A DNA stretch of 61,334 bases from Promethearchaeota archaeon (GTDB lineage: Archaea > Asgardarchaeota > Thorarchaeia > Thorarchaeales > Thorarchaeaceae), in assembly GCA_014728035.1 (NCBI GenBank), contig WJMJ01000045.1, forward strand, positions 1-61,334, in the 5' to 3' direction. Below are positions 1 to 61,334 of the stretch, one piece after another (positions within the stretch are counted from its first letter, which is position 1; every line of letters starts with the position of its first letter). The notes under the pieces were generated by a model, which was given only the letters and a program-made list of their open reading frames with translations, had not been told where the DNA came from and made no database searches. A program made the translations under genes and the position numbers.

Positions 1-122
1 AGTTTATATGGAGTGATCTGGAATAGAGATTTGGTCTACAGACACAGGATCCCTGACCAGGACCGAGCCAGTTCCAGTACCGTTTCTGGACGGACAAAGC
101 TCGGGTGTCTAAGTTTGTCCAA

Positions 123-347
123 CTAAAAATGAACGGTACCACTTCCTGTTGTAGTTGATGGAATATCTGAGATTATAGAGTAATCATCATAGAATGTATC
201 AGTATTTGTTATATCTTGTTGCTCCTTATCAGTTTCATTAGGCACAACAGAAACAAATGGATTTGCTACTAATGAAGTAGCAAATGTAGAAGCAGCAAGT
301 ATCGCAATTATTGAAATAACTAATAGAGTTTCGCTCTTTGCACGCAT
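123..347 (-). CDS. Short signal-peptide-bearing ORF, possibly a truncated surface-protein N-terminus
   Basis: 74 aa with a basic N-terminus and hydrophobic stretch (LLVISIIAILAASTFA), then a Thr/Asp-rich segment. GAGGT RBS-like sequence upstream. Ends abruptly at TAG inside an imperfect inverted repeat. Confidence 0.5.
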   Translation of the reverse strand: MRAKSETLLVISIIAILAASTFATSLVANPFVSVVPNETDKEQQDITNTDTFYDDYSIISDIPSTTTGSGTVHF

Positions 348-538
348 ATCAGATAACCTCTGGAAACGGTGTATCCACTAAACGATTATTATTTATGTGG
401 TCCCGTTTAATAAAGACTGATTAGTCTCAGGAGTTCCCAAATCAGTTTTCAAAAGATAAATATTGTAAGTTTGATATAAAAGAATCTTGGATTAATTTTT
501 AGGAAAAAAAGAACAAAATAATTATTTTTTGGAGTCCG

Positions 539-2005
539 CTACGTTATTCCGTGTTGGTCGCCTCGTATTTTCCTTCTCAATCGGAGCCTCAAGTCATCCA
601 GTTTTCCAGAAATTTTTCCTTTTTCTTTCCAATAGGGTTGTATCTCATCAAAAGACATGACATCAAAATAGAGTGGACAAGCCCCTGTACAATATTCGAA
701 ATGTTCGCAATTCTTACATCCTTCCGGAGCGAAATCTTTCTCTCTCCAGAATTTTGCTGCTCTTCCATTCCAGACCTTATCGAATCCATCCTTAAGCAAA
801 TTACCAACAGGTTCACTGAAACTTGAACATGGAAGTAGATTGCCTTCTGCATCAACCGATAACAAACCATCACAACACGCACATGCTTTTGCTCCTAATC
901 CATTAGCAATTGGATTGAAGATACAGACCGGGGTTGGAGCATACCATACAAAACTGATTTGGCGTTTGTTAGCTTTTCGTTTCACACGTCTTACAATATC
1001 TCCAATTTCCGAGTATGTTATCATCAACTCATCCCGGAGTTTAGCAGCAGTACCAGTATAGATCACCATGTTCATACTGAAATAACTAAGATCTAGCTCA
1101 TCAACATGAAAATCTACTAATTCCTCCAATTTTTCTGCATTAGGTCTACATATGGTAGTATTACAATGAGTATAGATTTCTGTAGAATGAAGATTCTTGA
1201 TTCCTTGTACTGTTTGAATAAATGCTCCGGATACTCCAACGATGTAATCATGTGTTTCTGCATCAGGCCCCTCTATTGAGACCTGTGCACTATGCAGCCC
1301 AGCATCTACCAACTTCCTTACATAATCTTCATCTGCACATTTTCTTCCATTGGTTATCAGATTAACACGAAGATTTTTCGATTTTGCATAAGCTATTAGC
1401 TCGAAGATGTCTTCTCGTAGAGTTGGTTCACCACCAGTAAAAGATAGACTTGGAACATGAGCATCATCGACGATTATGTCAATGACTCGCTTCACCTCTT
1501 CAGTTGACATCTCTCCAGATTCTCTATAGGGTGAGTAGGCATAACAAAATCTACACTTGTTATTGCATCGGTACGTGACAGCTATCTCACTAAGAACAGG
1601 GTATCGTATCTCTCCAGTTCCATAAGGGATAATCTCTGCTGTTTTGTATGAGTAGATATTATAATTCCCTGCTGTCATACTACTCAGGTCTCCAACAAAG
1701 GCAGCAAGGTCATTTAGAATCGTTTGGCGATTAGCTCCCTTTTGCTTCTCGAATTTCTCCACTACTTCTTCTATTGACTGATTTTCCATCAACATCTTCA
1801 GCATAGTAAGTGCGGTACTATTCAGGTGCATGACCCTATTGGGTCTAAGAATCAGTAAATTGTCCTCTGGTCGCACATGAAAATAATCCCTGATATCATC
1901 AATGAATCCAGGTACCCATGCAAGTTCTTCCATTGTGAAATCATAATTTGGCGGATATTGGTGGGACATATTGATTAGTAAGGTTTCTTTGTCTCTATTA
2001 ATCAT
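539..2005 (-). CDS. Radical SAM/SPASM peptide maturase with N-terminal PqqD-like (RRE) domain
   Basis: CxxxCxxC (CNNKCRFC), FTGGEP, ITNG, SIEG and HDYIVG core. SPASM cysteines in CACCDG..GNLLPC..CKNCEHFEYCTGACP. N-terminal 'HLNSTALTMLKML..SIEEVVEKF..ILNDLAAFVGDL' has the PqqD pattern. The true start may be 1969. Confidence 0.92.
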   Translation of the reverse strand: MINRDKETLLINMSHQYPPNYDFTMEELAWVPGFIDDIRDYFHVRPEDNLLILRPNRVMHLNSTALTMLKMLMENQSIEEVVEKFEKQKGANRQTILNDLAAFVGDLSSMTAGNYNIYSYKTAEIIPYGTGEIRYPVLSEIAVTYRCNNKCRFCYAYSPYRESGEMSTEEVKRVIDIIVDDAHVPSLSFTGGEPTLREDIFELIAYAKSKNLRVNLITNGRKCADEDYVRKLVDAGLHSAQVSIEGPDAETHDYIVGVSGAFIQTVQGIKNLHSTEIYTHCNTTICRPNAEKLEELVDFHVDELDLSYFSMNMVIYTGTAAKLRDELMITYSEIGDIVRRVKRKANKRQISFVWYAPTPVCIFNPIANGLGAKACACCDGLLSVDAEGNLLPCSSFSEPVGNLLKDGFDKVWNGRAAKFWREKDFAPEGCKNCEHFEYCTGACPLYFDVMSFDEIQPYWKEKGKISGKLDDLRLRLRRKIRGDQHGIT

Positions 2006-2087
2006 TAGGTAGTGAAGTACTAAAATAATCGAAAAGCTGAAATCCTTATCAGATATTGTTCATTATGAATCTTCAGGAGATTATACA

Positions 2088-2483
2088 ATGAGTAACGGAG
2101 AGATAAAATTACCCTATGGTACAATCAAATCTAAGAAATTGGTCATGCACTTTAGTGCTTATGATATCGATTTACCTGTCATTGCAGCTGGTATTCGTGA
2201 GAGAATGGACGTTCTCAGGGAGCTAGGTGTATCCTTTGCAGGATTCGGTACAGAAGTTCCAGAAGAGATGACTGAGCAAAGTCCTGCGCTTGTAAAAGCC
2301 TTCTTCGAGTTTGTAGGGACAAGTTCAGATGCAGATGTGATTCTGAAAAGAGCATATCATCTGATTTGGGGTGGTATGATTGAAGAGTTCCCTGATCTCC
2401 TTGAATGGGCAGCTGCTAAATCCGATTTGTCCAATCTAACCTTTGCACAGGCAGATGTTATGCGAGCTCGTAAAGGTGACTAA
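2088..2483 (+). CDS. Hypothetical protein, first gene of the operon divergent from the rSAM gene
   Basis: 131-aa ORF with AGGAG RBS. No recognisable motif. Confidence 0.75.
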   Translation: MSNGEIKLPYGTIKSKKLVMHFSAYDIDLPVIAAGIRERMDVLRELGVSFAGFGTEVPEEMTEQSPALVKAFFEFVGTSSDADVILKRAYHLIWGGMIEEFPDLLEWAAAKSDLSNLTFAQADVMRARKGD

Positions 2484-2498
2484 TGGAAGTAACTGGTT

Positions 2499-2813
2499 AT
2501 GCCTAAAATAGAGGTTTCAGATGTGCTATACGAATTGCTCGAACGACAGGCAAACAGAAGAGAAGCAGAATCAGTTTCTGACCTCGTAAACTCAGTTCTT
2601 ATGAACTATTTACTCAAGCATGATAGAATGGGACAGCTTCATGTTCCTCTACCTACGTTCTTAATGTCAAGTGCAGACACTATTGCTTCAGTCCTAGCCA
2701 CAATGAATACAATAGATTGGTACAACAGTCAAGAGGCAATCGATATCATTTCAGACAATTTAGAAACAGCAGAAAAACTTCTTCGAATAACAGCACAGAA
2801 TCTAACCAAATAA
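2499..2813 (+). CDS. Ribbon-helix-helix (CopG/MetJ-like) domain protein
   Basis: N-terminus MPKIEVSDVLYELLERQA..ESVSDLVNSVLMNYL fits the RHH strand-helix-helix pattern. Confidence 0.65.
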   Translation: MPKIEVSDVLYELLERQANRREAESVSDLVNSVLMNYLLKHDRMGQLHVPLPTFLMSSADTIASVLATMNTIDWYNSQEAIDIISDNLETAEKLLRITAQNLTK

Positions 2814-2836
2814 TAACTACAAAGGAGAAATAAGAA

Positions 2837-5008
2837 ATGAAACGTCATGTTGTTTATTTAATTGTCCTTTCTCTATTCATATCTGGGATATTTCCTGTTT
2901 TATTTGCTAATCCAGTAGCTTCTCAAGATACAGTTGCAGTGAATGAGAGTATCTATGTAGATGTCTTTGTCTTACCTAATGGACGAATAAACGTCACCTA
3001 TTATATGACCCATCGTGTTGATAGTGGGTCAATCGGTGGTTATGATTTGGTTGGTATCCAAGAGAACGTAATTCACGATCCCAGTCGCTGTTATGTGGAG
3101 ATGGATGGTGATAGACATAATTTGCAGGTCACACCCATCACAGGAGGATTTGGACTTGACTGGACTCCTCGTACTCAAGCGGGAGAAACTGTTCTTGTTG
3201 TTTTCAGTTATTATAGCTTAAATCGAATTGTGGAACGAACAACTGGTACTTTCACATTGGAAGGATCTGGTGAATCTGTCACTGGAGATATGGGCGTCTT
3301 TAATTGGGCACCAGTTCAATGGGAGTGGGATGTGAATTTGTATAATGTTCGCGTGGTCTATCCGATAGAGATGAATTCTGCTTGGATTGATGGTGGAGGT
3401 GGCATTTCTTCAGATGGCGCAGATCATGCTGGATATGTTGTCGATTACCGACAAGGCGTGTGGGATGAGTCTAATAACCAATTTGAGTATGATGAAGACA
3501 ATCTCCTTGCTTATCCGTCGAATCCGTCTGCAAGTCCTCGAAATTTCAGTGTGAGTCTCACAGCTGAGCCAGCTATTGCTTATGATCATCTTCGAATATT
3601 TCATTACACTAACTGGAGCTTCTATGCTGACCATCTTCTTCCAGGCTCCATTGGATATGCTATTGAAGAAAATCTGAATGTATATGCAGAAACGGAATTT
3701 GAACTTGAATTAGACGTATACAACTATGGTGATTTTGAGTTGACTGGAGTTACAGTTGATTATACGATTCCTGAAAATCTAACATTAATCTCTAGTACAA
3801 CTTTGGGGTACCAAGCAACACTTGAAGGAGGAGAGAGCTTTCATATCTCTTATACCATGATTGCTGATAATTTACCCGCGATTCTAAAGGTTACTTTCAC
3901 TATAGCTGCAACAAACCTGAATCAATCAGATTGGGAAACATTCACTGTAAATGTATATGTACAAGAATATATTCCTCCACTGGTTGACGCTGGACTTCTT
4001 ATTCAAATCATCCTATTTGGGCTAGGCGGAATTGCAGTTCTAGGTATTACAGTTTATGGATATCGTCATATCACAAGTGGATATGGTGCTAAATGGGAGG
4101 TTGATGAAACCACTTCTTATGAGAGCCCAACTATCTCCATACAGACTTTTGGCACTCCTGGAGAAGTTGCTGACCTCGATCCAGTTGAATCCGCATTCTT
4201 TGTAAATACTCCTCGTCAGAAACTTGTTGGAATGATTCTGATGTCATGTGTGCGTAAAGGTGCGATTCGAGTTATATCCACAGACCCTCTCAAAGTATCA
4301 GATACAGGAATACGATTCGAAGACCTTACTTACTATGAAGCAGCATTAACTGATTGTATAACAAATAGCGAATTCCAATCTGATTGTCTTGACAATATAC
4401 TGGAGGATTTAGCTGAAAAAGTACAAGAGAAGTCTTGGGATGCTGATTTCGAAGCTACTAAAGAAGCTCACGATGAACGAGTTGAAGGAGCTTGGGAAGA
4501 GTTGGAATCCGAAACAACTGCTGATGGAAGAACAGACTATTACTTCAATAGGACATATCGAAACCGTGGTTGGGCTTGGTATTGGCTATACCAACATCCG
4601 CGACATGATAGCAGGATTGGTGATAGTTTAACTCCATCAGGTGGTACAATTAGCCCACCTGAGATTCCTACGTGGTTTGCTGATATGGCGGATGCTGCTG
4701 GTCATTCTATTACTACTGCTGGTAGAGTGGTCGGCGATGTGGCAGAAACCACTGGAAAAATCATTGGGAATGTAACTAGTACAATAGGTGAAATTATTGG
4801 TGGTGTTGGCAAGATTATTACCGAACCATTGAAACCTATCATTGAAGGCACCAGCCGATGTGTTTCTCATGATGCCTGTCATAGTGCCTGTGTCAGTCAC
4901 GATGCTTGTCATTCAGCATGTCATAGTGCCTGTCATAGTGCCTGTGTCTGCCATTCAGCATGTCATAGTGCCTGTCATAGCGCATGTGTATCTGGTGGAT
5001 ATCGATAA
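2837..5008 (+). CDS. Single-pass membrane protein (DUF2207-like architecture) with C-terminal Cys/His (CHSA)n repeat tail
   Basis: Signal peptide, beta-rich ectodomain, Ig-like segment, one TM (LLIQIILFGLGGIAVLGITVYGY), cytoplasmic 'DLDPVESAFF..LMSCVRKGAI..LTYYEAAL' segment, and tail CVSHDACHSA...CVSGGYR. AAGGAG RBS. Confidence 0.85.
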   Translation: MKRHVVYLIVLSLFISGIFPVLFANPVASQDTVAVNESIYVDVFVLPNGRINVTYYMTHRVDSGSIGGYDLVGIQENVIHDPSRCYVEMDGDRHNLQVTPITGGFGLDWTPRTQAGETVLVVFSYYSLNRIVERTTGTFTLEGSGESVTGDMGVFNWAPVQWEWDVNLYNVRVVYPIEMNSAWIDGGGGISSDGADHAGYVVDYRQGVWDESNNQFEYDEDNLLAYPSNPSASPRNFSVSLTAEPAIAYDHLRIFHYTNWSFYADHLLPGSIGYAIEENLNVYAETEFELELDVYNYGDFELTGVTVDYTIPENLTLISSTTLGYQATLEGGESFHISYTMIADNLPAILKVTFTIAATNLNQSDWETFTVNVYVQEYIPPLVDAGLLIQIILFGLGGIAVLGITVYGYRHITSGYGAKWEVDETTSYESPTISIQTFGTPGEVADLDPVESAFFVNTPRQKLVGMILMSCVRKGAIRVISTDPLKVSDTGIRFEDLTYYEAALTDCITNSEFQSDCLDNILEDLAEKVQEKSWDADFEATKEAHDERVEGAWEELESETTADGRTDYYFNRTYRNRGWAWYWLYQHPRHDSRIGDSLTPSGGTISPPEIPTWFADMADAAGHSITTAGRVVGDVAETTGKIIGNVTSTIGEIIGGVGKIITEPLKPIIEGTSRCVSHDACHSACVSHDACHSACHSACHSACVCHSACHSACHSACVSGGYR
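4859..5008 (+). repeat. Coding tandem repeat, 12-bp unit (tgtcatagtgcc / tgtcattcagca) encoding CHSA
   Basis: Seven CHSA units and two CVSHDA units read directly. Synonymous variation between units indicates protein-level selection. Confidence 0.95.
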
Positions 5009-5017
5009 AATCGAATA

Positions 5018-5046
5018 ATGCTGCCAGCTAGATGCTGAGCAGCATA
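5018..5046 (+). terminator. Hairpin after the CHSA-protein operon
   Basis: atgctgc-cagc...gctg-a-gcagcat imperfect stem immediately after the stop codon. Confidence 0.45.
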
Positions 5047-5330
5047 CTAAATTTTGTACTAGTACAATTATGCGTTGTTGATAGCTGTTATATGGTTTTA
5101 ATCCAAGAGTCAGTTACTTCACCAAAGAGTCTTAACCGTTCTCCGAAGGATATGATTTGCATAAGGATAATTCTCTCTTTTTGCAGTCATTAATTCAAGA
5201 TGACTCTACTCCTCGTGTGATTACGATTTCCTAATTGCATACTTTTCTTCGGAACGGTTATCTCTCAATATGATTCAAATGCGATAAGTAAACATGTACA
5301 CTGGAATATACTGTGTGGTGGTAATGAATC

Positions 5331-6086
5331 GTGACAGAATCAAGAAAGACAATTTTCCATATGAGCGATATCCACATTGGTGAAGCTGGAGTACGAATAG
5401 AGGATTTCCGTCATATTATTGACTATATTGAGAAAAAGGAAAATGAAGTTACGAATCCTCTATTATTGATTACCGGAGATTTAACTTCCGATGGCCTACC
5501 TGAAGAATTCGAAGCATTTCATGATGTTGTTGATGGAATTGACATTCCCACAATAATTGTCCCGGGAAATCATGATGAACGAAATTATGGGGCAGCACGC
5601 TTTGAAGAATTCTTTGGTTCTCGTTTCAAACGGTTTGAAGACGAGGTTGTTGCCATATATGCAGCAGATAGTGCGGAACCAGATAATGATGCAGGTCACG
5701 TTGGGCGAGCTATGTATAGTGAAATAGAGGATTTCTTCTCTGAAGCACAGGATAAGGTACGGATTTTTGCATTGCATCATCACTTAGTACCTGTTCCTCA
5801 TACCGGCCGAGAATTCAATGTTGTTGAGGATTCAGGTGATGTATTGGGATTACTAACTGAATGCAATTGTCACATGGTCTTGAATGGACATCGTCATGTT
5901 CCATGGATGTGGCATCTGAATGATATGCTTCTATATAATACAGGTACACTTCTTTCAAGACGTATTCGTGGGGCTATTACGCAGGTTCATACACATATCA
6001 ATATCTATCCTGACAGTGTTGAGTTCATAATTCGCGATAAACTTGGTAATGAGAAAAAATTTGCAGAGTCTGACTTGACTTTCTAA
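5331..6086 (+). CDS. Calcineurin-like metallophosphoesterase (CpdA/Icc-like)
   Basis: SDIH, TGDLT, PGNHD, HHH and GHRH motifs. Confidence 0.9.
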   Translation: MTESRKTIFHMSDIHIGEAGVRIEDFRHIIDYIEKKENEVTNPLLLITGDLTSDGLPEEFEAFHDVVDGIDIPTIIVPGNHDERNYGAARFEEFFGSRFKRFEDEVVAIYAADSAEPDNDAGHVGRAMYSEIEDFFSEAQDKVRIFALHHHLVPVPHTGREFNVVEDSGDVLGLLTECNCHMVLNGHRHVPWMWHLNDMLLYNTGTLLSRRIRGAITQVHTHINIYPDSVEFIIRDKLGNEKKFAESDLTF

Positions 6087-6104
6087 CCAAGGAGAAAAAT
6101 GGAA

Positions 6105-6123
6105 GCTGAACCTGTGGTTCAGC
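6105..6123. terminator. Perfect hairpin between convergent genes
   Basis: gctgaacc-tgt-ggttcagc. Confidence 0.5.
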
Positions 6124-6131
6124 ATTCAATT

Positions 6132-6485
6132 CTATGAGAAAATGAAAACGGCATCTATTGATGAAACATCTCGTAATGAAAAAGGTGAATCTACAATTCC
6201 CCTTGCCACTACTATTGAATTCTTTGCAGGAAGAGCTCCATCATAGTTGAACACTACAAAATGTCCATCACCATCATATACAGTCACGACAGTAACACCT
6301 AAACCTGATACGTAGTCGATCTCACCTTTTACACTGACTGCAGTTCCCTCACTTATATCGCCCTGATTGATATCGCGCAGAGCTGTTGTACCAATCAATC
6401 CGTCATGATACGCGATAAATCCAGCAGCACCGATAATTATCAGAACAAGAATAAGTGGTAATTTGCTTGATTTCTTTCGTGGCAT
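6132..6485 (-). CDS. Membrane-anchored OB-fold-like protein
   Basis: N-terminal TM, then 'GTAVSVKGEI..VYDGDG..SIVVARGIV' OB-fold pattern. Confidence 0.6.
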   Translation of the reverse strand: MPRKKSSKLPLILVLIIIGAAGFIAYHDGLIGTTALRDINQGDISEGTAVSVKGEIDYVSGLGVTVVTVYDGDGHFVVFNYDGALPAKNSIVVARGIVDSPFSLRDVSSIDAVFIFS

Positions 6486-6587
6486 GCGATTACCTCGATT
6501 GTATTACTTACAAATGACAATATAAGCTAGACCATAGAAATTGAGTAAATGATTAGGTTCTTAATGAAGGTGTGAATTTCTTGAATT

Positions 6588-7808
6588 GTGAATGAAATGG
6601 CAAAAGAATTTGTCAGACTTTGTGGTGAGGTTGGAAACTTTTCTGAGCGAATTACAGGTGTAAGCATTGTTGATGCATATTTCGGACCAGAAGATTTAGA
6701 CCCAAAAAGGCAGAATGAAAATAAAGATGCGGAGGTATTAATTCACGATTTGGATGAGTTCATAGACACTCTGGGTGAGATTGATGAACCCATCCGTAGA
6801 AAGTATTTGCAAGCTGAAGCTGAATCGATGAAGATGACCGTTAAGTGGTTAGCTGGATTAGAAACCAATTACTCAAATATTGTTCGAACAATGTTTAACA
6901 TCGAACCCAAAAAGTTCTCTAAAGGTATTATTGATGCCCAACTTTCTGAAGTAGAAGCTGCACTAGAACCTTTTCCAGGTGTTGATTTAGCTGAGAAAGC
7001 AAGTCTGTTCACTAAAGAAGGAGAAGTACGTGGTAAAGCATTGCGTGATTTCATAGATAACGAATTGCAATCAAAATCTTCCGATGTCGGTCAACTCTTT
7101 AAAGAACGAATCTACTCGCTGATCGGTCGTGATGTGACTGACAATGGCGTGAAATATAATTGTGTGACAGATAAACCTTGGAGTGGATACAACTATTTTC
7201 AGGGCAATTACACATCTGTTAATGAGTTCAATGTTGATAGGCCTATGAATACCGATTCTGCACTTGCAGTGGTATACCATGAATATGAGCATCACGTTTC
7301 CAATCTTTGGCGAGAACGTGCTTATCATGAGGAGGGATTTGTTGAGCTTTCAATAGTTCCCCTTCACACAGGACGATGTGTAATCTCTGAAGGTACTGCA
7401 GATACTGCACGTGACTTTTTGGGAGTTAAGGATAGTAGTGACAAAGTCAAAGCATATGATGCTCTTTACAAACTTCGAAGGATGATTTCAATCAATAGTG
7501 CTATCATGCTAAATCTTGAGAAAAAATCAATTGATGAGACCGTTCAGTATAATGTAGAGAGAGGACTTAGAAGTGAAGGTGCTGCTAGGTCTGGACTTGC
7601 TTTTATTTCTCCTGAAACACGAGATGGCAAGGTGAATATCTGGAGTCCTTATGTATTTACTTACTATATTGGAAGAACCGATTTTGTTTATCCTATTTTT
7701 TCAAAAGCTAAAGAACAAGGCGAGTTAGATAAGTTCTATCAGACCCTTTATCTAAATCCATTTAGTGGATCAAGTGCTACTTGGAAAGAATCGTTTTCTT
7801 GGCTATAG
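6588..7808 (+). CDS. Zincin-type metallopeptidase, DUF885-like
   Basis: HEYEHH (HExxH), downstream ISEGTA glutamate ligand and YVFTYYIG motif. Confidence 0.65.
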   Translation: MNEMAKEFVRLCGEVGNFSERITGVSIVDAYFGPEDLDPKRQNENKDAEVLIHDLDEFIDTLGEIDEPIRRKYLQAEAESMKMTVKWLAGLETNYSNIVRTMFNIEPKKFSKGIIDAQLSEVEAALEPFPGVDLAEKASLFTKEGEVRGKALRDFIDNELQSKSSDVGQLFKERIYSLIGRDVTDNGVKYNCVTDKPWSGYNYFQGNYTSVNEFNVDRPMNTDSALAVVYHEYEHHVSNLWRERAYHEEGFVELSIVPLHTGRCVISEGTADTARDFLGVKDSSDKVKAYDALYKLRRMISINSAIMLNLEKKSIDETVQYNVERGLRSEGAARSGLAFISPETRDGKVNIWSPYVFTYYIGRTDFVYPIFSKAKEQGELDKFYQTLYLNPFSGSSATWKESFSWL

Positions 7809-7812
7809 ACAC

Positions 7813-7833
7813 AGAGGTCCACTAGGGACCTCT
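7813..7833. terminator. Hairpin between convergent genes
   Basis: agaggtcc-actag-ggacctct. Confidence 0.55.
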
Positions 7834-7839
7834 ATTTCT

Positions 7840-8865
7840 TCATAATATCAATTTTCCATCTTTCATGATGGTTTTCTTTCGACCATCGGAATAGGTGATT
7901 TCCACGGTTGGTCGATCAACGAGAAAGTCTTGATGATTCGCAGAATTATTAGCACTAACTCCTGGGTAATCCATATTATTTCCAAATGCTACATGGATTG
8001 TATTTCCTACTTTCTCTGATTCGAGAAATTCCTTGACGATTCGGGCTTTTGAATTCAGTCCAATTGCGAATTCTCCAACGAATCGAGCCATCTTATCAGT
8101 TGCTTGGGTTTTCTCAACAATTTCTAATGCCTTATCATCTTCGCACGAAAGAGATTCTACATATCCATCTTTTACCTGAAGAGTTATTGGTTTATCTAGT
8201 GGTCTTATTCCTCCAACAGCTAGGTCACAAACTAATGTTCCTTGCATTGAGGTCTCAATTGGACCTACAAGCACTTCTCCAGTAGGTAAGTTTAGCCATT
8301 TCATCTCGTGCCAGTTCAGAAAAGTATCACTAAACCACGTACGTCCTTTAACTCCGAGTGTGAAGTCAGAACCAGCTGGTGCTGTGACATGGACACTTTC
8401 TACATCTTGTAGAATCGCTAGAAGATTTCTTGCTTGTTCTTGCATCTCAGCATTCTCTTCTCTGGAGAGAGATAATGCTCCTTCTGTGAGCATTTCCATG
8501 TTAATTCCCGGACAATGTCCTAATCGTGACTCACCTTTTCTTGTCTCAAGCTTAATTATCTTAATTCTAAAAGGGGTTTCGTCAGCTGGACCACGTAAAA
8601 GATTGATGTAGATATCAGGTGGATTAGGACCATTTATCATTTCAACAAGTTCAGGAGGAACAGCCTTGCGAAATTCTTCCGGTTCTGTTTCCATTACAAA
8701 TATTCGAGTCCAGAGACCTAATTCAAGTCCACCTTTTGCGAATGCATAGCCAATATCCTTGAGGATATCATCCACAACTATCAGAATTGATTCACCAGGT
8801 CTGGCTTCTAACACTGCTTCTAGTGCATTTGCAGCAGCAATTTTTGGATCCATGGTAATTACCAT
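7840..8865 (-). CDS. Aminopeptidase, M29 (aminopeptidase T-like)
   Basis: NLPTGEV, GEFAIGLN, ESEKVGNTIHVAFG and NHQD motifs. Confidence 0.85.
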   Translation of the reverse strand: MVITMDPKIAAANALEAVLEARPGESILIVVDDILKDIGYAFAKGGLELGLWTRIFVMETEPEEFRKAVPPELVEMINGPNPPDIYINLLRGPADETPFRIKIIKLETRKGESRLGHCPGINMEMLTEGALSLSREENAEMQEQARNLLAILQDVESVHVTAPAGSDFTLGVKGRTWFSDTFLNWHEMKWLNLPTGEVLVGPIETSMQGTLVCDLAVGGIRPLDKPITLQVKDGYVESLSCEDDKALEIVEKTQATDKMARFVGEFAIGLNSKARIVKEFLESEKVGNTIHVAFGNNMDYPGVSANNSANHQDFLVDRPTVEITYSDGRKKTIMKDGKLIL

Positions 8866-8922
8866 TAGAATTCTAATCCAAGTATCCTATGGATGTTTTG
8901 GATTGAACAAAAAAGTGTAAAA

Positions 8923-8946
8923 TGTGTGATGGGTTTCCACCACACA
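8923..8946 (-). terminator. Hairpin plus T-tract after the CTL-like gene
   Basis: tgtgtg-a-tgg-gttt-cca-c-cacaca, followed on the minus strand by a T-rich run. Confidence 0.45.
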
Positions 8947-8954
8947 ATTTTGAA

Positions 8955-10334
8955 TTATTCAGCCTTCTGAGCTTTCTGATACGCTGAATCTAGCTCTTTG
9001 GACATTGATGATGGGATTGCGGTCTTTCCAGTGACACTACCTTCTTTCCTTCGGATGAAGATGTACAGAAGTGTGACATATACGATATCGAAAGTTCTCA
9101 GTACCAATGTAGCTGGTATTCCAGCAAAGACTATTGCTAATATAGCAAAAATGAAACCAACAAAGATATCCTGTCCCAGAGCATAACCTGCAACAAATCC
9201 TCCAATTCCAAATCCTAGGAATATGAAGATTGCTAGTACAAGAAAGCCCCATCGAACAGCTGTTTCTTTTATCATTACGTCTACAAAGTTTTTACGTACC
9301 ATTCCCGCACTTCGTTTGATGCCTTTTGTAGCACTCAACTCCTCTGCAACCATTGCTGGTATCGTGAAGTAGTTTACTAGCATCCAAACCCATCCAAGAA
9401 TGCCTGAGGCAGCTGATCCAACTGCTCGTCCTCCTGGGCCCGATTCTCTAGTAATTGCTCGGATTATCAATCGTATAATAGCGACGATAACGCTCATAAT
9501 ACTAAGAACAATGAGTCCTCCAATCACACTCAATGACCCTTTCACTCCATCTCCAAGACTTGGGTCTCGTCCGCGCATGTAGATATAGGTCATAGCAGAT
9601 GATGTTGAATACGCAAAATTGTAGAAGAATATGGTTAGGAATAAGTAGAGAATGAATCCAACACCCAGAGGCCATCCATTTTCAATTGTTAGTTCTTCTG
9701 TACCCATCAGAACTTGGTCTGGAGTAAATTGCAAAAGTATTGCTCCCCATAGTAGAGCTGATACAAGGGTGAAGACCATTGTGAGAAGTGGTGGTACAAA
9801 CACACCCTTTTCATCTAGACACACTTGACCAGTTAGCTTGATTATTTCTCCCGCTCTTCTTACTCTATCTTTGAAGATTGTAAGCATTAAAATGAAGAGG
9901 ACGAGTGTTATCAAACCAGGTATTAGGATTGGCCATGAATTCAATAGCATAGAGAATGTCATAGCGCCTGTTGCAATCAACATGACTGGAATCGACCACG
10001 TAATAATCAGCATGAATGCTGCTCCAATGTATATGAGCGTTCCACCTAATCTCCTTGCGGCAGCAGCAGCAGCAATTGCCATGATAGCACTAAGCACAAT
10101 TAACCCCGCAGCAGCACCAATTATATACCAGATGCTTTGAGTTAGCAGGTCAGGTAGTCCACTTGTTTGCAGAAAGTTCATGACCTGAGTTCCATATTCT
10201 TGCCAGAGCATCCATAGTGAGTATGCTCCATAAGCAAAGAACAGTCCGAAAACTATCAACAGACCAAAAACTTTTCCTTTATGACTGGGATAGCTTCCCT
10301 TTTTGTGATATTCAATCAAATCTTTTGGTGGCAT
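8955..10334 (-). CDS. Multi-pass membrane protein resembling choline transporter-like (SLC44/CTL) / DUF6159 family
   Basis: About 10 TM segments. 'KDRVRRAGEIIKLTGQV..VPP', 'IGGLIVLSIMSVIVAIIRLII' and 'NYFTIPAMV..KGIKRSAGMVRKN' blocks occur in CTL-family order. Confidence 0.6.
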   Translation of the reverse strand: MPPKDLIEYHKKGSYPSHKGKVFGLLIVFGLFFAYGAYSLWMLWQEYGTQVMNFLQTSGLPDLLTQSIWYIIGAAAGLIVLSAIMAIAAAAAARRLGGTLIYIGAAFMLIITWSIPVMLIATGAMTFSMLLNSWPILIPGLITLVLFILMLTIFKDRVRRAGEIIKLTGQVCLDEKGVFVPPLLTMVFTLVSALLWGAILLQFTPDQVLMGTEELTIENGWPLGVGFILYLFLTIFFYNFAYSTSSAMTYIYMRGRDPSLGDGVKGSLSVIGGLIVLSIMSVIVAIIRLIIRAITRESGPGGRAVGSAASGILGWVWMLVNYFTIPAMVAEELSATKGIKRSAGMVRKNFVDVMIKETAVRWGFLVLAIFIFLGFGIGGFVAGYALGQDIFVGFIFAILAIVFAGIPATLVLRTFDIVYVTLLYIFIRRKEGSVTGKTAIPSSMSKELDSAYQKAQKAE

Positions 10335-10442
10335 TTTCTTCCTCCTGTTTAGCGTAAACTGCTCTTAGTTGGGCATTTCTCACGTTTAAATCTATGCAAT
10401 AATTAGCATGGGCTCAATAGAATAAGTCAAAAGACAATATAT

Positions 10443-10943
10443 TTGAGAAATGATGTTCTTTTGATACCTATGGACGATATATCTTTCTGTGAACCTGGAA
10501 CAGTTTTCTGTAAAGCCAATAAAATCATGCTACCTGTTGATGGTAGTGATGGTTCTGCACGAGCTGCAACAGTTGCATTTGAGGTTGCTGAACTGACTGA
10601 ATCAAAGGTTTACATCATTCATGTTGTACCAACTTCAATGGTGAAGCAATTCTCATATATATCAGGGTCTGATCATGACGAAACTTTGAGAAAGTACAAT
10701 GAAAAGGGTCGTTGGCTGTTAACGGGCTATAAAGAAGCGGCAGAGGAGTACGGACTGGAAGCCGAAACAATCATTGAAGAAGGTCTTCCATCTGAACGTA
10801 TTATTCGAGCAGCAAGAGAATATGACGTGGACCTCATTGTAATTGGTGTTGAAGGTGCTAGTGGTCAAAAGCGAGCAGGGATGGGCAGTACTACCGAAAG
10901 AGTTGTTTTGGGTTCTCATTGTACTGTTATTGTGGCAAAATGA
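10443..10943 (+). CDS. Universal stress protein
   Basis: IMLPVDGSDGSARA, DLIVIG and MGSTTERVV. Likely start is ATG 10470. Confidence 0.9.
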   Translation: MRNDVLLIPMDDISFCEPGTVFCKANKIMLPVDGSDGSARAATVAFEVAELTESKVYIIHVVPTSMVKQFSYISGSDHDETLRKYNEKGRWLLTGYKEAAEEYGLEAETIIEEGLPSERIIRAAREYDVDLIVIGVEGASGQKRAGMGSTTERVVLGSHCTVIVAK

Positions 10944-10975
10944 CTGATTGATATATTCAATAACTTTCTAATCGA

Positions 10976-11497
10976 ATGACAAGCCATTTTAGGTGGCTTT
11001 ACATACAGGTTATCATTATGGTTGAACCGATATATTGTGAACCTGGTAGACTGTTCTGTAGAACAAAAAGAGTGATGCTCCCAGTTGATGGCAGTGAGGG
11101 GTCTGCACGGGCTGCAAAGATAGCTTATGAAATCGCTGAAATGGCCAAAGCAAAATTATTAGTGGTGCATGTAATCAATCTTGGTGCGGTTCAACAAGTT
11201 GCAACCATGTCCGATACTGATATCATTGTGGTACTTCAACGATACATGACTAATGGTCGAACACTATTAGAAAAATATCGAGCTGAAGCAGAGGAGTTCG
11301 GGATAGATTGTGAGCTTGTCCTAGAAAAGGGATTGCCTTCTGATAAAATAGTTCTTCTTGGAAGAAATAGAGATGTAGACATCATTGTTATGGGCTCTGA
11401 AGGAGCAACTGGAGATCGACGTGTAGGTGGAGGACTTGGTAGTTCCACTGAACGAGTTGTTCGTCGATCAAGGTGTCCAGTCCTAGTTGTGAAATAG
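10976..11497 (+). CDS. Universal stress protein (tandem paralog)
   Basis: VMLPVDGSEGSARA, DIIVMGS and LGSSTERVVRRSRCPVLVVK. Likely start is ATG 11018. Confidence 0.92.
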   Translation: MTSHFRWLYIQVIIMVEPIYCEPGRLFCRTKRVMLPVDGSEGSARAAKIAYEIAEMAKAKLLVVHVINLGAVQQVATMSDTDIIVVLQRYMTNGRTLLEKYRAEAEEFGIDCELVLEKGLPSDKIVLLGRNRDVDIIVMGSEGATGDRRVGGGLGSSTERVVRRSRCPVLVVK

Positions 11498-11508
11498 CTT
11501 CCACTGAT

Positions 11509-11757
11509 CTAATCATTGAATTGTGATGCTAACTGCATCATTTTTCTGATAGATAGAAACTCCATTCCCGATTCAGTATACATAGAGGTTATCTCTTTTG
11601 CAACATCTTGTGGTATTCCCTGCTCTTGTAGTTTCTCATAGAATGTTTTTGCGCCGTCTTTGACTTGCCCTTTTCCTCTTCGGATTGCCATGTAAGCTTT
11701 AGCCATCATTTTGAATCCGCCGGAAATAGCAGAGGCAAGTAGCCTTGCTGTACCCAT
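11509..11757 (-). CDS. Small hypothetical protein
   Basis: 82 aa, coupled to the upstream gene by TAATG overlap. Shares the FYxKLxEQGIP motif with it. Confidence 0.7.
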   Translation of the reverse strand: MGTARLLASAISGGFKMMAKAYMAIRRGKGQVKDGAKTFYEKLQEQGIPQDVAKEITSMYTESGMEFLSIRKMMQLASQFND

Positions 11758-12083
11758 TACTCTTCTTCATCCTTCTTGCGTTTTCTACGAGTATCTATCT
11801 CAATTGTTTCTCCGTTCGCCATACTCATGATTTTTCCAAAGTCCAAAGCACCAACATACTTGCGAGTCATCTCTAAAGCCAATTCTTCAGGTATTCCCTG
11901 TTCTATCAGTTTTGAGTAAAAAATCCCAATTGCTTCAGCCATTGAAGATGCGGAGTCTGGACTATATACACTTCCAATTAGACCTGAGATAAGCTTGGGT
12001 ATTGATTCATTCAAGGCACTAAAAACTTCTGAAATTTCCTTTGCGTCATCCGTTTCATATTGCTTTTTCTTTTCTTCTGACAT
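11757..12083 (-). CDS. Small hypothetical protein
   Basis: 108 aa with FYSKLIEQGIPEELALEMTRKY motif. AGGT RBS. Confidence 0.75.
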   Translation of the reverse strand: MSEEKKKQYETDDAKEISEVFSALNESIPKLISGLIGSVYSPDSASSMAEAIGIFYSKLIEQGIPEELALEMTRKYVGALDFGKIMSMANGETIEIDTRRKRKKDEEE

Positions 12084-12108
12084 TATAGTTACCTATGGCA
12101 TACTAGGC

Positions 12109-12146
12109 TGGTCACTGAATATTATATTTATGAGAAAAAGTGACCA
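12109..12146. promoter_or_regulatory. Inverted repeat flanking an AT-rich TATA-like stretch
   Basis: TGGTCACT-N22-AGTGACCA around aatattatattta, upstream of the 12083 start. Confidence 0.45.
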
Positions 12147-12255
12147 CTACCCTGACCGTGTTTGAGCGATACAACACATAGAAAATGAATTATTTAGCAG
12201 AATATTTATCTTATTAGAAGCGTTCATTGTATTAGGTCTTTTTGAGGTTACAGAA

Positions 12256-12450
12256 ATGAGTTTAAAGAAGAAGCTTGGAATACTTCTCTTACTGTATGTG
12301 ATTCTTGGATTTGCTTATAATATCGGAATCTCATATGGAGTCATTCCTTTTGGAGAAGCAGCGGGTCCTTTGAATGTTTTATTTTGGATCTTTTATCCCA
12401 TAGCACTAATATGGACACTCATTGCTGCATCCTTAGGTCTGCAAATATAG
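12256..12450 (+). CDS. Small two-TM membrane protein
   Basis: 64 aa with two hydrophobic segments. GAGGT RBS. Confidence 0.65.
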   Translation: MSLKKKLGILLLLYVILGFAYNIGISYGVIPFGEAAGPLNVLFWIFYPIALIWTLIAASLGLQI

Positions 12451-12559
12451 GATAAAGCTCTACCAAAAAACTATTTGAATCATAAATAATGCAAGCGATT
12501 TTATGTTGACTGAGAGCGAGCTGATTGGCAGTATGGTACATTCATACTTTTTCCAATAA

Positions 12560-13033
12560 TTATTGCTTTTCACGAACGAGAGTATAATATACCGCTCGGT
12601 CATCGTCACCCTCTACTGCCTTGACAATCTTTCTCTTTAGAAGACTCTTTATTCTTTCTCTAATTATTCTTCTTGATGCGGTTCCCCTTTCAGCTCGGAC
12701 TGCAGCAGTAATCTGACTGATATTGAGTGGTCTAGATTCATCAAGAATCTTGATAATATTCCAGCTAATGTCATCCTTTTTCAAATCTTGAAATCTTGAT
12801 TCGAGTCGCTGAACCTTAGTGAACTTTGACATCAAACGAACCATGCCATCGTAAAACTCGAATCCTTCTCGGATAACACGGGCAGACTCGGACACCTCTT
12901 CGATTCCAGGACTCATTTTTTCCATTAATTTCTCTACTCTTGCTAATCGATTAGAAATCTCATCAAGTCGTTCTTGCATCTCCTCGATTGAAATTTCGTT
13001 ATCTTTTTCAGAGGTTTTCTTTTCACGCGTCAA
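12560..13033 (-). CDS. Coiled-coil plus winged-HTH transcriptional regulator
   Basis: N-terminal heptads, then 'IIKILDESRPLNISQIT..ASRRIIRERIKSL..KIVK..VYYTL' wHTH. Confidence 0.7.
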   Translation of the reverse strand: MTREKKTSEKDNEISIEEMQERLDEISNRLARVEKLMEKMSPGIEEVSESARVIREGFEFYDGMVRLMSKFTKVQRLESRFQDLKKDDISWNIIKILDESRPLNISQITAAVRAERGTASRRIIRERIKSLLKRKIVKAVEGDDDRAVYYTLVREKQ

Positions 13034-13127
13034 GTAGAATCCGCCGTAATGTCTATCAGGATTGTGATTTAGTATTTACTCCTTAGTATTTAACTAATCT
13101 TTTGGTACATTTGAGTGTGGTGTAGAT

Positions 13128-14546
13128 ATGGTAAAGAGTGAGAAAAGAAAGGATGTGGAGAATGTGAAACCATTACGCGATCTATTCCACTTCGACCACT
13201 TTACTCAATTCTACAAACTTTATGTCCCTTATTCCATTCTTGTTGGTGTTATTTGTGGACTTGCTATGGTTGTTTTTCAAATTTGTATTGATAGCATGGT
13301 ATTCCTATTTTCTGGTCTTCCTATCTTCATAGCACCATTAATTGGCGGACTTTTTTCGGGATTGCTGATTTTTTTTGGTGTTCGCGAGATTGAGGGTAGT
13401 GGTATCTCTAAAGCAATTGAACTAACTCACGATATTGGTGAATTGCATCCCAGAACCGCAATAACAAAGATTTTGGCAACATCAGTTTCTATAGGCAGTG
13501 GAAATCCTGTCGGCCGAGAAGGGCCTGCAGTATTAATTGGTGCTGCAATTGCAAATACCCTTGGCCGAAAGTTAGGGTATAGTGATGCTCCAACACTGCG
13601 TGTTTTTATTATGATGGGATCTGCGGCATGTACTGCTGGTATCTATAAAGCACCTTTAGGTGGAGCTTTGTTCGCATCTGAAGCTCCATACAAGAGAGAT
13701 GCAAGAATGGGATATTTTGTTCCTACAATACTAGCTGCAATTACTTCCTATCTGGTTTTTACTGTACTTATGGGAATTCATCCCTTACTTCCCATTGATA
13801 ACGGATTTGTCATGTCTCTTGAAGTGGTTCCATTGATTATAGCAATGGGCTTTGTATGTGGAGTTGTAGCGATTCTTTTCTCTGTGTCCTTAATGGCTAC
13901 TCGAAATTTCTTCAAACTTGAATTACCTGATTGGGCAGATCCTGTTGCTGGAGCGATTTTTGCCTGCATTGTGATTTTTATCACTGGTTTATTTCTTGAC
14001 CCGCATCTTACAGTGGCAGGTATGGGGTATGACGTTATCGGTTATATTGCTACATCAACTATTCCAATAACTGCACTTTTGGTTCTTCTCTTTGGGAAAC
14101 TTTTCACTACATCATTTGTTGTTGCAGGACGTGTTTCAGGTGGCGTCCTAGCTTCCTCATTATTTGTTGGAGCGATGCTAGGAGCTATCTTTGGTGAAAT
14201 TTTCTTTCCTGAACATGTAATTGCTTTCATGATCTTAGGAATGGGGGGGTTGTTAGCTGCAAATACAAACACTCCTATTGCTACTACTATCCTTATTCTA
14301 GAACTGAGTCACAGTTTTGATTTACTGATTCCTCTTGTAATCTGCATTTGTATTTCTTATCTTGTTGGCGGTGGTACATCTCTTTATGAGGGACAAAAAG
14401 TCGCCAGATCTGATGAGGATCCCAACTATTTTGCGCCCATTACCTCTCCTCCATATCCTGATATAGGAAAAAGCATTGGAACTGCAAATCCTGTTGACAG
14501 TGACAATAAGAGTGCAAATGAACCGGATAATAAGGAATTGAAATGA
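13128..14546 (+). CDS. ClC-family chloride channel/antiporter (no CBS domains)
   Basis: GSGIS, GSGNPVGREGPAV, YKAPLGGALFASE, NTPIA and SLYE motifs. Confidence 0.92.
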   Translation: MVKSEKRKDVENVKPLRDLFHFDHFTQFYKLYVPYSILVGVICGLAMVVFQICIDSMVFLFSGLPIFIAPLIGGLFSGLLIFFGVREIEGSGISKAIELTHDIGELHPRTAITKILATSVSIGSGNPVGREGPAVLIGAAIANTLGRKLGYSDAPTLRVFIMMGSAACTAGIYKAPLGGALFASEAPYKRDARMGYFVPTILAAITSYLVFTVLMGIHPLLPIDNGFVMSLEVVPLIIAMGFVCGVVAILFSVSLMATRNFFKLELPDWADPVAGAIFACIVIFITGLFLDPHLTVAGMGYDVIGYIATSTIPITALLVLLFGKLFTTSFVVAGRVSGGVLASSLFVGAMLGAIFGEIFFPEHVIAFMILGMGGLLAANTNTPIATTILILELSHSFDLLIPLVICICISYLVGGGTSLYEGQKVARSDEDPNYFAPITSPPYPDIGKSIGTANPVDSDNKSANEPDNKELK

Positions 14547-14569
14547 TTAAATCATGAGCAATAGAATAC

Positions 14570-15028
14570 TTGATATGCCTTGAAAGAATGATTGGATTGA
14601 AATGTTCTTATATAGGTGGATTTATCCAAAATCGAGAACTACTCCGATGTGTTGTAAACATGAATCAAATAGCCACATTCGTCTTGGACCTTGACACTGG
14701 CGCATTGAGCAGAATTAGAGGTTCTGAGAAACGTATTCCTGTGAAAGTTCTTGTTGACTATCAGAATACTTACGTTGTATTAGATTGCGAATGTTGTCCC
14801 GAATTGCTAGCTAGTCGATTACCCGGTGGTGTTTTGATTCCCATAGCTTCATCGTTGAAAACTTTCTTTGAAGAGCACAACATGCGTAATATTGCTGTTG
14901 ATGTTGATGGTAACAAAATGACTCGTACCTATCGTGGTAACATCGAAGCTGAAGTTATCGATGCTATGGAAGAACAAGTACAAAATGCTATAATCCAGTT
15001 CATGAAAAAGCGAAAACAAGTATCATAA
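14570..15028 (+). CDS. Hypothetical protein with CxCC motif
   Basis: ORF containing LDCECCPE. Likely start is ATG 14660. Confidence 0.65.
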   Translation: MICLERMIGLKCSYIGGFIQNRELLRCVVNMNQIATFVLDLDTGALSRIRGSEKRIPVKVLVDYQNTYVVLDCECCPELLASRLPGGVLIPIASSLKTFFEEHNMRNIAVDVDGNKMTRTYRGNIEAEVIDAMEEQVQNAIIQFMKKRKQVS

Positions 15029-15061
15029 AAAAAGAGCGAGGGAATACTCCCTCTTCATAGA

Positions 15062-16156
15062 TCATTGATTTTCTTCTCTGAATTCCTTCATGAATTCAGC
15101 TAATTTCTTAACACCATCAAGTGGCATTGCGTTGTAAATTGAAGCTCTCATTCCACCAATTGAACGATGTCCTTTCAAACCAACGAGGTCTCGTTTTGCT
15201 CCCTCTGCTACCATCTTAGTTTCGAGTTCATCAGACTCCAGTGTGAAGGTCACGTTCATTAAAGAACGGGAATCAGCTCTTGCATGTCCGCGATAGAAAC
15301 CATCAGACTCATCAATTGCATCATAGAGCAGTTTTGCTTTCTCTCTATTGATCTTCTCGATTGCAGAAACACCTCCAAGTTCTTTTAGATAGTCCATTGC
15401 CAGTTTGCTGATATATATGGCAAAAGATGGTGGAGTGTGAAAGAGCGAGTTCTTAGCAACTTCGGTTCTCCACTTGAAGAGTGTAGGGCTATCTTCAGAA
15501 GCTCGATCTATCAAATCTTCTCTAATAATGAGTAGAGTAACACCAGCTGGACCCAAGTTTTTCTGAGCTCCTGCATAAATCACTCCAAAATCCTTGACAT
15601 CAATGACTTGATCCATCAAGTTTGAAGACATATCACAGACTAGCGGTACATCTTCTGCGGTTTTAGGCCATGTCTGATATTCTGTACCATAGAGTGTGTT
15701 ATTTCCAGTTATGTGTGCAAAAGCAGCATCATCACTAAACGAGATGTCTTTTGGGATGTATTTGAATGTGTCCTCCTCTGAAGAAGCAACTACTTTGACT
15801 TCACCGTAGTACTTGGCTTCCTTGATGGCTTTCTTAGACCATCCTCCCGTGTTGACATATTCCATTGGTTTTCCATCGATCTGAAGGTTGAATGGCACTT
15901 GCCAGAATTGTGTAGAAGCACCTCCTTGTAACCACAATATCTTGTAGTCATCAGGTACATTCATCAAACCTCGCACATTTGCAATTGCTTCATTGTGGAG
16001 TTCATCATATTCCTTGGACCTGTGGGATATCTCAAGAATTGACATGCCAGTGTCCATGAAATTCAGTAGTTCCTCCTTTGCCTTCTCTAATGCTGGCAAT
16101 GGAAGGGTTGCAGGACCGGGATAGAAATTGTATACCCTCTTCGTCATGTTTTTCAC
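15062..16156 (-). CDS. serC: Phosphoserine aminotransferase (bacterial type)
   Basis: NFYPGPATLP, EISHRS, LQGGASTQF, CDMSS, YAGAQKNLGPAG (PLP lysine) and LKGHRSIGGMRASIYNAMP. Confidence 0.97.
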   Translation of the reverse strand: MKNMTKRVYNFYPGPATLPLPALEKAKEELLNFMDTGMSILEISHRSKEYDELHNEAIANVRGLMNVPDDYKILWLQGGASTQFWQVPFNLQIDGKPMEYVNTGGWSKKAIKEAKYYGEVKVVASSEEDTFKYIPKDISFSDDAAFAHITGNNTLYGTEYQTWPKTAEDVPLVCDMSSNLMDQVIDVKDFGVIYAGAQKNLGPAGVTLLIIREDLIDRASEDSPTLFKWRTEVAKNSLFHTPPSFAIYISKLAMDYLKELGGVSAIEKINREKAKLLYDAIDESDGFYRGHARADSRSLMNVTFTLESDELETKMVAEGAKRDLVGLKGHRSIGGMRASIYNAMPLDGVKKLAEFMKEFREENQ

Positions 16157-16168
16157 CTTTTTATCTGC

Positions 16169-17542
16169 TTATTCTAGTTTGTTTATTGTGAAGCCTGTCC
16201 ATACTTTTGGATGGAAAAATGTACTTTTTTGAGGCATGCATTCGAAATTACTCGAAACACTCTCAACCTCAGCAAGTCGGGTAGGATTCATGAAGAACAC
16301 TGCCTGAGCATCTTTCTTTACGGAATTGATGGATTGCTCTACAGCATCACCGATACCCTTGATATAGACAACAAAACCACCACCTTTCATGGTTCCTTGA
16401 GATAGTTTTTCTTTGTCTATGCCAAGTACTTCATCAAGTACCAGTTTATGAAGGATTGCTACATCTAGTTTTCGATATGCTTCTGACTTATCAGGCATCG
16501 CTTTATCCATAGCTTCAGTGCTTTTTAGAGTGAGCACATAGAATTTGCCATCATCCATGAAGAGTCCTAAGGAGTGTTTTCCATCTTTAAACTCTTTGTC
16601 CATCTGTGAAAACATTTCATCCTTGTTACTAAATTCAGCAATGTGGAAATTCTTTTTGACTCCATCAAGTAGCCTTGTCTTATCAAAGTCATCCAAGTTT
16701 TGTACGATTCTGTGAGTTGGGAGAATGACCAGACCAGGATTTGCAGTGTTTACAAAAGTTAGCATTCGATACTTGGCACTCTCAAGATCTGGATTGTCTT
16801 CAGAAAGCTTGAGTGCAGTTTTGTACCTGTGATGGCCATCAGCAATGATGACGTATTTCTCTTTCATATGATCCGTGATTTTTTGTGTATCTTCCGAATC
16901 AGATATTTGCCATATTCTATGACGTACATCCTCGTCGTCTGTGACATCAATGATTGCATCTCTCTTCATAGCTTTTTCAAGAATCGCGTCCACTTCGCCT
17001 TTGTGATCTGGATAAATAACAAAAATCTGTCCAAAGTTTGCCATAGCAGCTCTGCAGAGGCTTAATCTATCAACAATATCTTTTGGCAAGGTTTCTTCAT
17101 GTTGAAGAACTCCAGCAAAGCTTCCTGACTCGGGAGCCTCAGTTGCAAATTCTTCTAATTCGATTAATCCAATAAAACCGAATCGAAACAATTCATTACC
17201 ATCTATTGTGAAATTCCAACCATAGATGTAGAATGAATCCTTCTCATCTTGTTTAAGGGCTCCTTCCTCAATCCACTTGGATAGAAGGTCTCTTGCTCGT
17301 GTATATTGGTTATTTGTTTCAGTATCATCATCTTGAGGCTTGTTTTTGATTATCCAAGAGATATTATATGGTGATAACGACTGTAATTTGTCAATCTTCG
17401 CACCTTTGATAATGTCATACGGAGGTGAAACTACCTTTGACATATCACTAATCTTATCCTTGTTATACCTGTACGCCTTGAACGGTATTACGCGCACCAT
17501 TTTGTCTTTCTCCGAGGTCATGATATTCTTTGCTGACCACAA
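16169..17542 (-). CDS. DUF1015 family protein
   Basis: SPPYDII, QHEETLP, IIADGHHRY, ILPTHR and MPQKSTFFHPK. Confidence 0.92.
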   Translation of the reverse strand: MWSAKNIMTSEKDKMVRVIPFKAYRYNKDKISDMSKVVSPPYDIIKGAKIDKLQSLSPYNISWIIKNKPQDDDTETNNQYTRARDLLSKWIEEGALKQDEKDSFYIYGWNFTIDGNELFRFGFIGLIELEEFATEAPESGSFAGVLQHEETLPKDIVDRLSLCRAAMANFGQIFVIYPDHKGEVDAILEKAMKRDAIIDVTDDEDVRHRIWQISDSEDTQKITDHMKEKYVIIADGHHRYKTALKLSEDNPDLESAKYRMLTFVNTANPGLVILPTHRIVQNLDDFDKTRLLDGVKKNFHIAEFSNKDEMFSQMDKEFKDGKHSLGLFMDDGKFYVLTLKSTEAMDKAMPDKSEAYRKLDVAILHKLVLDEVLGIDKEKLSQGTMKGGGFVVYIKGIGDAVEQSINSVKKDAQAVFFMNPTRLAEVESVSSNFECMPQKSTFFHPKVWTGFTINKLE

Positions 17543-17673
17543 GACGCGGGTCTTTTTGCTTAATCATAAGTGTTTCTTTACGAATCTATTTTTCTATTAA
17601 TGTCGGAAAACGAATGATTTAAATTCCTTCGTACCTTCCGCACGAAAACTGACAAACTCGGTGGAGAATTACC

Positions 17674-17934
17674 TTGGAATTTTGTGATAAATGCGGTGCC
17701 CTAATGCTTCCTAAGAAGACGGACGAAGGTGAACTTGTTCTCAGATGTAGAGAATGTGGACATGAGAAAGATGTGGAGAAATCTGAATACAAGGTTGAGT
17801 ATAGAATAAAACATTCTCCCAGAGAAAAAATAATCGTTGTTGAAGGTGATTCTAAAAAACCCGGAGAGATGTCCGAGGACGAACGCCGTGAACGAAGAAA
17901 ACAAATATTGGAATTCTACGAGTCCGATGACTGA
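17674..17934 (+). CDS. TFS/RpoM-like protein with only the N-terminal zinc ribbon
   Basis: FCDKCGALMLP..LRCRECG..IKHSPREKIIVVE. No second CxxC and no acidic DE hairpin. Confidence 0.75.
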   Translation: MEFCDKCGALMLPKKTDEGELVLRCRECGHEKDVEKSEYKVEYRIKHSPREKIIVVEGDSKKPGEMSEDERRERRKQILEFYESDD

Positions 17935-18073
17935 TGATAGATTACTGCGAGCAATCTTTAAGTTAGTCTTCACATAGAGTATATTATAATGAAAGGACCG
18001 TATGCCTAATTGTTTCGTTTTATACTGATTTCAAACCAATATCACGGACCTTTGTAAAAGGGAGGTAAAGAAT

Positions 18074-18949
18074 ATGACCAAGAAGAAATTAGAGCTTCTT
18101 TACGATGTATCAAACTATGTTTTTGAAAATGGTGATGTCGCAGATAAACTGAGACTTGTTGCTTCAGACTATGATGTTTCTGATGAAGTAGTATCTGATA
18201 TACTGGATAACTTACGTGATTTGATGAATCCAGATGGTGGAATCCCTTTCAATTTGGAACAAGGAAATCCTAGTTCTGTGAAAGACACAGCTGAAATTCT
18301 TCATCTTCTGATAAAACTTGATGATTATGATAAGAAGATGTTATCGAAAATGGTAACCTTTCTTGTTTCTCGTCAAAAGAATGATGGAGGGTTTGCAGAA
18401 GCTCTGAACCTTGACGATTTGATTGAAGACAAATGGGGTGGCACAACTGGTAGAGAGTGGTATCCTGTTGGTGTAAGTGTAACTTGGCTAACAGGGAAGG
18501 CTTTAGAAGCACTGGTATTAGCTGGATATGATGATACTGTACGCCTTCGTAAAGCACGTGACTTTCTTTTGTATTCTCAATACGAAGACGGGCATTGGCC
18601 CGACTACAAAGGACAGGAGATATCCGATCCGCTGGGTACTGGGAATATCCTTCCAGCACTTCGAGTTATGGGCATAAATTCTGATCACAAAGTCTACAAA
18701 GATGCTCGTGCTGCTATGTTGCAACACATAAAGACATCTGTTAAGAATAAATCAGCATTAGATATGGTTGATTTACTAGCTGTTGGAGAACCCAAAGATG
18801 ACCTTGAGAGGAATTTGATAACCAATGCAATAGAATTGGTTAAGTCCTCTCAGAAAAAAGATGGTGGTTGGTCTCAACCAGGTTCGAAGAAGAGTGACCC
18901 TGAATTGTCATCTCTCCTCGCATATGTTGTTGCAAGAGTACCTTACTAG
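18074..18949 (+). CDS. Prenyltransferase/squalene-cyclase-repeat (alpha/alpha barrel) protein
   Basis: Repeated QW-like motifs: NPDGGI, QKNDGGF, QYEDGHW and QKKDGGW. Confidence 0.8.
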   Translation: MTKKKLELLYDVSNYVFENGDVADKLRLVASDYDVSDEVVSDILDNLRDLMNPDGGIPFNLEQGNPSSVKDTAEILHLLIKLDDYDKKMLSKMVTFLVSRQKNDGGFAEALNLDDLIEDKWGGTTGREWYPVGVSVTWLTGKALEALVLAGYDDTVRLRKARDFLLYSQYEDGHWPDYKGQEISDPLGTGNILPALRVMGINSDHKVYKDARAAMLQHIKTSVKNKSALDMVDLLAVGEPKDDLERNLITNAIELVKSSQKKDGGWSQPGSKKSDPELSSLLAYVVARVPY

Positions 18950-18963
18950 TAGATGATTCAAAG

Positions 18964-19461
18964 ATGTCAAAAACTGTATCTATTATGAAGAAGAATGATC
19001 AATATGTTGCCGGGATCTTCACAGATCTCGGACTTTTTTCTACTTCACTCCCACATAAATCGAAAAAAGACGCTATTGTTCACATTAATGGTGAAAAACT
19101 AGATATCATCAATACACCTGATCGTCTTGAAATATTAGACCTCGTTTTTCGGATTGAATCTGGGAATGAAGACGTATCCGTTTCTGGTATCAAATTGGAT
19201 TTCTCCGGTTTAACTGACAAACAAAAAAGGGTCTACACAGCACTTCTAGAAGTTCCACGTGGTGAGACAATCACCTATGGGGAACTTGCTGAGCTTGCAG
19301 GGATATCCCATGCTGCTCGATTTGTTGGAACTTGTATGGCTAATAATCGGCTTGGTCCTATTGTTCCATGTCATCGTGTTGTTGCTAGTAGTAATCTTGG
19401 CGGATACGGGCCTGGTTTGGAGAAAAAGGAAGAACTTCTTAAAAAAGAGGGAGCTATCTAG
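18964..19461 (+). CDS. ogt: Methylated-DNA-protein-cysteine methyltransferase
   Basis: VPRGETITYGELA, AARFVG, VPCHRVV and GGYG. Confidence 0.93.
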   Translation: MSKTVSIMKKNDQYVAGIFTDLGLFSTSLPHKSKKDAIVHINGEKLDIINTPDRLEILDLVFRIESGNEDVSVSGIKLDFSGLTDKQKRVYTALLEVPRGETITYGELAELAGISHAARFVGTCMANNRLGPIVPCHRVVASSNLGGYGPGLEKKEELLKKEGAI

Positions 19462-19558
19462 TTTTCGGTCGATTCGCGGATTGTTTTCTCATAAGCTTTT
19501 ATTTAGTCTATTACGAATATATCTTAGGGACCACACCTGCGCAAGGAGTGTTATATAT

Positions 19559-20026
19559 TTGAACTTGAAAGTTCGTAGAAATGGCGAAATTGTTGAACTT
19601 CGAAAGGTGGAGCTAGAGGAGCTTAGTCCTCCGCTCTATCGGACATTAATTGGCTATAACTCTCTAAAGCGATTGGGTTATTCTATTTCCTTCATTAGAC
19701 CAAAGAAGAGCTCTTCTGGGGATTTTGAACGAATTAGATACAACTTCATTGAGAGAGGGATCATTACCCGACAACTTGAGGAAGAACTTGAGCCAGATAT
19801 GAAACGTGGAATTCTGAATCAGCTCCCCAGGGGAGATTTCAGTATTGTTCTACTTTTGACTCAAGTACCACGTCGCGGTGTTAACATTAGATTGGATAAG
19901 TTTGAGTACGAGTTTCTGGGTTGTACACTGCTTAGAAACAATGAAGTACTTGACGTTGTAATGAATACTGCACCAACAAGAGATATCCTCATGCCAATGT
20001 ATGAAGAAGCCTTAGCTCCTTCATAG
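19559..20026 (+). CDS. Hypothetical protein
   Basis: The track ORF starts at 19259 but overlaps ogt. A TTG at 19559 follows an AGGAG RBS and is in frame. Confidence 0.65.
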   Translation: MNLKVRRNGEIVELRKVELEELSPPLYRTLIGYNSLKRLGYSISFIRPKKSSSGDFERIRYNFIERGIITRQLEEELEPDMKRGILNQLPRGDFSIVLLLTQVPRRGVNIRLDKFEYEFLGCTLLRNNEVLDVVMNTAPTRDILMPMYEEALAPS

Positions 20027-20032
20027 TAAAAA

Positions 20033-20191
20033 TTACAAATCTTGACTGAAGGGCGTCGACCTCTTTTCGAGTTCGGCTAGCTCTTCTCTCTTCTTCTTTG
20101 TTCTGTAAGAAGTTAGTCCTGCTCTACCTACTAGTAGAGCTAGCGGCACAATCCACCAAATTAGTATCCAAGTTAAGTCAAAAAACTGCAT
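20033..20191 (-). CDS. Unannotated 52-aa single-pass membrane protein
   Basis: Translated by hand: MQFFDLTWILIWWIVPLALLVGRAGLTSYRTKKKREELAELEKRSTPFSQDL*. Fills the intergenic gap and is below the ORF-track length cutoff. Confidence 0.6.
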   Translation of the reverse strand: MQFFDLTWILIWWIVPLALLVGRAGLTSYRTKKKREELAELEKRSTPFSQDL

Positions 20192-20287
20192 TCTATTTCA
20201 ATTCATTTAGTCCTTCTGAACAATTAAAAGTGGTGTCTTAGGCATTAGAGTCCTTTTTATCTATGTGGTGCTAGATAATCAAGAAGA

Positions 20288-21961
20288 GTGAGTTCGTTGT
20301 CCAGAAAAGCTAGAAAGATTCCACAACTAGTTGCATCCTTTGGAGAGAAGCAATTTCAAGATACAGGAGCTGAATTTGTTGAAGTACTTCGGCTAAAAAC
20401 TTCTACAATACGAAAATACTTCAAAAAACTGAGAGGCGCATTATTCTTAGTAGCAGTTATCAACCGCGATCGAATACGTGTATATTTCTTCAATCGCGAT
20501 GGAGTTATGATGATTGGTGAAAATATTGACTCGAGTAATTATGAAAAAATACGGAAGTCCTCAAAGCTTGTAACAAAATACGAGAAAGTAAAACCGCCAA
20601 CAGAAGAAGAATTGCGAATGGAAGCTACTGAAGAGCTACGGACCCAGTTATCAAAAGCAATTCGAAAAGTTGCTAGATTTCTAGGTGAAACAGAACCTGA
20701 TTTCCCCCCTGTTTTTGTGACAAAAGAAGAAATGGTCAAGGATGAACAAGATTTTGGTTTGATTCTAGATGATGACTCATTCATAATCAACGAGGATGTG
20801 ATAAGAACAAGTTGGTCAGAAGGTATTGCAATAAGAATCGGTTTTCTTCTCCTTCTTAAGAAATCAAAACGTTCACTGGGTATCAGTCAATGCTTGGGAA
20901 ATTACATTGCTTTTCATTTAGTTAAAGAGGCTATTCAATCACAATGGAAGGATATCTGGTTGAAGACCTCAAAGGAATCACCATTTCTACCATTAGTTAA
21001 CCACCTCATATATCACAAAGAAACCTATGATGGACGTTCAAGTCAATTATTGAAGTCAATATTGAATCAGATTAGAGATGATACAACTCTTCAAGACTGG
21101 CTTAAGATACAAGAGAGATTTCATTCATATGTTGAAGTGGACCTGAAAACATCTGAATACCATTCTATAACAGGTTTTTGTGCCACTCTCTCCAATCCTA
21201 GGAAGCTCTCATCAAAAAGGCATGTCTTAGAGAAAATCCATCTTGCACCACGAGTGATATGTAATACAGTTCCACTAGATATTACGTTGAGTATTGATAT
21301 CCATATGAAAAGTGTAGAAGATAGTTGGTTAGATATTGCACATTTTGATGGAACGAAGGCAAAGCATCTATTGATTCAGCAGGATGTTGGTCAACCAATT
21401 ACATCGTTTGAATATTATTTGAATCTTGAAGACATATTTCCCAAATCTGGAGGGATTATGCCTCGAGGTGATGATATTCTCTCATGGATTCTCAGAAAGA
21501 AACGAAGTTCAACTTTCACAAGTAAGATTGAGCAAGTCCCAAAATCTTTACCTACAGCTGAACATGCTGTACTAGAACGACTCGTTCAAGGCGAATTGGA
21601 GATTCTATCGAATAGTCTTATTGGATCTCCTAAACGAATTGAAACTCTATATACTGCTGGTGTGGTATCGTTCTGGCCGAATTTTAACCATATAGGGGTT
21701 AATCATGACTTTCTGGCAATTGGAAACTACACTGGCCTCAAAGAATGTGCAGAAATCGCTTCGCTTGAGGCAACAATCTTCAATACCGAAAATAATGCTT
21801 ATGGTATATTTGCAGCTCCCTGTAGTTGGAAGCAAGAACTATTTCAACAAGCGTCACTTAACGATATCACTATCTATCCAGTATTAAGAGCGAATTCAAA
21901 CAGAAACTTAATTCGTTCAGAAAACGTATTGCCAGCTAGATTATTTTCTTGGTCAAAATGA
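20288..21961 (+). CDS. Hypothetical protein
   Basis: 557-aa ORF with no motif recognised. Confidence 0.75.
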   Translation: MSSLSRKARKIPQLVASFGEKQFQDTGAEFVEVLRLKTSTIRKYFKKLRGALFLVAVINRDRIRVYFFNRDGVMMIGENIDSSNYEKIRKSSKLVTKYEKVKPPTEEELRMEATEELRTQLSKAIRKVARFLGETEPDFPPVFVTKEEMVKDEQDFGLILDDDSFIINEDVIRTSWSEGIAIRIGFLLLLKKSKRSLGISQCLGNYIAFHLVKEAIQSQWKDIWLKTSKESPFLPLVNHLIYHKETYDGRSSQLLKSILNQIRDDTTLQDWLKIQERFHSYVEVDLKTSEYHSITGFCATLSNPRKLSSKRHVLEKIHLAPRVICNTVPLDITLSIDIHMKSVEDSWLDIAHFDGTKAKHLLIQQDVGQPITSFEYYLNLEDIFPKSGGIMPRGDDILSWILRKKRSSTFTSKIEQVPKSLPTAEHAVLERLVQGELEILSNSLIGSPKRIETLYTAGVVSFWPNFNHIGVNHDFLAIGNYTGLKECAEIASLEATIFNTENNAYGIFAAPCSWKQELFQQASLNDITIYPVLRANSNRNLIRSENVLPARLFSWSK

Positions 21962-21966
21962 AGATG

Positions 21967-23979
21967 CTAGTCGCTAGAACCAAATATGTCAGAAACAAGC
22001 TGATCAGCTCCAGCATATCGTCTAGAATCAATTCCATCCATATCTATAACTGGTGGGTATTTTTCATTGAACTTTCGTGCAAATTCTCGAAGGAGATATC
22101 TCATATCAAATGTTTCTTCGTTACATATCAAGGTCATAATTCTTTCATCTGAATGTTCCATCATCACAGTGAAACCTTCATGATTGATAGACCTAAGAAG
22201 ACCTCCAAGTCCCATCATTTGCTTGCTGAATTGGTTGATTGCTGTGATAAAGCCTCCAATGATAGAGCTATCCATTTCAATAGTTGTGTCAAAATAATGT
22301 ACATATTCTGGGAGTCCTGATGATCGATTCAAAGCGATAATTGCATGAAGAAGAGGTCTCGGCACCTCTTTGATTTTCCCAGCTGGTTTGAATCCAGCTA
22401 TTCTATCCATAGTACTAGTGTACTTTTTGGGTTCGATACCACGCGTTCTCGCTTCAAATGCCTCGATACGAAGACAAGCTTCTTGTAATAATCGTTCATC
22501 TTCAAGAAATTCTGCGATTCCCAGTACTCGTTCAGCATCACCTTTTGCCTCGTTGATTTTTCCAGCAATAGTGAGAATATCAGACCTTATTACAAGAGCT
22601 TCTGCATACAAAGCTTTGAGACCTTGTTCCCCTGCAATTTGGATAATATCTTGTATGTGATAGGTTGAACTTGCGAGATACTCTTCATTATTTTCATTAT
22701 GATATGCTTTCAAATATACTCTTGATAATTCAAGTTTGGAACGTACGAGATGTTCAAATGCGACATTTTTCTTTGATAGTCGTACAACTGATTCGAGCAC
22801 TTCAACTGCACTAGTAAAATCACCCATTGCAGCTTCAAATACACCTTTTGAATGAAGATAAGCAGCTTTTTGTAAGGGCTTCTCAGAATGCTCTGCAATC
22901 ACCTCTGCTTTTTTGAGATATTCCTGGGCTTTTTTCAAGTTACCTTTTTTCACAAGAAGAATTACATACCATGTGTAAACCTCGATGATTCCCCGTTTCG
23001 TCTTTTCTTCTAATTGGATTCCCTCAATCAGATGTTTTTCTGCATCTTGGTACTTCCCAAGTATGGTTTGAATCTCTCCAAGATTTGCCAAGCTTACAAC
23101 CTTAGCTACATCCATTTTCATATATGCAAGGGCGGCTTCAAAATATTCAACTGCTTCTTCGAGACGCAATGAATTTAGTCTCAATGTACCAAGATTGTTT
23201 AGTGCCATTCCTAATCCTAGCTCGAAAGATAGTTCCTCACTTAGTTCTTGAAAGCGAAGATAGTGGTCCTCTGCTTCTGTGAATTCTCCTAATAGATTGC
23301 AAATATTTCCCCGCAAATTTTCGACAAGAGCTAGCATCATTCTATGATTCTTTGATTCTGCCATGTCTTCTAAGGTGTCCGTGATTCGTTTCGCCCTGTT
23401 TGCCTGTCCTACCTCTCTAAGTAGCGACCCAACAACATAGAGAGCAAACATTGTTTCTATAATTGGTTCTTCTACTTGTTCTGGATAGGTTTCAAGAAGG
23501 TTATCGAATTCCATTACACACATGATTACACTGGTGTCACGTTCAGCAGCAGCTTGCAGAACTTTCACAACACTGAGTCTAACAAGGTCTGAAGGATTGG
23601 AGTCATCAGATACCTTTTCTTCAATTGCTGATAATATCTGTCCCAAGCCATGTGTATCTGATAATACAAATTGAATTATTGCACGCAAAGATAAAATCGG
23701 AACTGTTTCAGCTTGTTTGGTAAGATCCAGAGCATCTGCAATTTTTCCTCTTGTTAGACATGCTTCTACTCCAGCAGCAACGATATCATAATTAATTCTC
23801 TTCTTTTTTATCTCTTTAAGGGAATATTCTATTGCAGCGTCCGTAAATGCCTCGAATTCACTGGGTTTGTTCTTTCGCAGTTCTTCTGCATTCTTGAGAA
23901 TCACATCCCAAGGAATCGATTTTACTGTACGAAGATGAGCAAATTCTGGCGGTATGTCCTCTAACTGCAAGTATTTCAC
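21967..23979 (-). CDS. TPR-repeat protein with C-terminal longin-like domain
   Basis: TPR motifs (ALNNLGTL, SLANLGEI, AYLHSKGV). C-terminal 'IIALNRSSGLP..DSSIIGGFITAINQFSKQM..LRSINHEG..LREFARKFNEKY'. Confidence 0.8.
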   Translation of the reverse strand: MKYLQLEDIPPEFAHLRTVKSIPWDVILKNAEELRKNKPSEFEAFTDAAIEYSLKEIKKKRINYDIVAAGVEACLTRGKIADALDLTKQAETVPILSLRAIIQFVLSDTHGLGQILSAIEEKVSDDSNPSDLVRLSVVKVLQAAAERDTSVIMCVMEFDNLLETYPEQVEEPIIETMFALYVVGSLLREVGQANRAKRITDTLEDMAESKNHRMMLALVENLRGNICNLLGEFTEAEDHYLRFQELSEELSFELGLGMALNNLGTLRLNSLRLEEAVEYFEAALAYMKMDVAKVVSLANLGEIQTILGKYQDAEKHLIEGIQLEEKTKRGIIEVYTWYVILLVKKGNLKKAQEYLKKAEVIAEHSEKPLQKAAYLHSKGVFEAAMGDFTSAVEVLESVVRLSKKNVAFEHLVRSKLELSRVYLKAYHNENNEEYLASSTYHIQDIIQIAGEQGLKALYAEALVIRSDILTIAGKINEAKGDAERVLGIAEFLEDERLLQEACLRIEAFEARTRGIEPKKYTSTMDRIAGFKPAGKIKEVPRPLLHAIIALNRSSGLPEYVHYFDTTIEMDSSIIGGFITAINQFSKQMMGLGGLLRSINHEGFTVMMEHSDERIMTLICNEETFDMRYLLREFARKFNEKYPPVIDMDGIDSRRYAGADQLVSDIFGSSD

Positions 23980-24119
23980 AATCTATAGTTGATTTTGGCT
24001 AGTATTGTTTATTGTGGTTATATACTCCCTTCTAAAATTTATTGAGTACACTTATCGATAGATTATTTTATTGATGTAATGTATTTTGCTCTCACGGGAT
24101 ATTTGGAGAGTCACATATT

Positions 24120-25508
24120 TTGTTAGATGGATTACAAAGAGCTGTGGAAGTTGGTCAGAAACTAGGTGCTTCTTACATTGAAGTCCGAGGACAATCTGGG
24201 TTCATTGAATTTCTACAGATGGACGATGGAAGAATAAATGCTCTAACTCAACGAATTGAGCATGGGATTGCAGTCCGGGTTCTTGTTGATGGTGCTTGGG
24301 GGTTTGTCAGTTCAGGCAACCCTGATGGTGCAGATGAAGCTGTGAAGTCTGCTTATTCAATGGCTAAAGCTGCTGCTCCAAGCAGAAGGGAGCCTATAGA
24401 GCTGGCAGAAGTGAAATCTTACCAGGATAAAATAAAGTCCAAAGTAAAAAGAGACCCTCGGGACGTTGATATTGAAGAAAAAGTTCAGTACATGAAAGAC
24501 TTAACAAAACATGTCCAGATGTACGATGAACGAATCTCAGCAGTAACTGTAAAAATTCGAAGTGCATCAGGAAAGAAATATTTGGTCACATCAGAAGGCT
24601 CTGAGATAGAAAGTCATGGCACTTTAGTTTGGGTTTATCCTTGGGTGTCTGGAAAGGAGAACACTCGATTGAGTGCAGCTAGATACGAAGAAGCATCAAC
24701 AAGTGAAGGTTGGGAATTCTTTGAAACATTCGCGACTCCAGAATACATTGGTGACAAAGTCGCAGAAAAAGTCAAACTGCAGCTTGAAGGTGTTCCAGCT
24801 AAGGGTGGTTCATTCCCCTGTGTTTGTGGCCCCAGGGTCATTGGAGTGTTAGCTCACGAAGCTCTTGGCCATCTTGCTGAGGCTGACTTGACAGTAAGTT
24901 CTGCTTTTGCTGGAAAACAAGGTGAAGTAGTTGCAGCAGAAGGTGTAAGTATGACTGATGATGGTACAATTAAAGGAGCTCTTGGCACAGGAAAGTTCGA
25001 TGATGAAGGTGTGCCTCCAAGCCGAGTAGAAATCATCAAGGATTCTGTACTTACTGAGCTCATGACTAATAGAGAGTATGCGAGCAAGATTGAACAAAGA
25101 ACAACAGGTAATGCAAGAGCTGAAAGTTATCTTTATCCACCAATTATTAGAATGCGAAATACCTTTTTCGAACCGGGCGATTTCACAAAAGAAGAGCTCT
25201 TTGAAGACATTGATTTTGGATACTATTGTGCTGATTTTCGCGGTGGCCAAGCCCAAATGAATGCCAGCTTCCAAGTTGGAGTACAAGAAGCTTATGAAAT
25301 TGTAAATGGTGAGATTGGTCGTCCAGTTACTGATCTTTCGATATCGGGAATAGCAACAGATTCGTTGTTCAAGATTGAAGGAATCGCAAAAGGTCCCTTC
25401 CCTTGGGAACATGGTAGATGCGGTAAGGGTCAAGAAGCATTTATCGCAGCTGGTGGACCAGATGTTCGTTTTGCAAAAGGCGGCATCACTTTTGGAGGAA
25501 AGAACTAG
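24120..25508 (+). CDS. tldD: TldD metalloprotease
   Basis: GIAVRVLVDGAWGF, HEALGHLAEAD, FDDEGVP, TGNAR, PIIRMRNT and CGKGQ. Confidence 0.93.
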   Translation: MLDGLQRAVEVGQKLGASYIEVRGQSGFIEFLQMDDGRINALTQRIEHGIAVRVLVDGAWGFVSSGNPDGADEAVKSAYSMAKAAAPSRREPIELAEVKSYQDKIKSKVKRDPRDVDIEEKVQYMKDLTKHVQMYDERISAVTVKIRSASGKKYLVTSEGSEIESHGTLVWVYPWVSGKENTRLSAARYEEASTSEGWEFFETFATPEYIGDKVAEKVKLQLEGVPAKGGSFPCVCGPRVIGVLAHEALGHLAEADLTVSSAFAGKQGEVVAAEGVSMTDDGTIKGALGTGKFDDEGVPPSRVEIIKDSVLTELMTNREYASKIEQRTTGNARAESYLYPPIIRMRNTFFEPGDFTKEELFEDIDFGYYCADFRGGQAQMNASFQVGVQEAYEIVNGEIGRPVTDLSISGIATDSLFKIEGIAKGPFPWEHGRCGKGQEAFIAAGGPDVRFAKGGITFGGKN

Positions 25509-25520
25509 GAGGTATCATTA

Positions 25521-26879
25521 ATGAAAGACGAAAAACAACTACTTGAATTGTGCAAATTTGTCATACAGATAGCAGAAGAGAGAGGTATTTCAGATATCGA
25601 AGTTCTTGCTCAATATTCTTCAGAGTTAAGCGCGAATCTTGAGATGGGTGAGATAAGCAGTGTAAACCAGAATATTGGTGCTCAAATTGCTATACGTCTG
25701 TATCACGATAAGAAAATGGGAAGTGCATTCACGAATATCCCAACTGAGGACGCATGTGAACAAGCTCTTGAAATGGCCATTGCAGCAGCGAAAACTGTTG
25801 AACCTGATGATGATTGGGTAAGCCTTCCAAAACCAGGAGCATACTCGGAAATTAATGGAATATGGCATGATACTGTACTTGAAATTGAACCTGGTAAAGT
25901 TGTGAGCTCTTTGGCAATCCTCTCGAAGGATCTAGCTGAGGCAGAATCTGGTCTTATTCCTGCATATGGAAATTGGGGTACTGATTTTGCGTATAGAGCT
26001 TATGCAAATAGTAATGGAGTTGCTGTTGCAGAACGTTCGACTGATTCGTATGCTGTTGCACAAGCTGTTGCGAAGACTGAAACAGGAATGACTCCTGGAG
26101 TTTTTGCCTTTGATGTGGACCGAGGAACAAATATCGATTCAGAGCAAGTAGTCCAAGAAATCTCTGAAATTATCCGTATCTGTAAAAAATCCGTCAAGGG
26201 TAAAACCGGAAAGTTTCAAGTGATTATGCACCCATTTGTCTATGGCCAATTGCTGCAATACACCTTGGTAGAATCAATAAAGGGCGATAATGTTGCAAGA
26301 GGAAAGTCAAAAATTGGTGATAAGATTGGTGAGAAGATAGCTCCTACTTTTGTTACAATATATGATGATGGTCTCAATCCAGAAGGCCTTAACAGTTCTA
26401 TGTTTGATGATGAAGGTACTCCTCGTCAAAGAACTTCTATCATTGAGAAAGGGATTCTCCGTTCATTTCTCTGGGATAATTATTGGGCAAATAAAATGGG
26501 CGTTTCAAGTACTGGAAATGCATCAAGGAATATGCGTCAGGGTCTTGTTGAAATTAGTCCAAGCACTCTTTGCATAGAACCAGGAAAACGAAGTTTTGAA
26601 GATATTCTGTCGGACATTGAATATGGTTTCTATATTCGTGGTGTGCAGGGTGCACATAGCTCAAATCCTGAATCCGGTGATTTCAGTGTTGTAGGTAATC
26701 CTGCAATTCTTATTGAGAATGGTGAGATGAAGGGAACCGTACACGGTCTCATGGTTAGTGGCAATATCTATGATTTGCTCAATCAGATAAAGGAGATTGC
26801 GAATGAACCTCTTCCCTTGATTAGTTTATTTGGGCCTCAGATACTATTTGATGATGTGTCAATAGTAGCAAAAGAATAA
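25521..26879 (+). CDS. pmbA: PmbA/TldE
   Basis: FDDEGTP, STGNA, NPESGDFS and MVSGNIYDLL. Lacks HExxH. Directly follows tldD. Confidence 0.9.
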   Translation: MKDEKQLLELCKFVIQIAEERGISDIEVLAQYSSELSANLEMGEISSVNQNIGAQIAIRLYHDKKMGSAFTNIPTEDACEQALEMAIAAAKTVEPDDDWVSLPKPGAYSEINGIWHDTVLEIEPGKVVSSLAILSKDLAEAESGLIPAYGNWGTDFAYRAYANSNGVAVAERSTDSYAVAQAVAKTETGMTPGVFAFDVDRGTNIDSEQVVQEISEIIRICKKSVKGKTGKFQVIMHPFVYGQLLQYTLVESIKGDNVARGKSKIGDKIGEKIAPTFVTIYDDGLNPEGLNSSMFDDEGTPRQRTSIIEKGILRSFLWDNYWANKMGVSSTGNASRNMRQGLVEISPSTLCIEPGKRSFEDILSDIEYGFYIRGVQGAHSSNPESGDFSVVGNPAILIENGEMKGTVHGLMVSGNIYDLLNQIKEIANEPLPLISLFGPQILFDDVSIVAKE

Positions 26880-26886
26880 TTTCTAG

Positions 26887-26905
26887 TGGCGGCAAAATGC
26901 CGCCA
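26887..26905 (+). terminator. Hairpin after pmbA
   Basis: tggcggca-aaa-tgccgcca. Confidence 0.5.
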
Positions 26906-26977
26906 ATCTCATCTATTGGGAAAAGCATATCAGGTTGCCATGAACAAATGAACACCAAGTAGTCATTTGGAGTTGAA

Positions 26978-29900
26978 TTGATGCTAAAACGGATTACCCT
27001 CTTGATATTGGTTTTACCCCTTTTCTTCATTCCTTCCTCTTTTGCTTCAACCAATATGGTTGTTGATTTCCATAATGAAGAAGTGAATATTGGATCTGAT
27101 CTTATTCAAGCACTCAATACCAAATCTTATGCATTGGCTGAAGATACAGAGATGGTGGAAAGTGTCCTTTTGTTTAACAATGAACTTACCCCAGGAGTGA
27201 TTCGTGTTGTAGAATCAACTGGTATCCGTTTTTCACGACAAAGATCCTCAATAGTTCATGTGGGACGGGTTTATCTGGCTTCGGTTCCAACACTTGATTC
27301 ATTATATCGATTATCTAGATATGGTCTTGAATCTGCAACTCTAGGAAAGAAACAGTTCTTTCCCTCATTGATGTCTTCAGTTCCAAGTATAAATGCTCCC
27401 GAAACATGGAACTTGAAGGATAATGATCTTCAATCAATCGATGGAACAGGTTCTACTGTTGCAATAATAGACACCGGAATTTATTGGATGCATCCCACTT
27501 TTTGGAGGGCAACTACGGATAACATAACTGTGATCAGCGATGGAGGAGATTATTATGCTGATTTGGACAATGATTCTGTTGCTGATTTTAACGAAGGGCC
27601 GATTGCAGAAGCAAACGAAGGTAGTGGTGTTATTGATGCTGATGAACATTATCTATTCATAGATATCAATGATGACGGTTCATTTGATTATACTGATGGT
27701 GACAGATGGCTAGGTGGTTTTGATGCCAACGATGATGGTCTAATCACTTTACCTACAGAACCTGTTGTCTTACTTGGAGAATCGAAGGTTAAGCTCCTTT
27801 ACGACCAGAATTCCGGCAATGTATACCAGCGAGGAGTTAATCTTACTTCACAAGCACCAGTGAATTCGGACTCACATGGTCATGGAACTCATGTTGCATC
27901 AATTGTTGCTGGTGGACAAAGAAATCTTACTTCCATGTTAGGTTCTGCACCAAATGCAGATCTTATCATTATTCGCAGTCCATTAGATTCAGCTTCTATT
28001 ATTGATGGTATCTACTTTGCCATGGAAACAGAAGCTGATGTAATCAATATGTCATTCTCTAGCTATCTGGGTTTTCTTGATGGGTCTGATTTAGAAGATA
28101 TAGCAATTACCGAAGCATTTCGTACAAAAGGAATAATCTCCACACTTGCTGCTGGCAATCTTGGCGGTCGCTCAAAACATGCTCATATGGATATAGGTCC
28201 TGGTAGTTTGGGTAGTGCAGGGTTATCAGTGTCAAACCCTGGTCAATTTTCATTTCTCAATGTATTATGGAAGAGCTCAGACCAAGATGAACACGTCATT
28301 CTTGTTTCTCCCCAAGATGTTGAAATCGATCTGGGTGCATTTTCATCGATCAGGGGAAACGCTTACCTTTTAGATGAGGAATATATCCAAGCTTATGTTT
28401 TTGCAGATGTAAGCATCAAAGGCACAAATCGCGTAATTGTTCAAATAGCCACGAATGAGCATCAATGGAATACAGGTGCTTGGCGTTTGGATGTAACGAA
28501 TCCTGAAGGCGAAACAATCTCAGTAGACTGTTATGCTTGGGATAATAATTGGGGTGGTACTAATTTGAGATTCACTTCCTCAATTGAAAATACCTGTACA
28601 TTGAGCTCGCCTGGAACATCAGACCTTGGTGTCTGTGTTACTTCTTATGACGAAGGAACCGGACAGATTAGCTTCACCTCAAGTAGGGGTCCTCGAATTG
28701 ATGATATGCCAATCACAATAATTGCAGCCCCGGGATCTGATATCCTTGCAGCTTATCCAAGCTTGAATACATTATGGACACAACGTTCTGGTACCAGTAT
28801 GGCTGCTCCCCATGTTGCGGGAGTACTTGCATTGTTAAAGCAAGTAACAGGAAACACAGATGGGTGGTTGGAACATACCGCATTATCGACAGGTGCTGGA
28901 GGATTCTCTGACCACTATGATTCACCCGATAACTCCTGGGGGTATGGTTTGGTCGATGCACTCTGGTCAGTTAGACATCTTCAAAAATATCCTTTAACTA
29001 ATGATACAACACTTGAAGATTGGATCGGATTTGACCCAGTTGTATCAGACCCAGCCGACAGTTGGATTGCTGATGGTCTAGATATCCGTGACATTCGAAT
29101 GATACGAAACTTGAGTTGGAGTTATTTTGCTACATCTTTCAACGCAATGCCTAATTTTGTATCTGATAATGTTCTCACGATTGACTTAGATGTTGATTCA
29201 AATCTCGGTACTGGAAAGAATGGTGCCGAATATCAATATAATGTCACTAATGGTGCAGTATATGGATATCAATGGTCTGGTTCTAGTTTTGTTTCCATAT
29301 CTACTGTGAACTACATTGTCAATGACAGTTCAACGGTATTTGTACAAGTAGAACATCCATCTACAATTTCCTCTGGCCGATTCAGAATAACTACTAGTAA
29401 TTCCACACATACACTTGATATCATTTCATATACCGATATGATAAACCAATGGAGACCTTTAGTCAATTCGATCGAATTTGACTATTCTAACAATAATTAT
29501 CAGATAGAAATTGTTGTATCAGATGAAGATACAAGAATAGCTAATTTCAATATTGAATGGGAACTACTAGATGGATTCTCAGAGAGTTTGCTAACAGATT
29601 CTCTATCTCAAAGTGATACCTATTCCTTTAGTATCAATACCTCACAATTGGAACATGAAACTCTTGCAAGGATTTTGATATTTGAACTTACATCTGATTC
29701 AGATTCGTATCAATTATCTCCAATCGTACTTTCAGAGGGGTATAGTGCGAATTTTGGCTTTTCATCAACAGTATTATCTGCTACTGAATTCAGGTCTGGA
29801 TTTTTGATTGAAGAATACATTGAAGGAGAATTTGCCTTAGAAGGTCATCTTCTGGTTGATGCTGTATCAATATCCTTCAAGAGCAGTATAGGCACCTACC

Positions 29901-30151
29901 TAAATCTAACTTTGAATGGTGAAAATGGAATTTATCATGTTAAAGTAGCAACCAATGTACTAACACCTGGCGAGTACTCTGTATATGCAGTTGCTGAGAG
30001 CATTATGGGTGTTAAAATCGTACAGTCTGTTGGCACAATTCGGATTATTGAAGACAACACGATGCTCTTTTTACTGGGTGGAACTATAATAGGAGTACTC
30101 GTAGTAGTTACAGCGCTTCGTCAAATCATGTCTAAAAAGGAGAGGTCCTGA
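26978..30151 (+). CDS. Membrane-anchored S8 subtilisin-like serine protease
   Basis: Signal peptide, VAIIDTG, HGHGTHVAS, AAGN, SGTSMAAPHVAG and a C-terminal TM. Confidence 0.93.
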   Translation: MMLKRITLLILVLPLFFIPSSFASTNMVVDFHNEEVNIGSDLIQALNTKSYALAEDTEMVESVLLFNNELTPGVIRVVESTGIRFSRQRSSIVHVGRVYLASVPTLDSLYRLSRYGLESATLGKKQFFPSLMSSVPSINAPETWNLKDNDLQSIDGTGSTVAIIDTGIYWMHPTFWRATTDNITVISDGGDYYADLDNDSVADFNEGPIAEANEGSGVIDADEHYLFIDINDDGSFDYTDGDRWLGGFDANDDGLITLPTEPVVLLGESKVKLLYDQNSGNVYQRGVNLTSQAPVNSDSHGHGTHVASIVAGGQRNLTSMLGSAPNADLIIIRSPLDSASIIDGIYFAMETEADVINMSFSSYLGFLDGSDLEDIAITEAFRTKGIISTLAAGNLGGRSKHAHMDIGPGSLGSAGLSVSNPGQFSFLNVLWKSSDQDEHVILVSPQDVEIDLGAFSSIRGNAYLLDEEYIQAYVFADVSIKGTNRVIVQIATNEHQWNTGAWRLDVTNPEGETISVDCYAWDNNWGGTNLRFTSSIENTCTLSSPGTSDLGVCVTSYDEGTGQISFTSSRGPRIDDMPITIIAAPGSDILAAYPSLNTLWTQRSGTSMAAPHVAGVLALLKQVTGNTDGWLEHTALSTGAGGFSDHYDSPDNSWGYGLVDALWSVRHLQKYPLTNDTTLEDWIGFDPVVSDPADSWIADGLDIRDIRMIRNLSWSYFATSFNAMPNFVSDNVLTIDLDVDSNLGTGKNGAEYQYNVTNGAVYGYQWSGSSFVSISTVNYIVNDSSTVFVQVEHPSTISSGRFRITTSNSTHTLDIISYTDMINQWRPLVNSIEFDYSNNNYQIEIVVSDEDTRIANFNIEWELLDGFSESLLTDSLSQSDTYSFSINTSQLEHETLARILIFELTSDSDSYQLSPIVLSEGYSANFGFSSTVLSATEFRSGFLIEEYIEGEFALEGHLLVDAVSISFKSSIGTYLNLTLNGENGIYHVKVATNVLTPGEYSVYAVAESIMGVKIVQSVGTIRIIEDNTMLFLLGGTIIGVLVVVTALRQIMSKKERS

Positions 30152-30153
30152 AA

Positions 30154-31437
30154 ATGAAAGTAGTCCTTGTTGGTTACGGTCCGAGTTCTGTTGCAGCTGC
30201 AACTACACTCAGAGCTTTTGATAAAGATGCTGAGATTTGTTTGATAACTCGAGAAGAACATCCAGCACACCGGAGACCTGGGGTAGCTCATGCGATAGAA
30301 CACCCAGATTCAAGCGGAATCGATATTGCGGATTCGTCTTTTGAGTCACTGCACGAAAAGAATATAGAGGTAATAACTAGTGCAGATGTTATTTCGGGTG
30401 ATTCTTCTACTAACACCTTACTATATCTTGATTCAAAAGGTAATGAAACTCAAATTCATTATGATTACCTTATTCTTGGAGCAGGAGGTGTGCCTAAAGT
30501 TCCTGTCCTACCAGGGTCTACTTTGAAAGGGGTTCTTACAATTCAAACAATTGAGGATACCATTCCAATTGGCAAGAGGATTGATAGTATTCAGGATGTA
30601 GTCATTATTGGTGCTGGTTTCAGTGGTATTGAAATGGCTGAAAAATTTTACAAGCTAGGAAAGAACACTCACATGATTGTTCGTTCAAGATTAATGCGAC
30701 GTCAATTGGAAGAGGTGATGAGCACCGAACTACTCCATCGTCTACCCCGTGATTTGCATGTCCACTGTGGAGTATCTCCCGACAAAATAAATGGTGATGA
30801 TTCAGTCAAATCAGTAAGTGTTAATGGTATGGAGATTGCGGCCGATATTGTTCTATTTATGACTGGTGTTCGTCCTAATATTCAACTTGCAAAAGAAATT
30901 GGCATTAGAATTGGATCTCTAGGAGGAATCGTAGTTAACGAAATAATGCAGACCTCCATCGATAATATCTATGCAATAGGCGATTGTATTGAGCTGTTAG
31001 ATGGTCTGACTGGAAAACCAATTTTGATGCCAATTGGTAGTACAGCTGCTAGGGCTGGAAGACAAGCTGGTGCTGCGGTAGCTGGGTCTAAAAAAATCTA
31101 TGATGATATTTCATTACGTCTTCAATATGATAGACTATTCAATACGGATATTGTGTGTATTGGTCATTCATCTACAACAGCAAAAAACCTTGGACTAGAA
31201 ACTGAAATTCATCATTTTGAGGATTCTTTTGAACATGCTCATGTATCCTTGATTACAAAAAAGGATGGTACTCTAATTGGGGGACAAGTTATTTCATCAC
31301 GGCTAGGGTCTCAAATAGGATTTCAGATTTTAGAGCGTATTGAAGAAAAAACAAAGCTTGACGAGAGTCCGTTATTGGACTCCCGACATAAACAGCTTGA
31401 TAGTTTACTGGACTCGATTTTTGGATCTATTCGATAG
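30154..31437 (+). CDS. FAD-dependent pyridine nucleotide oxidoreductase (NADH oxidase/CoADR-like fold)
   Basis: VVLVGYG, YDYLILGAG, IIGAGFSGIEMA, TGVRPN and IYAIGDC. Confidence 0.88.
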   Translation: MKVVLVGYGPSSVAAATTLRAFDKDAEICLITREEHPAHRRPGVAHAIEHPDSSGIDIADSSFESLHEKNIEVITSADVISGDSSTNTLLYLDSKGNETQIHYDYLILGAGGVPKVPVLPGSTLKGVLTIQTIEDTIPIGKRIDSIQDVVIIGAGFSGIEMAEKFYKLGKNTHMIVRSRLMRRQLEEVMSTELLHRLPRDLHVHCGVSPDKINGDDSVKSVSVNGMEIAADIVLFMTGVRPNIQLAKEIGIRIGSLGGIVVNEIMQTSIDNIYAIGDCIELLDGLTGKPILMPIGSTAARAGRQAGAAVAGSKKIYDDISLRLQYDRLFNTDIVCIGHSSTTAKNLGLETEIHHFEDSFEHAHVSLITKKDGTLIGGQVISSRLGSQIGFQILERIEEKTKLDESPLLDSRHKQLDSLLDSIFGSIR

Positions 31438-34306
31438 CGGGCGGTTGTGAATCGTCCTCCCATAATGGGGTCCATTCTTCTTCTTTTTCTGGACTCTTTG
31501 GTTTTCTGAGATATCTTCGAATCCCTATATACGCTAAACCTATTCCTACTATAGCTAATAGACTATATATTACAGTCATAACAACTTGGTCGTCAATAGG
31601 TCTTACAGGAATCAGAATAGTCTTTGATATTATTCGAACATTTCCCTCACTGTCCGTCGCAACCACCTTAACGTTATAGAAACCTGCTCTCTCCATAATG
31701 AATGAATATCTATAGACATAACCTAGGCTAGATTGAAAATCACCCGTGACATTGTTTCCTTCAGCATCCATCAGAGTAAAAGTTACGCTTTCAAGGTCTT
31801 CATCAAACACATATGCGGTTATATTAGCTGGTTCACCAACTGAATTTGACTCCAATGCTAAATCGAAAACTCTAGGTCTCTTTGGTATGATTTCTTGTGC
31901 CAAGTTCCTAAGTAGTCTAAGATTATCCGCTCCTCCCTCCAATGCATCGTAGATAGTGTTATCGTATAATGTCGATCCATCAGAAATGACAATCACTTTT
32001 CCATGACCTGATTCAACTGTTGCAACTATAGCTTGAGTCTTTGCAGAATCTACCCAAAATAGTCCTTGGGCTCCAGCTACGGAAGGATCAACTGAAAGTG
32101 TTCCACCAGTGACGATGTATAGATTCTCGACACCCTCAACTAGTGAGTGATTCTCCACAGCTCCTCCGTATCCCAATCCATAGAATAGTCCTGAGAATTG
32201 GTCTACACCCTCCCCTATACCATATCTATCAACAGTTATTCCATACGGTTCAAGTATATCATTATATGAATCGAGAGCAAAACTTGCTGTTTGTTCTACG
32301 CTATCATAATATTCCGATAGCATGATTAAGGTTCCTCCATCCTCTACAAATTGGTGGAGTGCTTCAATTTCTTCTGCGTTGTAGGATGTTTCAGTATCCA
32401 TAATCATGAAAATATCCGATGTTGCTAAATCGTTTTGATCGATTCTTTGTGGTACAAAATCGGAGGGATTTCCAAACTCCTCCATTAGTACTCCCTTTTG
32501 TTTTAAATACTCATCAAAATATTTGTATGATTCGGGTGAGTCGGGATCGTCCGCAGAATGATGTGCCATGTCAACTAGTAATTCTCCCCCAAATGATGTC
32601 AATTGAACCTCTAAATCCATTGAAGATGTTACTGCTTCAGAAGAGGATATAATTTTCAATTCGCCAAAGTATTTTCCAATATCGGAAAGTGGCAATCCTT
32701 CAGGCACCTCTGTCATTATTTCGAAATAGGAATACCCTTGAGAAACTGTGACTGTAGCTGGTCTAATATTGATGAATTTACTTGCATTTCCTTCAACGAT
32801 GATCTCGTGACTTCCTAGTGACTCTGTGGAAATAATTGTCGCATTGAGCGTTTGTTTTTCCTCACCAACAATTAGAACCTGTGAGCTTCCTGGTAGTGTT
32901 GGATAGCTTATTGGGCTGATTATTGTAATCTCTCCAGATTTTTGATCTAGCAGTTCTACTGATTTACTGATGTTTGCAAGGCCGAATCCCTGTGCCATTG
33001 GATCAAATCCAATATCGGTTGAACCTGCCATCAAAAATGCTTTCACTTGAATCGGACTCAAGTCGGAATCTTTTTCAAGTAAAATCGCTGCTAACCCTGC
33101 AACTAGTGGTGCTGATGCGGAAGTTCCAGACCATATTGTATAATCATTTCCGAATTGAGTAGTGTTGTATGGAGGAAATTCCCAAGATGCATCTGAAGCT
33201 CTAGCTGAAATAAGCTGGTATCCTGGAGCAATTAAATCTGGTTTTGGATAATTTCCAATAGGTTCCGTTTGAGACCGGGTCACTGGACCCCGACTACTAA
33301 AGTCAACAATACCTGTATCGCGAATTGAAGCTCCAACTGTAATTGCCTCTTCTGTTATTCCAGGCGAATTGATACTTGATGTAGCAGGACCACTGTTACC
33401 TGCTGCTATTACCACATTTACTCCTTGAGCAACAACCTCTTCAGTTGCTTCAGATGAAGGTTCTTGCAGAAGTCCAAGGTCTGTCCAAGCGCCTCCCAGA
33501 CTTAGGACGATTACATCTGCGCCGTTATCTGCAGCATATTCTATTCCTTGAGCTATCAATGAATCCTCTCCAGCTCCGTCTTCATCGAGCACTTTGACAA
33601 TCATCAAATCAGCACCTGGTGCCATTCCAGTGTATTGCCCTCCTGAAACCTGTCCTGAACCTGCTACTAACCAGCTCACAGCAGTCCCGTGACCATTGTC
33701 ATCATAAGCAGTAGTTTCTTCATTTATCAAATCATGAAAATGAGATATTCTTCCAATCAAGTCTGGATGATTCGGATCACAACCAGAGTCAAGAACTGCT
33801 ACAGTGACTCCGGTTCCATTAAAACCTTGATCCCATATGTCTGGAACATGCATTAGACTATCCGGGTGAATATATTCATTGTTACTAGCCAATGCAAAAG
33901 TTCCTATTTCTTGATTCGAATCTTCCAACCTGTATTCTTTATCATACATTATTGATAGAACATCTGGAATCTCACTCAATCTAGTGATTTCATTTTGATT
34001 TGCATAGGCTGAAGTAACAGATATGATATCGAATGAATGCCGAATTGATATGCTTGGCACATTCAGTTTTATGATATGTTCCATTAAGCTTGCAGTAGTA
34101 CCTTTTTCAAATCGGATAGATATTGGATAATCGCAATCTACCGAATTCATATCCATTTTATTGCGGAGATATTGACCTATTACTGGATTTACTTCAGTGG
34201 TTTGTTTGTTGTGACCCAGTAATAATGCGGTTGAAGGAATAATCAACAATGCAATAATTACAAATGCAATTGTTCGAGTCTGGAAGTTATTTTCTTTATG
34301 TGACAT
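31427..34306 (-). CDS. Membrane-anchored S8 protease with DUF4350/GATase-like domain
   Basis: VAVLDSG, DDNGHGT, AAGNSG and SGTSASAPLVAG. Later 'EIEALHQFVEDGGTLIML..GHGKVIVISD' and a C-terminal TM. Confidence 0.92.
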   Translation of the reverse strand: MSHKENNFQTRTIAFVIIALLIIPSTALLLGHNKQTTEVNPVIGQYLRNKMDMNSVDCDYPISIRFEKGTTASLMEHIIKLNVPSISIRHSFDIISVTSAYANQNEITRLSEIPDVLSIMYDKEYRLEDSNQEIGTFALASNNEYIHPDSLMHVPDIWDQGFNGTGVTVAVLDSGCDPNHPDLIGRISHFHDLINEETTAYDDNGHGTAVSWLVAGSGQVSGGQYTGMAPGADLMIVKVLDEDGAGEDSLIAQGIEYAADNGADVIVLSLGGAWTDLGLLQEPSSEATEEVVAQGVNVVIAAGNSGPATSSINSPGITEEAITVGASIRDTGIVDFSSRGPVTRSQTEPIGNYPKPDLIAPGYQLISARASDASWEFPPYNTTQFGNDYTIWSGTSASAPLVAGLAAILLEKDSDLSPIQVKAFLMAGSTDIGFDPMAQGFGLANISKSVELLDQKSGEITIISPISYPTLPGSSQVLIVGEEKQTLNATIISTESLGSHEIIVEGNASKFINIRPATVTVSQGYSYFEIMTEVPEGLPLSDIGKYFGELKIISSSEAVTSSMDLEVQLTSFGGELLVDMAHHSADDPDSPESYKYFDEYLKQKGVLMEEFGNPSDFVPQRIDQNDLATSDIFMIMDTETSYNAEEIEALHQFVEDGGTLIMLSEYYDSVEQTASFALDSYNDILEPYGITVDRYGIGEGVDQFSGLFYGLGYGGAVENHSLVEGVENLYIVTGGTLSVDPSVAGAQGLFWVDSAKTQAIVATVESGHGKVIVISDGSTLYDNTIYDALEGGADNLRLLRNLAQEIIPKRPRVFDLALESNSVGEPANITAYVFDEDLESVTFTLMDAEGNNVTGDFQSSLGYVYRYSFIMERAGFYNVKVVATDSEGNVRIISKTILIPVRPIDDQVVMTVIYSLLAIVGIGLAYIGIRRYLRKPKSPEKEEEWTPLWEDDSQPPAIE

Positions 34307-34471
34307 TATTAGCAGCCCTTTTGTCGGATTATTCCTAAGTTCAATTAAGGCTTATCTTATCTGCCGAGATGGAAAAATATAGCTCGGTTTCTGTGAGAAA
34401 CGGAGAAATATGTCTTCTCAAATAGTTATCAATAGTTGTGAAACAACTCATACAATCTAGGAGCGAAAAGA

Positions 34472-34765
34472 ATGGGAACGAAGCCACCTCTATACGAACG
34501 CCGATTACAAATTAAGCATTTCTTTGATGATCGCGAAACTGGTCAGACAAGACGCACTTGGTTAGAAATTCAATTACGTCCACCCGAAACGACTTCTGAA
34601 GGCTGGGTGAATGATGGAAAGATTAGACTTTCACTTGGTGAAGATAGAGATATCAAAGGAGCTTTTCTTCTTTCCATTGAAGAAGCATTACGGTTAGCGA
34701 AAAGTCTTGAAATGGCTGCAGAAGATCATGATGCAGTAAAATCTCAGCTTTGGCGTGAAAGATAA
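34472..34765 (+). CDS. Hypothetical small protein, possible PC4/Whirly-like fold
   Basis: 97 aa with AGGAG RBS. Beta-strands followed by a C-terminal 'LLSIEEALRLAKSL' helix. Confidence 0.65.
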   Translation: MGTKPPLYERRLQIKHFFDDRETGQTRRTWLEIQLRPPETTSEGWVNDGKIRLSLGEDRDIKGAFLLSIEEALRLAKSLEMAAEDHDAVKSQLWRER

Positions 34766-34904
34766 GATTCTCTACTAATATTATTTGACAAGCTCGGTCC
34801 TCTCCGGGCATACTTTTCTTTTTTTGCACATAGTAGATAACTCTGCATAACAAATTTATTACATAGCTTACACCTATAGATTTGATATATACGGAGGAAT
34901 CTGC

Positions 34905-36074
34905 TTGCTAGGCTCTGAGATATTTAATGAATTCCATAGATTGATTGATTTTGAGTTCCCGATGATTGATTTAGTCGCAGTTATTCCATATGTACTTCCG
35001 TTGCTGCTATTTTCGATTATCCTTCTCTTATATCAACGTTATATGATTCCTGATGATTTGAAAAGGAACGTGATTGTATTTGCAGGAATCCTTTCACTTG
35101 GTGCTGCTTCACTACTGACTCTATATGCTGGATTCGGCTCGATTTGGTGGGGTCCTGATGAACTAACTTTTGGATCTTGGTATAATTTTATTTGGGCTCT
35201 CCAACTTGTTTCCAATCTGATATTCGGTTCAGTTTTTAGTGGTTTGGCATACGTAATTGGAATAGGAATCTTATTTTTCATTCTTGCAAATTTGGTAATA
35301 GCTCCCCCTGATCCTGACTTTGTTGGTCTTAGAGCGGAACTGAAAGATGCTGAAGAAAATTTAAAGGAACTTGAAAACCAAGTTCAATCTTTGATAGAAG
35401 AGAAAAAAGAATTAGAGGCCGAGAATAAAAAGCTCAATGAATTCTTGTCTGAAAAAGAAGAAGCTCTCAAGACCCTGCAGACTCAAGTAGAATCACTCAC
35501 TTCCGAAGTTGAATCATTAACATCAGAAGACGAAGAGGATATAGAAAGAATATCTTCAGATGAGCTAGAATCGCTCAAAACACAACTTGATGCCGCTAGG
35601 TCTGAAGCAGAATCAGCCAAAGCTCAAGAACAAGAACTATTGGAAACACTCTCGAAGAAAGACCAGACGATTAGTACTCTGCAAACTGAGCTATCAGAAG
35701 CAAAAGGAAAGTCATTCGATACAGAGGAAGCCCCAGTGGCATCGGATGAAGCTATGAAAACACTCAAGGACCAACTTCAGCAAACAAAATCAATTTTGGA
35801 AAACTATTCTCGCCGGGCTGAAACTGCTTCCGAAGTATCTGATAGTGTCATCTCTGATTTAGTTCAACTCATCTCACAGATTGAAGGGAGCGAACTCGAT
35901 ACTTCTAGTAAACAAGTCCTTACTGATTTAGTTGAGGGCTTAGGTAGAGCAGTAGGTCGAGTATCAGGTCCTCCAGGTGAAAAAGAAAAAGATGAACCAA
36001 AGATTGAGATGATTGGTGCCGTTATGATGGTTCATGAGATTGTAGATAGTATTAAGAGACTGACAAGAAAGTAG
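34905..36074 (+). CDS. Membrane protein with long cytoplasmic coiled coil
   Basis: Three N-terminal TMs, then E/K/L heptad repeats. GGAGG RBS. Confidence 0.8.
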   Translation: MLGSEIFNEFHRLIDFEFPMIDLVAVIPYVLPLLLFSIILLLYQRYMIPDDLKRNVIVFAGILSLGAASLLTLYAGFGSIWWGPDELTFGSWYNFIWALQLVSNLIFGSVFSGLAYVIGIGILFFILANLVIAPPDPDFVGLRAELKDAEENLKELENQVQSLIEEKKELEAENKKLNEFLSEKEEALKTLQTQVESLTSEVESLTSEDEEDIERISSDELESLKTQLDAARSEAESAKAQEQELLETLSKKDQTISTLQTELSEAKGKSFDTEEAPVASDEAMKTLKDQLQQTKSILENYSRRAETASEVSDSVISDLVQLISQIEGSELDTSSKQVLTDLVEGLGRAVGRVSGPPGEKEKDEPKIEMIGAVMMVHEIVDSIKRLTRK

Positions 36075-36547
36075 GAACAGAGCAATCTGTTCCCCATTTT
36101 TTCTATAGAATTGCTTTTTCTGTTTTGCAATTCTGTCGTTTTGTGTGCAGTTTGTACACGTTTGAGACTATTTTTGATTCATATCGTCAACAATTGAAAT
36201 AATTAGATTCAGTGAGTAATACGATTGATTACCTCCTATTTACAACCTCTAAATCATGAGGTTGTTAGTCTTTTTTGAAGTGCAGCTGCGTTTTCATCTA
36301 AATCTGTTAATCTAGTGTCTTGAATATATCCAAAACCAGTCGCAAGCTTTAATAGTGAGGATTATCTCAGTCTTGATAATCACACTTTGAGTAGAGAACG
36401 CGGAAAGAGGAGATAAACTTGCCCGATTCAAGAATTTGGCAAGTTCTGAGGTTTTGCTACCGTGTACTCGGTGTACCATATGATGTATGCCACATAACAC
36501 GACGTGGGTTCTCTATAATTAACCGAAGAGTGAGGAATGATTAAAAA

Positions 36548-39500
36548 ATGAATAAGAAGAGGATAGCTCTCGTTCTGTTCCTTGCAGCAGCCATGAGTCT
36601 CTCAATGTGCTTTGCACCCATGGTACCTGTTGCACAGGCCGAAGATAATGCTCTTCCATCATTCACCCCTGAACAAGTTCAGGAGATTGAAGACTTTTAC
36701 AATAAAGTCGAATCGCCTGATTTTGTCCCAGAGGTGCATCACCTTATTTCATCTTGGCTTGCTGGCGAAGATGTTACAAATAAGATGGTTATGCGTGATG
36801 GAATGCCTAGCATTATGATCTACGGTACTGCCAATATGGATGTGGACAGAATCGAAGAAATAGTCGATGTCAGCTGGAAAGCTGACTTAAGAGCGCTCCA
36901 AGTTGTTAAGGCTTACTTGCCTTCAGCTGATTCTGTTGATGCACTTCTTGCAGTAGACGGTGTTGCCACCATTTCTGCTGATGAGAAAGCATTTGCATTC
37001 GATGATCTGAACAAGAACATCGATGTTGCACCCGTAACCGAACCTGGTTTGGATATGGAACAGGTAGCTGATATAGTAAACGCAAACGACATGTGGACAG
37101 ATTACACTGGTGCTGGTGTGACAGTCGGTCACGTTGACACTGGTTGTGACTTCGGTCACCCCGCTCTACAACATGCATTTCACCCTGATTCCTATGACCC
37201 ATCTGGTTATGCAATCACACCAACATATTACCATGCTAACAGTTCAGAAGTTACGAACATGACTGCATGGGAAGAAATGGGTTACCTGCTAACTTACGAG
37301 GATAGCGGTAGCGTTTATGTGAATGTTACAGGTTGGGATCCAACTACAAACAACAATGGTGGACCACGAAGTCTTATGGGACTCTTACCTCCATTTGGTG
37401 ATGGATATCCATACGGTAGTAACATTGGATTTGTAGGTCTCTACGAGTGGGCATGGGGTATTAGCAACGCATCAGAATTTGTTGCAAATGAGCTCTGGAA
37501 GGATTGGGAACTCCCATCCGGTATATCTGGAGATTACCAACTCGGTTGGATCTTCCAGCAGAAACAGGGTCCATATACAAAAATGTTTGCTCCCGCTCTA
37601 GTATTCAACAACAGCGGAACCTGGAACCTAGTCATTGACTGGGAAGGTGCAGAGGGCTGGTCAGCCTTTTGGAATGGTGCTATGTATTGGGAGAGTCTCG
37701 ATCTTAACGATACTGCTGACAGAACCATGATTACCGACTTGTTTGACTGGAGCTTTGCAGATGACTACGCAGATGGAGATATATACTCTCTAGCTAGTCC
37801 TATTGTAGCAGAAGACATAGACGGAGACTCAATTGTTGATTTGAGCCTCGGTGCTCTAGCATGGACTTATGACGATGCTGGCTGGTTCAGCGACGAATTA
37901 ATGTTCCAAGGTTTCCGTTCAGATGGTGATGCAATTTCACTATACTTTGACTTTGGTACTCACGGTACCGCTACTGCAGCACACGTTGCAGCTCGCGACA
38001 CTACTGAGATGTACTATCAAGCAGATAATGACAAATATGTCAACTTCACTGGAATTGCACCAGATGCAGAAATTCTCTCAGTTGCCAGTATTACTGCTGG
38101 TGGCGATTACGGAGCATATCTGTGGATTTGTGGTTTCGACTACAACTCAACCCTTGATGAATTCTACTACAACCCATCTAGTACACACCAATCAGATCTT
38201 ACAACTAACTCTTGGGGCTGGATTACAGAACCAAGCAGCGAATTTAACTACTTATCACTAACATGGACTATTCTATCAGTTCCTGGCTACCTCGATCCAT
38301 CCTACCCAGGCGTATTTCACGTCTTTTCGGCAGGTAACGAGGGTGCAGGTTTCATGACTGGAGCTCCACCAGGCTCAAGCCCAGGTGTACTCACAGTTGG
38401 TGCCTCAACAGCTAGCGAATGGCTAGGATACCTATATGGTGATACTCAACCCTATGCAAATGCATTAGCAAGCTTCACAAGCAAAGGACCAAACTTCTCT
38501 GGCTATCCAAAGCCTGATGTTGTAGCTCCTGGTCTTGCTGATTACTCAGCTAATCCATGGCATGGTCAATACCTAGGACAGTACTACTATCCAAGTCCTT
38601 ACGGATACGTTCCAACCGCTAACACTACACTATTCAGTGGTACAAGTCAGGCAGCTCCTATCGCAGCTGGTGTTGCAGCACTTGTTGTAGACGCATTAGG
38701 CTCTACACCTGCTCCATCACGAATTAAGACTATTATGCAGAGTACTGCAGATGATCTTGGTTACGATCCAGCAACACAAGGCTTCGGTCTTGTTAACGCA
38801 CAGGAAGCATGTGGATTTGCAGATGGAACTGGAATCAACTTTATTGGTGAAACAGTAGACTCCATGAACAATTATGCAGATATGCTCGATGAAGCATGGA
38901 ATTACTGGGGTACTATCTCTGGTCTAGGTGTATCAGTCAACAAGACTGCTTTCGACCATCCACGTGATATCAATGATGCATCAATCTTCTTTGGCTATGC
39001 TATGCCTGGTGAGACTCTTACAGCTCAATACAAGGTATATGCAGCAGCTGACCACTCAACTGTAATGGCCGGTGCTGGCACCGTCTATAATTGGTTCCCA
39101 ACTTATGCGGAATCATTCAGCTTTGATGGTGTAACAGATGCATACAATGACACAGCTTACATGACTGATCCTTACTTGATGTACGGATTCTACAATATTA
39201 GTGCAGAAATGAACGATCCAGCTTTCGATACTGCTCTCGATACATACGATTACATGACTGTAGTTGTATCATTTGATGCAGGAGACGTTGCTGGTGCTGA
39301 GCCCTGGATGTTCCTATACGACTGGACCGACAACAACACTGATGGAATGCCAAACGCCTACAACCAGACTACTGGTAGTGGTGACGAGCTTGACAGACTA
39401 ACCAGTGCATCAGGTCCTACCAACGTGAACATGATGCCATATGCTGTTAACACCGGAGTTTTGGGTATTACCCATAACTACACGCTAGTGATTCATGATC

Positions 39501-41314
39501 CTGTATTTGATGTGAATCAGACAGCTGTTGGAAATGACTTCACTTGTAAGATCATCTTCTGGGACATGCTTGACATTGCTGGTGACCCATCAGTTACTAT
39601 AACTGCTGACGATGGTACTCCAAACACATACAACATTTCTATGGACCTACCTGCAGATCAAGAGGCTGGAATCCTCCAAGGGTATCTTGAATTAGACACC
39701 TTCGGTCTGTACATTCCTTGGAGTGTTAATGTGGTTGCTAATGTATCCACCACTGAAGGAGCTGTCAAAACCGTTGTAGACGGATTTGGCGAGGTATTAA
39801 CTCCATTCGATGCACCAATGTATGGTTGTTTGGGTGCTGACGTAGATGATTGGGACTTCCGAAGTTTCACAATCTACAATAACCAAAGCACTGCCAATTA
39901 TCTTGGTGTACGTGTTGAGTGGCCAACTACTGGTAATTCCATGTACGTTGAATTACTCAGGAACAATGGACTATCTCTTGCTTCCAATGGAGCATCTACT
40001 GATACCAGCTCAGCAATAATTGCTGATATTTCCAACACTGGAATGGGTTACTATCACATCTTCCTACATGCAACTGCTCTCAACGGCACAGCAGATCTAC
40101 CCGGTAATTACACCGTAGAGGTCATGTGGTACGAGGCATTGAATGATGATGTGATTTTGACTTACACAACCACTGGTAATCCTTCACCAACAACATTTGC
40201 TGATGGAGAAACACTTACTGGTGACCACATCGTTCTGAATGCTACCTATCCAGACTTCAACCTACCAAACATGCCTGAATTCGAAGTTACTGACATGGAA
40301 ATGTCACTTCTGTCTGGACTTTACGAAGTCAAGACTGGATCTCTTGTAATTCCTGATGCTTCCTACGATCCGTTCTCAGGAGTAATTGACACTGATCAAT
40401 TTGCCTGGGCATATGTCGAGGGTATCAAGGACGGTGACACAGTTGATATTGTTGCAGACTTTAGCAACGGTGACTGTGACATCATGGTTTGGTGGGCTGA
40501 TATTGATAATGGCACATGGACCTATGGTAACAACCTTGTTGAAGACCAAATGGCGAGCTCTGCTCATCCTGAAATTGGACAGTTCGTAGCTGACCAAGAT
40601 GGAACAATTGCTATTGGTATCTTTGACTATGACCTGCAGGAAGGTACATACGAGGTAGAAGTTGATACTAGAACCGGTCAAACCGAAACAGCTACTGGCA
40701 GAACTGTCACATTTGACACCTACCAGATGCTAAAGAACGGTGCTTACCAAGTTCTGATTTCAGCTGAAACTAAGATCAACCTTGCTTATAGTGTCAATCT
40801 GCTAGATCTTACATTGAACAACCTAATAGCTCCAGAGCTCGAAAACATTACCATTAATGGTGATGGAGCAATCAAGAACATTGATTGGAACATAACAGAC
40901 CCCAACCTTAATGACGAGCATATCTACGAAATTTACTTGTCACAGGATGGCGGACTGACCTATCAATTGTTATCATCTGGTTTCAAGACACACAACTACA
41001 CCTGGAACTCGACAGGATTCGTCATTCGCTCTACCTACAAGGTCAGAGTAGTCGTCTTTGACAATGACACTGTTGATCGTCCAGCTGGATTTGAAGTGTG
41101 GCCTGGATTATCAGATCAGATTGAATCTGGACTGTTTGAAGCAGGAACATACACACCTCCTGAACCAACTACATCAACCTCAACCTCAACCTCCGACACA
41201 ACCACTACAACAGAAGCGCCACCAGGCGTTGACTTGTTGTGGATTGGTCTATTCGGTGGTATTGGTACTGGTGTAGTGATTGTTCTAATCCTGTACTTGG
41301 TCAAGAAGAAATAG
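36548..41314 (+). CDS. Large pyrolysin-like S8 protease with Thr-rich linker and C-terminal anchor
   Basis: GHVDTG, THGTATA, SAGNEG and FSGTSQAAP. Long insertion between catalytic Asp and His. Ends PTTSTSTSTSDTTTT-TM-KKK. Confidence 0.93.
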   Translation: MNKKRIALVLFLAAAMSLSMCFAPMVPVAQAEDNALPSFTPEQVQEIEDFYNKVESPDFVPEVHHLISSWLAGEDVTNKMVMRDGMPSIMIYGTANMDVDRIEEIVDVSWKADLRALQVVKAYLPSADSVDALLAVDGVATISADEKAFAFDDLNKNIDVAPVTEPGLDMEQVADIVNANDMWTDYTGAGVTVGHVDTGCDFGHPALQHAFHPDSYDPSGYAITPTYYHANSSEVTNMTAWEEMGYLLTYEDSGSVYVNVTGWDPTTNNNGGPRSLMGLLPPFGDGYPYGSNIGFVGLYEWAWGISNASEFVANELWKDWELPSGISGDYQLGWIFQQKQGPYTKMFAPALVFNNSGTWNLVIDWEGAEGWSAFWNGAMYWESLDLNDTADRTMITDLFDWSFADDYADGDIYSLASPIVAEDIDGDSIVDLSLGALAWTYDDAGWFSDELMFQGFRSDGDAISLYFDFGTHGTATAAHVAARDTTEMYYQADNDKYVNFTGIAPDAEILSVASITAGGDYGAYLWICGFDYNSTLDEFYYNPSSTHQSDLTTNSWGWITEPSSEFNYLSLTWTILSVPGYLDPSYPGVFHVFSAGNEGAGFMTGAPPGSSPGVLTVGASTASEWLGYLYGDTQPYANALASFTSKGPNFSGYPKPDVVAPGLADYSANPWHGQYLGQYYYPSPYGYVPTANTTLFSGTSQAAPIAAGVAALVVDALGSTPAPSRIKTIMQSTADDLGYDPATQGFGLVNAQEACGFADGTGINFIGETVDSMNNYADMLDEAWNYWGTISGLGVSVNKTAFDHPRDINDASIFFGYAMPGETLTAQYKVYAAADHSTVMAGAGTVYNWFPTYAESFSFDGVTDAYNDTAYMTDPYLMYGFYNISAEMNDPAFDTALDTYDYMTVVVSFDAGDVAGAEPWMFLYDWTDNNTDGMPNAYNQTTGSGDELDRLTSASGPTNVNMMPYAVNTGVLGITHNYTLVIHDPVFDVNQTAVGNDFTCKIIFWDMLDIAGDPSVTITADDGTPNTYNISMDLPADQEAGILQGYLELDTFGLYIPWSVNVVANVSTTEGAVKTVVDGFGEVLTPFDAPMYGCLGADVDDWDFRSFTIYNNQSTANYLGVRVEWPTTGNSMYVELLRNNGLSLASNGASTDTSSAIIADISNTGMGYYHIFLHATALNGTADLPGNYTVEVMWYEALNDDVILTYTTTGNPSPTTFADGETLTGDHIVLNATYPDFNLPNMPEFEVTDMEMSLLSGLYEVKTGSLVIPDASYDPFSGVIDTDQFAWAYVEGIKDGDTVDIVADFSNGDCDIMVWWADIDNGTWTYGNNLVEDQMASSAHPEIGQFVADQDGTIAIGIFDYDLQEGTYEVEVDTRTGQTETATGRTVTFDTYQMLKNGAYQVLISAETKINLAYSVNLLDLTLNNLIAPELENITINGDGAIKNIDWNITDPNLNDEHIYEIYLSQDGGLTYQLLSSGFKTHNYTWNSTGFVIRSTYKVRVVVFDNDTVDRPAGFEVWPGLSDQIESGLFEAGTYTPPEPTTSTSTSTSDTTTTTEAPPGVDLLWIGLFGGIGTGVVIVLILYLVKKK

Positions 41315-41326
41315 GCTTTAGTTTAA

Positions 41327-41362
41327 AGGGGACACAATGTCCCCTACACCTTTCTTTTTTTG
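41327..41362 (+). terminator. Hairpin plus T-tract terminator
   Basis: aggggaca-caa-tgtcccct followed by ctttctttttttg. Confidence 0.65.
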
Positions 41363-41412
41363 TTTCTATTACATCCAAAAGATAATGTAACTGTGGCAAA
41401 ATAAAAAATAAT

Positions 41413-42036
41413 TTACGAATGAAATTTCTCTCTAATTATGATATCAAGAATTGTTTTTCTAGGTCTTTTTTTAGGTACTTTGCCATCTGGATAATCCGGA
41501 ATTCCAATTGGAATTAACGCAACAGGTCGGATCTCATTTGGTATCTCGAGAATTTGTTTTATGGTTGCTTCATCGAAAGCACCAATCCAAACTGATCCGT
41601 ATCCCATGCAATGACTTGCTAATAGGATATTTTCAGTCAAGGCAGCAGTGTCTTGATATACATAGAGTGTTTTTCCCCTCTCTCCATAACGTTCTTCTGA
41701 TTCAGCAGGTACCGCACAAATCACAAGAATGACTGGTGCCTTTGCAATGAATTTCTGACCATAAGCACCATCTGCAAGATCCGATTTGATTTTGTTTTTT
41801 CTAACAATTATAATTCTCCATGGTTGTCGATTGCCTGCACTTGGTGCACTCAGACCAACTCGTATGATTTCATCTATATCTTGGCTTGGGATATCCGTAT
41901 TTTTGAATTTTCTAACTGATATTCGGCTAGCAATTACATCCAATATTTCTCTTTCTTTCATCTCATCAAATCCTTTTATTGAATATATGCCAAAGAGCAC
42001 TTCTATCTTCCGAAAATCACATTTGCTATAATTCAC
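41413..42036 (-). CDS. Nitroreductase family protein
   Basis: RISVRKF, APSAGNRQPW and GYGSVWIGAF. True start is probably downstream (MKERE). Confidence 0.9.
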   Translation of the reverse strand: MNYSKCDFRKIEVLFGIYSIKGFDEMKEREILDVIASRISVRKFKNTDIPSQDIDEIIRVGLSAPSAGNRQPWRIIIVRKNKIKSDLADGAYGQKFIAKAPVILVICAVPAESEERYGERGKTLYVYQDTAALTENILLASHCMGYGSVWIGAFDEATIKQILEIPNEIRPVALIPIGIPDYPDGKVPKKRPRKTILDIIIREKFHS

Positions 42037-42048
42037 ATCGATGAATCA

Positions 42049-43119
42049 TTACATATCTAATACATCTGGATTTACTAGGTTTTCAGGGGTTTCACCATGT
42101 AATCCTTGGATTAAATTTTGTGCACATATAGTTGACATTTTTTCTCTAGTTGCGATACTAGCACTACCAATATGAGGTGCTAAAACAACATTCTCTAATT
42201 GTAGCAATTTACTGTCTGTTTCAAGTGGCTCATTTTGAAAGACATCCAGACCTGCAGCAAAGAGATGATTTTCCGAAAGTTTGGTAATCAATGCATCCTG
42301 ATTAATAATGGGCCCCCGTGATGTGTTTACTATGATAGACCCTTTGGGCATTAGTGATAACTCTCTGCTTCCAATCATATTATACGTTTCTTCTGTTAGG
42401 GGCACATGAATCGTGACAATATCTGATTTTTCGAGAAGATTATCCAAATTACATCTTGTAGCATTCAACTCTCTTTCAACTAGCTTAGTTTTTTTACTTA
42501 CTGATCGAGTTGTATACAAAATATCCATAGAAAACCCCTTGGCTCGTTTGGCTACTGCAGTTCCTATTCTACCCAATCCAATGATTCCCAAAGTAGCTCC
42601 ATAGATATCTTTTCCTAAGAGTAATTCAGGACTCCAAGCTACTTCCCATCTCTTGTTTCTAACATATCTGTCAGCTTCAACTATTCTTCGTGATGCGGCA
42701 AATATGAGTGCCCAAGTTAAATCAGCAGTAGTTTCAGTCAGAACTCCTGGTGTGTTTGTAACCATGATTTTTTTCTCTGTGGCTTTCTCAATATCGATGT
42801 TATCATACCCAACAGCATATTGTGATATTATTTTTAAATCTGACAATTTGTCTATCACTTCTGCGTCAATCGAATCTGATAGCAATGTTATAAGCCCCGA
42901 GCTATCTTTAGCTTGTCTTATAATCTCCTCTTTAGTGGGTGGAAACTCTTCCTTCCATATATGTAATTCAACTTCATCTTTTAGTAGCTTCAAACCTTTT
43001 TCAGGAATCTTTCTAGTGACAAATACTCGTTCTGTCAATTTTTCCACCGTGGTAAAATACATGTGATTCTTGCTATTTCGATAACTTACCACCTCATAAT
43101 AATTTCGAGAAAATACCAT
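42049..43119 (-). CDS. gyaR: Glyoxylate reductase / D-glycerate dehydrogenase (D-2-hydroxyacid dehydrogenase)
   Basis: AVGYDNID, VTNTPGVLTETTAD, GIIGLGRIG, NTSRG, GLDVF and PHIGSAS. No ACT domain. Confidence 0.85.
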   Translation of the reverse strand: MVFSRNYYEVVSYRNSKNHMYFTTVEKLTERVFVTRKIPEKGLKLLKDEVELHIWKEEFPPTKEEIIRQAKDSSGLITLLSDSIDAEVIDKLSDLKIISQYAVGYDNIDIEKATEKKIMVTNTPGVLTETTADLTWALIFAASRRIVEADRYVRNKRWEVAWSPELLLGKDIYGATLGIIGLGRIGTAVAKRAKGFSMDILYTTRSVSKKTKLVERELNATRCNLDNLLEKSDIVTIHVPLTEETYNMIGSRELSLMPKGSIIVNTSRGPIINQDALITKLSENHLFAAGLDVFQNEPLETDSKLLQLENVVLAPHIGSASIATREKMSTICAQNLIQGLHGETPENLVNPDVLDM

Positions 43120-43250
43120 AAATTCATATCATAGTTAGGTACTGTCCCAAATATGATACAACATGCGGTGAACCGTTTCCTTATATTTGAAATCATCGTA
43201 AATTACATAGGTAAAGTCTATCCAAAGGCTCTACGGTGGTGAAGTAAAAA

Positions 43251-43517
43251 ATGTCCCTCGATCTACCAAGAAGTGCCATCCTCGTGCTCGACCGTCTTGC
43301 GTCGGAAGGGCCAATGACTCCCAAAGACATCAGCAAGAAGGTAGATTTAGCCCCAAGGACAATTAGTTTTGCTCTGCGAAAACTATTAGGGAAGAAACTT
43401 TGTAGAAAAATTCCTAATCTGCAAGACATGCGTCAACCATTATATATGGCTGATCAAGAACGGGCTAGAGAACTCAGAATGAAATACGAGCATGTATTCC
43501 GACAAGTCCTAATCTAG
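43251..43517 (+). CDS. Small winged-HTH regulator
   Basis: GPMTPKDISKKVDLAPRTISFALRKL..PNLQDMRQPLY. Confidence 0.8.
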   Translation: MSLDLPRSAILVLDRLASEGPMTPKDISKKVDLAPRTISFALRKLLGKKLCRKIPNLQDMRQPLYMADQERARELRMKYEHVFRQVLI

Positions 43518-43611
43518 CTTGGAGTGCTAGCTCACCTTTTCCTTTTTCTATTCATGCACACGTTAGAATTAATAATGAAAACATTTTCTTATAGAGTAAG
43601 AGCTGAGAATA

Positions 43612-43797
43612 ATGGCGCATGAGGGATTAGCAATTTCATTTGTGATCATGGGTATACTCTTGATTTTGGGTTATCATTTTGGTCCAAGTAAAGAAATACG
43701 TGAGGTAAAGAGACTCGAAGGAAAGGTTATGTTACTTCCTTCTGCTATCATTCTTTTTGTCTTAGCAGCGATTGTATTTTCTGGAATTCTTGGCTAA
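43612..43797 (+). CDS. Small two-TM membrane protein
   Basis: 61 aa with two hydrophobic segments. Confidence 0.65.
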   Translation: MAHEGLAISFVIMGILLILGYHFGPSKEIREVKRLEGKVMLLPSAIILFVLAAIVFSGILG

Positions 43798-44756
43798 TCA
43801 TATTGCAATTCTAGAAGTCTGCAAAAAATTGCTGCTGAAATCAAATCTGCAGTAGATCCCGGATTAAGGACGTTGCCATCTTTTCTAAGGTATTTATCCA
43901 GTTTCTCTAACTCTTCTTCGGGATTAACTCCATTTTCATATTTCAAATGTATTTGCCCTGCAATTTCCATTATTTCTTCTGCCTTTTCCATTCCGGCTTT
44001 TTTAACAATTAAGCCATCCGGATATCTAGATAGTAACCATATGAAAGACCTTACAATTCCCTCTTCTAAATCATCCAAATTTGTTGATGTTTTCCTAAGA
44101 TAAGGAAACGTTTCATTCAATGTGATTGAAAAATATGATGCCCATTCTTTTGCAATAGAATCAACGTTTGATGATATTCGAAACAATTCAATAAGTCTTA
44201 TTGAGTCGCTCTGAATATTTTCAAGAACATCTGGATTTGAAATGTCATATCTATAATGAATTTGCGACCAATCGTGACTCTTCTGTTCATTTACTTGAGT
44301 AAGTTGAAAACTTCTATACACATCGAGTGTATCTTGAACTGTAGTCGAATCTATGATTCTTTGGATACTATCGCGAAAATATACTAAATCGAATTTTTCT
44401 TTTCTTCCAATTACCTCTCCAGCAGCGATAGCCAAAGGGATATGTAAAAGGATAGTTCCTAAGATAGTGTTTCTCTTGTTTAATCCAGTAAGTACATCTT
44501 TTGTTGAACTATGAATTAATTCTCCTACTCTTATTGACTCATAATCTCCTTTTTCAGTCCTCATCTCAAATCCCCTTCTAGCAGCATGATATAGACCCTT
44601 TGAAAAAAGGGTAGCACTAGTTAGGAAATGACGATAGCCTGTATCAGAAAATCGCCTCAACCGGTTTACATTACCAGGTTTAGGTGAGCTAACCTCTAAC
44701 AAAATGGATAATTGCCCTAAGCTAGCGATAGTCCATGGCACTTTATCAATCTCCAT
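43794..44756 (-). CDS. citG: CitG-family (triphosphoribosyl-dephospho-CoA synthase-like) protein
   Basis: LLEVSSPKPGNV, NTILGTILL, PDGLIVKK and LNPGSTADL. Confidence 0.85.
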   Translation of the reverse strand: MEIDKVPWTIASLGQLSILLEVSSPKPGNVNRLRRFSDTGYRHFLTSATLFSKGLYHAARRGFEMRTEKGDYESIRVGELIHSSTKDVLTGLNKRNTILGTILLHIPLAIAAGEVIGRKEKFDLVYFRDSIQRIIDSTTVQDTLDVYRSFQLTQVNEQKSHDWSQIHYRYDISNPDVLENIQSDSIRLIELFRISSNVDSIAKEWASYFSITLNETFPYLRKTSTNLDDLEEGIVRSFIWLLSRYPDGLIVKKAGMEKAEEIMEIAGQIHLKYENGVNPEEELEKLDKYLRKDGNVLNPGSTADLISAAIFCRLLELQYD

Positions 44757-44833
44757 CTTTTCACCTCTTTTTTCTTATAGCGCGTAGAAAGGATAATTAG
44801 GAAAGTATATTTCAGAGAATATGGGATGCCAAA

Positions 44834-45169
44834 ATGAGTATATCGGCTCGACTAACCTTTTCACAAGTTGGTATTTTTGTGTCAATCATTTCTTTTCTGG
44901 CAGTAAGAGGTTTTTTTGTAGTCCTTAAACACGGATTGTTGTGGACTTCAGTGGGTGCATATTTTGATATTGCTTTGCCCCTATTACCTGTCATTATACT
45001 AGGATTTGCCGCATGTGATATTTCATATGCGTTTTCCTATCTTGGACTTTGGTTTATTGACAATGAAAACTTCATTTTGGGTATTCTTATCATCTTTCTC
45101 TCTGTAATTATTGTGCCAGGCGCTCTTGGAGCATATTCGTGGATTTTCTATCCTTCTCCTATTCCTTAG
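44834..45169 (+). CDS. Small membrane protein
   Basis: 111 aa with about three hydrophobic segments. Confidence 0.55.
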   Translation: MSISARLTFSQVGIFVSIISFLAVRGFFVVLKHGLLWTSVGAYFDIALPLLPVIILGFAACDISYAFSYLGLWFIDNENFILGILIIFLSVIIVPGALGAYSWIFYPSPIP

Positions 45170-45905
45170 GAATTATCTCCGGAAGTATTTTCGCTGCTCT
45201 TCCCCTAAGTAGAATATCTGCAACACCATCTCTATTGGTTCCTTCCAAATTCACAAGGATGACTTTTGCACCATTATTTTTTGCAAGTTGGGGTAAGTAA
45301 GCTGCAGGATAAACTTGTAGACTTGTTCCAATTACAAGCATCAAATCGGATTTTTTACAAACTTCTATCGCGTTAGCCATTGCGTTTTCGGGAAGTGGCT
45401 CACCAAAGAGTATTGCTTCAGATTTCAATACCCCATCACATTCATCACAGTATGGTGGGATATCCCCGTTTGCAACTCTTCTATGGATTGTTTCTCCCAC
45501 ATATTCTTTTTTACACTTCATGCAATATGCTTTGAGATAGTTTCCGTGTAGTTCGATGACATGTGAATTTCCAGCACGTTGATGCAAATTATCAATATTT
45601 TGAGTTATTATACCCACAATTTTTCCAGATTTTTCCAGAGTTGCCAGAGCGTCATGTGCTGGATTCGGATCCGCTTTCAGAATGACTTCTGCGAGTTCCT
45701 GACCCATAGTCCAGAATTTCGACGGGTCACTAAGGAATCCATCATATGTCGCATATTCATATGGGTCATATCGTTCCCAAAGCCCACCTTCTGATCTGAA
45801 ATCTGGAATTCCAGAATCAACGCTAATACCTGCACCAGTGAATGCTGATATCTTCTGTGATTTTTGAATTAACTTTCTAGCTTTTTCGATTGCATCAATA
45901 GACAT
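45159..45905 (-). CDS. cobB: NAD-dependent deacylase (sirtuin)
   Basis: TGAGISVDSGIPDFR, TQNIDNLH, ELHGN, two CxxC motifs and IGTSLQVYPAA. Confidence 0.95.
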   Translation of the reverse strand: MSIDAIEKARKLIQKSQKISAFTGAGISVDSGIPDFRSEGGLWERYDPYEYATYDGFLSDPSKFWTMGQELAEVILKADPNPAHDALATLEKSGKIVGIITQNIDNLHQRAGNSHVIELHGNYLKAYCMKCKKEYVGETIHRRVANGDIPPYCDECDGVLKSEAILFGEPLPENAMANAIEVCKKSDLMLVIGTSLQVYPAAYLPQLAKNNGAKVILVNLEGTNRDGVADILLRGRAAKILPEIIPKE

Positions 45906-46106
45906 GAGGTTATGATATGCAATAGGTAACTTGTTGTTTTCGGTATATCATCTATGAACAATTCGAAACCTTTTTCTTTGCTTATTCAAGGAACACACTT
46001 GAGTCACCGAGGGGATTTGCGGCTCTGCCGTTTCCGCCTCTAAATAGTACGAAGTACTAAGCTTCTATACGTGTTTGTTAGACCTTGCAACTAAGGATAA
46101 GGCAGA

Positions 46107-46742
46107 GTGATTAGGACGATGCAAGAAAAAGAGGATACTGGGACTCACGAAACGAAATCTACTGATGAACAAGAAACCAGCATGGAATCTAGTGAAGATG
46201 TAGAGATAGCTACTGAGGACCCTACACTTACCGAGCTTGAATGTGCCAAAAAAGAAGCAGACGAGTTATTAGATAGACTTCAGAGATTACAAGCTGAATT
46301 CGATAACTACCGAAAACGAATGGACAGCAGATTCGCTGAAGCTGCTAAATTCGCCAGTGAGGGTATCCTTCTCAAGATGCTTGAAGTCTATGATAATATT
46401 TGTAGAGCGCTAGAAACGGATTTTGAAAAGGATCCAGAAGCAGCTCGTAGAGGTATTGAAGCAATAGAGAAACAGATCTCAAAGATATTTTCTCAAGAGC
46501 ATGTGAAACCTATTGAATCACTGGATAAACCCTTTGACCCATATTACCAGCATGCTGTACAGAAGATACATGATAACGAACAACCTGATGGACAAGTTGT
46601 AGCTGAGTTTCAAAAAGGGTATATGCTCAAGGAAAAAGTTCTTCGTCCAGCATTAGTTGTAGTAAACAGGCATGAGATTCCCAACATAGATGAGGAATCT
46701 ACGGAAAATGGAAGCTCACAAGAGGAAGGTGAACCGAAATGA
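46107..46742 (+). CDS. grpE: Nucleotide exchange factor GrpE
   Basis: [21 protein letters not shown] and [16 protein letters not shown]. Confidence 0.96.
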
Positions 46743-48628
46743 CAAAGATTGTAGGTATAGATTTAGGTACAACAAATAGTGGAATTGCATATATGGAAGG
46801 CGGGAAACCCACCATGATACCAAATGCTGAAGGCAAGAGACTTACTCCTTCGGTAGTTGGAATCACCCCCAAGGGTGAGATTGTTGTTGGTGAACTTGCA
46901 AAACGTCAAGCTGTTTCCATGCCAGAGCGTACAGTACGTTCAATCAAGAGAAAAATGGGACAAGATTATGCAGTAGAAATTGGTGACAAAAAATACACAC
47001 CTCAAGAAATCTCTGCAATGATTCTTACCAAACTCAAGAGAGATGCAGAGGCATACTTGGGTGAAGAAGTACAGAAAGCTGTAATTACCGTTCCAGCTTA
47101 TTTCAATGATAGTCAGCGACAAGCTACCAAGGATGCAGGAAAAATAGCAGGTCTCGAAGTTATGAGAATCATTAATGAGCCAACTGCTTCAACACTAGCT
47201 TATGGTCTCAATAAAGGTGAAGAGCTGAAGGTATTGGTCTACGATCTTGGTGGTGGAACTTTTGATGTGTCTATCCTTGAGATTGGCGAAGGTGTGTACA
47301 AGGTTTTATCCACAAGTGGTAATACTCAGCTTGGTGGAGATGACTGGGATAAGCGAATTATTGATTGGGTTCTTGATTCATTCAAAGAAGAAACTGGTAT
47401 TGACCTCTCAACTGACCTCGCTGCTGTTCAACGTATTCGAGACGCTTCAGAACAGGCAAAGATTGAACTCTCCACAGTTATGAAGACAACAATCAACTTA
47501 CCATATATTACTGCTGATGATTCTGGTCCAAAACACATTGACATAGAACTGACACGTTCCAAATTCGAGCAGATGACCGAGGATTTGGTTCAAGCAACAA
47601 TGGGTCCGATTCGCCAAGCGTTATCTGATGCAAAACTTGAGCCGGAAGGAATAGACAAGATTCTATTGGTTGGTGGAGCTACCAGAATGCCCATGATTCA
47701 AAACATCATCAGAGCGATGTTTGGAAAAGAGGGTGAGAAAAGCATTAATCCTGATGAATGTGTTGCTCTCGGAGCAGCTGCTCAAGCAGGTGTTCTATCG
47801 GGAGAGGTAAAAGATATTCTTCTACTCGATGTAACATCACTCACACTTAGTATAGAAACATTAGGTGGAATAGCAACCCCACTTATTGAACGAAACACCA
47901 CAATTCCTACTAAGAAAAGTAAGATTTTCTCAACTGCTGCTGATGGACAGACCGCTGTAGATATCCATGTTGTCCAAGGTGAGAGAAAGATGGCAAAGGA
48001 CAATATGACTCTCGGACGTTTCCAGTTGGTCGGCATACCTCCTGCACCACGTGGAACACCACAAATCGAGGTAACATTTGATATTGATGCGAATGGAATT
48101 GTTAAGGTTTCAGCAAAAGACAAAGCAACCGGAAATGAACAATCTATGACTATCACAGCTTCAACAAATCTTACAGATGATGAAGTTGAGCGAATGGTCA
48201 AAGAAGCCGAGGTGTATGCAGAAGAAGACGCTAAACGACAATCTCAGATTGAAGCAATAAACGCTGCTGATCAGATGATTTGGCAGGGTGAAAAGATGCT
48301 CAAGGAAATGAGTGATAAGATTCCTGATGATTTGAAGCAAGAGTTTGAGACCAAGTCAAAAGAACTTCGTGGTGCTATAGATGCTGAAGATTATGAAAAG
48401 GTTAAGAGTGGCACTGAAGAGCTTCAACAGGTTATCTTTAAAATCTCCGAGAAAGTCTACGGTTCACAAGGCCCAGGTGCTGGAGCTGCAGGATTTGACC
48501 CGTCACAAATGGGATTCGACCCCGGTCAGATGGGAGGTGCTGCAGGATCTGGAGGGCCAACTGGTACTAAGACTGAAGAACCAGACGATGAAGATGTCGT
48601 AGATGTTGACTTTGAGGATTTGGAATAA
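46739..48628 (+). CDS. dnaK: Chaperone DnaK (archaeal/Gram-positive type lacking the ~24-aa insert)
   Basis: [37 protein letters not shown] and GIPPAPRG. Confidence 0.99.
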
Positions 48629-48666
48629 TACCAGGTACGGATAGGCGTGTTGCAGGGTGAAGTACG

Positions 48667-49707
48667 ATGGCTGAAGATGATTACTATGACATTCTTGGTG
48701 TGGAACGAACTGCTACACCAGAACAAATCAAGAGAGCATACCGCAAGCTTGCAAAGAAGCTTCACCCTGATCTAAATCCTGGTGACCAATCTGCTGAAGA
48801 CCAATTCAAGAGGGTCAATGAAGCCTACGAAGTGTTAAGTGACCCTGAGAAGAGAGCAAATTACGATAGATATGGAACTGCTGACTTTGAAGGGGTTGAT
48901 ATGGGCGGATTTGGGGACATCTTTAGTGAGATATTCCGTAGTTTTGGTGGAGGTTTTGGTAGACGAGGTCGCCGAGCTGGTCCACCTCCCGGTGAAAATC
49001 TTCGTGTACGAATTGACCTAACTTTCGAAGAAGCATTCTTTGGAACTGAGAAAGAAATTGCATTTCGTAGAAAAGTACAATGTGAAACATGCAAGGGTTC
49101 TGGTGCAAAACCGGGTACTTCTCCTGTAACATGTCGTACATGTGGTGGTCGTGGACAAGTACGCAGATCTATGGGTGGATTTATGACTGTGAGTCAGACT
49201 TGTCCTTCGTGTCGCGGTGCTGGAATCTCTATCGAATCACCCTGTCCTGATTGTAGGGGTATTGGACTTCAAGAGGACCGAGTTGAAATTAAAATCCCAG
49301 TTCCAGCTGGTGTTGAGGATGAGATGTATCAACGAGTTACTGGTGGAGGAAATGCTGGTGCTAGGGGTGGACCAAGTGGTGACCTGATTATTGTATTTAG
49401 AGTTGAAGCACACGATGATTTTGTTAGGCGAGGTCTCCATGTATTCTCTGAAATTGATATTCCATATCATATCGCAGTTCTTGGTGGTGAGGTTGAGGTA
49501 CCAACCATGTATGGCACTTCCAAAATGTCTATTCCGAGAGCAACTCATGGTGGAACTCAATTTCGTATGAAGGGAAAGGGAGTCCATGCAGAGAATGGAC
49601 GAAAAGGGGACCAATTTGTCAGGGTTCATATTGGCATTCCTCATAAGATCTCCAAAGAGCAGAAAAAATATCTGGAGCAATTTGAGGATATTTTTGGTCA
49701 AAACTGA
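48667..49707 (+). CDS. dnaJ: Chaperone DnaJ
   Basis: J-domain HPD, G/F region and four CxxCxGxG repeats. Confidence 0.98.
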   Translation: MAEDDYYDILGVERTATPEQIKRAYRKLAKKLHPDLNPGDQSAEDQFKRVNEAYEVLSDPEKRANYDRYGTADFEGVDMGGFGDIFSEIFRSFGGGFGRRGRRAGPPPGENLRVRIDLTFEEAFFGTEKEIAFRRKVQCETCKGSGAKPGTSPVTCRTCGGRGQVRRSMGGFMTVSQTCPSCRGAGISIESPCPDCRGIGLQEDRVEIKIPVPAGVEDEMYQRVTGGGNAGARGGPSGDLIIVFRVEAHDDFVRRGLHVFSEIDIPYHIAVLGGEVEVPTMYGTSKMSIPRATHGGTQFRMKGKGVHAENGRKGDQFVRVHIGIPHKISKEQKKYLEQFEDIFGQN

Positions 49708-50267
49708 AGAGGTTTGCATATACAAGCTTTCATTCTAAGTTTAGGCCAACTACTTGTGTAAGCTGGTTGTATAATCCACGCAGTATCTGCTCCACGTCCA
49801 GTACCTCCTACACAAATAACATCTTCATCAATATTCACGAGACCTGCATCTGCACTCATCATAGCTATTTCCATGCACACTTTGGTTCCTTGTCCAAACG
49901 TTCGTAACAGTACGGCAAGTATCTCTGTAGTATCCCATGTACCTAATTCTTTTCTAATTCCTCGTGGTACTCCCGCGAGAGCATGAGTTGTGGTTAGTAT
50001 TCTTGCACCATTTTCAAGAATTATTTGTTTGCATTCCTTCTGCAATTCATTTTCATTCGGTTTTGCAAAACCTTGTTGATGAGTTACTACGATTACTTCG
50101 TGGTCCGGAAATGCTTCGCTGAAGATAGTTCCTGTTCTTCCAGTAGTTGTAGCCACAACTATCTTGGTAACCTGAGAATTCTCCTTTAAAAAATCCAATA
50201 GTAATTCTTTCACTGAATCAGTATGTTCTCTTGAGGCTTTTTTGAAGTAGGTTGTTCGAATTTGCAT
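49698..50267 (-). CDS. Pyruvate-kinase C-terminal-like domain protein
   Basis: IVVATTTGRT, VVTHQQGF, FGQGTKVCMEIAMMSADAG and GGTGRGADTA. Confidence 0.8.
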   Translation of the reverse strand: MQIRTTYFKKASREHTDSVKELLLDFLKENSQVTKIVVATTTGRTGTIFSEAFPDHEVIVVTHQQGFAKPNENELQKECKQIILENGARILTTTHALAGVPRGIRKELGTWDTTEILAVLLRTFGQGTKVCMEIAMMSADAGLVNIDEDVICVGGTGRGADTAWIIQPAYTSSWPKLRMKACICKPLQF

Positions 50268-50304
50268 AATATCCTATATCTGACCACATACTTAGGTCTT
50301 TTGA

Positions 50305-50763
50305 TTATCTTGATACTCTTCTCTCTTCAGTTAACCATCCTCTAACAATGAATTCAAGGACAACAAAGAAAGACATGACAATAGCTGCAAAGAAGAAATC
50401 GATATTTCCATCTGTTAAATGATGTAGAATATATGACGCAAGGAGAATCACAACTGCACTAATCGTTATTCTTGCTGCAATGTAACCCACGGATTTCCTT
50501 TCCGCTATGGGAGATTCTTCTTTAGCTCTTTCTTTTTTATATTCCTCTGCAATCTCCTTAGGACTTCCTAGATCCTGCAATACAGTAGATATGATTATCC
50601 TCTTGTCTTTTGTTGGCATTTGAGATAGCTTATCATTGTACGATTCAACTATATGAGCTCTCAAATCTTCTAGTAAATCAATTGTTTCAAAATTTCCAGG
50701 TAGAAGTTTCTCTACTGATTGGATATACTCATCAATTTCTTTTCCTACTTCTTCATCACTCAC
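50305..50763 (-). CDS. HAAS-domain membrane protein (PadR partner)
   Basis: EYIQSVEKLLP..LLEDLRAHI..LGSPKEIAEEY, then two TMs. Confidence 0.8.
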   Translation of the reverse strand: MSDEEVGKEIDEYIQSVEKLLPGNFETIDLLEDLRAHIVESYNDKLSQMPTKDKRIIISTVLQDLGSPKEIAEEYKKERAKEESPIAERKSVGYIAARITISAVVILLASYILHHLTDGNIDFFFAAIVMSFFVVLEFIVRGWLTEERRVSR

Positions 50764-51109
50764 TTTTTAGTGCCTCCAATTTATTGAATATGTTACCCAG
50801 AATCACAGATAATTCTCGCAAAACTCTGTCACCTTCTCCAGTCAAAACATATACTTTTCTTCTTGGACCAGCATCTGATTTTTCTGTATATTGATTCAAT
50901 AATCTCTCTTTTCTTAGTCTGTGAAGAATTGGATATAGAGTTCCTTCTTTAACCTCAAGCAATCCGTCTGTTCGTTCATCCAATTCACGTGCTATTCCAT
51001 ATCCATGAATACCTTTTTCATGAAGACGTACTATTGCAAGGACTGCATATTGTAGTAAACCTCGACGGATTTCGACCTTCCACGTATCTTCGAAACTAGG
51101 TTTTGTCAC
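50756..51109 (-). CDS. PadR-family transcriptional regulator
   Basis: RRGLLQYAVL, HGYGI, EGTLYPILHRL and PRRKVYVLTGEG. Start taken as GTG 51109; the track start at 51205 overlaps the MFS gene. Confidence 0.9.
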   Translation of the reverse strand: MTKPSFEDTWKVEIRRGLLQYAVLAIVRLHEKGIHGYGIARELDERTDGLLEVKEGTLYPILHRLRKERLLNQYTEKSDAGPRRKVYVLTGEGDRVLRELSVILGNIFNKLEALKSE

Positions 51110-51161
51110 TTCACAGGCCTCTACTTTTGATAATAATATCTTATCCTTAAGTTTGACTATT

Positions 51162-52517
51162 CTATACCGTTTCAGTATCCAATCTTCTTCTATATAGAAA
51201 AGCACGAACCTCCGTACGGATATCCGAGCTGTACTCTCTTGGCTCTTTGATTATCCAATAGAACAGAGAACCAATTATGCGTAGAATAGAACTAGCTAGA
51301 AGCATGGCAAAAACTGCCATATACTCCCCTATGATGGGAGTCAATGCTTCTCCAACCAGACCCGCAATAAGAGAGCCTCCTAGAAATATTATCCCTGTGA
51401 AGGTGTTAAAAACAGCCAAATGTGAACTTCTCTCTTCTTCTGGAGATATATCGTAAATGTACGCAATTATTGTATTGAAACTAGCTCCAACACATAATCC
51501 TGCAATGGCATTTGCAATATAGATGATGATGACTGAATCTGCAAAAGCATACATTAAAGGAACTAAGAATAATGTTCCTCTTCCAATCATGATTAACTGT
51601 TTACGACCGATCTTATCGCTAAATTTTCCAAATGGTACACTAGATATCATAATGCACGCTGACATTATCACAGAGGCTATAGCAATCTCCAGTATTGTGT
51701 TCTCCAACCAAACTCTCTGAACTACGGTAAAATATGGCCATGCCATAGCCATTGCGAATGAATAGAATACTGAAATGAAACAGAATTTTCTGAACATCCC
51801 AGGATGGGAAAGCAATTTCAGGATTGGAGGAAATTCTCTTTTTTCCTTTATATCAGGTTCCTTCTCATTGATTCTTAATGAGAGAATCGATGCAATTATT
51901 CCAAGAATAGCTGTAAGGAGAAATGGGAGATAGTAGGCTTCTCTCCATGCTTCGGCTGTTGGAAAAATGATGTTGCCATAGATTCCAAATACAGTTCGTA
52001 GATGCGGAAGAATTGCTGGCATAACAGCTAAGAAGCCTGTAATTGTTGTAGCTGCAACGGATGCAGCATTTGTAGCTAAAGCAAGCCTTCCTAGCTCTTT
52101 TCCTCTGTTTGATTCATCCATTAATTCACTTAGCAATGCCTGCCATGTAGGTATCTGTATGCTAAGCAAGATTGATTGTATTCCATATAGTAGTATCATC
52201 TCTAGTGGAGTTGCAGCAAAAAAGAATAAGAAAACCATCATAAATCCAGTAACTGTTCCAAATGCAACAAACGGTTTCCGTTTTCCATACTTATCAGATA
52301 TCGCACCCCAAGCTGGTTGCAATATGGTTGGAGCAACATTTCCTACACTTCTGAATGCTCCTAGTTCTGCATAATTTGCCCCCATGTCAACTAAGTATGT
52401 ATTCAGAAATGGACTATGGAGGCCGATAGCAAATTGACTTAGAGAACCTACTAAATATGCAATTCCTGGGAGTGTCTTTTCGCTCTTAGTAGATTCCATT
52501 GGCTCCATTATTCTCAA
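51162..52517 (-). CDS. MFS transporter
   Basis: WGAISDKYGKRK and FGKFSDKIGRK motif A. About 12 TMs. Confidence 0.9.
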   Translation of the reverse strand: MRIMEPMESTKSEKTLPGIAYLVGSLSQFAIGLHSPFLNTYLVDMGANYAELGAFRSVGNVAPTILQPAWGAISDKYGKRKPFVAFGTVTGFMMVFLFFFAATPLEMILLYGIQSILLSIQIPTWQALLSELMDESNRGKELGRLALATNAASVAATTITGFLAVMPAILPHLRTVFGIYGNIIFPTAEAWREAYYLPFLLTAILGIIASILSLRINEKEPDIKEKREFPPILKLLSHPGMFRKFCFISVFYSFAMAMAWPYFTVVQRVWLENTILEIAIASVIMSACIMISSVPFGKFSDKIGRKQLIMIGRGTLFLVPLMYAFADSVIIIYIANAIAGLCVGASFNTIIAYIYDISPEEERSSHLAVFNTFTGIIFLGGSLIAGLVGEALTPIIGEYMAVFAMLLASSILRIIGSLFYWIIKEPREYSSDIRTEVRAFLYRRRLDTETV

Positions 52518-52645
52518 TGGGCGAAACTTTCAGCTACTCTTAACTCTAGTTGCAAAGGCAGGAATTTCTTTAATCAACACTTTTATTGGCTACATTGTCT
52601 TGAAAAATAGTATCCCATTTCAACACTTGTTGCGAGAGCGTTGCA

Positions 52646-53755
52646 ATGCTCGAGAATACTATCTACAAAAAACGAATTGAACGAGTTCTTGAATATTTGG
52701 TAGAAAAGGACTGCAATTTTGCCCTAATTACTCCTTCTCCAACATTTCAATATCTTACTGGAATCCAAAGAGAGATGCGAGAGAGACTAATTGCATTAGT
52801 CCTCCAACCTGAAGCATCACCAAGAATCATCGCACCGGCTTTTGAAGTTACTAATTTGAGTAATGAATCATGGATCAAAGAATTCATTCCATGGGCTGAA
52901 GATGAAGACCCATACACTGTTCTTGCAGAATCAATAGATACCACAAAGGAGCTTGTTCCTGGATTTGATAATTCATTACCAATGGGTATCTACTGGTCAC
53001 TTGAGAAAGCATTAGGTCCGTTTTCGAGTGCATTTTCAATCTCTCCCTTCGTGAACGAAATGCGTATTGTAAAATCTGAGGAAGAACTTGATTTAATGCG
53101 AAAAGCAGGACGGATAATTGCAGATGCTGTAATGAAAGCTTTTAGTTTTGCCAAGCTCGGAATGACTGAAATCGAACTAAAACATATAGTTACCAATGAG
53201 ATTACACAAGCTGGAGCAACTCCAACTTTTGCTGCTGTTCAATTTGGTGAAAATAGTGCATTACCTCATCATGAAGGTGGTATCCGTGAGTTACGTCGAA
53301 ATGATGTGGTTCTAATGGATTGTGGCTGTGCTGTTGGTGGATATAATACTGATATGACCCGAGTTGGTGTTGTAGGTGAACCTACTGATGAACTTGAAAC
53401 AGTCTATGCTACAGTATTAAACGCTGAAGAAACAGCTATAGACCGTATTCAAGATGGTCTAGCGTGTGGTAAAGCTGATGGTATCGCCAGAAAAATCATA
53501 GAAGAAGCAAACTATGGTGACTATTTTACTCATAGGCTTGGTCATGGTATAGGCCTTGAAGTGCATGAACCACCTTATCTAGTTCGAGGAAACGCGATGC
53601 AATTGAAAACCGGAATGACACATAGTGTTGAACCAGGCATTTATCTTCTTGATAAATTTGGTATCCGTATTGAAGACTTGGTCTGTGTTAAAGAAGATGA
53701 AGCAGAAGTACTAACATATGCTCCAAAGGATCTGTTTGTAATCGAAGTTGAGTGA
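52646..53755 (+). CDS. pepQ: Xaa-Pro peptidase (M24B)
   Basis: RIVKSEEE, SALPHH, MDCG, YNTDMTR, HRLGHGIGLEVHE, VEPGIY and GIRIED. Confidence 0.9.
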   Translation: MLENTIYKKRIERVLEYLVEKDCNFALITPSPTFQYLTGIQREMRERLIALVLQPEASPRIIAPAFEVTNLSNESWIKEFIPWAEDEDPYTVLAESIDTTKELVPGFDNSLPMGIYWSLEKALGPFSSAFSISPFVNEMRIVKSEEELDLMRKAGRIIADAVMKAFSFAKLGMTEIELKHIVTNEITQAGATPTFAAVQFGENSALPHHEGGIRELRRNDVVLMDCGCAVGGYNTDMTRVGVVGEPTDELETVYATVLNAEETAIDRIQDGLACGKADGIARKIIEEANYGDYFTHRLGHGIGLEVHEPPYLVRGNAMQLKTGMTHSVEPGIYLLDKFGIRIEDLVCVKEDEAEVLTYAPKDLFVIEVE

Positions 53756-53779
53756 TAAAGGATAGTTCCTATTTGTTAG

Positions 53780-54400
53780 CTATTCTGTTTCCTCTTCCTC
53801 AGGTTCGTCTTGTTTCTGTTTCTGCATCATCTCTTCCAGTTTTTCCAAATCTTCAGGAGACATGTTCTTCATTGCTTCCTGTGACTGCTTAATCATCTGA
53901 GCCATAATCATTCCATAGATTGCAGGTAGAGCCATTTGTGTTTCTACTCGCTCCTCATATTCTTCTTCAGCTAATTCCTTTGCTTCTTTCAATGCTTCCT
54001 TAGTTACATCCCCTTCGCCAATACCAGGACACTGCTTATTTGACACATAGAATTTTTCTCCATTATATTGAAGTGGAAATGTTCTGCATGATATCGGACG
54101 GATATATCTTATTGTACAATTATTGGATTCCTCGTGATATAGTGCACATGCGGTCTTTTCAGGGTCTGATTCAAGTGGTTTTCTTACAGTCACCATTCTT
54201 ATGATTTCACCCTCCCCCTGTGGAACTTTTAGCTCCAAAGCTCCCATGATATGCTGGAGGACATTTGCAACAGTCCAACGAGAGAGATCTCCGGTAGTGA
54301 CATTAACCTCAGGTCTCGTACAACATACTCTGTTGGAGCATTCGGTTTCAAAACATTTGAAATTGTATTTCTTTTTGTCAGTCATAATATCTCTCACCAT
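53780..54400 (-). CDS. YkgJ/CxxCxxCC-family Fe-S/Zn cluster protein
   Basis: FKC..ECSNRVCC, CALY, CTIRYIRPISCRTFP and CPGIG. Confidence 0.8.
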   Translation of the reverse strand: MVRDIMTDKKKYNFKCFETECSNRVCCTRPEVNVTTGDLSRWTVANVLQHIMGALELKVPQGEGEIIRMVTVRKPLESDPEKTACALYHEESNNCTIRYIRPISCRTFPLQYNGEKFYVSNKQCPGIGEGDVTKEALKEAKELAEEEYEERVETQMALPAIYGMIMAQMIKQSQEAMKNMSPEDLEKLEEMMQKQKQDEPEEEETE

Positions 54401-54549
54401 GCATTTCTATTTTAGCTCTTTTCTCTTAATCGCTATAATGCTTTCGACGTGTATTTCAAAGGACTACCTACGCCGACAGATTTATGACTGTAGATATATG
54501 GCGAATTACTACGACTTAAGTAACGGTCGTACATTTTGGAGTCCACAAA

Positions 54550-57336
54550 ATGGGTAATAACTGGTACAGTAATGACACTGACTACGTTTTAGAGCAACTA
54601 GATACTTCTCTTGACGGGCTCACATCCGAAGAGGCTGAAGCGAGACTAGAGAAGTATGGATATAACGAACTCGTAGAGACGGGAAAAATAAGCCCTCTCA
54701 AAATGTTCCTGCATCAGTTCACCGATCCAATGGTTATCATCCTTCTAATTGCCATTGTAATCTCAGTATTTACCTCTGTGCTTTCTCACGGTGGTGGAGA
54801 AGAACATGGCTTTATCGATGCCATTGTTATATCTGCTATTGTGATTTTTAATGCTATTTTTGGATTTGTACAAGAATATCGTTCTGAACAAGCCCTTGAA
54901 GCATTAAAGTCGATGGCGGCTCCCAAGGCTAGAGTAAAACGAGATGGGCTCTGGAAGGAGATAGAGTCGCGTTATGTAGTTCCTGGAGACCTCATGGGAT
55001 TTGAAGCTGGTGATAAAGTTCCTGCTGATGGTCGTGTTATCTATGCAGTAGGTCTAGGTTCTGACGAGGCTGCTCTGACAGGAGAATCAGTTGCCGTAAG
55101 AAAAGTTGAAGAGCCAATTCATCTGGATGGTCCTTCAGTTGGCGATATGAAGAATATGGTTTTCCAAGGTACAGTTGTGGTGTCTGGAAAGGGAAATGCT
55201 ATTGCTACTGAAACTGGCATGTCCACTAAATTTGGACAGATAGCCGATATGGTACAGCAAAGCAAGAAGGATATGACACCATTACAGCATGACCTTGAAG
55301 ATCTTGGTAAGAAATTGGGTGTTCTTGTTATTGCTCTCTGTATAATTGTATTTGCAGCAGAGCTACTCAAAGACATCAGTGATTCGCCGATGGAAATGTT
55401 ATTAGCTGCAATTGCACTAGCAGTATCAGCCATTCCTGAAGGTCTACCTGCAGTTGTCACCATTACACTTGCAATAGGTGTTCAACAGATGGTTGCACGG
55501 AATGCGATTGTTAGAAGATTGCCAAGTGTTGAAACTCTTGGTTCGACTACAGTAATTTGTAGTGATAAGACTGGCACAATAACAAAATCCGAGATGACTG
55601 TTCAGTCAATGTTTGTCAATGGCATGACACTTTCAGTAACCGGTGTTGGATATAATAAAGATGGTGAGTTCTTCAGAGCCAGCAAGAAATTCGACATTAA
55701 GGAAGACGAACATGCTACACTACTCTTGAAGATTGGTCAACTATGTAGTAATTCCCTACTACAAGAAGACCCAACTGGAGCAGCTGATTGGATGATTGTC
55801 GGAGATCCTACTGAAGGTTCCTTACTGGTCGCAGCTGAAAAAGCGGGCTTGACTTATGATGCTACTTGGAGTGAATACAAAGAGATATCCGAAATATCAT
55901 TTGATTCCGCAAGAAAGAGAATGACTTCGATTTGCCGCAGCGACAAAGGAGAGCTTTTTGCTTTCTCCAAAGGTGCACCTGAAATTTTGCTACCTCTCTG
56001 TAATTCGATTTACGAGAATGGTCGAGTAAGACCTCTTCGTGAAGGAGAACGAGAGAACATTATAGGGATTAATGCAGGTTTTGCTGAAAATGCTTTGAGA
56101 GTTTTGGCTTTTGCATATCGTCCAATTGAAAAGGAGTTGCCAGAATATGAGCCGGAAACAGTAGAGCGTGATCTAATATTTGTAGGTCTAATTGGTATGA
56201 TTGATCCTCCACGTGATGAAGTTCTTGGAGCTATCAAGAAGTGTAAAGACGCTGGAATCAGGCCGATAATGATCACAGGGGACCATGAACTAACCGCTCG
56301 AGCGATATCCGTTGATGTAGGTCTTATTGAGCGTGGTGGCAAGGTTACCACTGGAGCTATGATTGACAAAATGGATGAGGCGACCTTTATCGAGACGATA
56401 CAAGAATGTGATGTGTATGCAAGGGTAGCCCCACGTCATAAATTGCAAATTGTGAATGCCCTCAAAGATATGGGTGAGGTTGTAGCAATGACTGGTGACG
56501 GTGTGAATGATGCACCTGCCATCAAGACTGCAAATGTTGGAATCTCTATGGGTATTAGAGGAGCAGATGTGACAAAGGAAGCATCGGATGTTATCCTGAC
56601 TGATGATAACTTTGCTACAATCGTCGATGCAGTAGAGAAAGGCAGGGAAATATACTCGAACATCAGGAAGTTCGTCAGATTTCTCTTATCTGCCAACTTC
56701 GATGAAATTTTCCTCATTTTCACAATTATTATGATTGGGTTACCATTGCCAATAACAGCAATTCAGATCTTATGGTTGAATCTTGCAACAGATGGTTTTC
56801 CTGCTTTAGCTTTAGGTGTTGACCCACCTGAAGAAGGAGTTATGACAAGACCACCTAGAGAGCCAGGCAAGAAAATGATGGACAGAGGGATGATATCTTT
56901 TGTAGTAGTTGCAGGATTTATTGCATTCCTTTCTTCTGCATTTGTCTTCCTTTGGAGTCTTAATACATACGGTGGATGGATTCCTGGTTTAACTGGACCA
57001 ACAGTCGACTGGAATTCAGCCCCATGGGAATCTGTATTAGATCATGCAAGAACTGCTGCATTTGCAGGAGTGGTCAGCTTTGAACTGTTATTTGTATGGA
57101 ATTGTCGTGATGAGTATCATCCTGTCTGGAAGACTCACATAACACAGTCTCGTGCATTAATTGGTGCTGTTATGCTTTCAGTAATTCTTACTTTAGCAAC
57201 AATATATGTACCATTTATGCAGCCACTATTTCAAACAATGCCTCTGAATCTGATTGATTGGGTGATCATCATTGCGACATGCCTTCCAGCCCTGTTCATT
57301 CCCCCACATATCATATTCGGGCACAATAAAGAGTAA
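54550..57336 (+). CDS. P2A-type cation (Ca2+-type) P-type ATPase
   Basis: LTGES, IPEGLP, CSDKTGT, KGAPE, DPPR, MITGD, TGDGVNDAPA and QILWLNLATDGFPA. Confidence 0.96.
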   Translation: MGNNWYSNDTDYVLEQLDTSLDGLTSEEAEARLEKYGYNELVETGKISPLKMFLHQFTDPMVIILLIAIVISVFTSVLSHGGGEEHGFIDAIVISAIVIFNAIFGFVQEYRSEQALEALKSMAAPKARVKRDGLWKEIESRYVVPGDLMGFEAGDKVPADGRVIYAVGLGSDEAALTGESVAVRKVEEPIHLDGPSVGDMKNMVFQGTVVVSGKGNAIATETGMSTKFGQIADMVQQSKKDMTPLQHDLEDLGKKLGVLVIALCIIVFAAELLKDISDSPMEMLLAAIALAVSAIPEGLPAVVTITLAIGVQQMVARNAIVRRLPSVETLGSTTVICSDKTGTITKSEMTVQSMFVNGMTLSVTGVGYNKDGEFFRASKKFDIKEDEHATLLLKIGQLCSNSLLQEDPTGAADWMIVGDPTEGSLLVAAEKAGLTYDATWSEYKEISEISFDSARKRMTSICRSDKGELFAFSKGAPEILLPLCNSIYENGRVRPLREGERENIIGINAGFAENALRVLAFAYRPIEKELPEYEPETVERDLIFVGLIGMIDPPRDEVLGAIKKCKDAGIRPIMITGDHELTARAISVDVGLIERGGKVTTGAMIDKMDEATFIETIQECDVYARVAPRHKLQIVNALKDMGEVVAMTGDGVNDAPAIKTANVGISMGIRGADVTKEASDVILTDDNFATIVDAVEKGREIYSNIRKFVRFLLSANFDEIFLIFTIIMIGLPLPITAIQILWLNLATDGFPALALGVDPPEEGVMTRPPREPGKKMMDRGMISFVVVAGFIAFLSSAFVFLWSLNTYGGWIPGLTGPTVDWNSAPWESVLDHARTAAFAGVVSFELLFVWNCRDEYHPVWKTHITQSRALIGAVMLSVILTLATIYVPFMQPLFQTMPLNLIDWVIIIATCLPALFIPPHIIFGHNKE

Positions 57337-57342
57337 AATCTA

Positions 57343-58185
57343 CTAGACGGGCAAACGTTTTTCGAGCCAAGCGTTCATGTCCGCTAGTACCTTTTCTTTT
57401 TCCACTTCTGCGTGTAATTCATGATACAATCCCTCATATTGTTTAAACGTCTTGTCTGGAGAGCCTAGTCTATCAAAGAAATCTTTTGTCTTTTCAGGGT
57501 CGACCAATTTATCGTCTCCAGCTTGTTGAATAAACACTGGTAGTGTTATCCTTTCAGCAGACTGAAATGCTTTATCCTTAGCTTTGAGTGCTGACATACC
57601 AAATCTCGCTGTTACTTGGTCGAACATAAGTGGGTCATTCTCGTGTGCTTTTACAACTTCAGAATCATGCGATGAGTATTTGTAATCTATTTCAGCATCA
57701 AAATACCTTTTTACATTTAATAATGATAAGAACCAACCAGCAATACGTGTTGCTTTGGAAATTGGCAATGTTTCAGAAACAGCTGGACATGAGAGTATCA
57801 TCCCATCCACCTCAATTGGATAATTATCAAGATATCTAAGAATATGAATTGCTCCAAGAGAATGACCAAACAAGAAAGTGAGACGATTAAGAAATCTATC
57901 TTTTGCCTGCATCACAATATTGTGCATGTCCTCAATATATTCCCCATAGTTCATTATATGACCTTTCAGTTCAGTATACCTACCAAAACCCCGCATATCC
58001 GGTGCAAACACTGCAAATCCTCTTTCTCCAAAATATTCTCCAATATTTTTCAGAGTATATCCATAACTTCCCAGACCATGGATCGCTATCAAAATTGCTC
58101 TAGGTCGTTCATTATCTGGCATCCATAAATTAGAATGCATCCGTAGTCCATCATATCCGATATATTGGATTTCTTCGAATTTCAT
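57343..58185 (-). CDS. Lysophospholipase/monoacylglycerol lipase (alpha/beta hydrolase)
   Basis: IHGLG, DMRGFG, GHSLG, DKLVD and GLYHELH. Confidence 0.9.
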   Translation of the reverse strand: MKFEEIQYIGYDGLRMHSNLWMPDNERPRAILIAIHGLGSYGYTLKNIGEYFGERGFAVFAPDMRGFGRYTELKGHIMNYGEYIEDMHNIVMQAKDRFLNRLTFLFGHSLGAIHILRYLDNYPIEVDGMILSCPAVSETLPISKATRIAGWFLSLLNVKRYFDAEIDYKYSSHDSEVVKAHENDPLMFDQVTARFGMSALKAKDKAFQSAERITLPVFIQQAGDDKLVDPEKTKDFFDRLGSPDKTFKQYEGLYHELHAEVEKEKVLADMNAWLEKRLPV

Positions 58186-58260
58186 ACTACTCCCATAACT
58201 CCTTTTCGTACCTAGACTTATATCTTAGTTGACGATTTTAGACACATTCTTGATTCAGAT

Positions 58261-59421
58261 GTGTTGACCATGGTACTAACCGTTTCAACTTCAATTATTC
58301 TTGTTTTTAGAATTACATCTCTACTCATGACTTTCTTACTTTCATATACATTGATTATTAGATGGTTGGAATCTAAAATCAGAGTTGTTTTCCTTTTCAT
58401 GATAGCAAATCTCATTTCCTCCACATCTAACATTGCAAGTGTGATTGAAGTCTTATTCTTTTTTGATTCGTCTACAACTTTGAATCTATTTTCTACAGTT
58501 CTCCTCTCATTTTTCGGTCTAATTATTGCAAGCATATATCTTCTTTTCATTGATTATTTTGAACATGAACATATGTCTCCGGGAAAAGTAGCTCTTGCAG
58601 TTGCTCCTTCAAGTGCATATCCCTTGGGAATTCTTGCAGTTGTTCTTTTCAGTCCAACTAGTTATATGGAACCAAATTTCCTGATCTTTCTCAATATTGT
58701 CTTATTGCTAGTTCCCCTATTTATGATTGCTATTGGTTATAGTAGCTATAGAGCTCTCGAAAATTGTAAAGAGTTTGCATATGATGAAGAACATCTCAAT
58801 CAGTTAGTTAACATGCAATTGGGAATTGTCTGTTTATTCATTCTGACACCTATCTCAATTACTATTACTAACATTATAACGCCATTTCTTGACAATCTTG
58901 GAGAATTCAAACAAGTTATCTATTATTCCCCTCAAGAAATTCTTCTAATTATTGGAGGCTTCCTTCTCTGGCAAGCATATGCTAGGTCTCGGAGAATTGC
59001 TTTCCTCCAACCTCAAAGAGTGTACAAGTTAATTGTTGTAAATAATGCTGGATTACCTGTCTACTCGTTCGATTTTATTGAATCAAGTAAGCAGATTGAC
59101 GAATCATTAATCTCAGGTGGAATCTCAGCTGTCAGCTCCATGTTGGGAGAAGTATTGGGAGCTACTGATATCCAGTCAATTTCATTCGAGTCTCATAAAA
59201 TGATGATCCGAACATTTACTAAATTCAGTGTAGTATTATTTGCAGAACGTGAATCTGCTTTTCTACTCAAAGCAATCGATGACTTTGGTTCCCAATTTGA
59301 AGTACAATTTGGGGATAAAATTCAAGATGGCGTTCAACCAGATCATTTTGACGGTACAAAAAACCTTGTCTTGAGATCATTTGGTTTAGCGGTAAAAGAA
59401 GAAATGAAAGGTATGCTTTGA
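58261..59421 (+). CDS. Seven-TM protein with C-terminal longin-like domain
   Basis: Seven hydrophobic segments, then 'LIVVNNAGLPVYSFDF..DESLISGGISAVSSMLGE..LKAIDDFGSQFEVQF'. Confidence 0.78.
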   Translation: MLTMVLTVSTSIILVFRITSLLMTFLLSYTLIIRWLESKIRVVFLFMIANLISSTSNIASVIEVLFFFDSSTTLNLFSTVLLSFFGLIIASIYLLFIDYFEHEHMSPGKVALAVAPSSAYPLGILAVVLFSPTSYMEPNFLIFLNIVLLLVPLFMIAIGYSSYRALENCKEFAYDEEHLNQLVNMQLGIVCLFILTPISITITNIITPFLDNLGEFKQVIYYSPQEILLIIGGFLLWQAYARSRRIAFLQPQRVYKLIVVNNAGLPVYSFDFIESSKQIDESLISGGISAVSSMLGEVLGATDIQSISFESHKMMIRTFTKFSVVLFAERESAFLLKAIDDFGSQFEVQFGDKIQDGVQPDHFDGTKNLVLRSFGLAVKEEMKGML

Positions 59422-59443
59422 AATCGCATACCTTTTTGGTCTA

Positions 59444-60325
59444 TTAGAATCTCATTGGTTTTGGCTTATCACCAGAATAGTCGTAGAATCCTTTGCCGGC
59501 TTTTCTTCCAACCCAACCAGCTCGTACCATTTTTCGTAGTAGTGCTGGGGCACGATACTTACTATCTTTGAACTCCTCTACAAAGTAATCTGATATGTAT
59601 AGTAGGGTATCAAGCCCAACGAAATCTGCTAGAGTGAGTGGACCCATTGGCCAGTTCAATCCCATCTTAATAGCCAAATCCATATCCTCAACAGTTGCTA
59701 CACCCTCTTGTATTGCGAAGACGGCTTCGTTTATTGCTGGAACCAGAAGACGGTTAACCGCGAAACCAGGAGCTTCGTTGACTAGAACAGTTTTCTTACC
59801 TACCTTTTCTGATACTGTTTTGATAATTTCAACTGTTTCATCTTCGGTAGCTTGTCCCTTGATAATCTCAACGAGTCCCATGACTGGTACTGGATTGAAA
59901 AAGTGCATTCCGATGAACTTCTCGGGACGTTTAGTGACTGCTGCCATCTGAGTAATACTGATACTTGAGGTATTTGAGGCTAGAATTGTATGCTCTGGAG
60001 CATGCTCATCAACTTCTTTCCATGTATCGAGTTTAAGTTTTACAATCTCAGGTATGGCTTCAATTACAAGATCTACATCCTTTACAACGGCTTTCAAGTC
60101 TAATTCGCCTGTAATTCGACCAAGGGTGGCATCTACCTCCTCCTGTGTGATTCTACCCTTTTTGAGTCCCCGTTCTAGATTTTTCTTAATCGTTGCCATT
60201 CCCTTGTCTATGAATTTCTGCTCAATATCTCTCATTATCACTTCGTAACCGGCCTGAGCGCATACATGTGCTATTCCGTTGCCCATCTGACCAGCGCCAA
60301 GCACTGCTATTTTCTTGATTTCCAT
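59444..60325 (-). CDS. hbd: 3-hydroxybutyryl-CoA dehydrogenase
   Basis: LGAGQMGNGIA, ASNTSSISI, GMHFFNPVPVM, PGFAVNR and PMGPLTLADFVGLD. Confidence 0.93.
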   Translation of the reverse strand: MEIKKIAVLGAGQMGNGIAHVCAQAGYEVIMRDIEQKFIDKGMATIKKNLERGLKKGRITQEEVDATLGRITGELDLKAVVKDVDLVIEAIPEIVKLKLDTWKEVDEHAPEHTILASNTSSISITQMAAVTKRPEKFIGMHFFNPVPVMGLVEIIKGQATEDETVEIIKTVSEKVGKKTVLVNEAPGFAVNRLLVPAINEAVFAIQEGVATVEDMDLAIKMGLNWPMGPLTLADFVGLDTLLYISDYFVEEFKDSKYRAPALLRKMVRAGWVGRKAGKGFYDYSGDKPKPMRF

Positions 60326-60417
60326 TCTTATGGTCCTCCATATTATTGGCTGATTGATGTTCGAAGATGGTTAGTAATATGTTTGACTGTTCAACATTGG
60401 ACACGCAAGATATGATA

Positions 60418-60837
60418 TTGTGACACGAACACAGTTGACAATTATAGTTTGTAAAGCAAACCTTTTTATATAAAACTATTAACCTACTATATAGTTTGTA
60501 ATGCAAACCATAAATGTGGCAATACGATAGTCACAAATTGTGACCTTCACTTGTGACCCTTTGTTGTGGCTTCGCATTATATACTCAAAAATCGATAATT
60601 ATGTGTGAGCTGTGATGAAGATGAAATCTCCCTCTCAAAGAAGTATCAATCAAATTCGCCTGACTCCAAGGGACTCTCCAAGAAAAGAGAATCTATACTA
60701 CGAGTACTATCGGAGGTTGAATTAGTTGAATGTAGTATTTCATATTTATCTCGCTTCTGAACTTCTCATCAATAAAGTGGTCATGGATTGGTCACAAAAT
60801 GGTCACAAAGCCCCATCAATAGCATATGTCGTGACCA
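60418..60837. promoter_or_regulatory. Array of (G)GTCACAA / TTGTGAC(C) sites in a divergent intergenic region
   Basis: TTGTGAC at 60418, palindrome GTCACAA-A-TTGTGAC at 60530-60544, TTGTGACC at 60551, TGGTCA repeats at 60778/60789/60800 (11-bp period), GTGACCA at 60831. Confidence 0.55.
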
Positions 60838-60864
60838 GTCATATAGAATAATGAGGTAAGAAAA

Positions 60865-61334
60865 TTGAGTAAAGTCGCAACATTCTTTGGTTTGAAAGAA
60901 GCTAACGAGGATATATTACAATTAGCTGGTAGACTTGCAATTTTACTACCAATAGTTTCAGCGACAATTCAACTCTCAACAACATTCTTTATGATTTTTG
61001 TAGCTGAGGCTCTTGGAGATGGATCCTATATTGAAGGGCTTGCTTATGTAGGTGTCCTTGTCGTGATTCAGATGGGAATCCAAACTCTTCTGGATTACCC
61101 AACCGGAGCTCTCGGTGATTACATTGGTCAGCGTTATGTTATTTCCGGTGCATTCCTATCATTTGCCTTAGCTTTCTATTTGGTGTCCTTCGTAACCACA
61201 ACCACTCCCTTTCTCTATCTCGTTCTGATCTATGTTCTCATGGGTTTTGGAAACTCTCAAATGAGTGGCTCTTTCAACGCTTGGTTTGACAATAATTATC
61301 GGGTTGCTATGCCTGGTGATACTGACCGTAAGCA
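60865..61334 (+). CDS. MFS transporter, 5' part (runs off window)
   Basis: Not in the track. TTG after a GAGGT RBS, open to the window end: LSKVATFFGL...LDYPTGALGDYIGQR (motif A)...MGFGNSQMSG. Confidence 0.85.
   Translation, partial: MSKVATFFGLKEANEDILQLAGRLAILLPIVSATIQLSTTFFMIFVAEALGDGSYIEGLAYVGVLVVIQMGIQTLLDYPTGALGDYIGQRYVISGAFLSFALAFYLVSFVTTTTPFLYLVLIYVLMGFGNSQMSGSFNAWFDNNYRVAMPGDTDRK

Follow-up and report, generated by a model that had tools for sequence, protein, structure and literature searches.

A widespread RRE–radical SAM–SPASM enzyme probably modifies the Cys/His tail of its partner membrane protein in Asgard archaea and anaerobic bacteria

We analyzed a 61,334-nucleotide stretch of an Asgard archaeal genome, apparently that of a thorarchaeon (the window; contig WJMJ01000045.1), and found an enzyme–membrane protein pair that is present in Asgard archaea and many anaerobic bacteria. 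Sequence comparisons suggest that the pair is a widespread module in which an RRE–radical SAM–SPASM enzyme probably docks next to the membrane and cross-links the cytoplasmic tail of a receptor-like membrane protein. An earlier note on the window had proposed the tail of a full-size surface protein as the enzyme's substrate, and both the co-occurrence of the genes and the lack of a small precursor support that proposal. The anatomy of the locus, the pairing, the selection on the tail and the conserved juxtamembrane motif were observed directly, and from these we infer the remaining steps. The four open reading frames of the note were confirmed at 539–2005 on the reverse strand and at 2088–2483, 2499–2813 and 2837–5008 on the forward strand. 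The features of the locus are:

539–2005 (−): RRE–radical SAM–SPASM enzyme gene, 488 aa as called, with Pfam matches above cut-off
1682–1852 (−): RRE (PqqD-like) domain, residues 52–108
1544–1567 (−): CxxxCxxC SAM-cluster motif (C147, C151, C154), invariant in every homologue group counted
677–925 (−): eight conserved SPASM cysteines (C361, C375, C378, C393, C430, C433, C439, C443)
2088–2483 (+): 131-aa protein, probable accessory part, adjacent to the pair in almost every Thorarchaeota locus
2499–2813 (+): 104-aa protein, optional, in 11/27 Thorarchaeota loci and none in bacteria
2837–5008 (+): 723-aa single-pass membrane protein, proposed substrate, single copy in the genome
2918–3616 (+): outer beta-sandwich domain of ribophorin-I lumenal/aminopeptidase-N N-terminal fold, in the predicted model
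3638–3973 (+): Ig-like (DUF11/CARDB-type) domain, a Thorarchaeota insert absent from the bacterial homologues aligned
3998–4054 (+): transmembrane helix, residues 388–406, from hydropathy
4118–4135 (+): leader-like strand Y428-x-x-P431-x-I433, where the RRE is proposed to dock, from motif conservation
4172–4606 (+): folded cytoplasmic domain, weakly GOLPH3/Vps74-like in structure searches with the predicted model
4859–5008 (+): (His-x-Ala-Cys)n tail ending GGYR, 11 Cys and 9 His, proposed modified core

The enzyme was read correctly in the earlier note as a radical SAM protein with a fused PqqD-like domain and SPASM cysteines, exceeding the Pfam cut-offs for Radical_SAM (PF04055; 91.9 vs. 29.5 bits), N-terminal PqqD (PF05402; 31.5 vs. 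23.4 bits) and SPASM (PF13186; 31.4 vs. 21.5 bits). Seven of the eight SPASM cysteines are nearly invariant across the whole family, while C378 is found in 104/105 enzymes of the clade with His-containing tails vs. only 17/79 of a sister clade, 36/79 of whose members have seven conserved SPASM cysteines. The likely equivalents of the positions described as close to the catalytic site (PMC10288494) are Y155, F189, T218, S243, S394 and S395. As most orthologues begin approximately 12 codons downstream of the called start, the true start is probably the ATG at 1969, giving a product of 476 aa. The divergent arrangement noted earlier is real, but the gap is approximately 118 bp from this ATG and not 82 bp; the layout itself is a feature of Thorarchaeota, and the two genes sit side by side in one orientation in bacteria and in the majority of other Asgards.

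The membrane protein has two hydrophobic segments (residues 5–23 and 388–406), and its N terminus is a signal peptide. Lys and Arg are more common after than before the transmembrane helix in 84/109 homologues, so that hydropathy and the positive-inside rule both fit the cytoplasmic location previously assigned to the C-terminal tail. The outer beta-sandwich was modeled at pLDDT 95 and matches Ost1 with Z 15.6 (rmsd 3.1, 185 aligned residues). For the cytoplasmic domain, whose family comprises 478 clusters at 50% identity, many of them fragments, GOLPH3/Vps74 came top in both structure searches (Z 6.7, rmsd 4.4, 159 aligned), with a Foldseek E-value of only 0.2–0.7. The description as DUF2207-like was right as to distant kinship but not membership: 9 of 27 homologues match DUF2207, and the protein itself falls below both Pfam cut-offs (DUF2207_C, PF20990, 18.7 vs. 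33 bits; DUF2207, PF09972, 15.5 vs. 24.4 bits). It shares with DUF2207 proteins the signal peptide, outer beta-sandwich, transmembrane helix, cytoplasmic domain and low-complexity end, and differs from them in its Cys tail and enzyme partner.

The tail proper consists of 49 residues (4859–5005) with nine H-x-A-C units, then GGYR. The length and ending agree with the earlier description, but the unit given there, C-x-x-x, is better written H-x-A-C because spacers are inserted only between a Cys and the following His. Across Thorarchaeota, the tail averages 97% identity, compared with 55% for the ectodomain and 34% for the transmembrane helix, and the tail codons differ from those of 25 relatives by 691 synonymous and only 32 nonsynonymous changes. 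These figures rule out a chance or slippage repeat and show the tail to be under strong selection. Among homologues, the tail contains from 3 to 15 Cys; the fixed positions of the unit are His-x-Ala-Cys, with Ala as invariant as Cys and His, and His is replaced now and then by Trp or Tyr. In bacterial H-x-A units, the middle residue varies, being S in 451 cases, D in 108, G in 37, A in 5 and N in 2. In the sister enzyme clade, the homologous membrane protein ends in a (Cys-Ala)n tail that is almost devoid of His and has its Cys flanked by Gly. The tail type follows enzyme residues 378 and 394, a correlation resting largely on one deep split.

To study the pairing, we gathered loci using the enzyme alone, blind to its neighbor, among them GTDB loci of many bacterial phyla. 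The co-occurrence with Cys-tailed proteins suggested earlier proved near-absolute: the tailed membrane protein lay directly upstream of the enzyme in 79 of 79 evaluable bacterial loci, and the enzyme of the Cys-Ala clade was paired with its (Cys-Ala)n-tailed homologue in 71 of 80. Of the nine unpaired loci, eight had less than 800 nt upstream and the ninth came from a lineage with the genes unlinked. Among 161 Asgard genomes, 65 contained both genes and 92 neither, with 3 having the enzyme only and 1 the substrate only. Where the genes lie apart, in one Asgard family, both are kept in 6/7 genomes, and the two copies that are not truncated at a contig boundary have an intact tail. In one genome (G014), the module is missing exactly between two retained flanking genes. 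Well-supported splits of the enzyme tree recur in a substrate tree built without the tail in 64 of 73 cases. Linkage by itself accounts for part of both this congruence and the co-presence; within Thorarchaeota, a neighboring phosphoesterase is also missing from 9/10 system-less genomes.

The earlier failure to see a small precursor near the enzyme extends to all 184 loci, none of which revealed a conserved one or the classical RiPP trait of a short precursor with an N-terminal leader. Clustering of small ORFs across these loci gave no family present in more than 15, and those inspected were shadow frames of neighboring genes. The motif of the proposed substrate is confined to the membrane protein, no other ORF having it in 80 loci or elsewhere in the genome. 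The enzyme, of a kind that introduces cross-links into small antibiotic-like peptides, lies nearly always beside a protein with a near-unchangeable Cys/His tail, and so probably modifies that tail.

A candidate docking site lies just inside the membrane. The strand [YW]xxPx[ILV] has its Y/W and P in 25/25 Thorarchaeota and 79/79 bacteria; the full motif is present in 93/106 homologues, against a background of 4% per 20-mer, and in 42/47 Cys-Ala-clade proteins, while an Odin/Hel/Loki subgroup is without the aromatic residue. In the monomer model the strand is without secondary structure. It resembles the YxxPxL leader motif bound by the RREs of lasso peptides (PMC6784204), and the solved RREs nearest to the RRE profile are the lasso-peptide proteins TfuB1 (E 0.018) and TbiB1 (E 0.17), neither of them a strong match. 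Two features set the present case apart from lasso peptides: the internal position of the motif, just after the transmembrane helix, and the fusion of the RRE with a radical SAM enzyme. Co-folding of the RRE with residues 412–560 scored 0.53 vs. 0.13 for the best control, with runs agreeing in at least 70% of contacts and partner pLDDT of at least 69; as the run returned no contacts, this weak support concerns the pair and not the location of the site, and as RRE–leader complexes are already solved, the score may reproduce known structures. In the benchmark, the mark was reached by 58/80 solved and 2/110 mismatched pairs, with scores of 0.60 or lower in only 7/80 solved pairs and in both mismatches. 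The binding site expected in the earlier note, within the last ∼120 aa, is disfavored relative to the strand at residues 428–433.

The mechanism that we propose would begin with insertion of the protein with its beta-sandwich outside and C terminus inside. The RRE would bind the internal strand as lasso-peptide RREs bind their leaders, and the tail, 180–280 (about 240) residues beyond the strand and across the folded domain and a variable linker, would be fed to the active site, where each His-x-Ala-Cys unit would be cross-linked with the loss of 2 Da. The rigid tail might then act at the membrane in binding or in the handling of metals, together with accessory membrane proteins, the weakest step. 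If the tail is modified, there is roughly an even chance of a thioether that joins Cys either to His or to the residue two positions earlier (Ser/Asp/Asn/Gly); a three-residue His-to-Ala cyclophane seems rather unlikely, and other chemistry equally so. Asp and Gly are documented thioether acceptors, and the Ser at the variable position resembles the Thr acceptor used by CteB. Thioether-forming ranthi- and sactisynthases use an open iron site in auxiliary cluster I, with three Cys ligands (PMC10177961); the eighth SPASM cysteine, C378, could fill this site, which would count against thioether chemistry in the His-tail clade. Overall, we lean slightly towards a receptor-like protein of Asgards and many anaerobic bacteria that has its own RiPP leader just inside the membrane and a C-terminal RiPP core. 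A dedicated radical SAM enzyme would convert the core into a ladder whose cross-links, thioethers or His-Ala cyclophanes numbering up to nine or more, stay on the intact protein for signaling or metal handling.

Eleven Cys and nine His also make a natural metal site, which counts against modification, and the tail could bind metal or an Fe-S cluster without being modified, as a sensor, a store or a donor of clusters, with its partner enzyme acting elsewhere or being regulated by it. The i, i+4 spacing and predicted helix (at low confidence) suit this reading, as do the Zn-ribbon membrane proteins that accompany the system, in 41/80 Cys-Ala loci and as a Thorarchaeota gene sharing the system's presence pattern (26/36). 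We nevertheless consider it quite unlikely: metal binding has no need of an invariant Ala, His can give way to Trp or Tyr, the Cys-Ala clade uses the same enzyme family almost without His, and a fused RRE marks peptide or protein substrates, no other candidate for which is conserved. The leader-like motif followed by a C-terminal core that keeps its sequence but varies in the number of repeats would also suit a giant RiPP precursor whose modified tail is cut off as a free peptide or cofactor, and a 4-TM accessory gene conserved in 80/80 bacterial loci could process or export it. This appears improbable, given that the loci hold no recognizable conserved protease or transporter, the nearby HExxH gene (6588–7808) is retained in three genomes without the system, no conserved cleavage site is evident ahead of the tail, and a mere leader would need neither the well-folded, conserved ectodomain nor the cytoplasmic domain.

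Heme binding through overlapping CxxxCH motifs, with the enzyme an AhbD/NirJ-like heme-pathway protein, draws on the C-x3-C-H in the repeat and on AhbD and NirJ2 being the top NCBIfam matches, but is very improbable: these scores are far under cut-off (152.7 and 146.4 vs. 500 bits), excluding membership, heme c attachment takes place outside the cytoplasm, where the tail is not, and Cys-Ala tails are without axial His. Equally remote is the possibility that the enzyme in truth acts on an accessory protein or on a small peptide from another locus, the membrane protein being no more than a linked neighbor; very short precursors are easily missed and the 131-aa and 4-TM genes are conserved too, but the small-ORF clustering speaks against it, the accessory genes vary between clades while the enzyme–membrane protein pair is constant, and both partners are kept when unlinked.

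Modification of the intact tail, the reading we prefer, has relatives among known systems. The enzyme is below cut-off for every NCBIfam family among the best 25 of 98 matches. Whole-protein substrates have precedent in QhpD and CrpC (PMC13692751). CrpC of Methanococcus voltae is likewise an archaeal RRE–radical SAM–SPASM enzyme; it is encoded next to CrpA, a protein whose C-terminal part has Cys repeats and on which thioethers have been shown (PMC13692751, 2026). However, CrpC has seven SPASM cysteines and not eight, the present enzyme scores 57.5 vs. 525 bits on its model (TIGR04463), and CrpA (28.8 kDa) has its leader at the N terminus and a repeat of 17 residues containing C-x-x-Q/D, in place of the N-terminal signal peptide, internal leader-like motif and H-x-A-C unit of the 723-aa membrane protein, so a CrpC-type substrate was rejected. 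In the QhpD/QhpC system of quinohemoprotein amine dehydrogenase, too, thioether cross-linking depends on an RRE and its product remains a protein; by description, QhpC is set apart as a small subunit with an N-terminal leader, three Cys-Asp/Glu links and another gene context.

The remaining comparisons involve small precursors. CXXX-repeat systems (TIGR04114, TIGR04115, TIGR04117; PF27846) also have Cys at every fourth residue, and many homologues of the membrane protein weakly match PF27846 (tSAM_targ_Cxxx_rpt), but the targets are small (98-position model), the enzyme scores 31 vs. 350 bits on TIGR04115, the tail does not match TIGR04114 (cut-off 20 bits), and the best score of any homologue on TIGR04117 is 18.7 vs. 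50 bits. In each of the nine H-x-A units, an aromatic His comes first and Ala third, which matches the HAA cyclophane of His-type triceptides (HaaB, HtkB; PMC11499958), a motif that alone is not diagnostic; in triceptides, however, Cys has no role and precursors are small, and the Cys-Ala clade is without aromatics. No triceptide maturase appeared among the best 25 of 98 NCBIfam matches (WgkB, 88.6 vs. 650 bits), the comparison with HaaB being one of description. The CxCxC core of the sactipeptide StsA, linked to glycines by StsB (PMC10288494), recalls the Gly-flanked Cys-Ala tails, but has a small precursor and stand-alone RRE, with the present enzyme at 96.8 vs. 625 bits. We found no paper describing an enzyme-modified membrane-protein tail of this kind. 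The whole proteins documented as targets of radical SAM cross-linking are few and soluble (QhpC, CrpA). If correct, our reading would add to them an integral membrane protein whose leader is internal, occurring in both prokaryotic domains. It would also assign a probable substrate, of a kind overlooked by precursor-mining tools, to an orphan enzyme family, and may bring new His/Ala/Cys chemistry to light.

Among the neighboring genes, the 131-aa protein is probably an accessory part of the system: it was not found in the 10 system-less relatives, and homologues (E 1e-26 to 1e-7) lie upstream of the tailed protein in seven to eight bacterial loci. It has no family match in Pfam or NCBIfam. The identification of the 104-aa protein as RHH, suggested by the appearance of its N terminus, is unsupported, the best Pfam match being VAPB_antitox at E 0.1 in 1/10 members, with nothing in the PDB. 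Two further membrane genes, not linked to the locus, are probably components of the system as well. The module has a cultured carrier, Acetivibrio mesophilus N2K1 (locus L143).

We found the four open reading frames at the positions read earlier from the sequence, and list them here with a nearby HExxH gene:

539-2005, minus strand: RRE-radical SAM-SPASM enzyme
2088-2483, plus strand: 131-aa protein
2499-2813, plus strand: 104-aa protein
2837-5008, plus strand: 723-aa single-pass membrane protein, the proposed substrate
6588-7808, plus strand: 406-aa HExxH protein, no Pfam family, kept in genomes without the enzyme-substrate system

The PqqD/RRE, radical SAM and SPASM domains of the enzyme all exceed the Pfam cut-offs, and the protein falls under the cut-off of each NCBIfam family among the matches listed. 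Orthologues suggest that it starts at 1969. Close homologues bearing names come from Candidatus Thorarchaeota. The 104-aa gene, previously taken to encode an RHH protein, is optional and lacks a supported RHH match; an atlas search with the 131-aa protein gave no match at 0.9. Scans for sigma-70 promoters and terminators returned fewer hits than in shuffled sequences.

The signal peptide, single transmembrane helix and 49-residue C-terminal tail described in the earlier note were recovered, and the Lys/Arg bias places the substrate C-terminus inside, on the cytoplasmic side that the note had assigned to it. The tail contains 11 Cys, 9 His and nine H-x-A-C units. Across homologues, spacers fall between Cys and the next His and never within a unit; Ser, Asp or Gly fills most of the middle positions, and Trp or Tyr now and then takes the place of His. 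Across Thorarchaeota, identity is 97% in the tail, 55% in the ectodomain and 34% in the transmembrane helix, and the codon differences in the tail are 691 synonymous versus 32 nonsynonymous. Judged from these alignments, the tail is under selection as protein. Homologues of 25-33% identity end in the same repeat type, with 3 to 15 Cys. The search for tail-less family members used a library of representatives made up mostly of fragments and frameshifted ends and is not a clean test.

The ectodomain is modeled with a pLDDT of 95 as a beta-sandwich plus an Ig-like domain, the former resembling ribophorin I and the N-terminal domain of aminopeptidase N (Z 15.6, rmsd 3.1, 185 aligned). The cytoplasmic part is predicted as a confident domain, whose best fold match, GOLPH3/Vps74, is weak (Z 6.7, rmsd 4.4, 159 aligned), followed by a helical linker and the low-confidence tail. 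As the family is largely bacterial, we do not take the ribophorin I and GOLPH3 matches as eukaryotic signatures.

With the enzyme as the sole query, 80 loci were recovered from GTDB genomes, belonging to Nitrospiraceae, Hydrogenedentes, Elusimicrobia, Planctomycetota, Armatimonadota, Omnitrophota, Verrucomicrobia, Gemmatimonadota, Clostridia, Gammaproteobacteria and others. The co-occurrence across genomes expected earlier is evident: the tailed protein lies directly upstream of the enzyme in 79 of the 80, and the remaining locus has 92 nt upstream, although kin among these and the following pairing counts are not independent. In a sister clade, 71 of 80 metagenome loci have a homologous membrane protein with a Gly-flanked (Cys-Ala)n tail; eight of the others have <800 nt upstream, and one comes from a lineage in which the two genes are not linked. 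Among 161 Asgard genomes, with discordant cases inspected, both genes were found in 65, neither in 92, the enzyme only in three (in one of these the substrate gene breaks off after 82 codons, and the other two genomes are 89% complete) and the substrate only in one, where the gene sits at a contig end. A further "substrate only" call, in genome G167, was rejected as a false match to an unrelated 277-aa Cys-rich protein (L279:4057-4890); it has Cys at every fourth residue and is possibly a different radical SAM target. One Asgard family retains both genes apart from each other, and in genome G014 the module is absent between two flanking genes that are both still present.

Co-absence in Thorarchaeota is in part a regional effect, since most system-less genomes also lack the neighboring phosphoesterase gene (9 of 10) and the HExxH gene (7 of 10). 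The enzyme tree and the tail-less substrate tree have 64 of 73 strong splits in common, much of which linkage by itself would yield, and each separates the His-tail clade, with (His-x-Ala-Cys)n tails, from the Cys-Ala clade. A bacterial donor of the Thorarchaeota copy was rejected: the Thorarchaeota branch falls outside the sampled bacterial clade, and bacteria bearing the 131-aa gene are not its sister. A plasmid search with a Cys-Ala-clade query gave no match.

Several loci showed other arrangements. The substrate gene of genome G162 (L273:1585-3229) stops after 82 codons and adjoins what by eye appears to be a tyrosine-recombinase gene, a possible integration site; the enzyme there is intact. 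One locus (L067, genome G037) has a single Cys-Ala-tailed gene with two enzyme copies nearby, and another (L202) a single enzyme preceded by two tandem tailed genes. At five Cys-Ala loci (L184, L187, L212, L223 and L233), shared small-ORF shadows pointed to an apparently adjoining tRNA-like sequence.

A putative RRE docking site, Y428-x-x-P431-x-I433, lies just inside the membrane, 180-280 residues from the tail. All 104 sequences aligned from Thorarchaeota and bacteria have the Y/W and P, and 93 of 106 have the complete [YW]xxPx[ILV] motif, versus a background of 4%; 42 of 47 Cys-Ala-clade proteins also carry it. It matches YxxPxL, the motif in the leaders of actinobacterial lasso peptides (PMC6784204), and the solved RREs nearest to that of the enzyme, albeit by weak matches, are those of lasso-peptide TfuB1 and TbiB1. 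In the monomer model, this stretch is predicted without secondary structure. Cofolding the RRE with residues 412-560 lent weak support, scoring 0.53 versus 0.13 for the best control; the output defined no interface. Scores in this range were attained by 7 of 80 solved complexes and by both passing mismatches, and the model may have memorized solved RRE complexes; contacts agreed by at least 70% between runs, with partner pLDDT of at least 69.

Most likely, the enzyme would dock on this strand and then cross-link the tail, and we infer the chemistry. A thioether is favored because Cys is invariant in both tail types, because the variable position holds Asp, Gly or Ser and because QhpD, CrpC (PMC13692751), CteB and StsB offer precedents; against it, an eighth SPASM Cys, C378, found in 104 of 105 His-tail enzymes, might close the iron site used by thioether enzymes (PMC10177961). 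A His-to-Ala cyclophane, as made by HaaB (PMC11499958), would fit H-x-A and the aromatic substitutions of His but misfits the Cys-Ala clade. By a narrow balance, we consider that the enzyme modifies the whole protein, the cross-linked tail staying on the intact membrane protein. That the Cys- and His-rich tail is instead an unmodified metal site seems improbable, and its release as a peptide after modification slightly more so. Heme binding by the tail is very improbable, as is a hidden substrate elsewhere: the surveyed loci contained no conserved small ORF, in agreement with the earlier failure to see a free precursor, and no second carrier of the docking motif was found.

The pair is proposed to work like CrpC/CrpA and QhpD/QhpC, though the enzyme belongs to neither TIGR04463 (CrpC) nor TIGR04115. 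PF27846 weakly matches some homologous tails and labels them radical SAM targets, so the tail is annotated although the system is undescribed. In the openly accessible literature covered, we found no description of the pair, though the family may be listed elsewhere. The system is real, widespread and apparently undescribed, and probably a variant of RiPP-like protein modification.

Some Odin/Hel/Loki-type homologues (L065:7608-10382, P0019 and P0072) differ strongly in the N-terminal half, reach up to 975 aa and lack the docking-motif aromatic; SPASM Cys number only seven in the enzyme of L065. Some of these proteins carry mixed His and Cys-Ala tails, and such tails, e.g., in P0072, bridge the two types.

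In each of the 80 bacterial His-tail loci, the enzyme is followed by a 330- to 350-aa protein with roughly four transmembrane helices. The source genome encodes a distant homologue on another contig, at C37:179690-180655, by a profile match of 97% probability and E 4e-11. This gene (L282:4688-5662), which usually sits at a distance of 10-27 kb from the enzyme, is found in 24 of the 26 relatives that carry the system and in 2 of the 10 that lack it. A second membrane protein, of 240 aa and with a Zn ribbon at its C-terminus (C37:194402-195067, L352), has exactly the presence pattern of the substrate (26 of 36) and was lost together with it in G014. These two unlinked membrane-protein genes track the system. 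A different small Zn-ribbon membrane protein occurs at 41 of 80 Cys-Ala loci; we do not claim homology, the alignment being confined to 28 columns of the ribbon. The 131-aa gene has homologues in seven to eight bacterial loci. The HExxH and phosphoesterase genes were rejected as system parts, both being kept in system-less G014 and not located beside the pair in bacteria.

Elsewhere in the window we recorded the following features:

1-138 and 123-347, minus strand: multicopy IS-like element, with copies of 100% identity at the ends of many contigs
8955-10334, minus strand: 459-aa membrane protein, DUF6159 (40.8 bits), Choline_transpo PF04515 (29.8 versus a cut-off of 26.9)
26978-30151, 31427-34306 and 36548-41314: three large subtilase (S8) genes, all within 15 kb

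The IS-like element interrupts a large surface-protein gene, whose orthologue in genome G001 is open for >1210 aa. C37 ends in this same repeat, and the two contigs may therefore be neighbors. The 459-aa protein is a candidate archaeal CTL/SLC44-like transporter, and one of the subtilases carries a DUF4350/IFT52-GIFT-like domain.

Follow-up and report, generated by a model that had tools for sequence, protein, structure and literature searches.

Why does a large archaeal membrane protein end in a strictly periodic run of cysteine and histidine residues, and does anything act on that run? The window analyzed here, a stretch of 61,334 nucleotides from a Promethearchaeota archaeon of the Thorarchaeaceae (contig WJMJ01000045.1, assembly GCA_014728035.1), encodes such a protein. 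Of its last 49 residues, 11 are Cys and 9 are His; they repeat with a strict i,i+4 period, in the order CVSHDA-CHSA-CVSHDA-(CHSA)3-CV-(CHSA)3-CVSGGYR, exactly as a preliminary description of this DNA had read them; that description had proposed either a multiply crosslinked core peptide or a metallothionein-like module. The period is the four-residue A-C-H-x, closed by a GG-x-R/H cap at the C-terminal end of the 723-aa protein, and the genome of the window has a single copy of the tail. The features of the locus are as follows.

539 to 2005, minus strand: radical SAM enzyme of 488 aa (Pfam matches, Cys motifs), proposed tail maturase.
2006 to 2087, no strand: 82-bp intergenic region separating the radical SAM gene from the divergently oriented p131/p104/membrane-protein operon.
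2088 to 2483, plus strand: p131, a conserved soluble accessory protein of 131 aa without Cys.
2499 to 2813, plus strand: p104, a small and variable ORF that lies between the p131 and membrane-protein genes.
2837 to 5008, plus strand: the tail-bearing type-I membrane protein (723 aa), a single open frame; signal peptide (aa 1-30), beta-sandwich ectodomains (aa 31-377), one TM helix (aa 378-413; 385-413 in the AF2 model), cytoplasmic domain (aa 445-600), and Gly/Ile-rich amphipathic helix (aa 635-662).
4127 to 4201, plus strand: conserved linear motif immediately on the cytoplasmic side of the membrane (aa 431-455; alignments A1 and A3).
4859 to 5005, plus strand: Cys/His tail (aa 675-723, 49 residues; stop codon at 5006-5008), the proposed core or substrate region.

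Purifying selection on the tail is extreme at the protein level, and synonymous change in it is saturated. Pairwise comparison of 29 Thorarchaeota orthologs gave 11,294 synonymous versus 310 non-synonymous codon differences in the tail, and 8,076 versus 7,267 in the 49 codons upstream of it. All Cys, His, and Ala positions are invariant in these 29 copies, with all synonymous codons in use, and every His lies within an invariant H-[SD]-A. From the different Ser codons of the units (agt, tca, and agc, all present in the window), the preliminary description had concluded that the repeat is not just recent slippage. Selection at the protein level in the 29 orthologs bears this out, with one qualification. 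At 4910-4989, TRF reports a period of 42 nt (94% matches), and the two 42-nt halves, each encoding (CHSA)3CV, are 90% identical in the window. Mean identity between halves is higher within genes (0.81) than between genes (0.75), indicating mild homogenisation in some lineages.

The expectation that unit number may vary between strains is not supported. Seven CHSA units are present in 29 of 30 Thorarchaeota orthologs, the exception (L029) being without one CVSHDA-CHSA unit pair. Across ~28 phyla, all 114 tails that were picked solely by a DNA pattern for C-H-x-A-C-H-x-A-C-V-S-G have 7 to 9 CHxA units, and tails contain 8 to 12 Cys. Nor do orthologs lack the tail, an outcome for which the preliminary description had allowed: it is present and near-invariant in the 29 Thorarchaeota orthologs. 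Related tails end homologous proteins in more than 120 species genomes, and this recurrence in independent assemblies means that the tail is not an assembly artefact. At least one carrier, Desulfobulbus alkaliphilus DSM 24258 (locus L074), is in culture.

The repeat nearly always terminates a protein of 500 to 975 aa. A search for shorter carriers found no stand-alone small precursor (about 60-100 aa) with the repeat; the shorter carriers were mostly contig-end fragments of the tail-protein family. One repeat protein of 229 aa (P0086) has a body unlike that family. PF27846 is annotated in the protein database on several tail proteins, including a 102-aa fragment that is mostly tail. A literature string search found no paper containing CHSACHSA, CHDACHSA, or PF27846, the literature on DUF2207 or on radical SAM, SPASM, and Asgard yielded nothing on the tail/enzyme system, and no curated family searched describes it.

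The carrier is predicted with a mean pLDDT of 82 by AF2, and a hydropathy scan found two hydrophobic segments only. A signal peptide followed by a single TM helix places the tail in the cytoplasm, where radical SAM enzymes work. Homology to the bacterial tail proteins persists when the tail is removed, and covers aa ~14-220 and ~386-600. In the motif at aa 431-455, P431 and L447 are invariant and G442 and E451 nearly so in alignments of 83 (A1) and 54 (A3) archaeal and bacterial tail proteins. The motif overlaps a stretch that AF2 leaves unfolded (pLDDT below 50 for residues 416-436) and is a candidate docking site for the RRE of the enzyme. In a Foldseek search with the whole model, ribophorin I/Ost1 and numerous Ig-like proteins matched with low TM-scores, which we take as a lead only.

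Over the tail itself, pLDDT is 39 to 45 (below 50 for aa 665-720) and AF2 gives no confident fold, so the model offers no helix face or metal-site geometry from which to argue. A tail that is highly conserved and fixed in unit number, yet is left without a fold, is what would be expected if its structure came from modification or from a ligand. Attachment of c-type haem, prompted by the C-X3-C-H in CHSACH, was considered and rejected as the principal explanation: the tail lies in the cytoplasm, the motifs overlap at four-residue intervals, and a (Cys-Ala)n variant of the tail has no His.

The description of the protein as DUF2207-like holds weakly. DUF2207_C (PF20990) scored 18.7 bits on the window protein, below its cut-off of 33, and the DUF2207 N-domain (PF09972) did not match it. 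PF09972 did match 14 of 54 tail-protein relatives at E <= 0.01, with 26.8 bits against a cut-off of 24.4 in P0032. TIGR04222 matched seven of the 54, all below threshold (best 31.4 bits, cut-off 43), and did not match the window protein. Judged by these scores, the kinship of the tail proteins with DUF2207/TIGR04222 is remote and is not membership.

The enzyme encoded on the opposite strand exceeds the Pfam cut-offs for a radical SAM domain (PF04055; 91.9 bits, cut-off 29.5), a PqqD-like RRE at the N terminus (PF05402, aa 52-108; 31.5 bits, cut-off 23.4), and a SPASM domain (PF13186; 31.4 bits, cut-off 21.5). Its CX3CX2C motif is CNNKCRFC at aa 147, and the full SPASM motif CX2CX5CX3C, with the upstream Cys residues (7-Cys type), is CKNCEHFEYCTGAC at aa 430. 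Both Cys motifs are intact in 79 of 79 enzyme orthologs. By its RRE, CX3CX2C motif, and 7-Cys SPASM domain, the enzyme is of the peptide-modifying type.

Similarity says less about which reaction it would catalyze. The enzyme scores below the cut-off of every NCBIfam model, and the curated families closest to it are tetrapyrrole enzymes (AhbD, 152.7 bits; NirJ2, 146.4 bits), which it matches far below their cut-offs. The models for PapB-type ranthisynthases (NF047865; 90.1 bits, cut-off 340), StsB-type sactisynthases (NF045574; 96.8 bits, cut-off 625), and SkfB (81 bits) score lower than those for the tetrapyrrole enzymes, and similarity thus does not point to thioether chemistry specifically. 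Neither TIGR04463 (the CrpC family) nor any CXXX-system maturase model was among its best 25 of 87 NCBIfam matches. The residue after CX3CX2C is Tyr, as in StsB, and is Phe in CteB; it is one of six proximity residues, the rest of which require structural alignment (PMC10288494).

The link between enzyme and tail is best seen in gene order. An enzyme ortholog (330 to 450 bits against the window enzyme; 42-48% identity for the bacterial ones) accompanies the tail gene in 101 of the 105 judgeable loci, nine of the 114 loci having insufficient flank. In 95 cases it follows the tail gene immediately, in the same orientation; it is upstream and divergent in five (Thorarchaeota, whose loci keep the divergent arrangement seen in the window), and upstream on the same strand in one. 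Each of the four exceptions has exactly one enzyme ortholog elsewhere in the genome. Adjacency of this kind indicates that enzyme and tail protein are functionally linked, but is no proof that the modification falls on the tail.

The enzyme and the tail protein have been gained and lost together in two Asgard families, which are also those covered by the reverse test (from enzyme ortholog to a Cys-tailed neighbour). In the family of the window, eight genomes have neither gene, and the only discordant cases are two fragmented assemblies. Of 61 genomes in the second family, seven encode enzyme and membrane protein side by side, 52 encode neither, and two have the membrane protein only, its gene being at a contig end. 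In this second family a (Cys-Ala)n tail replaces the Cys/His tail and the same enzyme adjoins. An enzyme ortholog likewise adjoins the genes of distant homologs whose tail is ...GGCACACACAGCACACAGGGR or CVTHDDCHSACHSACVWSACHSACHSAGGWG. The clades of the enzyme correspond to the subtypes of the tail irrespective of phylum, and the enzyme is kept as the tail shifts from (ACHS)n to (CA)n and the remainder of the protein falls to 30% identity. The enzyme thereby follows the presence of the tail rather than its exact sequence.

Three neighbours of the tail gene are conserved: the enzyme, p131, and X328. X328, a multi-TM protein of ~328 aa found in 80 loci, is the third conserved gene in bacteria. 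In Thorarchaeota (66-90% identity), the p131 gene immediately precedes the tail gene, as it does in nine bacterial loci with the SDACHSACYVHTACH tail subtype. The AF2 model of p131 (pLDDT 86) has an alpha/beta domain and a helical hairpin; Foldseek with this model found no PDB match at E <= 0.001, Pfam and NCBIfam gave no match, and the best protein atlas score (0.86) was at chance level. p104 is not a constant part of the system: tblastn found it in seven of the 29 other Thorarchaeota loci (L002-L030) and in one Thorarchaeota-type archaeal locus, it was not found in bacterial loci, and it matches no Pfam or NCBIfam family. No peptidase and no exporter or transporter was among the conserved neighbours, which argues against a classical released RiPP; neither the short leader-core precursor nor the protease or exporter that define that class was found.

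A tail that is near-invariant and is inherited with one peptide-modifying enzyme, from Asgard archaea to ~28 bacterial phyla, is most likely the substrate of that enzyme. We consider it probable that the enzyme encoded at 539-2005 acts on the tail as a protein-borne substrate, a "core peptide" that remains part of its protein, and that the tail cysteines become cross-linked. The crosslinked core peptide of the preliminary description, which was a prediction, has in this way gained strong support from genomic context, namely linkage at 101 of 105 loci and loss of both genes in the two Asgard families. We infer that the tail, and not another part of the protein, is the target, and the type of chemistry and the final function are inferred in the same manner. 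In the proposed sequence of events, the PqqD-like RRE would dock on the cytoplasmic part of the membrane protein, with aa 431-455 as the candidate site, and the radical SAM core would take hydrogen atoms from the repeat. The tail cysteines would then be covalently modified, most likely to a ladder of intramolecular thioethers (sactionine or ranthionine) to neighbouring residues. The product would be a rigid tail of fixed size whose His and free Cys could hold metal ions, and metal binding could thus be a function of the finished tail rather than an alternative to its modification. Two observations sit poorly with a thioether ladder: in the (Cys-Ala)n variant the possible acceptors are limited to Ala, Gly, or Cys, and it is not obvious what such a ladder would need the invariant His for.

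Several known systems resemble parts of this arrangement. The CVSHDA units of Thorarchaeota contain the C-X3-D spacing, which is used by PapB-type ranthisynthases. In Methanococcus voltae, the RRE-radical SAM-SPASM enzyme CrpC (TIGR04463) installs thioethers (ranthionine) in the Cys-rich C-terminal region of CrpA (Dieter et al. 2026, PMC13692751). There, as here, the enzyme gene lies beside that of a large protein with repeated C-terminal Cys motifs and no peptide release is known. However, CrpA is soluble, has a mass of 28.8 kDa, and contains ten repeats of 17 residues and C-x-x-Q/D motifs, whereas the present carrier is a type-I protein of 723 aa with an A-C-H-x period and a GG-x-R/H cap, and the partners p131 and X328 differ. 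QhpD likewise combines radical SAM, SPASM, and RRE parts and, as summarized in PMC13692751, links Cys residues of QhpC to Asp and Glu through several intramolecular thioethers; its target too stays a protein. QhpC differs in being a small periplasmic subunit (the gamma subunit of quinohemoprotein amine dehydrogenase) with three links and no repeat, and was not sequence-matched here.

Ranthipeptides and sactipeptides (PapA/PapB, CteA/CteB, SCIFF, and StsA/StsB) share with this system SPASM radical SAM enzymes with an RRE that act on Cys-rich cores, but their precursors are short, bear leaders, and often come with a protease or exporter. The likeness to CXXX-repeat radical SAM targets claimed earlier extends to the period only. 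TIGR04117, a bioinformatically defined target of this kind, likewise has at its C terminus a run in which every fourth residue is Cys, but models a protein of ~98 aa; it matched four of the 54 tail proteins over the repeat only, with a best score of 16.8 bits against a cut-off of 50, and did not match the tail of the window. Candidate MNIO (DUF692) substrates among TIGR04222/DUF2207 proteins are likewise membrane proteins with a Cys-bearing low-complexity C-terminal tail and an adjacent RiPP-type enzyme (PMC12452194). Their tails, however, are Gly/Ser-rich with scattered Cys, vary in length, and are predicted to be periplasmic; the proteins are mostly from Actinomycetota, and one third of the genomes have no such enzyme (PMC12452194). 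The tail described here is an exact A-C-H-x repeat of fixed length, cytoplasmic and coupled to a radical SAM enzyme, in lineages that we presume to be mostly anaerobic.

The enzyme might instead modify the tail by chemistry other than thioether formation: metal-chelating Cys heterocycles or thioamides, as an anaerobic equivalent of the O2-dependent MNIO (DUF692) reactions; a His C-C cyclophane (H-x-A); conversion of Cys to formylglycine; or epimerisation. Pairs of O2-dependent and radical SAM enzymes exist for several reactions, and most of the host lineages recovered with tails are, we presume, mostly anaerobic, where an O2-dependent enzyme would be unusable. The invariance of every His, each in H-[SD]-A, would suit such a product, and the enzyme is no closer to thioether synthases than to other SPASM enzymes. 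Besides the sub-threshold TIGR04222 matches of seven tail proteins, TIGR04222 relatives with Cys-rich tails have been proposed as MNIO substrates from genome context only, and MNIO products (bufferins) chelate copper (PMC12452194). A His-centred reaction is nevertheless excluded as the common chemistry by the (Cys-Ala)n tails, which have no His and keep the enzyme family. We also know of no radical SAM enzyme that makes thiooxazole or oxazolone-thioamide groups. Thioethers, by contrast, are the product of most characterized SPASM enzymes on Cys-rich repeats (PMC13692751, PMC10288494), and we regard non-thioether chemistry as unlikely.

It appears more doubtful still that the tail is an unmodified metallothionein- or metallochaperone-like module (for Zn, Cu(I), Ni, or Fe-S) and that the enzyme acts elsewhere, on another part of the protein, on X328, on a lipid, or on a small molecule. 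The density and strict spacing of Cys and His, and a His that is invariant in every unit, would fit metal ligands; a Cys number fixed at 8 to 12 over ~28 phyla would suit a defined stoichiometry, and the AF2 model, made without a ligand, gives the tail no fold. The (Cys-Ala)n variant resembles the C-x-C run of metallothioneins, and the authors of the CrpA study suspect metal binding for that protein (PMC13692751). However, an unmodified metal site leaves unexplained why an RRE-type radical SAM enzyme is coupled to the tail and lost with it, why enzyme clades match tail subtypes, and why the enzyme is retained through the change from (ACHS)n to (CA)n, and no metal-binding family in Pfam or NCBIfam matched the protein. 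An assembly artefact or functionless low complexity made by neutral slippage, at which the 42-nt period and the near-identical halves might hint, is refuted by the same 49 residues in 29 independent Thorarchaeota assemblies with almost no amino-acid change at synonymous saturation, by the constant unit number, and by related tails on homologous proteins in more than 120 species genomes.

Modification of the tail by the adjacent enzyme, which is the reading we favour, bears on how far such enzymes reach. RiPP-type radical SAM enzymes are known mostly from small peptides; for modification of whole proteins by them, we know of very few tested cases (QhpC and, in 2026, CrpA). The same logic is proposed here for a single-pass membrane protein, with a tail that is among the most rigidly conserved repeats we have seen and whose unit number is fixed across domains of life, in a system spread over Asgard archaea and many bacterial phyla. 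More speculatively, and with considerable doubt, the type-I protein with its (A-C-H-x)7-9 tail, the RRE-radical SAM-SPASM enzyme, and the polytopic X328 may form an undescribed ancient module of ~28 phyla and several Asgard lineages. In such a module, the cytoplasmic end would become a new Cys/His-derived structure of fixed size, possibly a metal-binding or redox cofactor made without O2; the module would be a radical SAM counterpart of the MNIO/TIGR04222 systems, and sensing by a ribophorin-like ectodomain might be coupled to chemistry inside the cell. If the tail is cross-linked or made into a metal site, it would be a new protein-borne post-translational structure, and a branch of the large orphan DUF2207/TIGR04222 superfamily would gain a function.

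The tail lies at the 3' end of a membrane-protein gene near the start of the window, together with the gene of its proposed maturase and two small ORFs:

539-2005, minus strand: radical SAM enzyme, 488 aa, upstream of and divergent from the tail gene
2088-2483: p131, small ORF directly upstream of the tail gene
2499-2813: p104, small ORF, variable
2837-5008, plus strand: membrane-protein gene, a single open frame of 723 aa
4859-5005, plus strand: tail, CVSHDA-CHSA-CVSHDA-(CHSA)3-CV-(CHSA)3-CVSGGYR

The open frame reproduces exactly the tail sequence and the 11 Cys and 9 His in 49 residues reported in the preliminary description, and the genome has a single copy of the repeat. The enzyme combines a CX3CX2C motif with a PqqD-like RRE and a complete SPASM domain. 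Among solved structures, SkfB and PqqE come closest to it, and its best 25 of 87 NCBIfam matches all fall short of the respective model's cut-off.

Named database matches assign the genome to Thorarchaeota, and of 43 genomes sampled from the window's family, 34 encode an ortholog of the membrane protein. Thirty were retrieved, and these have 50-81% overall identity with tails that are nearly letter-for-letter identical; the sole exception (L029) is without one CVSHDA-CHSA unit pair. Pairwise codon differences were counted over 29 copies for the 49 tail codons and the 49 codons upstream of them. The tail had 11,294 synonymous versus 310 non-synonymous pair differences, and the upstream codons had 8,076 versus 7,267. 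No Cys, His, or Ala position of the tail varies, while all synonymous codons occur, indicating that the repeat is old and maintained at the protein level. At the nucleotide level, Tandem Repeats Finder reported periods of 12, 42, and 54 nt. The two 42-nt halves (window 4910-4989), each encoding (CHSA)3CV, are 90% identical in the window and 98% identical in a sister genome (L002), and likewise in L027. Mean identity of the halves is 0.81 within genes versus 0.75 between genes, so that they have been homogenized a little in some lineages. The pattern points to occasional gene conversion between the two halves, strict constraint at the protein level notwithstanding.

A hydropathy scan of the membrane protein found only two hydrophobic segments, at aa 3-30 and aa 378-410. 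An AlphaFold2 model built on an alignment of 83 relatives (mean pLDDT 82) starts with a helix at the N-terminus, continues with beta-sandwich domains (aa 33-376) and a single TM helix (aa 385-413); these are followed by a folded domain in the cytoplasm (aa ~445-600) and by a long helix rich in Gly and Ile (aa 635-662). On the basis of the two segments and the one modeled TM helix, the protein is predicted to be of type I, with the tail in the cytoplasm. The tail itself has no confident structure in the model (pLDDT 39-45; all of aa 665-720 below 50). For the ectodomain (window 2927-3967, aa 31-377), the top PDB matches of the whole model in Foldseek were the oligosaccharyltransferase subunits ribophorin I and Ost1, with an E-value of 7.5e-9 and TM-scores of only 0.19-0.29. 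These subunits share the layout of the membrane protein, with beta-sandwiches on the lumenal side, a single TM helix, and a part in the cytosol, a hint that DUF2207-like ectodomains and ribophorin I may be related in fold.

The tail extends far beyond Thorarchaeota. Searching with only the tail retrieved 66 bacterial and archaeal proteins of 440-975 aa that end in (A-C-H-[SD])n-A-C-V-S-G-G-x-[HR], and the DNA pattern C-H-x-A-C-H-x-A-C-V-S-G matched at least 120 species genomes. Among the matches listed for that pattern were 114 tail ORFs from about 28 named phyla, including Spirochaetota, Planctomycetota, Bacillota, Myxococcota, Acidobacteriota, Thermodesulfobacteriota, Pseudomonadota, Thorarchaeota, and Thermoproteota. 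All 114 tails listed have 7-9 CHxA units and 8-12 Cys in the last 70 residues. The unit number, which had been suspected to vary between strains, is thus constant, with L029 alone deviating among the Thorarchaeota orthologs.

Without the tail, homology of the window protein to the bacterial proteins remains in two regions, one in the ectodomain (aa ~14-220) and the other comprising the TM helix and the cytoplasmic part (aa ~386-600). Among the residues that are invariant or nearly so are P431, L447, E451, and K532-W534-D537-A540-T541. The DUF2207 N-domain was matched by 14 of 54 members and TIGR04222 by 7 of 54, nearly all below the cut-offs. The tail proteins therefore appear, from these sequence matches, to be a divergent branch of the DUF2207/TIGR04222 superfamily. 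The likeness to DUF2207 noted earlier survives as this remote kinship, the window protein's own Pfam matches to DUF11 (aa 281-362) and DUF2207_C (aa 446-577) being sub-threshold and NCBIfam yielding none. No small stand-alone precursor peptide with the repeat was found, and "shorter" matches were mostly contig-end fragments. Some tail proteins carry the Pfam accession PF27846. It also labels the 229-aa database protein P0086, which has a signal peptide, a different body, and a divergent related tail, (ACH[QNSD])n...CHGSRGWR; the repeat may thus occur on further carriers.

The position of the enzyme gene was scored in the 114 listed loci, which had been selected by the tail pattern alone. An ortholog (330-450 bits, 42-48% identity) lies directly downstream on the same strand in 95, upstream and divergent in five (Thorarchaeota), and upstream on the same strand in one. 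In nine loci a flank is missing and the position could not be judged, and in four the ortholog is not adjacent. Each of these four genomes encodes exactly one ortholog elsewhere, with the X328 partner in two and beside a second tail-gene copy in a third. In the window's family, both genes are missing from 8 genomes, and the discordant cases are two fragmented assemblies. A second Asgard family has distant membrane-protein homologs (30% identity over aa 425-557) whose tails, of the (Cys-Ala)n type, end in ...GGCACACACAGCACACAGGGR, with no His at all, and the enzyme ortholog lies directly downstream (loci L152-L155). Seven of its 61 genomes carry both genes adjacently, 52 carry neither, and two carry the membrane protein only, in both cases at a contig end. 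A third lineage (L151) encodes a 926-aa homolog ending in SCVTHDDCHSACHSACVWSACHSACHSAGGWG, with the enzyme adjoining. The two variant tails have Ala-Cys pairs and a terminal Gly-Gly-x cap in common. In a quick, unrooted tree of 79 enzymes in which relatives share labels, used descriptively, clades correspond to tail subtypes across phylum boundaries, and the Thorarchaeota clade lies close to a Thermoproteota sequence and the bacterial SDACHSACYVHTACH subtype. Overall, a functional link between the tail gene and the enzyme is strongly supported.

The position of p131 is kept in Thorarchaeota and in nine bacterial loci of one tail subtype; its AlphaFold2 model is good (pLDDT 86) and has no PDB relatives. 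In 80 bacterial loci the third gene, after the enzyme, encodes X328, a multi-TM protein of ~328 aa with motifs yPY.Y.V and ViRQ.Ttk..GyhT and no family matches. It is absent from the Thorarchaeota cluster. Outside the window, contig C37 of the same genome encodes a multi-TM protein of 324 aa (G000:C37:179687-180658; locus L161 5688-6659) that is probably a distant X328 homolog, as judged by hhalign (94% probability, E 1.5e-7, C-terminal 85 columns). In most family members, 10-27 kb separate an X328-like gene from that of the enzyme. The two genes are largely co-distributed: both occur in 38 genomes, neither in 13, and 10 are discordant. Only 538 nt beyond the enzyme gene, the window begins at a contig end, and the X328-like gene of C37 is 17.5 kb away from the end of that contig. 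Given the spacing on that side in related genomes, C37 may join at the window start.

No conserved peptidase or exporter was seen among the neighbors. Directly downstream of the tail gene, a 251-aa calcineurin-like metallophosphoesterase (5331-6086, plus strand) is kept in many Thorarchaeota loci (61-86% identity) and not in bacterial loci; its NCBIfam "anti-phage phosphoesterase" matches are weak (61 bits, cut-off 420). A single-copy 406-aa protein with an HEYEH (HExxH-type) motif and no Pfam or NCBIfam match (6588-7808, plus strand) is conserved close to the system in 10 Thorarchaeota loci. Two adjacent paralogous ORFs of 166 and 173 aa (10443-10943 and 10976-11497, plus strand) share the motif MLPVDGS-GSARAA...VIGxxGxxG, and presumably resemble tandem universal-stress-protein-like genes.

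The tail is most economically read as a protein-borne core peptide on which the radical SAM enzyme would act. We infer the tail as the target, and thioether cross-linking as the chemistry, from the enzyme class (RRE plus SPASM), from its association with Cys-rich tails of differing sequence, from the predicted accessibility of the tail in the cytoplasm, and from precedents. CrpC puts ranthionine links into the Cys-rich C-terminal region of 28.8-kDa CrpA, and QhpD acts likewise on QhpC (PMC13692751). A crosslinked core peptide had already been proposed, as one of two readings, in the preliminary description; enzyme linkage and co-occurrence now speak for it, with the cross-links as a putative modification. 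The invariant His, the fixed tail size, and the failure of AlphaFold2 to fold the tail are not accounted for by a core peptide; the finished tail may thus hold a metal site, or the chemistry may be something other than thioether formation.

Literature searches and NCBIfam yielded no paper or curated model for this tail-enzyme system. With the tail read as a core peptide, the system would belong to a known type, in which radical SAM/SPASM enzymes mature Cys-rich regions of proteins. For TIGR04222 membrane proteins whose tails bear Cys, a role as substrates of O2-dependent MNIO (DUF692) enzymes has been proposed (PMC12452194). By analogy, and speculatively, the present system could be the oxygen-independent counterpart of those pairs.
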